Assembly (NCBI GenBank): GCA_030167865.1
Contig: JALAGF010001574.1
Coordinates: 1 to 40,622 of the forward strand
DNA length: 40,622 bases
Origin: Craspedostauros australis
Lineage: Eukaryota
Direction of reading: 5' to 3'
The notes under the pieces are model-generated. The model worked only from the letters and a program-made list of their open reading frames with translations, made no database searches and was not told the origin of the DNA. Positions 1 to 40,622 of the stretch are shown one piece after another; the first letter of the stretch is position 1, and the number at the start of each line of letters is the position of its first letter. Position numbers and translations under genes: made by a program.

Positions 1-1040
1 GTGAAGCTTACAAGCATATTCGACATCGCAATCACTCTCTATCGCTCCATGCACCCCTCGTTCGGAATGCTAGTTTCATCATCACTAGCATCTCATAAAA
101 ACTATCATCAGCACGACAAGGACGACTCAACATTGCTGCAAATGAAGAGAAATGATTGGTCGTTGGTTTCGTTTCAACACGTGGAAGGTTGGATTGCCGG
201 GACTGCAATGTGAAACTCAATTGTGTTTTTGGCTCCTAAAACGCAATCGAGTTTCACTTTCCGAGGGGGAAGTTCGCATGTTGCCCCTCTAAAAATGTCA
301 TTATCAGGTTATTTTGTACCGTGGGACTCGCAATGTGAAATGCGATAGGCCTCTATTCATCGATTGTCCGAGATGCGAAATAGTCCAGTGAGTCCATCCG
401 CACACACGTTTGAAGAAAGTGAACAAGTGTGTCCTTTTTCATTGGAAATGTCAATCTTGGAATGATGATCAACAGGCCAAACAAGCAGGACACAGAAAGA
501 CAATAGAGAACGATCTGACAGTACCTTTCGAAGCGCCTCTTTGGTGGGGGGGCTATTGAAGCACAACAGCGTTTGTCTGCCACAACCACGCCATGGCCTA
601 ATTCGGACAGGAGTCGAAAAGGACATTCGTTGCGTAACATTGACTCCACCGAAACGAGAACCCATTGTGCAATTGGAACAAATGCGCCAATTCAGAACAA
701 ACACACACACAAAACGAACACAACAGAACTTTTTCGGTGGTCAAATTGCGGTAACAAAAGCAACTGTTGCCATCAGCGAAAGGCCGAACGGAGAAAAACA
801 ACGGCACACTTTCACCGATGATGCGCCCACAAATGGCCGCATCGACCAACAGCCAGCGACGAACATCACACTGGACAATCTGTCTAGTCGTACGATACAC
901 CATCACCGTCGCCATCATCTGCGCTGCATAGCAGTTGGTGTCGATACTCTAGCCGTACCTTCATCGACATCAGTCGAGGCGTGACAGAGACTCGAACACA
1001 GTGATACCGGCAAAGACGGCGCGTGTCCACAAAACAAACC

Positions 1041-2141
1041 ATGACAAGCAATCAAATTATGATGGAAGCACTCGCACAAGCACAAGCATCAAAGCTGGTG
1101 ATCACACACAACAGGCAACCGAACAGGACACAAGACGCCGACAAGCCCATCACCGAAGGCGAGGACATTGGAGACAACGATAGCTGCGACAGAAAGCCCG
1201 CATTACCTTCCCATCAACACGAACACTCTCGCCTCAAGGACTTGCCTCAGTTGTCATCAGAAACAGCGATCGCACCAGCAACAGCATTGCCAACAAAGGC
1301 AACCATTGCGCAACAACGAACCATCATGATGAAAGCGATCCTCGCAAGATTACAGGCGCAACAGCAACGGCAGCATCAAGCGGGTTGCAATCCGCACCCC
1401 ACCCTCGATGATCCGCAGACCTTGATGAAGTTTGCTCAGCGGATGGAAGAACTGCTCTACAGAACTCATCAGCAGCAACAGAAACAGCGGCTACAGCCGC
1501 AGCAGCAGCATTGCCAGGATCATTTCTACTCGCCCGATCCGCACACCATCGACGAAAGGCTGCAAACGTTGCTCATCACCAAACTGAACCGACGGATGGT
1601 CACCAAGAGCAAGCGCAATCGATCCGCTGTCTTGCGGAAGCTCTTGGGACTGCACAAGTACACCCTCCTGCGTCAGCTGGTGCAAGAAATCAAGCAGGTT
1701 CGCAATCAAACCATTGCCAGCGTCAAATGCTGCGGCAATTCAATCGTCTGCATGAGTCCAACATCAGCCCTGAAAGCGCCAGCACCGGCACCAATATCAT
1801 TTCCAGAACGATTGCCACAGGTTGCCAAGGATGTCTTCTTCCATGTGAGGCTCGTGGATGCATTCGAGAAGTTACCGATCGAACGATTGCCGAGTCTACC
1901 ATGGAATGAGATGATTTGCAAAGCGCAAGATCACCTTCAGCGGTATCGCGCATTCATGAAGATGCAACTCGAGGGCAGCGCTACTTCTGCTGCAGCCGTC
2001 TCTGTATCTGCCATGAATATTGATGGCGACGTCGACGATAACAGAACAAGTTACTGCTCGGCCTTTCGACGTCTGAGCGTCAACACCTCTGCTTGCGAAG
2101 CAATCGGAAGTCCAAAGAGCACCATGATGGATAAGGCTTGA
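1041..2141 (+). CDS. Q-rich protein with a KIX-like (Med15/CBP-type) helical domain
   Basis: First in-frame ATG at 1041 after a CA-rich leader. Motifs MMKAILARLQ ... LMKFAQRMEELLYRTH ... YSPDPHTIDERLQTLL resemble the (K/R)xEExLY...Y.D..Tx..RL pattern of KIX-like domains. Confidence 0.6.
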   Translation: MTSNQIMMEALAQAQASKLVITHNRQPNRTQDADKPITEGEDIGDNDSCDRKPALPSHQHEHSRLKDLPQLSSETAIAPATALPTKATIAQQRTIMMKAILARLQAQQQRQHQAGCNPHPTLDDPQTLMKFAQRMEELLYRTHQQQQKQRLQPQQQHCQDHFYSPDPHTIDERLQTLLITKLNRRMVTKSKRNRSAVLRKLLGLHKYTLLRQLVQEIKQVRNQTIASVKCCGNSIVCMSPTSALKAPAPAPISFPERLPQVAKDVFFHVRLVDAFEKLPIERLPSLPWNEMICKAQDHLQRYRAFMKMQLEGSATSAAAVSVSAMNIDGDVDDNRTSYCSAFRRLSVNTSACEAIGSPKSTMMDKA

Positions 2142-2812
2142 ATGCTCGTCAATGCAACCATCAATCCGCGACGGATGTCTAATTGACCATGGCTGTAGAT
2201 GACACAAGCACAAATAGACGCAACGCAGTCGTATTCCACATCCATCTTTAGGCCTTGCTGAATTTGACCGAGTTCTTGTCAAGGTTGGTGTGTCAGTCTT
2301 CGCCATCGTCATCGTCTGCAAAGCGAAACATTCCGAAAGCCGGTTGGAGGCAGAGTATGATCCTTGGCGAGGGGCACAAGAGAGAAGTTGCAGAGGCGTG
2401 TGGCAGGTTCATCCCGATTCCGCCCAGTCAAACAAGATCCACCAGGGATCATTCTCGAAGACTTCTATCCGAAGGCAGATCTTTTCTGGAGATACAGGGA
2501 GGAATTGGAGTGGACTGAGGTTTTGCGCGAACCACAGTTTTTCATTCTACGTTGTATTAGTATTCTACAATACTCTGGGGTTCCACATAAGCATACATAG
2601 TAACATGTAATATGTACATGTAGTGTCACAGATGTTTGGCCACTTGTGCACAGGAAAAGATTGTGGTTGGCTTCCACGTACTCTATGGTGCTGAGCCAAC
2701 GCCGAAATCAAGCAGAGATGGACTCCCCATAATTCGCTCGATCATTCATTTGGGACGGAGGCACCTTGCATTCAACAGCAACAGCAGCAACAGTAGCAGT
2801 AGCAGCACTGCC

Positions 2813-4180
2813 ATGACTTCAACCATCAGCGAAAGCGAACTTCTTGGCGCCGCCCAACACGGGAATCTGGAAACGATCAAGGAGTGGCACCAACAACACC
2901 AACAGACCCAAGTCGACAACATTCGGGATTGGTCCAACAGCACCATCCTCATTTCTGCCTGCTACCATGGCCAGCTGCCCACGATAAAGTACTTGGTGGA
3001 AATGTGCGGGGCAAGTATCGTCTCAGCAAACAAGTACGGAAGCAATGCACTTCACGTAGCCTCCTGGTGTGGTCACTTGAACGTTGTGAAGTACTTGGTG
3101 GAGTCGTGCAGTGCAGATGCGAGCATTCTGAATTTCTCCCGGAACAATGCTCTCCATGACGCATGTTTGCGAGGACACGCGCAGGTTGCGCAGTATCTGC
3201 TGGAAAACTGCGAGGTGCATGTGCTTGACAAGAATAACGGCAATCAAACACCATTGCAATGTGCCATCGATAACGGGCATTCAGGGGTTGTCGAAGTCAT
3301 TGCTCTGCACATGCAAACCACTGTAGAGCAGAATCAAAAGGACGTAAAGAGTGGCCGCAGCAGCGCCAACGCGTCTGATACCACGTCACCAATGAATCAC
3401 ACCAGCGCCAGCATCAACCGAAGCAGACTCGAATCGCTTGCCAGCGGCGATCTGGCCGATATCACATTCCTGGTTGGGCAAGGTGAAGGCCAGCAGTCGA
3501 TCAAGGCGAATAGCGCCATTCTGTTGGCCACGGTGCCGTCCTTGAAGACGATGCTCGACGATGGCATTAAACACCAACCGCAACAGGATCTTCCTACAGA
3601 AACGGCATGCATATGCACATCCACGTCTACGTGCACGATTCTTCTTCCCAACTACACCCCAGCACATGTCCAATACGTTCTGCAATACATTTACGCTGGC
3701 GATTATTCTTTCATCTTCAAGGCGGGGATGGAGCATCAGCAAGAGGTGAAGAGCCTTCTAGTGGTTGCGAACCACTTTGATTGCTTGCAGCTCAGTCTTG
3801 TTCTGGAGCTGCAATTGATCAAGGAGCATCTCCAAGATCAGACGATGGTGGAACTGTTGATATTCGCCGATGTCCATGGCTTCAAGCTGTTGCGGAGCGC
3901 TGCGATCCAGATGGTGGCGGAGGATGCGGACATCTTGCTGGACCATCCGCATTTCTGCAAACTGGTGGAGAAGATCGAGCTGATGGATAAGATCCGATCG
4001 GCTCGGATTGGTGGTGCTGCGAAGCACCGTGCATCTGACATCAACATGTCGATTCTGGAATTGTTCAATTTCTTTGACACGCAAAATTGTTCAGTGTCGG
4101 GAGCGGGAGAACGCTCGCTCATGGAAGCCTCGTTGTTGTCAAAGTGTATGGAAGAAGCGCCACCGAAAGATGAAGACTGA
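2813..4180 (+). CDS. Ankyrin-repeat + BTB/POZ domain protein
   Basis: First real ATG at 2813. About 5 ankyrin repeats (AAQHGNLETIK, ACYHGQLPTIKYLVE, ALHVASWCGHLNVVKYLVE, ALHDACLRGHAQVAQYLLE, TPLQCAIDNGH). BTB motifs ADITFLVG...IKANSAILLA...YVLQYIY, then a BACK-like LLIFADVHGFKLLRSAAI. Confidence 0.9.
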   Translation: MTSTISESELLGAAQHGNLETIKEWHQQHQQTQVDNIRDWSNSTILISACYHGQLPTIKYLVEMCGASIVSANKYGSNALHVASWCGHLNVVKYLVESCSADASILNFSRNNALHDACLRGHAQVAQYLLENCEVHVLDKNNGNQTPLQCAIDNGHSGVVEVIALHMQTTVEQNQKDVKSGRSSANASDTTSPMNHTSASINRSRLESLASGDLADITFLVGQGEGQQSIKANSAILLATVPSLKTMLDDGIKHQPQQDLPTETACICTSTSTCTILLPNYTPAHVQYVLQYIYAGDYSFIFKAGMEHQQEVKSLLVVANHFDCLQLSLVLELQLIKEHLQDQTMVELLIFADVHGFKLLRSAAIQMVAEDADILLDHPHFCKLVEKIELMDKIRSARIGGAAKHRASDINMSILELFNFFDTQNCSVSGAGERSLMEASLLSKCMEEAPPKDED

Positions 4181-4696
4181 ACAGCTCTGGAGCACTCTGT
4201 GGCGCAAACTCTGATGTTTGGAGCACTTTCGACAGGCACGGTCCAGGAAGTTTGGAAAGCTTGATTTAGGAGTCGAGAGAAGGCATCGAAGTAAAATACC
4301 TTGTTATTCCTCACATTGTTGAGCATTTGTTACTGTACATGCACAATTCTCCCAATCCCTCTCGAGACAGAGATAATGGAGGTTGAGGTTTCCACCATAT
4401 GGGTATGATATGGTGCTCTTCCATTCGCATGAGGGTACGTGAAAGCAATGAAACGAAACGAATCGAACCGAGAGAATGTAGGAGTGCCTTAATCTAAACT
4501 AAATTTGTAGGCTTTGTATCCACGAATTGATTCAGCGGGATTGGTGGATATCACCGTTTCCGCAGAACAAGGAAGCGACCACAAACCAATCATCCACACC
4601 CACAGCTAACACACCCACCATGCCCACCATACCTATCTTCACAGAGTCACAAACAGGAAGCTTCCCGATCCCTCCCAACACCACATCGAACTGAAC

Positions 4697-5272
4697 ATGG
4701 CATGCTTCCACTTGCGATCACGGAGATCTCTCCCCGCAGCACCGTTTGTATTCCAATTCTTCGCCGTACTCTTCACAGCACTGCATGATCTCGATGAAGC
4801 AGAGGCAACCGACATCCGATGGACACCGGGCTCCGGCTCGCGTGATGAGGCAGCGACGGCACCCAAATCGCAAAAGTACTGGGACGAGAACAACATCGAA
4901 CGACCGGATTACGCCAAGACGGATGCTGAGATTGCGGCCGAACGGGGTTCGTCATCGCTCGGATTGGTTGCGTTTTACTTGGTGGTACTGTTCGCAGTAT
5001 GCGTCGTACTGTTCTACGCGATGGACCAATGGAGGTTGAAGTACGGGCATGGCAATCGACTGGGTGTTTCGGGGCAGGATCAGCAAAGTCCATTCATGGC
5101 ATGGCTATCGAAGCTGGCGTCGTCGATACCGACAACCGCGACGGCAACGGCAACATCCAGATCATCCGAAGCGGAACGCAACGCCAGGTTGTCCCGATTT
5201 GATCAATCCACCCGAGCGGGCGGTCCATCAGAGGGCGCTGCAAAGCAGCAGCATGGTCTGAAGGAGGATTAG
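4697..5272 (+). CDS. Small single-pass membrane protein (N-terminal signal-like segment, short domain, TM, tail)
   Basis: 191-aa ATG ORF. Hydrophobic N-terminal segment (FVFQFFAVLFTAL), TM LGLVAFYLVVLFAVCVVLFYAM, tail motifs YGHGNRLG and EAERNARLSRFD. Confidence 0.8.
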   Translation: MACFHLRSRRSLPAAPFVFQFFAVLFTALHDLDEAEATDIRWTPGSGSRDEAATAPKSQKYWDENNIERPDYAKTDAEIAAERGSSSLGLVAFYLVVLFAVCVVLFYAMDQWRLKYGHGNRLGVSGQDQQSPFMAWLSKLASSIPTTATATATSRSSEAERNARLSRFDQSTRAGGPSEGAAKQQHGLKED

Positions 5273-5633
5273 TAGCTGTTCCTGTTTTCGCAACGGACCT
5301 CTGTGGAGAGTACCTTGGAGGTAGTCCAGGGGAGGGGGAAGGAACCAACAGCATCAATTCGCTGCACAGATTGGAAGTCCTGCTTGTCCTCGTATGCACT
5401 GCTATTGGAGTATAAGAGTATGATATTATGAAATAGAATGGACAAAAGCCAACCTTCTTCTGAAGATGGGAATGCTGCTAGTCGTGTCGCTTGTGCGAGT
5501 AGAGTGCCACTGCTCTTGGAACATCCATGACGATTCGATCGGAGAAAATGAAGGCGAGTAGAGCACAACATTTTGTGGTGATTTTGAATGTGAAGGAGAG
5601 GTTGGCTGCGAGGTGCTCAAATGAAGGTTGCGG

Positions 5634-6908
5634 TTACGTTGTATCCGACACCACGGACGAAGTTCCTCCCCACGTATCGATGTAGATCACCGAGAGGCGG
5701 GGATCGAATTCTGCATCGAAATCGGTATCGAAATCGGCATCAAAATCACGATTTTCTGAAATCGAGGCTTCGTTGTACGAGAATTGGTGCACCGAGGAGA
5801 CATGCGTGGATGCCTCCGTCATACCATCGTGGTACGGCAAGACGGACCCATCGTCATCCTCGCTGAGGGAGTCGGATTCATCGTCCGATTCAAGATCAAG
5901 CCCTGAAGATGCTGCCGACAATGCACCGAACCAGTCGTAGTTAGCCATATCCTCCATGATGGAATTGAGGGCTTCGTTCTGGGTTGATCCATCCGCTTGG
6001 CTTTCGAGGATTTCGAGGGTTTCGTGGACTGTGTCGTTGGCCCAGTTCACATCGTCCCCATAGTCCATGAGGCGATCGTTGTAGCGAGTTGTGAGGTTGG
6101 AACCGATGGGCGATGCATGATTATCGCCGTCATTATTGGTGGGATGGACGTCCGGTAAGTTAGAATCGTGGCCGAGTCGGGACGTGTCAACTTGATGGCT
6201 TTGATGGCACCGCCAAACAGCCTTGAACGGGTATGTCACGGCACGGATGGGCCATTTGATGAAGATTCGTTTGATGTTGTGCCGTCGGTTCTGCGTGCTC
6301 GATGGGTTGTGGACGATTGGGGCTCGTCGCGTGACAGGTGCGGCGGCAGAGGTGCCTGACGTTGCGGGACGATGGTGCCGTCCATCGCGACCAGTATGAT
6401 GCTGATGCCGATCATCATCATCATCATCATCACCATCGCCGGCGCCGCTGGATAGGAACGCAGCATTGGCTGTGAGGCTGGATAGGTCGGTGATGGGCGC
6501 GGACTCTTCGACATCGGCGAGGTACGTGCGCGCATGATCATCGTGCGTTCCGGTCATGGATAGATACGTCTGAGAATGCATGTGGTTCCGAATCTGCTGA
6601 ATGTCTGCGCGATGTTGGTTCTCTCGGCTGCGGCGCAATGCGCGCCACTCATCATTCGAGAGTTGTGGCTGGAATGTTGCTGCGGATTCTTCTACTGTGA
6701 TGAGTGGGGGGTCATGAGCATGACCATTGCCGTCGCTATCACGATGCCGTCGAGGTCGATGACGATTGTGGTGACGGTCATTCGATGTACCCTGCAGCGC
6801 AGGAGGTTGGGTTTGTTGCGGATTCTCGAAAGTGTGCACGGAGTCGCCAAAAAGGTGATCCATCCACGAATCGTCGATGGTGGATGCAGTGTCCACAACG
6901 AAGGCCAT
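5634..6908 (-). CDS. Hypothetical disordered D/H/S-rich protein
   Basis: Long open frame with first true ATG at 6908 (~424 aa). Acidic low-complexity composition; no recognisable domain. Confidence 0.65.
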   Translation of the reverse strand: MAFVVDTASTIDDSWMDHLFGDSVHTFENPQQTQPPALQGTSNDRHHNRHRPRRHRDSDGNGHAHDPPLITVEESAATFQPQLSNDEWRALRRSRENQHRADIQQIRNHMHSQTYLSMTGTHDDHARTYLADVEESAPITDLSSLTANAAFLSSGAGDGDDDDDDDRHQHHTGRDGRHHRPATSGTSAAAPVTRRAPIVHNPSSTQNRRHNIKRIFIKWPIRAVTYPFKAVWRCHQSHQVDTSRLGHDSNLPDVHPTNNDGDNHASPIGSNLTTRYNDRLMDYGDDVNWANDTVHETLEILESQADGSTQNEALNSIMEDMANYDWFGALSAASSGLDLESDDESDSLSEDDDGSVLPYHDGMTEASTHVSSVHQFSYNEASISENRDFDADFDTDFDAEFDPRLSVIYIDTWGGTSSVVSDTT

Positions 6909-7504
6909 GATGGGCAAGGCAGGATGATGTCGATCGATCGCAGCGCTTCAGTCGACACGGAGAGAGAGAGAGAAATGAACTCTTGTCCCTCTGGAGAGTT
7001 CCTTGTTCGGATCCACCACTTTGCGAGTTTGGATCGTTGTTGGTTCTGTGCGATGCTCGCGATCGTGTGGGACGTGGCTGGGGAATGGCAACAAGCGGCC
7101 GTGCGGCTTGGAACGGCACAGCACCTCTGTTGCCGTGCTTGTGCCTGAAGCGTGCTCGTGTTGGTGGCAGAATCGAGAGAGGAATTGATCGCACCCACAC
7201 AAGACCAAACCACGACGAATCGAGTCGTGGATATCGATAAAGAAACGCTCCGCAAGTCCGACTCCGCGCATGTCTCAGAAGCAGGACAAACTTGTGCTAG
7301 TGGGCTATTAGGAAGTATGTACGAGCAATGGTGGCGGTATAAAGGTTGCGCTCTATCTATGTGATCTTCTGGAGCTGTGACTCGTTGGCCCATCTCCTTG
7401 GCATGGTGTAACAGAATCAAGCAGAGTTTTGGTTTGATATGGCTTGAAACGATGGTGCAACGTCCCAACTTTGCTGTGAAAGAGTCAATCGTCACTGCCC
7501 AGAT

Positions 7505-8782
7505 TCAACCGACCTGTCCTCCGACGCACAGTATTCCGACGACCCAACCACCCGTCGCCAATGCCATATTGTCGGCGTACGAGTCACATTCTGTACTCTG
7601 CTCGGTTTGTTGCCTCCGAGTATGCGTTTTGCCAACGCCAACGAGCTTGCGAAAAGCGGGCGTGTGTATGACTGAGTGGGTGGACCATTGTGATGAGATG
7701 TTGTGGTCATTTCGCAATCGACACATGATGCTTTGCATTGCAGCAATCGTTGCTGCGAACTGTGGTGACGATGGGAGGAAGCGGGCGGATCGAAATGAAG
7801 AGGATAGGGATTGGCGCAACAATACCGCGTCAGAAAATGAGAATGGAATTGTGGCTTTCCTTATTCAACTCTTTCACGCTAATGTCACCACCACACATCA
7901 GAGCACATCAAAGCAGAGCACAGCACAACACAACGCAGAATATCGCGCAATGGCATTCGAACGTACCTTGTTCATTTCGTTCTGTGAACTTGGTTGAGGA
8001 CGCGACGATGGTGTGTGCTCATCATCGCTCTCCATTGTACCCAGAAGCCCTTGCGGACAACTTGCCATCGATCGTATCGAATCGCTGCTCCGGTTGTGAA
8101 GACTGTCATTCTGCTGCGTTTCTGCATGCATTACTGCGCTGGTGAACTCTCCTTGTCGTTGTTGCCGCCGTTGCTGTTGCCGTTGTTGTGGCATGATGGC
8201 AACCAGAAATGCGGGAATGCGTTTCCACTGTTCCAGTTCGTCATCGTCATTGCTACCGTCATCACTTGCAACACCGGTACCAACACCTTGCCGCCGAGAC
8301 TTCATAATACGCATAATCTCGATCATGGAATGGATCGTCGACGACGGCGCCACCAGACTCTTGAGTTGAAATGGAACGCTGTCGAACGAAAGCATTGGAT
8401 ACAACAACGAGGACGATTCTGCCTGCGTCGCTTCGCGCACCACATCTCGCAGCAATTCTTTGAACTGCAACCGCCGTCGTTTGAATAACAACGAAAGCGT
8501 CAGCGTCTCACCGAGCTCACGCGATCGAAGATCATCGGCCACCGATGGCAATGCGTGATACGACCGACGGCTGCCGTCCGTTGGCGTCGTATCGATGGAC
8601 GAGATGGAGGGCAGCGTCGCGCCATGTGCCGATGAAGCTTCGTGGCCGGATTCGTATCGAGAAGCTGGTTTGGTTGCAGCAACCGGCTTGCGCAGCCATG
8701 GCACCACCGCAACGGGAGGGCGGGATTGGTTGGAACGAGCCCATTGCTGCAGCAGATGAGAACGGAATGGTCCTGCGCTCAT
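7505..8782 (-). CDS. Hypothetical protein, probably two exons
   Basis: Exon 1 8782-7967 ends AAG|GTACGT. Intron 7966-7760 has a CTGAC branch-like site, a pyrimidine tract and CACAG. Exon 2 7759-7505 continues in frame (NEMNK|FAATIAAMQ). No known domain. Confidence 0.4.
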
Positions 8783-9341
8783 GTTGCGATGTGTTTTGTG
8801 CGTGTGATGTGATGTGATACTCTCGTGCTTTGGCTGGTCTCAATGCTATGTTGTCACTCGCATGTGATGTGATGTCTGTTGTCGTGGCCACGTTGATTGG
8901 GGTTGTTGCTGTTTGTTCTCCCAAGAACACTTCTTGGAGGAACACAACACGAACCAAACCACAACAGAAAGAAGAAACAAAATTCCATTTCGAATTCCAA
9001 CGAAAACCTCTGTCGCGTCATCATGTACTATTTATCATATTATCCGTACGTACAACCATCCGTCTTTAGATTACCATCACGTACATCGACTCGCAGGATT
9101 GAACAATCCGAAAACGAGAAAAAGGAAAGAAATCGCGATCCGGATTTGTGGCACTCTGGACGATGGCGAAATGACCGTTGCGTTCGTCGAACAAACAAGT
9201 GGGCTTGTCTTCCTCATACATAGTCGTAGATTATGAGGTAGGAGGCTGCGGACATTACCAACAACAACACAATCAGAACTCTTCCAAAGCTCAAAGCAAC
9301 AACAGCAGTGGCAACAATACAGGCACAGAGTAGAGAAGAAC

Positions 9342-10625
9342 ATGCGTTGCGTTGCGCCATCCACACCGTCGAGGTTCTTGACGCTCCTGCTGCTCGCGGT
9401 TGTCGTGACAACATCGCAAGCTCAGGAGGACAATGGAGAAGATTGGCAACCGAGGATCGATGAAAGGAGCAGATCGGAGCTGTTCAACGTGGTGGAATCC
9501 ATCCGGGTTCAGGGACCGTCGCACTTCCCCAAGCCAAGCCGGCTGGTGGATCCCAGCGACAAGACCATCGAGGTCGTCGTGGAACCAGCCTTCGGAGAAC
9601 ATCGCCCGGACCAGGATGTCGTCATGGCGTACGCCGAGGGCTACGATCTGCCGTACTACATGATGTTCATGGAGACGTTGCGCGGCACTGGCTTTGATGG
9701 CGACGTCGTGCTGGCCATTGCTGATCATCCCTTTCTGGCGCCGCATGTTCTGGACTACCTCAAGACGCAGGACAATCTCATCGTCTACATCCATCCGCTG
9801 CACTGCTACGAATCGGACGGCCGCACGCCAAGCCCCAGACGCATGAAGAACGGTTCGATGGACGTCTTCCAGATGTGCCATCTCGGCAACGTCTACGGAT
9901 GGAAGGACAAGAACGGCAAAGTCATCAAGAAGGCGAAGGATCCGCGCACCGGCCGCGTCGTGGCCACCCTGCGCTACGAATGGTACTGGATCTGGGCCCA
10001 GCAGTACAACGCTAACTCCTGGATCATGCTCATCGATGCGCGCGATTCCTTCTTCCAGACGAATCCCTTCGTCGATCTGCCGCGCAACCAGAATGGACTG
10101 CTCTACTTCTTCGGGGAGAACGCCGAGGCGACGCGGCTCGGCATTTCCAAGAAGAACAAGAACTGGTTGCTGCGCAGCTACGGCGTCGAGACGATGCAGG
10201 CAATGGCCGAGCGGCCCACCATCTGCAGCGGTTCGACCATGGGCGAGCAGGTGGCGATCGAGACCTACCTGCGTGCCATGGTCAACGAGTGGGATGAAAC
10301 CGACATCAAGATGACGGGCGCCGACCAGGGCTTCCACAACTACCTCTACTACAGCGGCAAGCTGGCCAGTTCCAGCACCATCTCCAAGCTCGTCGTGTGG
10401 GAGCAAGGCAAGGGCATCATCAACAACTTGGGAGCTCTGCGCACGAAACCGTTCGTGGAATGGGGCTTCTACAATGAGAAGACCTACGAGGTGTACAATT
10501 GGGATGGTGAATTGAGTCCGGTGGCGCATCAGTGGGATCGTGATGCGCATTTGCACAATCGATACGTCCGCCAACTGTTCCCGGCATGGAAGAAGAAGTT
10601 TCTGTCAGAGCACAAGGATGACTGA
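9342..10625 (+). CDS. Secretory-pathway GT-A-fold glycosyltransferase-like protein
   Basis: Signal peptide FLTLLLLAVVVTTSQA. Motifs LRYEWY, IMLIDARDSFFQTNPF (DxxD), ICSGSTMG, DQGFHNYL and VAHQWDR resemble nucleotide-diphospho-sugar transferase-like families. Strong GC3 codon bias. Confidence 0.8.
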   Translation: MRCVAPSTPSRFLTLLLLAVVVTTSQAQEDNGEDWQPRIDERSRSELFNVVESIRVQGPSHFPKPSRLVDPSDKTIEVVVEPAFGEHRPDQDVVMAYAEGYDLPYYMMFMETLRGTGFDGDVVLAIADHPFLAPHVLDYLKTQDNLIVYIHPLHCYESDGRTPSPRRMKNGSMDVFQMCHLGNVYGWKDKNGKVIKKAKDPRTGRVVATLRYEWYWIWAQQYNANSWIMLIDARDSFFQTNPFVDLPRNQNGLLYFFGENAEATRLGISKKNKNWLLRSYGVETMQAMAERPTICSGSTMGEQVAIETYLRAMVNEWDETDIKMTGADQGFHNYLYYSGKLASSSTISKLVVWEQGKGIINNLGALRTKPFVEWGFYNEKTYEVYNWDGELSPVAHQWDRDAHLHNRYVRQLFPAWKKKFLSEHKDD

Positions 10626-11222
10626 GTACGAACAACCACAGCATCTATCGAACTTCCGTCAGCCATCTGACGTGAGGCAAGTGCTTCCTGATTATCTTTG
10701 GGAGCTGGTGTGCACACTAATTGTTCATTATTACATTCTCTTACTCTCACACATGGCCCTCCTTTATTTTGCACTGCCATGTCGATCAGTGCATGCTATT
10801 GTTCTGGTGTGTGCTCGTTCAGGGAGCAGTTCAGTGCAGTTGTCGACATGTCTCCAGATGTTTATTCGCGAGAAGTTATCCCTCTACGTCGTAGATTGAA
10901 GAGTTGTTGTTGATGATGCGACATGGCACTCCTCGTGGATCAGCACAGAAGCCATCCGGATCTGCAGTCGCATCCGCAACCGCAACCGCAGAGCGATCCA
11001 CGTGATCGCGAGCCCAATCGGTGGGCCTCCGCATAGAGATCCCCCCATCATTCAAGCTTCCTTCAATCATGGCCTCAGATTGTCGTCCTTTCATTCGTTC
11101 ATTCTGTCGTTGATTCTATCGTATGGTACATACTCGTGCGCGTGTTCGTGCAGGTTGCATCCATCGATCCGAATTCCACCACTGCCGCCGTTGTCGTTCT
11201 CACGATCATCGCAACGCCCTGC

Positions 11223-12035
11223 TCAGTACAAGGCTGGCAACTTCACGTTGAGCGTGCGCACCGATTTGTCGTTGGACAGGTTCGTGCGTTCATGCACCAA
11301 ACCTTCGATGGAGATCCATGGCTTGCCTGGCTTGACATCGCTCTTGCGGAACAATCCGAACCAGTACACGGTGGAGATAGTGATGTGGATATTCCCCTGC
11401 GAGACGTACAGGTTCACGATGATCTCGTTGTGGTCGCCCGAGGAATCGACGGAGGAGTCCGTGCGGTTCGATTCTGGGTTCGCCACCTTTTGCCCGGAAC
11501 GTGAATCGATGGGTTGCAGCAGAAGCTCTGCGCTGCCAAGGAAGGAATTGAGTTGGAAGTATGGATCGGCCGATGCTGTCGTTTGGGCGATGCGCAGGAT
11601 GATGGATCGGTACAGCTCCGCGGGTTGCAGATTGCCGTTGGCATTGTCGCAGAGCTTGTCGCACAGACTTCGCAGTGTGGTCAGAGCGGTGTTGTTGCGA
11701 CTCGTCCTCAGTTCCACGGCCGGACGGAATGTGGTGCCGTTCAATGTGACCATCTCGGTCTGCAATTCCGTCTCCAAATCCTCGAGCGATCCATCGTAAG
11801 CCGGTACCGGATCCAGATACACGCAAGAAAGGTACTTGACCTCCTTCATCGATCGCAAGATCATGCGTCGGTCGTTGGCTCTGGCGTAACGTGTGATGCT
11901 GGTACGCAGCTGCTGGATCTCTTGCTCGACCTTCTGTTGTTGCGACCTCGCGTCTGATTGCGAGTACGACGACGCGAGCGTCATGGACGATGTAGCCATC
12001 GTTGCGGCGTTGCTGATAGCGGCTGTTTTGGACAT
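11223..12035 (-). CDS. Hypothetical globular protein
   Basis: 270-aa ATG ORF with coding-like codon use, a coiled-coil start and a beta-rich C-terminus (IIVNLYVS, IHITISTVYWFGLF, VRTLNVKL). Family not recognised. Confidence 0.75.
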   Translation of the reverse strand: MSKTAAISNAATMATSSMTLASSYSQSDARSQQQKVEQEIQQLRTSITRYARANDRRMILRSMKEVKYLSCVYLDPVPAYDGSLEDLETELQTEMVTLNGTTFRPAVELRTSRNNTALTTLRSLCDKLCDNANGNLQPAELYRSIILRIAQTTASADPYFQLNSFLGSAELLLQPIDSRSGQKVANPESNRTDSSVDSSGDHNEIIVNLYVSQGNIHITISTVYWFGLFRKSDVKPGKPWISIEGLVHERTNLSNDKSVRTLNVKLPALY

Positions 12036-12666
12036 GATTGATGCTTAGTCGATGCTGAACGGGATTGTCAAGGAGGTGACGATCAGGTGATGAATGAGTG
12101 TTGGTGATGAAATAAGAATGGAAACTGATGAATGAAGTAATGAATGATTGAATCAGGCCAAAGCGCAAATGATGTTGATGGGAAATAAGGAACCTTCGTT
12201 GTTGGGTTTCTGTTGGTTGTCTGTGATGAATGAGTGGCGTGTTGGTGGAATCGAACGTGTGTGTCGGATGTGATGCTGCGAGCGTTGCACTATCGGTGAT
12301 GCGATTGCCGTTTCAGCCACTGCTCGTCGTTGTGTTTGTGTATCGGCAAACGAACGCCCGTTCAGTTGCGGGAACATTTGTGCTTTCGCCAAACCGGAGA
12401 TCAATTTTTGTGTGAGCAAAAACGATCAAAACGCCGACATGGCGGTTAAGGACGTTAAGTTTGTATTAACAAATATTCAGCTTTGTAGGTGTTGATCTGA
12501 GGTTGTATTCCCATCAAAGCTCGCGTGTTTAAGATGCAGTCTATGAGATCGGAATGTAGTCGTAGCAATGTCCGCGCAGGCACGGATGGAGCCCGACTAG
12601 GTCGAGGTGGAGGGACTTCATGCCATACGAGCTGCTCGTACCACAACCCACAATTGTGCTGCCATC

Positions 12667-14764
12667 TCATCTCGCCGCACGTTCGTCCACCACGCTCATT
12701 TCCATCAAACCACTATCACACGACGAATCGTTGTCATCGTCATCGTATTCGTAGACTCGATCATCATCGCTGTCGTCCTCCGATTTTGCATTCTCTGCAT
12801 CTGTTGCGTCAGCTGCGACGTCAGCTGCTGCCTCCGGTGGTTGGCCTTGCTGGGATCCTTTCTGATGACCGATGCCTGGCGATGTCGGCGATCGCGATGA
12901 TGATAGCGACAGCGACGACGAGCAGGAACGTACCGAAGCCTCCATGCCATCGTTCTCCGTGTCGGTTTGCTGCCCGTAGGACAGTGAGCCATCGTCGACG
13001 TCGTTGGCACACAGTGGGCACGTGTCATGATCGATGCTCCATTCTTGCAGACACCGTGCGTGGAACACATGATTGCAAAATGGATCACCAGACCAGCACA
13101 GCTTCCGGCTCTTGCCCCTGCTGCGGCTTGGGTTGCGGCAGACCGCACATACCTGATGCGCGGTCCCACCCATGTCACCTTCGTCACTGACGTTGCCGTC
13201 AATGTCCGATTCCGCAGCAGCCTGCAAGGAACCATGCGTGTAGATACTTTCGGAGCTTATCGTTCGATCGTCCAGTTCCTGTAATGCGCGCGATTCCGCA
13301 CGTCGCAAGATGCTTTCGGCTGCCAGATCTCCCAAATCCAAACTGATGGTGGCTTCGCTGACCAACCTTGGATCGTCGGCATCGTTATCGTTGCTGCTGC
13401 CGCTGCGAGGATGATGTTGCTCGCGATTGTAAGGATGTCGTGACTGTTGCAAGCTCGTCGCAACGCTGTTTATGCGAGAAGCGCTGGCATGCAACCGAGC
13501 GCGCCTTTCACTGTCGGCTTCACGAGTCACCCACTCATGTTCAAGGTTTGCTTCGCTGGTGCGGCTCCAAGTATCCTCTTCAAAACATTCAAGGGGAGTT
13601 CGGCGGCGATGGTTCGATGAAAGCAGATTGATATTCGTCTGCGACGGCTGGCTTGCCGCATTGACTGCACCCTCTTCAGTCTCACCAGGATGCATAACAA
13701 AGTCATCACTGACATCAGCATCGTTGTCATCGTCATCGTCATCATCATTGACTTCATGATCCAGCGAGATGTTGAAAAGTCGAGAAAAGTATGCCCGATC
13801 CTCTTCCAAAGCATCCCGTATCTGAAACAGTGACGACTGCTCCGCTTCGAATTCGTTCTGTGCCGACTGCGACTCGACTTCGGACTCTTCGTCATCGCTC
13901 AACGCCAAGAAGTTCTGTCTGCAGCAGGGACACTGGCTGTGATCAGACAGCCATTGGATCACGCACTGTTTATGAAAGTGATGGTTGCATCGTCGATTGT
14001 GCGACCAGCACACGACATCGTCGAGCTCGTATTCGACGAGACAGATGGGGCAGATCATGTCATCCTCGATGTGGCAAACGATGTCATCGCCTGGTTTGTT
14101 TTCGACGACCAAAGTGATGGGCCGAGTTTGAACTGGCTGGCAAATCGGCGTCAGGGTTGATCTCTGCTGCTGCTGTTCTGGTTGCATTTGTTGTTTGCTA
14201 TCTGCTTGTATCATCTTCTGCTCGCAGCGGTCACAGTCGGATAGATAGCACATTGTCGCCATCATGGAAATAAGTGTTGCGCGATTGGTGAGTGAAGATT
14301 GTTTGCTCGTCAGGACACACGATGACAGAAATGAAATCGACAAGATGCGAGACAGAATGCATATGTGGGTGACCAGAGTACCTCCTCAGATTCCGCCGCG
14401 TGCACGCATACGGACACCGCGCGAGCAAGAGCATGTTGCGTACCTTCGTAATCAACAGATTCGACACAAACTCTTTGCGATCCTCCCTCGCCTCGTCCAC
14501 CAAATTCGATCGATGGCCCAACGCAGACCGTAGCTGCGTGAAGATGATGGTCTCGAAGTTGTCGCCACCCTCCAGATCGACCACGACTTCGATGTTGACG
14601 TTTTCCTCGTCGCCAGAATCGGCGGAGGGGGTCTGTGCTGCATGGCTGCGTCGTCGGCGCAGGTGTATTTCTCGAACGGCGCAGAGGATGGTGAGGGATA
14701 TGAACATCACGATCCACAGAACGATGCTGCTCGCATCGTCCCATGGGCCACAATCCGAGCACAT
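12667..14764 (-). CDS. Transmembrane RING-H2 E3 ligase with two RING domains (2 exons)
   Basis: Exon 1 14764-14444 (TM IVLWIVMFISLTILCAV followed by RRRR). Intron 14443-14218 (AAG|GTACGC...GCAG). Exon 2 14217-12667 is in frame. RING1 CPIC...CNHHFHKQC...W...CPCC at 14052-13921; RING2 CAVC...CNHVFHARC..EW...CPLC at 13149-13009. Confidence 0.85.
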
Positions 14765-14765
14765 C

Positions 14766-14801
14766 GTGCGTATGGATGTGCGTATGGATGTGCGTGTGGA
14801 T
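14766..14801. repeat. 3 x 12-bp tandem repeat GTGCGTRTGGAT
   Basis: gtgcgtatggat gtgcgtatggat gtgcgtgtggat, immediately upstream of the minus-strand ATG at 14764. Confidence 0.9.
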
Positions 14802-15443
14802 TGACAATCGGGTGTCGCACGCACTCGTTCTCGATGGGATACAGAGACAAAGAAAGGGAGAGGGAGAGCAGGTATGTTGGGCACCTCCTCTGTCTGCACA
14901 GGCAAGTCCGGCACTGTCTCTTTGCCTTCGAGATGCGTCTCTCTTTGTGGGTGGGTGTCGATTTTAGATCTCCCACCAGGATGATGTGTGCCGCAAGGCG
15001 CAGTATCACCAATCGAATAAAGTGCAATAACAGATAACTGTGGCTGTACATATGTTCAGCAACAGATTGTAGTTCGGCAGAGTTGTGATGGTGGTGGTGT
15101 GGTTGTTGTTCCGTCTGCCTTGTTCTGCAAATGCGATCTTTGGGAGAGTGACGTGATTGGTTTAATTGCCTCCTTATTCGTCTGGCCGCGTACGCGACTG
15201 GTCACTTCTCCCTCTGTTTCGCCAAAAGGACGCACAAAGTTGATGCCTTTCTTCTTTCGTTGTTTGGCTTCTCCTGTTTCTGTGTGGCGATCAACTCGCA
15301 CAAGTACCACTACACACGACATGGTGGACCATGAGCAACCACATACCACTATAATAGTGCAGGAGCATTCTATTATATGAGCGTTGTCTTCGCACGTCCC
15401 TCCCTCTATCTTCGAACCAGATCCGCAGCCGGAGACGAAGACC

Positions 15444-16742
15444 ATGGTTGCAAGACGAGGATGCCGCAAAGCCGTTCTGACATGGAGCGTTCTGGCCATC
15501 CTATCATTGAGCGTCATCCTTAGCAATCAGAAGTCCTTGCGCGCTGTCTCACAAGCAGGACAACCCTGGCAACCTACGGCAGGCGATCCAGCAGTCCATC
15601 GAGAACCATTGATGCCAACCCAGCCTCCTGCAACTCTGCCTACTCCCGCTACAAAGAATAAGCGTCACCACAAGGCGACCATCGTTGTGCAGCTGTCCGG
15701 TGAGATGGCGAACAATCTGCAGCACATCGCCATTGGCAAAGGATTGCAGTGGTGGTTGCAGGATGAATTCGACATTCGCAGCAACATCATCGTGCGTTCG
15801 TTCGCCATACGCAATCAGGCGGAGAAGCCCACATGGAAGTACGCGAGGACCGCGATCCAATCCTGCTTTCCGCACCTGGCGGATTGGGACTTCAAGGCGG
15901 GCAACGCGCAGGAGTACCTCTTGCGGAACCGGCAGCAGAATGCGTGGAATGAGGGCGATGTCGATGCCATGCAAGGGTTGGTCAACAGCTGGAAGGCGGA
16001 TGAGATTCATCAGGGATTGCGAAAGTTCCGCGATCTGCTGCAGCACCCCACAAGGCCGACGGTGCCTGCCGATGCGATCATCGGGATACCATTCATCTAC
16101 TCGCAGTCGTTGGATCCATATCCCATCATTGATCGGTACTACACGAGATTACGCGATTTCTTCCAATTCAACGACGCGTCTTCCTACTGCTGCGAGAAGC
16201 GGCCCCAGCCAAATGAAAGCGTTCTGCATTTCCGTAACTACCAAAGCGAGCTGGGTGCGAGCAAAGCTTTTCACATGGGATTCCCCGACATCACCCCGGA
16301 TCACACCACAAAGCACATATTTCCGCATGCCACACAAATGAAGACCATCACGATCACGATGGAAAACCCCTCGTCCTCCCGATCCTCGAACCAACCTGCC
16401 GCCGTCGCCATCACCACGCGGATCCCCAATGGCAAGGCCAGAGCCCATGTTGATGCATTGACCAATGCCGGCATCCCATCCCACCTCATTGAGAATCAGA
16501 GCGGCGTGCAAGATTTTTGCTTCCTCAAATCCACCAAGCAGGAGTTGATCGGCAACGCACGTTCAACGTACGTCCTGTGGGCTGGATTGTTGGGAGATCC
16601 CAAGTCGCTGCGTCTCTACCACATCAATTCGAAGGGTCTGCGCGCTCGGCATTCTGACCACTTCATGAACCGCTTCAGCTATAACTTCACGATCGACCAG
16701 TCCCTGCAAAGGAAGGTCCGGTTCGAATTGTATCCAGAATGA
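15444..16742 (+). CDS. Type II membrane GT11-like (alpha-1,2-fucosyltransferase-like) glycosyltransferase
   Basis: ATG at 15444, N-terminal anchor AVLTWSVLAILSLSVILS, Pro-rich stem. Motifs VQLSGEMANNLQHIA (cf. GGLGNQMFQYA), VLHFRNY (cf. HVRRGDY) and DFCFL...RSTYVLWAGLLG (cf. DL.LM...NSTFSWWAAYL). Confidence 0.75.
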   Translation: MVARRGCRKAVLTWSVLAILSLSVILSNQKSLRAVSQAGQPWQPTAGDPAVHREPLMPTQPPATLPTPATKNKRHHKATIVVQLSGEMANNLQHIAIGKGLQWWLQDEFDIRSNIIVRSFAIRNQAEKPTWKYARTAIQSCFPHLADWDFKAGNAQEYLLRNRQQNAWNEGDVDAMQGLVNSWKADEIHQGLRKFRDLLQHPTRPTVPADAIIGIPFIYSQSLDPYPIIDRYYTRLRDFFQFNDASSYCCEKRPQPNESVLHFRNYQSELGASKAFHMGFPDITPDHTTKHIFPHATQMKTITITMENPSSSRSSNQPAAVAITTRIPNGKARAHVDALTNAGIPSHLIENQSGVQDFCFLKSTKQELIGNARSTYVLWAGLLGDPKSLRLYHINSKGLRARHSDHFMNRFSYNFTIDQSLQRKVRFELYPE

Positions 16743-16861
16743 ACACATGCGTCCATGCTTCTCTTTTGAGGTGGACCCAACGTCGAAGATCAACGTCATG
16801 CGACGTAATTCCGTGCAGCCTCATGTCGTCATGCTCTACTAGTACATGCCGCAAGAAACGA

Positions 16862-19800
16862 TCACAGCTCAACTATGGAAGACAATTGTCCATCTTGTCT
16901 CGGGGTTCCACCATCCCCTTGGAATGTCGTGGGTTGATTGCTGATCGACTGATTGTTCGAATTCATTCGCATCGGCACCCCGCCGTTCTGCGACGCGGCT
17001 GATGCAGCGGCAACAGTGGTGGATGGCATCATCATCCCGGGAATCATGTAAGTTAGAGGATGGCTGTTGGCATGTAGATTGTGCATAGCCATCGGGTTGT
17101 TTGCACCTGGAAGGTTGAGCATGAGAGGCGGGGGTGGCTGTGCCTGCGCGTGGTGGCCAACCATTCGCTGCTGATGCTGCTGTTGATGCGGATGCATCGC
17201 TTGAAATGCCGCGGGGTGATGTGGAAGACCGTGAGGAAGCTGTCCTGGAGGCAGAGCATGAGCCAAACCGTGATGCTGCATGGCTGCCGGCATTTGCGGC
17301 GGTTGTGCTGCCGCTTGCGCCTGGGCTCGTGCCTGCGCTTGTGCATGCGCCTGAGCTCGTGCCTGTGCTTGCACATGTTCTTGCGCTCGTGCCCGGGCCT
17401 GTTCTTGTATCGATGGCTGTGGTGGCGGTTGCTGCTGATGCTGCTGCTGTTGTTGGGTTGCCTGTGCGTGCATTTGTAGCTGCGGATGTCTGCTTTGCAG
17501 AATCGGCGAGAGCAGTGTCGCGGCGGGCGGAAGCGTGGGTTGCACTGGGCTCTGCAACGGAGGTGGAGATTTGAGCTGCATCACGCCAGCGATATTGGCT
17601 ATGGTCGCGAGCGAGGATGCCACCTTCGGATTCTGACTCTGCGCCTGCTTCCCAAGGTCCAAGAACCGGCGCACTCGCTCTTCTGCTGGCAGAGACGATG
17701 CAATGATAGACGCTGCTTGCCACGCAAACGGATCCTGCTGTCGCAGCTGCGATTCGTAATTGTTCAGCAACGACATCTGTCCTTGCTGATTCTGCTGTGG
17801 TGTTTCGGTATCTTCGCCGTTGTCTTCTTCGTTCTGCTTCGTCGTCTGTCCTTCGGCAACTCCAGCCACGGGGGATACTCCAGGTGTGGGATCCGGCAGG
17901 TCTTCCAGATTTCTTGTCAACGCCGAGGCATCCGGAATAGACATGGCTGTGGCAGACATAGACGCGTCCTTCGAATCGCCATTGCTCGATAGATCCAATG
18001 AAATGGAGCCATGTGCTGACGAGATTGCCCCTTTGCTTGTTGTCTTCGCCGGTGAGTTAGTGCTTTGGGCTTCTGGGGATGCTATTGACGGGCGTGTCTT
18101 CTTCCGTACCAAGTATTGGCACAACTGCTTTTCCCCTCGTATGAAAAAACCTTGTGGATGACCGTCTGCGAAAGTGTGGTGAGAAGGCAACGATCGTGGC
18201 AACGTGGGAATCATCCGGCATCGCGAGACGTGCAAGAGTTGGTGAGGGATGGCTTGTTGGTCGCTTGGTTGGTTCCTCGGTTCATTCATTCAATGATCAA
18301 GTCGTTGCTGAACTCGTCGCCCTATGCTATGCGGGGCATCAGCGTTACGTGCACGCATACAAATGCACGCATATATATGCACGCGAATGTGTTTGGCAGT
18401 AGTAACAACAAGAGCAATCACATCAACACCAACAGCAGCAGTGACAAGGCGCCATCGCAACTTACAAGAACCTTTGTCCAACCCGCTCGTGTGACGCAGG
18501 AATCCCCAAAGATTGAGCTGACGCGTGAAGGATTTGTAGCTGCGTTGGTTGCTGAACTTCGGCAGCAGCAGTTCCTCCAGTTTGGTCGTGTCGTATGTTT
18601 GGAAACAGTTGCCGGACGGTCTCCATGAGATGATGTCGCTGTATCCGAGTCGATCTGCATTGTCCAGCAGATCGTGCAGCTTGCTGGGGAACAGCGTTGT
18701 GTAGTCATCCGTGATGGGGGCTCTCGGTTTCAATTGCGAGACCGGCATGGTGTTGCTTGGCTTCGACTTGGACTTGCGTTTTTGTGCCGGCTTTGTTTCT
18801 GTGGGCTTTCGCTGTACCAATGTGGGGACCGCGGTCATTGCGTTGCTCTTGTTTGCTGATGATTCACCCTGACCTTGTCGTGCACCTTTTGACTCCTCGA
18901 CATTCGTGATCATATCCGAGAAGCAGTTAGATGCGGCCTCAGCAAACGAATCCATCGCATTTGCTGTCGCTGTGAGCGATTTGCGTTTGGGGGTCTCCTT
19001 TTTCGCTATCAGCATGGCCCTCTCCAGTTTCTGCTTTGTGGCCTGTACGTACAGGTGCGCGAAAATGCAGGCAAGTTGAAGTGGGAGAACGACGGGCGGG
19101 GGCAAGAGAGAGGTGAGCTGTGTATGCATGATGCATGAGATGTCAGAGCGCGATGCTCCGGTTCCAATCGCCGCGTGAAATGAAGCAAATGCACATGGTG
19201 AAACAGTGCGAGTGTTCTACCCGTGGAAAACAAGTGCGGTGGAGCCTCGTCAAGATACAAGCATGCATCGGAGATGAACGGATGCGAGCGCTTACCTGCG
19301 TTACTCGGAATAGCTGGACATGCTGCGGTGTCCGAGGCAGCGGCTTGAAACGAGCGTCGCCTGCGTTGTGAGTACCGCCCAGCATGATATCCGTCAGACT
19401 TTGCGGGTTGCATTGCACCTGATTGGACAGGTAGGTCCGGAGGATGGTGCCTCTGGGAAGATCGAGGAGGCCATCATGGAAGCCTTGCACGAAATGGCGA
19501 ATGAATGCCTGTTCTTCCTTGGAGAAGGATTTCCGCAGCGGGAGATCGCCGACGTTCACGATGCCGTTGAGACGAGGCAAGTTCGGATTCATAAGTGACC
19601 TATTGTGGTGTCCATTCGATGATCGAGAGTTGCGTGCAGCGGGTTTTCTTTGCGCCGCTCTGTTGGAAGAGAACGGCGACGCAAGATTCGTCCTTTTCAC
19701 GTTGTCGTCGTCATCGTCGTCATCGTCGTCGTCGTCGTCGTCCCTGCTATGACTATCACTGTGATCGCCAGCGTTCTGCGTTGCCTTCGCTGTCGCGCGA

Positions 19801-20823
19801 ATTCTCCTTCTTGGCATCGAGCGTGTTGGAAGCTGGGCGGAGTCCTCTTTCTTGATGCTGCAAAGCGCAACGTTGCTGCGACTGACGCTGGCGCTGCTGT
19901 CACTGCCATCATAATCTTCGTCGTCGTCGTCGTCGTCGTCGTCTGGGCTGCTTTGGTGCAATTTCTTCCTGCGCTTGTTGGAAGCAGTTGCCCCATGGTG
20001 GTCGTTGTTTTTGCCTTTGCCATTACGATGCTCATCAAAGTAGTAGAAATCATCCCCCCTCGGCCCGTTCGAGACCGAGCTTCGGGCCCGGCGTAGGCCG
20101 TGGCGTCTCGACTGAGATGCGCCACTGCCTTGATCGTCATTGTCATTGTCACTGTCACTGTTGCTGCTGCTGGATTCGTTGCGGAACCTGCTGACACTGG
20201 TTCTCGCTGTCTTGGGACGTCTGGTCCGATCGATCGTCAACAGCAATGACCTGCGTGACCCGGGGTGGCTTCCATTTGTCAGGTGTTCCTTCGATGGATC
20301 TGACGACCGCTTTTGCGCGGCAGCAACAAACCAATCGATGAGATCATCCTTGATGTCTTCGTTGTCGATGGATTCCTCATCGTACTCCACTGTGTAATGC
20401 CGTCCTCTGTGCGATTTGATGGTTCCGTTGTACCACCGTTTGTTTGGGAAGCGCTGGTGGTTGTTGGAGAGGAGGCGGACGGTAATTAGTGACGAATAAT
20501 TGCATCGACGAGGCGATGGAGGTGCAGGAATTGAAAATGTAGAATATGAAGAATGGGGGCAATTGGATCGTTGAGCTGAGTGGAAGCGACGGATGGGGGC
20601 GGCATACTATATAGTGGAGTAGACAAACAAGGAAACCTGGAGACACCGTAGGAGCAGGCGTTAGAGGACTGACCTTGGCGATTTTGGTCCCGATGGCGTG
20701 CTTCAGCTTGCTGGCGCCGGTCTCTTGCTTCTTCGAATTCAAAGCGGCCACGGCCTTGGGGTCGTCCGGCGTGTCATCCGAGTATCGCACCACCGGCCTG
20801 GACTTGCGTCTTGTTCTCTTCAT
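16862..20823 (-). CDS. Four-exon multidomain transcription factor: Tudor-like + Myb-like helical domain + HSF DNA-binding domain + Q/P-rich tail (~1062 aa)
   Basis: Exons 20823-20674, 20453-19296, 19042-18466 and 18165-16862. Introns GTCAGT..CCAG, GTAAGC..ACAG and GTAAGT..GCAG all keep the frame (3189 nt). HSF DBD: FPSKLHDLL...IISWRPSGNCF...YKSFTRQLNLWGF...GSYGHPQGFFIRG (Tyr codon split by intron 3). The HSF call is strong; joining exons 1-2 to exons 3-4 is less certain. Confidence 0.75.
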
Positions 20824-21221
20824 CTTGGTTGTATTGGAGCGAAAGCAGTTGTTCCTGATGGTTGTGATCAATGGTCGTGATCAATGGTTGTGGTGGTCGA
20901 GTGATGGAGTGAGGAGTGGAAACGTCACTTGAAGGTGTCTCCACTCTCCTCAGCTCTGTTGTTCTCAGGATTCTCCTGCTGCGCCTTGTGAGAATGCAGT
21001 TGGTAGGTGTTGTGTCTGCGCTTGCGCTTGTGTTTGTTCTTGTTCGACGTTTTGGAGAGGACGAATGAGAAGCCCAGTCACGATCGCGCCGATACAACAG
21101 GTGGGAGAGGCGATTGTTTGTGTTGGTGTGCTCTGTTCGTTGTATCCTTGTGCTGGTTGGGGTGTTGGTCGTGGTCGTGGCTGTGGCTGTGGTTGGAAAA
21201 GCACCGCGAACAAGAGAGAGC

Positions 21222-21252
21222 GTCGATGTCGATGTCGATGTCGATGTCGATG
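21222..21252. repeat. (GTCGAT)n hexanucleotide microsatellite, ~5 copies
   Basis: gtcgatgtcgatgtcgatgtcgatgtcgatg, between the divergent HSF-type and SWEET genes. Confidence 0.9.
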
Positions 21253-21793
21253 ATGTTTGCCTTGGAAGGTGAATCAACAACGAAGGTGAGATGAGGTGTG
21301 ACGTGCTGTGTCTTTGTCGACCTCTGCCATCCTCCATTCATCACGAACGAGATGATGATCTGTTGTTTGGAGTAACATTGCTTTGAAAGGATTCCAACGC
21401 CTGCCAGCTGCGTTCACGACCGTTGGCTCTGTGTTCGGCCCTGTGGGTTTTCTGCTGTTGTCGTCTCTTCTTTGTGGCGCGAAACCAACAGGACCCACAT
21501 TTGATTGACTCGACTAAAAGGGCCTAGCGTGTTTCATTGTACGTGAATGAGCGTAGATTCACAAACCGGTTGTGCTTCCTCCACCCACTTTCTCAACAAG
21601 AAGCGGTTTGCCACAAAACAGAGCCATTCCCAAATCAGGAGGATGTCTGTTGTGATGATCCACAACCAACATTGTCATAACACTACAAACCCAAGTTCAT
21701 TCAAGTCAAGTAACAAGGAAGAAGTGGTAGACTGCATTTCCCTCAGACATCTCGGATAGAAGACCATTCTCTCTGCCCCTCTCCCTCTCTCAG

Positions 21794-21815
21794 TCTCTCT
21801 CTCTCTCTCTCTCTC
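21794..21815. repeat. (TC)11 microsatellite just upstream of the SWEET ATG
   Basis: Read directly from the sequence. Confidence 0.95.
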
Positions 21816-21872
21816 AGTACTAGTACAACGATCACGCGTACGTAGCAGAGAGTCCAGTTCAATTCCGCGACC

Positions 21873-23129
21873 ATGGTATCTGCAGCGACCGTCCTTCTCG
21901 AATATGTCTGCCCGGCCTTCGGGATCACGCTGGGCAACATCATGTTCTCGGCAAGTTACAAGGACGTCGTCAAGGCCGTGGAACGCGGTCATCTGGGTGA
22001 CCTCAATCCGACGCCTTGGGCCTTCATGCTGGGGAACTGCGCCGGATGGCTGGGCTATTCCTTCATCATTCAGAATCTCTGGGTCTTTTGGGGCAATGCG
22101 CCGGGATTCCTGCTCAGCATCTGGCTCAACCTCAGCGCTGCCAAGTTGCAGTATCAAGAATCGAGGGCCAAGACGGTGCGCAGGTCCTTCGTGGATTACT
22201 TGGAACGATCGGAGCTGGAATCGAGGGCGATGACGACGTCCTTGATGGAGATGAACAACACAGGCAACCGCATTGGCAGCAACAATGACAACAACAACGA
22301 CAACAACAACAACATTGATACCGAACGGGGCGGCGCGTCTTCCAAGCATACTAGGATCAATGCTGCAGCCATGGAAGAAGGCAGCAGCGATCCGATTCAA
22401 ACCAAACCAACTGCAGACAGCAAAGGCAGCACAACCATCGCGATGACCAACAGCAACGACAATGCAACAACCAGCAACTTCGCAAAGATCGTTTGGGACG
22501 TTACGACGCAGAACATGCAAGTCCCTGCGCCGCATGAAAATGTGGTCCTTGGCATTAGCGTGGTCTGGCTCATCGTCTTCTCCATCGTGGCATTGTTCCA
22601 GCTCGACACCGACACCAGCGAATTGCTCGTTGGCGTCACGGTCAACCTCAATCTCGTCTTCTTCTACGGCGCGCCGCTGTCCACCATCCTGACGGTGCTG
22701 CGGACGCGCAACACGTCCTCCATTCATGTGCTCACCATGATCACCAACACTGCCAACGGTGCCTTCTGGTTCATGTACGGATTGGCCATCCTCAATCCCG
22801 TCATCTTCGTGCCCAACGGGGTGGGCGCGGGGTTGGGCGTCGTGCAGATCGTTCTGTGCGTCATGTTCCCGCGCAGCGGCGCCGTGGATGTTGTTGCAGA
22901 TGGTCACAACGACGACAACGATGCTTTGCAAGACAGCACGGCGAAAGATTCGGGCGATGGGAAGGCATTGCAGCGCGCTGTCGATGAGGAAGAAAGAAGC
23001 ACTGGCAAAGGCGACAGCGGTGACAATGGCGGGAGGGACAATCAGATTGTGGATATGGCCCCAATCGATGATGATGATGATGGTGCTCCTGCTGCTGCCG
23101 CCAATGATGATGATGAATTCGAAGCATGA
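21873..23129 (+). CDS. SWEET: SWEET (MtN3/saliva) sugar transporter with a long insertion between TM3 and TM4
   Basis: Two MtN3 repeats: GDLNPTPWAFMLGNCAGWLGYS...NAPG and FFYGAPLSTILTVLRTRNTSSI...NGAFWFMYGL...IFVPNGVGAGLGVVQ. Seven hydrophobic segments; acidic C-terminal tail. Confidence 0.93.
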   Translation: MVSAATVLLEYVCPAFGITLGNIMFSASYKDVVKAVERGHLGDLNPTPWAFMLGNCAGWLGYSFIIQNLWVFWGNAPGFLLSIWLNLSAAKLQYQESRAKTVRRSFVDYLERSELESRAMTTSLMEMNNTGNRIGSNNDNNNDNNNNIDTERGGASSKHTRINAAAMEEGSSDPIQTKPTADSKGSTTIAMTNSNDNATTSNFAKIVWDVTTQNMQVPAPHENVVLGISVVWLIVFSIVALFQLDTDTSELLVGVTVNLNLVFFYGAPLSTILTVLRTRNTSSIHVLTMITNTANGAFWFMYGLAILNPVIFVPNGVGAGLGVVQIVLCVMFPRSGAVDVVADGHNDDNDALQDSTAKDSGDGKALQRAVDEEERSTGKGDSGDNGGRDNQIVDMAPIDDDDDGAPAAAANDDDEFEA

Positions 23130-23393
23130 AGCACGATCGAGTACATCGGTGGAGAGGAATGGGACGCCCCCAATTTGTCTTCAAAACCCGCGTCTCGCTG
23201 CAGCTGTAATCGCCGGCCTGTGACAGTATCACATCCGTTGTGGCAGCATCGTTGCCCACACTGATATCTGCCCAGGCTGCTGCTGCTGCTGCTGCAGTCA
23301 AAATAGAAATAGAACAAAAATGCAACATGCAATATGTACCGGCAAGTACCCTGCAACGTCTCCCCGTGTATAGCGCGTTCTTCGTTGATTTGT

Positions 23394-23687
23394 TCAAAGG
23401 ATCTGAACTTCCCGCACCAGAACAGGTTCGGCCTCCACAGCTGTGGCTTCGACAACAGTGGCATCCACAAGGACTGCATCGTGCCGTTGTAAGGGCCGCA
23501 GCTGGAATTCGGCAATGACCGCCTCTATCTCATCCTGCGCCACCGCGATGGCCTGCGGCAGAGGCATCGGTGCGACCGAGCGTCGATTGTTGCGCGGCAG
23601 ACGCCATCGTCTGGGACGTGTCATCAGCTGTGCATCGTCGATGTCGCGATTGCGACGTCGGAAACACGACAGCCATGGCGAGTTCAT
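23394..23687 (-). CDS. Putative small orphan protein (97 aa)
   Basis: ATG at 23687, downstream of a minus-strand CA/CATC-rich leader (~23850-23950) like those preceding other genes here. Basic N-half, V/A/E-rich C-half. Confidence 0.45.
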   Translation of the reverse strand: MNSPWLSCFRRRNRDIDDAQLMTRPRRWRLPRNNRRSVAPMPLPQAIAVAQDEIEAVIAEFQLRPLQRHDAVLVDATVVEATAVEAEPVLVREVQIL

Positions 23688-24142
23688 GTCTGGCAGGCCA
23701 GGATGACCGCAAGGCTGGCGTCGCGCAAAAGCGGCGTGCGGGGAAACGAATTCCGGTCGCTGCAACACGCCTCGAGGTTTGGATGGTCTGTTTGTCGCCG
23801 ACACGACACTTCGTCGAACAACCAAGGGTCGATACAGAACCGCCGAAGGCCCGAAGAGGGTATGTGCGAGTCGATGGATGGATGGATGGATGAGTGCGTC
23901 GGCGAGCGCGCAAGCGAATGAGTGTGTGTGTGAATGAAGTGGAACCAAGGCAGAATCGAAAGGGCGGCAGTGTACGACTATCACACCACATCATGTCGTA
24001 TCGAATCTTGTTGTCGCTCTTGTCGCCTTGTCGATCCACACTTCCATCACCAGCTTCGTCGCAGATGGTCGCTGCGCGCGCAAGATCGTGAGAACATCGA
24101 CAGAAGTGTTTCTGCTCAGTGACCCCACCCACCGCAGCCATT

Positions 24143-24713
24143 TTGCCTGGTCCGTTCACGTCTCAATGATGCCGGACAAAGGATGGACCTCGGATTGACG
24201 ACTTGACAGTTCTTGACATCACTCGGTACTGAGTTATATGTGACTGGACTCGATGGATTCAACCGAACGTGGTTTCGGTTCGCCAGCGGTGTCGAACGTA
24301 TCACCGCTTTGGTTCCTGTTGCTGACGCACACGCGGTCATCTGCGATAAGCCAGAAGTCGGAAACCCATTCGACATGCGAGAGAACGCACAACCGAAACC
24401 GTGCGCCAAGCTGTAAGTGAAAGGTGACAGTGGGACACCTTGCCGACGCATTGCTGGATGAGTATTATCCCCGAGAACGCGAAGGCCTATTTGCAAACGA
24501 AGGTATTTAGTGAAATTTAAGCCGCCGGATAATTCATGCGACATGGATAAGACCGTTGAGGGTGTTCTTAGTGCGGGTTTGGGGGCACAAAATAGACTCC
24601 AAAAATTCTCGAATGGAACAGCACAATTAGGGCGAAGTGGTGGCGCTGTCCACAAGGCATTTCTTACGAGAACTGTTGGTGGCAATGGACGTGAACGGTG
24701 GTTCACTAGGCAA
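24143..24713 (-). ncRNA. Candidate structured non-coding RNA or structured repeat element, family unknown
   Basis: 11-bp perfect closing helix (24152-24162/24688-24698) plus a 6-bp outer helix (24143-24148/24708-24713), with at least 7 internal stems of 6-13 bp. Several G-U pairs and a UUCG loop work only on the minus strand. Confidence 0.4.
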
Positions 24714-25034
24714 CACAAATGCGCCCAAAAGGTACCAACAAGAGGTGCGCATCAAACCACTGCTGCAACAACAAACACGGTGCGATGTTGGTATCCATCA
24801 TCTTCTCCAATCGATGATCGGCCCCTTGGTAGTTGTCGCTCGTTGTCGTACGAGGTAGCGAGACCACATCTTCTACTCGACGCAAAGGCTTCATGGATGT
24901 TGAATGGCTGAACCTATTCTCTCTTGTCTCGCCATGGTCCGACATCAGCAAAGGCAAGGCAAAGGTTGTGGGTTGGCATTAACTTGTCATGGGTGAACAG
25001 GCCAGGAAGCATCTTCAGCAGCAACACCAACACC

Positions 25035-25061
25035 AACATGAATAATAACATGAATAATAAC
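25035..25061. repeat. Short 12-bp tandem duplication (AACATGAATAAT x2.2)
   Basis: Read directly from the sequence. Confidence 0.85.
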
Positions 25062-26695
25062 GATGGAGCTGAATGAAAGCACCTTGTTGGAGTCATTCGT
25101 ATTGACAACACCCAAGAGGCCATAGCATCGCCCACGTTTGACACACAAAATCACTATTGAGCATCTCGAGAAACAGGGCCCAGGAGCGAAGGAGGCGACG
25201 AACGGAGAAACAGTGGGCAGAGTTTTACATGACAAATGAAACCGTTTGTGGAATAGGATGTGTTAGCACGAGTAGAGTCCTCTACGATCTTTGTGTGAGT
25301 GTGCGTTTCATAGTCGTAGTGAAGAGCTGAAAAGTTGTTCACGGTAGTTTCTTGCTCAAAGGTCTGTTCGGGTTCGGACGCGAGGGACCATTTGAACACA
25401 GGAGCGCGAACCTCCTCCTCCACCAGACATGAGGGACAACGGTTGCTGTGCCATTGGCATCGTTCCTGTTTCTGTCATCGTGATTGTGCACACAGAAACA
25501 AACGAAAGACAGGCGAAGAGCGAACAATCACTGCCTCTCTTCTCTCGCAGTGTGATCGACACTGACACACAAATGCGCACACGCCAGCAAACACAAACAC
25601 AATTACAAACACAATTGAGAATACGCACTCTACACTCTGCACTCCAACCGCGAGATCGAGATTACTCCCATTTGGTCTGCCATTGGCGCACTCTCACAGT
25701 CATAGTCGCGCTCCGCAACCAACACAACAAAGAAGAAGTGAAGCCCGTGAACTCCGTTGCATAGCACCAAGGCGACGAACCCTTCTTTTTGGCATCAACT
25801 GCATCATCCGCCACAATAAACCAAATCTGCACAGAGAGTGAGACCTCTACAAACACCTGCACACAACCGCACCATTGCACCCACAAACGCCCCAGACTCC
25901 GCAACAGTCATCACATCGCATCGCATCGCAACACATCCATCAGAAGAGAGCAGAATACAGCATAGCCACTTCTGTGTCGCATTCGGCAAGCGCCCACTTG
26001 CGTCACGTCAACAACCAAAAAGGAGACGGGAAACTCAATCGAAGGCGAAACGCGCCCGTGGAAAGACCCTCCCAATTGCGCGCCACACAGCTTCGCCGCG
26101 GTCTTATCCTCATTCAGCAAGGAGTCGACAGTGGTGTGTGATCGTGGTGTATGTTGAGACATTGTTGTGTTGACAACCACATCGCAACAACTGACGCAAA
26201 CACGATACCCAAACAAGTCGGCGCACAAGAGAGGCATCAAGGAGACGCATCAGCGCCATCAACAGCACCAACAACGACAGTCTGTGAACAGCGAACTCCG
26301 GACAAACCAGGGGACAGTCCGCAACAGGCAACCGCAACCGCAACACCTTGTGTTGCAGCAAACGAAGCCACCTGTCGACTTTGAACCAACGCCGATCCCT
26401 CGAAGACCGCACAGGTACTATCTGCGTACCAGCAGAGAGAACAAAGAGGTAGACACACACACAGAGAGGGGCAGTCGTACGCACAACACTCCGCATGGTA
26501 GTGTGCTGACAACGGACTGCCATACTCTACGAGTGTACCGAACGGATACGCATACATAGTACTCATACGTGCAGTACTCATACTTGGCGACACCGCACCT
26601 TCATTGACGGTGGAAGAGGCAATCAGAGAGGCAGCAGCGGCAGGAGCAGCAGCGTCGAAGGCCACAATACAAGTACTCACTCGTACGCCAAAGAC

Positions 26696-28564
26696 ATGTC
26701 AACGCAATCCCTCAATCCAGCCACGACAAGGCCAGCAACGATGGCAGCCGCCGCGAGGTCCCCCATGACAACGACGGCAGCATCGACTTCGCCAGCTGTA
26801 GCAACAGCACCAACGAAGGACCTCGCTTCCAGCATCCAGATGGCCACTTGCGGGGAATGCAACGCCGCCATCCCAGCTTCTCAAATGGCAACGCACGTGT
26901 CGCAGTATTGTCAAGGACCACCGCGTCGCGTGTCCTCGGAAGCCGGCAGCCACGATGGTCTTCCGCAGGAGGATCAACGCGAGCTGGAACAGCACATCAT
27001 GGATGATCAATCCGCTGCATCGCCGCAGTCTGCCGAATCAATTGCGCACGTTAACACCAGGAACACCATTGGTGTTGCCACCGTCGAATACGATGACGAC
27101 TTTCCTGATGATAGAGCAATTGTGCCGGTTCCTGTGGGTTCCGTTGTCAGTGATGCACATGACGACGTTGATGGTCATGATAACAATGACGCTCAACAGC
27201 AGCAACAACAGCAGCAACAACAACAGTTTAGCCGTACTGCCCGCCCCTTGCATCCACGCGTCCGTCCACAGCCAAGCAACGCAGGGGCTTCTCAGGCATC
27301 CGTATTGTATCGCAGAAATGCATCGCAGCCTCAGGAATCCCTGAGCAGATCGCTGCCTCGAAGCAGCGACCCGCGTCGATCGCATCCCATGATCGGGCCA
27401 TTCGCGACAAACTGCTTGGAATTTCAGGAATGCGTGGAGACATCGGATTCCACCATGGGCGAATCGAGACATGCCGTCGTGCCTGAGCAGCACACCAACA
27501 CGCAGGAATGGTCATGTCCGCAATGCACGCTGCTCAATTCCATGCAGAATGCCATTTGCGAAGTATGCAACTACAACAACCAGGATATCGTCGTTAACAG
27601 CGCGTCGCAGTCCGCCAGAGTTGCGGAACTCACGTTGGACGCGGCGTGGCGTGTGGACTCGTCGATGAGCACGGAGAACGATGCCGCCACAGCGCGCGTT
27701 CTGCAATCCATCATGGACGAAGACAACGCCAGGCACATTACGTTAGATCGGCGATATTCGGAATACACGCCGCCGCAGCCGTCACCTTCGTCGCAGCGCC
27801 GCCATTCCACGACGGACATATCCTTCGCGCGATCGTCCGGCGCGATGGGCGTTGTGGCGTACCCGACACCTCTCGGATCCGATGACTTCGCCTCGTTCGT
27901 GGAAGACGAAGACATGAACACGGAGCCTCAGCCGTGGCAGCAACCCGAGGAGAACGGTCTCCGAGTCACGTCCAACAACAACCAAGAGCCGCAAACATAC
28001 CAGGACGGCGACGACAATGTCAACTCGCAACGTCGTCGGCGATTCCAACCGCGCTCTAGCTACCGCGTTGTGCAACGACGTAGCCACACGGGCGTCCCGA
28101 CAACGATCGTTTCCAGCGGCGATGCCTCCATGCCCACCCACATCGTCAATCCGCAAGGCCGTCACAGCGATCCCTTGCTCAGTCTCATGATCCATGACAC
28201 CTTGAATCGGAACGTCGACACGCGGCACCGCTTCACGAACCAAAACAACAATGTCGATACCAACAGCCCGTTCGAAGAATCCGACGGCTTCGCCTACGAG
28301 GAGATGCTGCTGGCCTACGCCAACATGTCGGAGCAGCTGGGGGCCAGCGAACGTGAAATTCGTCAGCTGCCCACGCAGACCCTCACGGATGTATGCACGC
28401 AGCTGCCGGAGGATGCGCGCGGCTGTCAGATCTGTCTCGAGGACTTTCAGAGCGGCGACCAGCGCAAGGCCTTACCGTGCCTGCACGGATTTCATGCCCA
28501 CTGCGTCGACAAGTGGTTGCGGTCCAATGCCTGCTGTCCCATGTGTAAATTTAGGATCAATTGA
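26696..28564 (+). CDS. RING-H2 E3 ligase with UBZ-like and RanBP2/NZF-type zinc fingers
   Basis: CGECNAAIPASQMATHVSQYC (C2HC); WSCPQCTLLNSMQNAICEVCN (RanBP2/NZF with TL); C-terminal CQICLEDF...LPCLHGFHAHCVDKWL...CPMCK. Confidence 0.92.
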   Translation: MSTQSLNPATTRPATMAAAARSPMTTTAASTSPAVATAPTKDLASSIQMATCGECNAAIPASQMATHVSQYCQGPPRRVSSEAGSHDGLPQEDQRELEQHIMDDQSAASPQSAESIAHVNTRNTIGVATVEYDDDFPDDRAIVPVPVGSVVSDAHDDVDGHDNNDAQQQQQQQQQQQFSRTARPLHPRVRPQPSNAGASQASVLYRRNASQPQESLSRSLPRSSDPRRSHPMIGPFATNCLEFQECVETSDSTMGESRHAVVPEQHTNTQEWSCPQCTLLNSMQNAICEVCNYNNQDIVVNSASQSARVAELTLDAAWRVDSSMSTENDAATARVLQSIMDEDNARHITLDRRYSEYTPPQPSPSSQRRHSTTDISFARSSGAMGVVAYPTPLGSDDFASFVEDEDMNTEPQPWQQPEENGLRVTSNNNQEPQTYQDGDDNVNSQRRRRFQPRSSYRVVQRRSHTGVPTTIVSSGDASMPTHIVNPQGRHSDPLLSLMIHDTLNRNVDTRHRFTNQNNNVDTNSPFEESDGFAYEEMLLAYANMSEQLGASEREIRQLPTQTLTDVCTQLPEDARGCQICLEDFQSGDQRKALPCLHGFHAHCVDKWLRSNACCPMCKFRIN

Positions 28565-28944
28565 TGACATTGCGTGGCGTTGAGTTGCGTACGAGTATCA
28601 TGATAAAGTAGTGTCGTTTTTGCATTTACACTTCATGGAATAGCATCCTGGAAAAGGTAGTTGTAGCCTGGCTCCATTATATAATACGCACTTGTGGGTT
28701 TTGGTTGGTGCGGAGTCGCGTCTGCTGCGAGTTCCGGCTCTACTTTACATCTAACGCCTGCGATGAGCGTCAACATTCCTATTACATGTTGCTTGCTTGG
28801 TTCGGTCCAACGAAGCGACCGAAGTTGGATGAGGCTGCAAGACTAATACTCGCTGGCATCGACGGCACCTTCGGAAGCCGCAAACGCTGTGTGCGTGCCT
28901 GTCCTTGTCCCATCTGACATGCCATATCCATCCCACACACATAT

Positions 28945-29576
28945 TCACGACCCCAACCGCCGGTACAACTGCCGCCGCAAGACCTGCGACCCGACCATGC
29001 TGGCCACCCAGACCCCGAGCAGGACACCGAGCGAGAGCTGCCACTGCTGTGCATCGCCGGTGGGTACGGCCGTCGTGTGACCGATCAACAGCAGGACAGT
29101 GATCGTTTGCACGCAATCCAAGGAGAACAATCCCGCCATGGAGATGACGTCGATCAGTTGCGATCGGCGCGTCGATGTGGAATGGATGAGGACTGCGAAG
29201 AGGAGGAAGAAGAAGGAGAGCAGACCGATGCCGACGGATAGTTTGGTGACGAAGACGCTGTCGTAGATCGTGGATATGTCGATGTTGCCGTGCTCGTCGC
29301 GTTCGGCCTGCAGGATCTTGGCATGGATTTCTTCGATGAGATGCTCGAGCATTTCGAGGAACCTGTCGATGAAGCGCTCCATGACGAGGAAGATGATGGA
29401 GAAGACGATCAAGGATTCCTTGTCCATGATGGGACGCGTCAATGCATGCAGGAATGATTTGGTGGAATCCAAGAAGGATGAGATGGTGTCATCCGCGAGT
29501 GTCACTGGGACAGAGAAGGAGAAGTGACATCGTCGCGGACCGCGATGGCGTTGTTCTTCCTGCTCTTCCTCTTGTG

Positions 29577-29622
<46 letters not shown>

Positions 29623-30216
29623 CTGCTGCTGCTGTTGCTGATGTGGTTGCTCCTGGTGATGTGCGTACCCATGATCAAGTTCAAGTTCAAGCTGCCGTGA
29701 GAGTTGTTCCTCCTCTGGTTCTTCTTCCAGCTCTTGATGCAGCTGCCGCGGTTGCTGAAGGTGGTCTCCATGTTGTTGCTCATGATCATACTCATACTCA
29801 TGTTCATGTTCATGTTCATGCTCCTCTTCCTGCGAATACGGATGTGGCTCTTCGCATGGTTCATTCTGTGACTGATATGATTGACAAGATTGGTGCGGGC
29901 TGTCCTCTGGTTGTTGCTCTTCGTCCTCTTCTTGCGATTGCGATTCTGATTGCTCATACACGCGGTCCTTCATCTGCTTTGTCTGGTCTTGCGGCTGCGT
30001 ATCATTGTACAGAGCATCCTGTCCGCCCGCTGAAGAACAGCTCTGCGACGATGGCATCTCATCATGATCCCTCATATCATCGTCTGATTGTACCGATGTC
30101 TGCTCCGATGCGTGTGCTGATGCAGTGATGATCGAAGATGCGGGTGATGTCAATGACGACCTCATGGACGATGGCATCGACATGATGGACGGTAGATGGG
30201 CATTGCGCAGGCTCAT
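28945..30216 (-). CDS. Membrane protein with a Q/E/H-rich disordered N-terminus and ~4 C-terminal TM segments
   Basis: Likely ATG at 30216 (423 aa). Poly-Q and HE repeats, then hydrophobic segments LIVFSIIFLVM, VGIGLLSFFFLLFAVLI, ITVLLLIG and LGVLLGVWVASMVG. Confidence 0.75.
29578..29640 (-). repeat. CAG/CAA trinucleotide repeat encoding Q21
   Basis: 21 consecutive CAG/CAA codons on the minus strand. Confidence 0.95.
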
Positions 30217-30869
30217 GGTGTCCTTAATGATCGGTTGAGTGGAGCATTGGTAGTCAGAAGCCAGTGATGCTGATGCTGATGCCAAGCCCGGCAAAGGAGA
30301 TGGACGTAAAGAAGACAATGCGATCCAATGCAATAACACTACTAAGTACGATATGATGTGATGTGAATTGCCACGATGCATTCGCAATCGCCAACAATGA
30401 GATTGCGACAACGCGACACAGAGGAACAGCACACAGTGATGCAGTAGTCACATGGAACAACAGCATCAGCGGAAAGCGGCGAGCGAACGAAACGGGTTCT
30501 ACCACGCCAACTGCGCCACCCAGAACAGAGACACCTGAATTTAACGTTTTCTTCAACGATGATATCCGTGACACCGTTTACCCGTGAATGGACCACATGG
30601 ATTCAACAAGCTCGAGGATTCGTCACAACGTCAGTCTCGCGACGATCCTTTCGCGATGAAATCCATCAACGGCACAAGAGTAGCGGCTGTGGCGCATCTG
30701 AACCCACAATGGAACGGCCGCACACATGACATCAACAATGGATCGGCACCTCGATCCTCGCACAACCCAATTTGATCATCAATCCATTAGTTGCACCATC
30801 CCAAAAGTGCAATCTACGATTCCAAAGAGCAATATTATAGTACGCACAAATAATATTCTACAATTCACC

Positions 30870-31598
30870 ATGCCGAGCCAAAGATCATCGGCACTCGCCG
30901 TGCTCCTGCTGAGCCTCGCCGGCAGCGACGTGACGGCCTTCCAGACCGCCCAACAGCACAGCCGCCCAACATCGGCGCTCTCCGCACAATCCAACGACCA
31001 AATCACGCGCAAGCAATGGATGACAACGGCATTTGGTCTCGTCACGGCCGCGACCACCATGCCGCAGGCCGCATTCAGCCAAACCTCCATCACCAAATGC
31101 AACACGGCGAGCAAGGCACCCTGCGTCTCGACGGCCAACGTCAAGAACCTCGAATTCTACCTCCCACCGTGGACCTACGGCGACGACGTCTCGGCCGACC
31201 AGGTCATGGCCAAGCTGAAGGCCGCCATCCTCGCGGCCGACACGACGGCCGACATCCAGCAGCAGGAAGGGTCGGCCTACCTCAGGGTGCAGAACAAGCG
31301 CAACGATCTGTTCCAGACCGTCGATGAGACGGAGTTCGCCATCAACGACGTCGACAAGGTCGTCACGTTCCGGGCCTCGACCATCAACAGCGAGAAGACG
31401 GATTTCGGCCTCAACAAGAAACGTCTCACGGAGATTCGAAAACGCGCGGGGATCTTTGGCATCATGGGCGAAGGCATGAATTCGGCGGATAGCGTGAGTC
31501 AGAATGCGCGCGGCAATGGACCGCTCGGGCAGCTCAAGGCGTTTTATGGTCTACAGAGCGGAGCGGGATTCGAAGATGTGGTGTTGGATAAATACTAG
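30870..31598 (+). CDS. Plastid-targeted (probably thylakoid-lumen) DUF1499-family protein
   Basis: ATG at 30870. Signal peptide ending VTA|FQ (ASAFAP-like), S/T-rich transit peptide, TRKQW + hydrophobic stretch + AFS. DUF1499-like PCVST...PPWTY...VDETEF...VTFRAS...DFGLNKKRL. Confidence 0.8.
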   Translation: MPSQRSSALAVLLLSLAGSDVTAFQTAQQHSRPTSALSAQSNDQITRKQWMTTAFGLVTAATTMPQAAFSQTSITKCNTASKAPCVSTANVKNLEFYLPPWTYGDDVSADQVMAKLKAAILAADTTADIQQQEGSAYLRVQNKRNDLFQTVDETEFAINDVDKVVTFRASTINSEKTDFGLNKKRLTEIRKRAGIFGIMGEGMNSADSVSQNARGNGPLGQLKAFYGLQSGAGFEDVVLDKY

Positions 31599-32166
31599 AG
31601 TATCTGTAGAACGCAGTGAAGCGAAGGAAAGCGAAAGACATGTGCTAGGTAGTATTGTCTCAGGCAAAGCCAGCCAAGTCGGGTATTGAACTCGACTCTT
31701 CCAGAGTCTTCGAGAGCGTTCCGGCAAACACTTCATCATGGTGCAATGAGGTATGCTCCAAGGTATCATGTCATCGGTCGTACTACGAGCTTGCAGCGCA
31801 GAAATAACCACACAAGGAGAGAGAGACGATGGAGACACCGCATGGATCGATGTACTATTCGTCACTCTAGTTTTGGGTAGATGTGTTCTGGTCGTCGTAC
31901 GATGACGTGTTGGTTGTTCCCTTGCCTTGTCAGCGTCGGTGTTTTGAAGAAATCGTGATTGCAGTCGCGGGCACGACTGCGTCACAACACATCATGGTTG
32001 TGCACAACGCGCGCAAAGATCCGTTGCCGACCAAACACACCAACGATCCATCGCTCCACAAAACAAAGTTGGCATCCGATTGCCAAGCCGAGCAGAGTGT
32101 TATACTCTTCTCCTTTACAAACGATTATATTACACTGATCACTCCCAAGACTACGCTAGCACCAAC

Positions 32167-32849
32167 ATGAGATCCACACACACCTCTTTCGCTTTCGCCA
32201 TCGGCATGATGCTGTGCCTCAACAGCGTCGCGGTGCATGGCTTCGTCCCGCCAAGTCCGACGGCGACTCGCGTGTTGCAGCCGCAGCAATCCGCATCCAC
32301 ATTGCGCATGATAGATGCCAATGGTCTTGTCGAGACCACCACATCCCTCGTCACAACCAGCAACCTTCTGTTGGCGGAGACCGAAGCATGGGTGCAGCCA
32401 TTGTCCTGGGTCATGGGACCCACGTTGAATTTCCTTTCCTTCGCGATGGTACGTTGAGGTTGGAGCTGCGTACGGAAGGCCTTGCCCAATGTTCCCTATT
32501 CCAAGCATGCGGATTCTCACTTGCACAACCGTCGTCTTGCTCACAAATCTCCACGTATCCTTCTTCCACAATCACCTGCTCTGCTGTTCCACTCTGCCCA
32601 CCCCCCTCTCGCATCCAGCTCTGCCGCGTCGTCGCATCATGGTACCCCAGCACGAATCTCAACAAGGTGCCGTGGGTCTTCATTGCGTGGCCGACAGAAC
32701 CACTGCTGCGAATAGCCAAGGGGTCCATCCCACCAGCCTTCGGAGTTGACATCACGCCGGTCTTTTGGCTTGCCATCTTCACCTTCATCAACGAGATCTT
32801 GTTGGGACAGCAGGGATTGCTCACGATGAAGATCAAGTACGGCATTTGA
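32167..32849 (+). CDS. CCB3: Plastid YGGT-family protein CCB3 (cytochrome b6 haem c(i) assembly), 2 exons
   Basis: Exon 1 32167-32448 with bipartite leader VHG|FVP. Intron 32449-32618 (GTACGT..CCAG). Exon 2 32619-32849 encodes RVVASWYP...PTEPLL...IPPAFGVDITPVFW...EILLGQQGLL, matching CCB3. Confidence 0.88.
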
Positions 32850-33343
32850 GGTGTGGAGTATCAGGCGCAAGCAGTAGTATCGTGCTTGAGCGTCATGGTT
32901 GAGTACTCTCTTGGTACGATGTGCAGTTCCATCTCTCGTTGAGATGCTGTACAATACAATGCAGCTCATGGACCGAACCGTGTGAAAGAACGAATCAATG
33001 CGGTGACCTGTAGGCATTTTCGGCGTGCCAACACACGGCGCAGACATGACAACTGCTTCTGCGACTTCATCGGGCCCAATCGAAAGGATAGCGCAGATCA
33101 GATGAAGGAGGTGGGATCGTCAGGCCGCGCACGCAAAAGCAATAAACGACGACAACAACGACATACCAAAGGTGTAGTCCACATTGTAGTACTCCGACTA
33201 ATTCAGTTAATCCTCGATCCGTCTCGTTCCATCCAGTGCACAACTATGTGCTCCGCCACAATCACTTGTTTACGCCCCACCGCAGAGTTCCGATGCTTTG
33301 TGTACTGTGCGCCCGCCTACTCGCAATGTGATATTTCGACGGC

Positions 33344-33367
33344 CTCTCTCTCTCTCTCTCTCTCTCT
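33344..33367. repeat. (CT)12 microsatellite next to the stop codon of the DUF6824 gene
   Basis: Read directly from the sequence. Confidence 0.95.
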
Positions 33368-33371
33368 GTGT

Positions 33372-34856
33372 CTAGCCAGCTCTAGGCTTCGCTCGTCTCG
33401 ATTTGTTGCGAAACGTCATCGCCACCTTCTCCCGGGCCGCCGTGTCCGACACCTCCATCCACCAATCCCCGGATGGATCGCGCTTTAGGAATCGACCGCC
33501 ATTGGCCCGGATGATCTGCACTACCTCATGGGTGATCTTCGTCTTTTGCGTGCGGTTGGCGGCATTCAAGTGCCGTTCTTGATACGTCGCCACGATCTCG
33601 GTCAATTTCACATTACCCATGTAGCTCTGATACGGCCATCCTCGGCCCAGCACGATATCGTTCGGCCCGGGCCGTTGGATACAATCCTCGGGCTGCGAAG
33701 GGTCCTTCGCGCGCAAGTTGGCATCATCTCGCATCATGCATTCCTCCATGTGCTGCCGGATAGCATCCTCCTTGGATTGCCCGTTGACATCGAACGGTAG
33801 ATCCTCGGGACGGATCCCGTAGGCCGCCAGCTCGTAGATGCATTCCATCGTCGAACCGAAATGCGTCTTGGTGCGCAACCTCAACGCCTTGGGCATCGCC
33901 GCCTGCAGCACGGAGAATATGGGGCGCACGCGCACATCCTCGAAGAAGAAATGGACGCCGGCAAACCGGATCGGCATGATGTTCAAGATGTCCCATTTGG
34001 CCACACCGGCGCCTTCGTAAAACTTGGTCCTCATGGCATGAATCGTCATGGCGACCACCACGATGCCGCGTCGTTGCTGCTCAGGGCTGTACGTGATGTT
34101 TTCGTTGAGGTACCACAGGGCCTGCACGTGCGACTTGACGGATCGGTACCGCCAGTTGGCGTAGACATCGAAGATGATGACGCGGCCGGACCGATCGGCC
34201 GTGGTTTCGTACATCTGCTGCGCACCGTTTTTCAGGGATTCGTGGGCGTCGGGGGGCAGATCGCTCAGCACGATAGGTGCCACCAACTTTTCCTCTCCGA
34301 ACAGAATCAGCTTCGTCTTGAAATACTTGAAGATCTTGTTCGCCGCCGCCGGCACGTCCCATTCCGTGGAGCGCAGGAACTGCAAACGCCTCTGTTCGTC
34401 TTTGACGTACCGTGGCGATAAGAACTGCGCGCGGTCGTAGACATCCTTGCGTCGCGCTGATTTGATGTAGGCGTCCAGCTCCTGCAACCGCGCCGCCACC
34501 ATCTCTGGCGTTTCCTCGATTTGCGGCGACACGCCGTGCACATCTTCGTAGACGCGTTCGCGTTCCATCAGGCTCAAGGATTTGAAATCATCCGCAGTTA
34601 CCTGCTCACCGTGCGTGAGAGATGCCGTTGAGTCCACGGTGGCATCGCGCTTGGAGAAGCCTGGGATACATCCATCGCAGCACATGGATTTGTTGCCGAT
34701 GGCGCAGATCTGGGATGGTGAGGATGAAGTCGAAGTCGAAGTCGAAGACAACGGTGATGCTGCGCGGTTGGGTTCTTCGGCGAGAGTCCCGATTTTGTTC
34801 GGAGGGGAATGCGGCTTCGTCCATTCTGCATCGCTGTCGTCCCACTGTCGTTTCAT
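33372..34856 (-). CDS. Diatom-type CRAL-TRIO/Sec14-like + C-terminal DUF6824 protein
   Basis: ERERVYEDVHG, RLQFLRSTEWDVPAAA, DRSGRVI and MPIRFAGVHF (Sec14-like). PGPNDIVLGRG...GN...GGRFLK...WMEVSDTAAREKVAMTFRN (DUF6824). Confidence 0.88.
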   Translation of the reverse strand: MKRQWDDSDAEWTKPHSPPNKIGTLAEEPNRAASPLSSTSTSTSSSPSQICAIGNKSMCCDGCIPGFSKRDATVDSTASLTHGEQVTADDFKSLSLMERERVYEDVHGVSPQIEETPEMVAARLQELDAYIKSARRKDVYDRAQFLSPRYVKDEQRRLQFLRSTEWDVPAAANKIFKYFKTKLILFGEEKLVAPIVLSDLPPDAHESLKNGAQQMYETTADRSGRVIIFDVYANWRYRSVKSHVQALWYLNENITYSPEQQRRGIVVVAMTIHAMRTKFYEGAGVAKWDILNIMPIRFAGVHFFFEDVRVRPIFSVLQAAMPKALRLRTKTHFGSTMECIYELAAYGIRPEDLPFDVNGQSKEDAIRQHMEECMMRDDANLRAKDPSQPEDCIQRPGPNDIVLGRGWPYQSYMGNVKLTEIVATYQERHLNAANRTQKTKITHEVVQIIRANGGRFLKRDPSGDWWMEVSDTAAREKVAMTFRNKSRRAKPRAG

Positions 34857-35584
34857 TGTGTGTACTGCTGTGAGTGATGGAGTAGGAGTAGAGAGTGTTT
34901 GGTTGGTTTGGTTTGGTTTGGTTTTGTGGGTTGTTGCTGGTTGCTGTTGATGCTGTCGATAATGCCGGCATCAACACTGATGTCTGTTTTGATGCGCCGA
35001 TGCTGTTATGACTCTCCAACCAAGGAAGAGGTGGCTCGACGAAACTGTTTTGCCGCTCCGGTATTACCGAGAATGTCAATCCTTGCCAAGTCGATCAGCG
35101 GGGACCGACTTTGGGAGAAAGGATGCTCGTCTCCGTCGATGAAACAGTGATTGGTTACGCGCTATTGATGCAGACGCTCACAACTGATGCTCTTGGGTCG
35201 AGCTCGGATGTCGAGGAATGTGAATCAAGTATAGTGGTACAAGGTGCGAGTACGAGCGCGAGTATGGCATGAAAGTGCAGCCGACAGAACACAACATGAG
35301 AATGGTATCTTGTAGACTACTTGATGCGCGCTGTTAGTGCCTTCGCAGACGTTTTGGTTATGTTCTCTTGTTGCGACAAGAAATGATGGCTCCCAGAACG
35401 TCAAAGAGTACTCCGCAGGATCGATGTCGCAGCAAACCGGGATATGTATGAAACCGTTGAAACGGCGTTACACGATAGACGCCACTACCAATCATGGACA
35501 ACACAGCAATGAGACAACAGCACTGACGCATACGACATCGATAAGACTCATAATCTGCATCTTTACTCTTTTTCACTCTAAATC

Positions 35585-35634
35585 NNNNNNNNNNNNNNNN
35601 NNNNNNNNNNNNNNNNNNNNNNNNNNNNNNNNNN
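35585..35634. other. Assembly gap (50 N)
   Basis: Run of N at the presumed LTR/internal junction. Confidence 1.
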
Positions 35635-35637
35635 GCA

Positions 35638-35655
35638 TGTGCGAGCGTGCAGGGA
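35638..35655 (+). promoter_or_regulatory. Possible primer-binding site
   Basis: Follows a CA just after the gap. TGTGCGAGCGTGCAGGGA reverse-complements to a tRNA-3'-end-like TCCCTGCACGCTCGCAC(C)A, one G short of the canonical TGG. Confidence 0.3.
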
Positions 35656-36089
35656 CCGCCTGAAGAGGCGACGATAATACTGGAACCCCGCTCCGAGGGT
35701 GGACCGTCACCAAGCCGGCACTGCTTGTACTGTGCTGCATCCTCTTTGACCATGGTGTGCTGATGCAGAGTGACCGGCATCAGCGGGATGCAATCTCACC
35801 GTTCGCATTGCGAGGTGTTGATGACACCGGTGGACGCACCGACCGTAGGTCACACGGGAATCCCTACTGAGACACACGCTGTTGTCAGCGGAAAGACTGT
35901 GTGCCTTATTGCCCGGTCTGTGCTTCTCATCGCGGATCGACACCGTGAAAACACACGTTGAAACGCTTTTTCACGTCGAAAACACACCATGTCCCAGTGT
36001 GATTTTCTTGACAACACAATCTCCCTCTCCCTTCACTACTTCTCTCTCTCTCATCATCATCAACAACACTATACACAAACATCAACAGC

Positions 36090-37583
36090 ATGGCAGCCGC
36101 TGCAAACCCCAACGTCAACGAGATACGTGACTATTGCAAGAACGTACTCAACTTTCCTGACGATGACATCGCTGACGCTTTAGAGGATCAGGGTCTCACG
36201 AAGTTCGACGACTTTCTCTCCATCGATGACAAAGGCGTTACTGATTTGTGCAAGCGCATCTGCGATGGTAGTGGCTTCATCGAAAACCCAGCATACAAGG
36301 CAGGCGCCAAGGGCAACATACCACCACAAGTCAAGGATCCCGGGGTCACCGTTGGCTGGATCCACGAGACCAAGCTCCGTCAGCTCCGTTACATTCGCTT
36401 TCACTTCAAACGCATCCAACGTCCATTCACAGCAGCAGAGGCACCAATGGATCGTCTTGTTGCTTTATGGGAGCTCTTCTTGGAGGAACAGCGTATCAAG
36501 AAAGAGACAGAGTTGGACATGCCAGAACGGCTGGTCAAAGTGGACCGAGTCCGTGATAGTCTCGAGGACATCCAGAACTACTTGGAAAACACGCATGGTG
36601 CACTCGATACCCCTCTCTCCTACGTGATCCGTGAAGATACGCGTAAACCCGAAGACCGTACGCCTCCAATCAACACCGGATTTGGTGTGCCCACCATGAA
36701 GGAGGAACTCATTGACCGAGCCATCCACGAAGGCATCCGCTACGACGCTGACAATGCCAAAGTGTGGCAGGTGGTTCGTCATGTCACTCACGGCGGACCT
36801 GCGTGGGCTTGGGTCCAAGGCTATGAACGCGCACGCAACGGTCGTGCGGCATTCATCGCTCTCAAGGAACACTATCATGGCGACTCTTTTCAGGCGCGCA
36901 CCAAGGCAGCAGCATCCAAGACGATTGCAACCAGCTTCTATGACGGCAAGTCACGTCAGTTCTCATTCGAACGATATGCACAGATCATGAAAGGTGCATT
37001 CGAAGACATGGCGCGATGCGGTGAACCACTCGTGAACGCGGCAAAAGTGCGCCACTTCCTCGATGGTATCCGTGATTCCCGTCTCGACAGCGCATGTGTT
37101 GCTATCAAGATCAACGAAGCTCTTCGCGAAGACCTACCGGGGGCCATCAACGTCCTGAGCGAAGTCATTGACCATAAACAGATCGCGTCACCCAGACGCT
37201 CCATTGGCTCGATGGATCGCGGCAAGGGCGGTCGTGGCAACCGCAACGGAACACCAAGCAAGGGTGGCCGCGGAGGCCAAGGCAAACCCAAGAAATACGA
37301 CCCGAACATGGTCATCACCGATCGTCATTACTCACCAGACGAATGGTCGGTCATGTCGTCCGCACAGAAGACCAAAGCACTTGAGATGCGTGCTGAACGA
37401 GACAAGCGCCGTGGGGTCATGTCGGTTGGCAGAAACACGCCATCGAAACGTCCTCATGAAGAGACCGATGGGCACTATGGGCCACATGATGCGACCAACC
37501 AAGACAGCGGTCAAGCTGGCGCTAACAATCAGGCTGGAATCGGCAGCATGGCCACCCGTCGCAACCAACAAGGACGTTCCTGA
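36090..37583 (+). CDS. gag: Retrotransposon Gag
   Basis: 497 aa with CoDi-like motifs PLSYVIR, NGRAAFIALKEHY, KVRHFLDGI and YSPDEWSVMS, and an RGG-rich C-terminal region. No CCHC knuckle. Confidence 0.9.
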   Translation: MAAAANPNVNEIRDYCKNVLNFPDDDIADALEDQGLTKFDDFLSIDDKGVTDLCKRICDGSGFIENPAYKAGAKGNIPPQVKDPGVTVGWIHETKLRQLRYIRFHFKRIQRPFTAAEAPMDRLVALWELFLEEQRIKKETELDMPERLVKVDRVRDSLEDIQNYLENTHGALDTPLSYVIREDTRKPEDRTPPINTGFGVPTMKEELIDRAIHEGIRYDADNAKVWQVVRHVTHGGPAWAWVQGYERARNGRAAFIALKEHYHGDSFQARTKAAASKTIATSFYDGKSRQFSFERYAQIMKGAFEDMARCGEPLVNAAKVRHFLDGIRDSRLDSACVAIKINEALREDLPGAINVLSEVIDHKQIASPRRSIGSMDRGKGGRGNRNGTPSKGGRGGQGKPKKYDPNMVITDRHYSPDEWSVMSSAQKTKALEMRAERDKRRGVMSVGRNTPSKRPHEETDGHYGPHDATNQDSGQAGANNQAGIGSMATRRNQQGRS

Positions 37584-40500
37584 CCACAAAGTCGCACTCG
37601 GCGGGTCACGTCCGTCAGCATGTCTCTGCCATCTGATACCCCACGGGCAGAGCTCGACTCACACGCGGATACATGTTGTTTTGGTGATACTGCGTACATT
37701 GTACATCAGACCGACCAAACTGTCACTGCAACCCCTTTTATTGACTCACTTGGGTCCATCGATAATGCACCAATCGTCACAGCTGCGATAGCATACGATG
37801 ATCCAATTACATATCAAACATTCATTCTTTTCTTTCCACAATCGATCTACTTTCCTCGTCTTGAACATCCTTTGTTGTGCCCAAACCAAATGAGGGCTGC
37901 GGGTATAGTCGTGAATGATGTTCCTCTGCTCATGATCAAGGAGCACGAACGGAAGCCGGAAGACCACTCTGTGGTCTCATCCGACGACGACCTACACATC
38001 CCTCTACGATTGCAAGGCACTGTATCCTACTTCCATATGAGGAAGCCAACACAACAAGAAATCCAATCCGATCGTGACTGTATACACATCACAATGACAC
38101 AAGAGGCCACATGGGACCCATCCCAGTGGTCGTCAGGGGACGACGAAGACGCCATCCGAGCGTCTCTCTCATCACAACGAACCATATCGTCCATCAGCAT
38201 CCAAGGCACACACACGTCCAATCGAAAGGGGACTATCACATCCGACGTCCTCGCACAACGCTGGCGCATCGGAACAGAAGCTGCCTCACGCACGCTTGAC
38301 GCAACCACACAATTGGCCATTCGCGACTTTCGTCACTCATCAGGAACACGACGTCTCAATCCATACGCCATGCAACTACGATATCGTCGGCTCAACACCC
38401 AACTTTACGCCGACACCATGCACGCAAAGACCAAGTCGATTCGTGGCAACAAATGCGCCATGATCTATTGTACACCGTTTCACTGGGTCCGGGTGTACCC
38501 AATGGCGGAACGCAAAGAAGCACATCGCACACTTGACGAACTATTCCGTGACCACGGCATCCCACACACCATCATCCTGGACAACGCCAAAGAGCTCGTA
38601 GCCGGCGAATTCCGTCGCAAGCTACACAAAGCACAAGTCTCCATCCGACCAATCGAAGCATACATTCACAATCAGAACAAAGCAGAAGCAACCATCCGTG
38701 AGCTTCGACGCCACTACCGACGGCTGATGACCTCGACCGATACACCAGAGTACTTGTGGGACTACTGTTTCGAGTACTGTGCCGAGATACGCAGTCACAC
38801 TGCACTCGCCATCCATGACCTGCACGGAGAGACACCGGCCACCATCCTATCTGGTGACACTGCTGACATCTCCCACATTGCTGAATTCGGCTGGTTTGAC
38901 TTCGTGTGGTATATCAACATTCAAGACGCATCCATGAACGTCAAGCAGCTTGGTCGGTACCTTGGGCCAAGTCGCTCTATTGGTGATGCAATGTGCTCGT
39001 ACATCCTCACTGCCAATGGCATTGTTGTCTCCAAGTCATCTGTTTTGCCTCTCTCTCACGACGACACACACAGCGACGTAATCACGCGCAAATGCAACGA
39101 GTTCATGGACACACTTCGATCCAAATGGAAGCAACGAATGGAGGGCATCACAATCGACGACGACGGCGACGACGTTGACGATACGGCAGCAGATATTGCC
39201 ATTTTGCAGAACACCGAACCACTGGAACAAATCGTGGAGCCAGATGATGTTGACAGCGCGACCTTCGACAAATACATTGCAACCAAAGTCATTCTACCGT
39301 CAGGGGACGAGATGCAACATGGAACAGTCAAACAACGCAAACGAGACACAGAAGGCAATCTCATCGGCCGCTCGCATCCCAATCCTATGCTTGACACCGC
39401 CCAATACGAAGTTGAATTTCTTGATGGACATCACGAGGTGTTCAGCGCCAATCAAATTGCGGAGAACATCTACGCGCGCATCGATGACGACGGATACACG
39501 ACTGTGCTGATGGATGAAATCATTGATCATAAACGCTTGCCCTCTGTTTCTTCTCCTTCTCCTCATTCTAAATCCACAAAAGGCTGGAAGCTCTGCATCC
39601 GATGGAAGGACGGATCCACATCCTGGATTCACCTACGCGATGCAAAAGAAGCCGACCCCGTACGCGTTGCCGAATACGCTGCAGACAACAAGCTCGTCAA
39701 CGAACCTGCATTCAAGTGGTGGGTGCCATATACCCTACGCAAACGACAACGCATCATCATGGCAACGAAGCGGCGACACGTCCGAAAGAACGAGATGTTC
39801 GGCGTGGAGCTTCCTACATCCGTGCGCCACGCACTCGCAATCGATGCGGCTACAGGCACGGATCTGTGGCGACAGGCCATCGCAAAAGAAATGAAGGCCG
39901 TGCGACCAGCATTCGATATCAAGGAACTGGATACTCCCAATCCCGTGGGCTACCAATACATGGAATGCCACATGATATTTGCCGTCAAGGTGGACCTCAC
40001 AAGAAAAGCGCGACTCGTCGCTGGGGGACACATGACGGAGGCACCTGCAACAATCACATACGCGAGTGTGGTGTCACGCGAAAGCGTACGCATTGCGTTC
40101 TTAATCGCCGCACTCAACGATCTGGATATCCTCGCCGCGGATGTTCAGAATGCATACCTCAATGCTCCATGTCGGGAACGCATATACACACAATGCGGTC
40201 CGGAGTTCGGATCCGATCAGGGGAAGATCGCAATCATTTGTCGGGCCCTGTACGGATTGAAGTCGAGCGGAGCAGCATGGAGAGCACACTTGGCAGAGAC
40301 ACTGCGCGATTCGTTGGGATTCACATCCTGCCGTGCCGACAGCGACGTCTGGATGAAGCCTGCTGTTGCGAGCGATGGGTCAGAATATTACGAATACGTG
40401 CTCGTGTACACCGACGACATCCTGGCTGTATCCAAACAACCACGACGCATCCTTGATGCGATTGACTCACACTTTTTCCTCAAACCGAGTTCCATTGGCC

Positions 40501-40622
40501 CTCCAACAACATATCTGGGATCCACCATCTCACAATTCCACCTCACTGCCGATCCGTCACGTCCCAAATGGAGCATGGGCTCACAAGAATACATCAAATC
40601 CGCTCTCAAGATTGTCACCAAA
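37584..40622 (+). CDS. pol: Retrotransposon Pol (protease, integrase, chromodomain-like region, reverse transcriptase), 3'-partial
   Basis: Translated by hand: 1013 stop-free codons in the gag frame. Protease ELDSHADT (D at 37656). Integrase D 38412 (LYADT), D 38580 (DNAKE), E 38685 (QNKAE). RT motifs KARLVAGG, DVQNAYL, ALYGLKSSG and YTDD (40407-40418). In-frame ATG at 37620. Confidence 0.95.

Follow-up and report, generated by a model that had tools for sequence, protein, structure and literature searches.

A probable four-exon HSF-type transcription factor gene of Craspedostauros australis with a degenerate stramenopile helical domain and a weakly Tudor-like region

Introduction

HSF domains bind nGAAn-type elements, and they can form the DNA-binding part of larger regulators, as in the fungal Skn7-type factors, in which an HSF-like DNA-binding domain is fused to a C-terminal response-regulator receiver. 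In the haptophytes Emiliania huxleyi and Tisochrysis lutea, HSF-PAS fusion factors are reported (PMC4827209), so that there is a precedent for algal HSF DNA-binding domains being combined with an additional domain for sensing or contact. Among the transcription factors of diatoms, no family is larger than the HSFs, of which 67 are given for Phaeodactylum tricornutum, 34% of its factors (PMC4827209). The P. tricornutum factor PtHSF2 is described in PMC11986044 with an HSF domain only (residues 89-188).

Here, we describe a locus of Craspedostauros australis at which about 550 residues with two further modules probably precede the HSF domain, which sets it apart from the diatom HSFs. The window, that is, the whole stretch of DNA analyzed, is 40,622 nt long and contains a single copy of each domain. 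As in Skn7-type factors, a regulator with several domains would bind DNA through an HSF-type domain, but the additional modules would be N-terminal, in place of a C-terminal receiver. Compared with the haptophyte HSF-PAS factors, the accessory part is a Tudor/Agenet-like region plus a helical domain instead of PAS, and the lineage is a different one.

Results

Four open reading frames probably form one gene

The initial annotation had joined four minus-strand open reading frames into one factor. All peptides quoted there were found in the sequence, and the coordinates and in-frame joins proved exact (Table 1), whereas the existence of one gene is only probable: we consider it likely that the four frames form a single four-exon gene for a 1062-residue HSF-type transcription factor. 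The spliced coding sequence has 3189 nt, consisting of 1062 codons and a TGA, with zero internal stops. Its start codon is the first ATG after an in-frame stop at 20880, and exon 1, which encodes a basic N-terminus (MKRTRRKSRP), had no Pfam match when searched on its own. Exon 2 encodes the Agenet/Tudor-like part, a long acidic and Ser-rich low-complexity linker and the stramenopile helical domain, in this order. Exon 3 begins with a helix, followed by a basic and Ser-rich linker and, from 18691 on, by the N-terminal two thirds of the HSF DNA-binding domain. In exon 4, for which no Pfam match was found, the end of the HSF domain is followed by a tail of about 410 residues that is rich in Gln, Ala, Pro and His.

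Table 1. Positions of the exons, introns and domains in the window
Feature	Position	Strand	Description
Exon 1	20674..20823	-	50 codons; ATG at 20823-20821
Intron 1	20454..20673	-	220 nt; GTCAGT (after 20674)..CACCAG (before 20453); phase 0; putative
Exon 2	19296..20453	-	386 codons
Agenet/Tudor-like match	20328..20438	-	exon 2 residues 6-42, RWYNGTIKSHRGRHYTVEYDEE..
Helical domain, degenerate copy	19296..19532	-	model residues 358-436
Intron 2	19043..19295	-	253 nt; GTAAGC (after 19296)..GTACAG (before 19042); phase 0
Trailing helix, start of exon 3	18995..19042	-	ATKQKLERAMLIAKKE; by profile alignment
Exon 3	18466..19042	-	577 nt
Intron 3	18166..18465	-	300 nt; GTAAGT (after 18466)..TCGCAG (before 18165); phase 1, Tyr codon split
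Exon 4	16862..18165	-	end of HSF domain at 18165-18092, tail, TGA at 16864-16862

Enumeration gave 41 stop-free ATG/GT/AG starts for exon 2, so that 40 stop-free joins other than intron 1 are arithmetically possible; thus, in-frame GT..AG joins by themselves are not beyond chance. The evidence beyond chance is the continuity of the HSF domain, the loose end of a run contig, the ungapped profile alignment at junction 2 and codon usage. The codon-usage log-odds are positive in exons 1 to 4 (+0.06 to +0.40 per codon; exon 1 +0.40, exon 2 +0.22, exon 3 +0.21), whereas reading through introns 1 and 2 gives four segments with negative values (-0.06 to -0.23); the value of the intron 3 segment (+0.11) was scored out of register and is uninformative. 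Of the three introns, intron 1 is the one that we only infer; the frame of exon 2 has no ATG from its upstream stop (20606) to the Agenet-like match.

The HSF domain is complete and spans intron 3

When exon 3 alone was searched, it matched the Pfam family HSF_DNA-bind (PF00447) at profile positions 1-65 of 100 and scored 51 bits (E = 2.2e-13), well above the cutoff of 22. In blastp alignments with the spliced model, those of seven out of eight HSF homologues extended to residues 653-718, across the exon 3/4 junction (628/629) and at least 25 residues into exon 4; the eighth alignment ended at residue 619. The motif SFTRQLNLWGF is intact and identical in the homologues P0153, P0154 and P0155, and it agrees with the HSF recognition-helix consensus SF.RQLN..GF. 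The HSF-type winged-helix DNA-binding domain is complete and occupies residues ~554-653. It is 41-47% identical over about 100 residues to those of diatom and stramenopile HSFs, with which it shares both this helix and the wing region G.D.G.Y...F.RG. In the wing, it differs from the closest HSFs (P0153-P0155, one of which is a Thalassiosira exigua hypothetical protein) by a two-residue insertion and by YGHPQG instead of YYHE.

Contigs of one run, the kind of which was guessed, lie on exon 4 and one upstream repeat, and four of the five placed pieces have at least 99% identity. Exons 1-3 received no cover and no contig bridged two exons, so that this run is silent on introns 1 and 2. The near-identical contigs cover 16500-17134, 17146-17329 and 18020-18165, and the contig over the last interval continues with 11 letters that equal the last 11 nt of exon 3, a loose end below the 31-letter threshold for a bridging contig. 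Intron 3 is the best supported of the three introns, and it was removed in at least one sequenced molecule. The Pfam match in exon 3, the homologue alignments into exon 4 and this loose end confirm the earlier proposal that the HSF domain spans intron 3.

The helical domain belongs to a large stramenopile family

The second module had been assigned to a stramenopile helical motif, and this motif turned out to be a real and large family, the consensus of which agrees with the proposed one almost letter for letter. In a phmmer search with the helical domain, 284 representatives matched at E<=1e-3 and 16 at E<=1e-10, with identities of 29-40% and a best family match of E 3.8e-15 once a spurious repeat protein was left out. 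The protein left out was the top match, P0002, a bacterial MucBP repeat protein that was rejected as a spurious multi-stretch match. The family comprises hundreds of 50%-identity clusters from oomycetes, eustigmatophytes, chrysophytes and diatom-like sequences, with members such as Nannochloropsis gaditana EWM26570.1, Pythium oligandrum TMW59411.1 and a Chlorochromonas danica EukProt protein. In the Atlas, the domain scores 0.92 to a eukaryotic cluster of 759 members with no common Pfam family. The family proteins carry one to three copies of the domain and no Pfam domain, and an HSF domain was present in none of the 150 matches scanned (40 at E<=0.01 and 110 at E<=1e-4), many of which end at the intron.

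No Pfam model was found for the family, solved structures gave zero matches to its profile at E<=10, and fold searches with the AlphaFold model of the helical domain gave no significant match. In the full-text literature search, no paper printed the family motif, and the 12 motif matches were unrelated peptides. Lacking a Pfam model and a solved relative, and unmentioned in the literature searched, the helical domain is a candidate for an undescribed regulator family. "Myb-like", the name first given to this module, is a weak label, with zero Pfam families matched by this copy at E<=1 and a Myb_DNA-binding match (E 0.16) in one of 46 family members.

The copy studied here scores 60.2 bits against the profile of 24 family members (positions 5-99). 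For the 107-residue helical query, AlphaFold predicted helices at 33-48, 59-67 and 71-78 with a pLDDT of 72.5, which rises to 85-88 in the helical core. The family alignment bears out the suggestion that the basic end of the motif (..PMRITKK..) has decayed in this copy. The near-invariant GKW and the basic C.PMRITKKF and GK motifs are absent and appear as K-SF, CNPQSLTDIM and AGD; in the numbering of alignment A2, the near-invariant residues lost are GKW, M72, R73, I74, T75, K76, K78, F79 and K87. The eleven invariant columns of A2 (E34, E35, F46, G49, L51, L59, R60, L63, C69, P71 and G86) are all present, although A2 includes this copy by construction. The gene is significantly similar to the helical-family proteins and has both their phase-0 intron position and their trailing L-E-R helix, but it lacks GKW and the basic MRITKK/K residues, and an HSF domain follows.

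The trailing helix of the family probably continues across intron 2

The pattern ..PMRITKKF..GKRVF.P..[AS]Q occurs in 98 of 149 helical-family matches. In 13 of these 98 members, the Q is followed by [ATSG]ELxxLERRWRRRLE, and in the other 85 by V and unconserved sequence. Within the group of 85, 79 end soon after this point (median 16 residues), two read through an in-frame insert into the conserved helix, and four show the helix in a frame-shifted reading. A conserved intron at this point explains the truncation of most database entries for the family. The donor of intron 2 sits at this conserved phase-0 position, and the gene also has the Q|A junction; its L-E-R lies at +6 to +8, which is the offset found in the 13 spliced members.

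The spliced model aligns without gaps to position 99 of the family profile, which was made from spliced members, and ATKQKLERAMLIAKKE occupies positions 84-99. In contrast, the unspliced read-through scored 54.6 bits and its alignment ended at position 82. Among 43 AG sites, the acceptor at 19042 gave the largest profile gain (+6.0 bits). The gain is modest: when the 20-residue continuation was shuffled 1000 times, 38 shuffles reached it, and so did 4 of 1042 protein windows, among them the true window and one overlapping it. The ungapped alignment and the donor position uphold the claim that the trailing helix spans intron 2. Because of this helix and the conserved intron position, one gene is the better reading, and we strongly infer that exon 3 is joined to exon 2.

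Two tandem genes would read the same sequence differently. A first gene of exons 1-2, with the Tudor-like and helical parts, would end by read-through at the stop at 19145-19143, and a second gene of exons 3-4 would be an ordinary diatom HSF starting at a Met of exon 3. Two Met codons of exon 3 that are in frame, residues 446 and 465 of the model, could start such an HSF-only protein, the HSF domain stands alone in all eight long relatives found and is missing from the 150 helical-family matches scanned, and diatom HSFs are numerous, as the P. tricornutum count (PMC4827209) illustrates. However, the first gene would be without the conserved trailing helix, even though an intact helix, in frame and in register, directly follows a canonical acceptor, and its last exon would run through a donor at the conserved intron position of the family. 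The read-through adds 50 low-scoring residues with negative codon log-odds, and only ~130-180 nt separate its stop from the possible starts of the second gene, which is little space for both a promoter and a 3' end. We consider two tandem genes unlikely.

The same Met codons, which come soon after the acceptor, would also allow a long fusion transcript to be accompanied by a short HSF-only isoform that starts internally, in or near intron 2, and is the main functional product. The run contigs, confined to exon 4 and one upstream repeat, are compatible with such a pair of products but uninformative, and nothing speaks positively for it, so we regard it as very unlikely. The single fusion product remains the preferred reading.

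The region at the start of exon 2 is weakly Tudor-like

The Agenet family (PF05641) matched exon 2 alone at profile positions 16-51 of 61; the score of 19.7 bits (E 0.0012) is below the cutoff of 27. The Atlas look-alikes, at 0.78-0.81, include Tudor-knot, Tudor_3, Tudor_5, Agenet and PTM_DIR17_Tudor clusters. The name "Tudor-like" from the initial annotation is thus a weak label, since the Agenet match is sub-threshold and the look-alikes are below 0.9. In a single-sequence AlphaFold prediction of exon 2 residues 1-55, there was one beta hairpin (7-13 and 19-25) and then a helix (pLDDT 66.7). A sequence search of solved structures with the 80 Tudor-like residues returned chance-level rows only (E>=0.4). 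The sequence contains the aromatic residues F, W, Y, Y and Y, candidates for a cage that would bind methyl-lysine or methyl-arginine. The module resembles the Tudor/Agenet "royal family" readers in its sub-threshold Agenet match and in the Tudor-family clusters that recur among its look-alikes, but it lies below the Pfam cutoff, and a five-stranded SH3-like barrel is putative.

The domain combination was not found elsewhere in the searches run

No orthologue was found when exon 2 was compared with longer proteins, and none when exon 3 was, which matched only eight distant HSFs. Residues 1-60 of exon 2 had no match among proteins of near length, and a representative library had no match above 40% identity to the helical-domain query. 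Two scans of metagenome contigs gave 275 and 192 pattern matches, none of which was confirmed. In the literature searched, diatom HSFs were not connected with Agenet or Tudor domains in any paper; supplementary tables of HSF domains may hold such architectures. Within these searches, the combination of Tudor-like, helical and HSF parts was not found elsewhere. The earlier statement that such a chimera is not known to be described stands for the searches run and is not established beyond their scope.

The missing orthologue, the sub-threshold Agenet match and the lost near-invariant residues would also fit a recent and decaying product of exon shuffling, in which the helical and Tudor-like parts are functionless relics and the protein is a plain HSF with an inert N-terminal arm. 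Against this, the N-terminal arm is open over 436 codons with positive codon log-odds, the eleven invariant columns are kept (in an alignment built with this copy), and the helical core is confidently predicted. We consider decay highly improbable and retain the intact fusion factor as the preferred reading.

Discussion

In the proposed working of the factor, exon 1 would provide the start codon and a basic N-terminus that resembles a nuclear-targeting sequence, and a small Tudor/Agenet-like barrel may take its first strand from the end of this exon (..IGTKIAK). The N-terminal arm would bear two accessory modules. The Tudor-like module could, speculatively, tether the factor to methylated chromatin or to a partner protein, and a chromatin-reader role is pure conjecture from the sequence. 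Since GKW and the basic MRITKK/K residues have been lost, the helical copy is more likely to be a protein-contact module than a second DNA binder. By family knowledge, the HSF domain would give sequence-specific binding to nGAAn-type elements, and the tail may be a disordered activation or condensation region.

A bolder reading would make the RGKWT/PMRITKKF module a new stramenopile-wide helix-turn-helix class for DNA binding or chromatin contact that Pfam and the literature have overlooked, and the gene a chimera specific to its lineage, whose Tudor-type reader of methyl marks would act with the neutralised module copy to direct the HSF head to particular chromatin states. We regard this reading as doubtful. 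If it were true, the gene would encode a hybrid of reader and transcription factor inside the expanded HSF family of diatoms. Reader-like and partner-like modules at the N-terminus of an HSF would mean that the diatom HSF expansion has proceeded also by domain shuffling, and they would offer a tangible starting point for relating the targeting of HSFs to chromatin state.

Gene model and evidence for each junction

The minus strand was read from 21400 to 16700, and the exons of the HSF-type gene were joined by script at the junctions proposed in the initial annotation. All of the peptides it had quoted were found in the sequence, and its GT..AG joins of four ORFs are indeed in frame: computed from the four exons, the joined coding sequence is 3189 nt long and encodes 1062 residues with no internal stop. 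Splice arithmetic of this kind is unremarkable by itself; enumeration gave 41 stop-free ATG/GT/AG combinations for exon 2 alone, and the case therefore depends on independent evidence for each junction.

Exons and introns of the HSF-type gene, and other features of the window
Feature	Position	Strand	Details
Exon 1	20823-20674	minus	50 codons
Intron 1	20673-20454	minus	220 nt, GTCAGT..CAG
Exon 2	20453-19296	minus	386 codons
Intron 2	19295-19043	minus	253 nt, GTAAGC..CAG
Exon 3	19042-18466	minus	577 nt
Intron 3	18465-18166	minus	300 nt, GTAAGT..CAG
Exon 4	18165-16862	minus	1304 nt, TGA at end
Ankyrin-repeat and BTB protein ORF	2624-4180	plus	
ORF with two RING fingers	12667-14385	minus	
ORF, 453 codons	15381-16742	plus	no Pfam family; convergent with HSF gene
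SWEET/MtN3-type sugar transporter ORF	21846-23129	plus	1.5e-19; divergent from HSF gene
C-terminal RING-H2 protein ORF	26510-28564	plus	
DUF1499 protein ORF	30702-31598	plus	
ORF with C-terminal DUF6824	33372-34970	minus	9.3e-23
Copia-type reverse transcriptase ORF	37584-40622	plus	RVT_2, 1.8e-17; long, open at window end

The HSF domain and intron 3

By every test run, the DNA-binding domain is a member of the HSF family. At the end of exon 3, Pfam HSF_DNA-bind scored 51 bits (cutoff 22; E 2.2e-13), with a match that covers only profile positions 1-65 of 100. When the spliced model was compared by blastp, the HSF alignments reached at least 25 residues into exon 4 for 7 of 8 relatives (for example, ..GLDKGSY/GHPQGFFIRGEKQL.. 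against ..GLDGGAYYHE--LFLRGRPYL.., the slash marking the exon junction), which bears out the proposal that the domain spans intron 3. For junction 18466/18165, we used the Logan contigs of X1, the only public sequencing run found, whose kind was guessed. One contig matched 18020-18165 with no mismatches and continued past 18165 with 11 loose letters, whose reverse complement equals the final 11 nt of exon 3. This loose end falls short of the 31 letters required for a bridge; an exact 11-mer precisely at the predicted junction is hard to get by chance, and we take intron 3 as demonstrated. Further X1 contigs lie on the exon 4 side (16500-17134 and 17146-17329), and exon 4 is present in the run. 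The HSF-type DNA-binding domain was found intact, in an expressed and spliced exon pair. At 16977 (plus strand), the X1 contig has C where the window has A, which on the coding strand turns GTG into GGG and so replaces a Val of the low-complexity tail (..QNGGVPMR..) with Gly; the variant probably reflects a difference between alleles or strains.

A stramenopile helical domain with a conserved intron

The C-terminal 107 residues of exon 2 served as a phmmer query against 1.84 billion representatives, which gave 284 matches at E<=1e-3 and 16 at E<=1e-10. The top match (P0002), a bacterial MucBP repeat protein, was rejected as spurious. The remaining matches form a single family with the consensus LRxGKWTxEEEAYxxxVIxxFxxGxLDxPAGTTLRxYLSEKLxCDPMRITKKFxGxxxIGKRxFxP, the same motif that the initial annotation had given. 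The species named among its members are Pythium oligandrum, Nannochloropsis gaditana and Chlorochromonas danica, and the family is therefore stramenopile-wide. In some members, P0003-P0007 among them, the domain is present twice or three times. In a Pfam scan of 150 family matches (40 at E<=0.01 and 110 at E<=1e-4), neither an HSF domain nor another Pfam family over the helical domain was found in any protein; the only above-cutoff matches fell on the spurious P0002 and on P0010, an oomycete member with a Crinkler N-terminal domain. The family profile had no PDB relative by sequence. An AlphaFold model from a 46-row alignment (pLDDT 72.5) predicted three helices and a fourth, and Foldseek returned no match to it at E<=1e-3. 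A three-helix, helix-turn-helix-like label is fair for the predicted fold, but the "Myb-like" part of the earlier label was not established. Myb_DNA-binding matched 1 of 46 members (E 0.16). In A2, a family alignment that includes the window copy itself, this copy holds all 11 of the 11 invariant columns (E34, E35, F46, G49, L51, L59, R60, L63, C69, P71 and G86). It has K-SF in place of GKW, D in place of the K of IGK, and QSLTDIM in place of MRITKKF, in agreement with the decayed end described earlier.

The pattern ..PMRITKKF..GKRVF.P..[AS]Q was found in 98 of 149 family matches. After the Q, 13 of the 98 continue with [ATSG]ELxxLERRWRRRLE, and 85 with V and unconserved sequence; two of these 85 carry an in-frame insert (16-20 residues) ahead of the same helix, four have a frame-shifted reading of the helix, and 79 end after a median of 16 residues. 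Judged from these sequences, the pattern is the mark left by a conserved phase-0 GT intron; gene callers read into it, and as a result most family database entries break off directly behind ..KAQ.

Intron 2: one gene or two

In the window, exon 2 ends with ..VTQ before GTAAGC and exon 3 starts with ATKQKLERAM, which gives the same Q/A junction as in the family, with Leu-Glu-Arg again at +6 to +8. Against a profile of 24 spliced members, the spliced model scored 60.2 bits (gapless, positions 5-99) and the unspliced read-through 54.6 bits (ending at position 82), while exon 3 alone gave no score; the trailing helix thus extends across intron 2, as had been suggested. Among 43 AG sites in the 829 nt past the donor, acceptor 19042 gave the largest profile gain (+6.0 bits), followed by 19033 in the same frame (+4.2 bits). 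The gain at this junction is modest: 38 of 1000 shuffles equal it, and so do 4 of the 1042 windows taken from the protein itself, one of these four being the true window and another overlapping it. Codon-usage log-odds were trained on six ORFs elsewhere in the window; they came to +0.22 in exon 2 and +0.21 in exon 3, compared to -0.07 and -0.08 in the two intron 2 read-through segments. If there were instead two adjacent genes, the first would read through to a stop at 19143, and a separate HSF gene would find its earliest potential start codons within about 130-180 nt. On these comparisons, exons 2 and 3 quite probably belong to one gene.

Intron 1 and the Tudor-like module

The exon 2 frame has no ATG between the upstream stop at 20606 and the Agenet-like match, and an upstream exon is therefore needed. 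The proposed intron 1 donor comes right after ..IGTKIAK and is the only one among the listed alternatives that combines a GTNAGT-type site with a strand-like segment directly before RFPNKRWYNG; it is from this that we infer the placement of intron 1. With exon 2 alone, Pfam Agenet matched residues 6-42 (E 0.0012) at profile positions 16-51 of 61; the first 15 positions, which are absent, would be supplied by exon 1. The Tudor-like label stands in part: Atlas look-alikes, all scoring below 0.9, were repeatedly Tudor-type families, but the Agenet score of 19.7 bits is below the cutoff of 27, and a single-sequence model of the exon 2 part alone gave only the central hairpin. A royal-family barrel is probable but unproven.

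Genomic neighbourhood

By its spliceosomal introns, DUF6824 protein and Copia-type element, the window is eukaryotic and diatom-like; DUF6824 is typical of diatoms, and the closest HSFs of exon 3 are from MMETSP and Thalassiosira. The HSF and helical domains occur once each in the window. The Copia-type ORF marks a retrotransposon at the edge of the window, either a fragment or a copy. The gap of ~1 kb between the HSF gene and the SWEET ORF (20824-21845) has CATCGA-type and CAC-rich simple repeats, and an X1 repeat piece of 31 nt falls at 21222-21252. The end of the convergent ORF and the stop codon of the HSF gene are 120 nt apart, and the X1 contig at 16500-17134, which extends past 16500, covers the 3' ends of both genes, so their 3' regions may overlap.

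Discussion

Diatom HSFs are greatly expanded (PMC4827209), PtHSF2 is described with an HSF domain only (PMC11986044), and the haptophyte HSF-PAS factors are algal HSF domains likewise fused to accessory domains (PMC4827209). A literature search, with supplements outside its reach, found neither a paper that connects diatom HSFs with Tudor or Agenet nor one that prints the helical-domain motif, and the family itself looks undescribed. The search for the same architecture elsewhere gave no orthologue or second example in sequence databases, where most family entries are truncated at the intron.

Members of the HSF family bind nGAAn-type elements, and the HSF domain of this factor would be expected to do so. 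From family knowledge, its Gln/Ala/Pro/His-rich C-terminal tail would be disordered and act as an activation region. Since the basic third-helix residues are lost, the helical module more likely serves for contacts than for reading DNA a second time. More speculatively, the Tudor-like module may dock the factor to methylated chromatin or to a partner.
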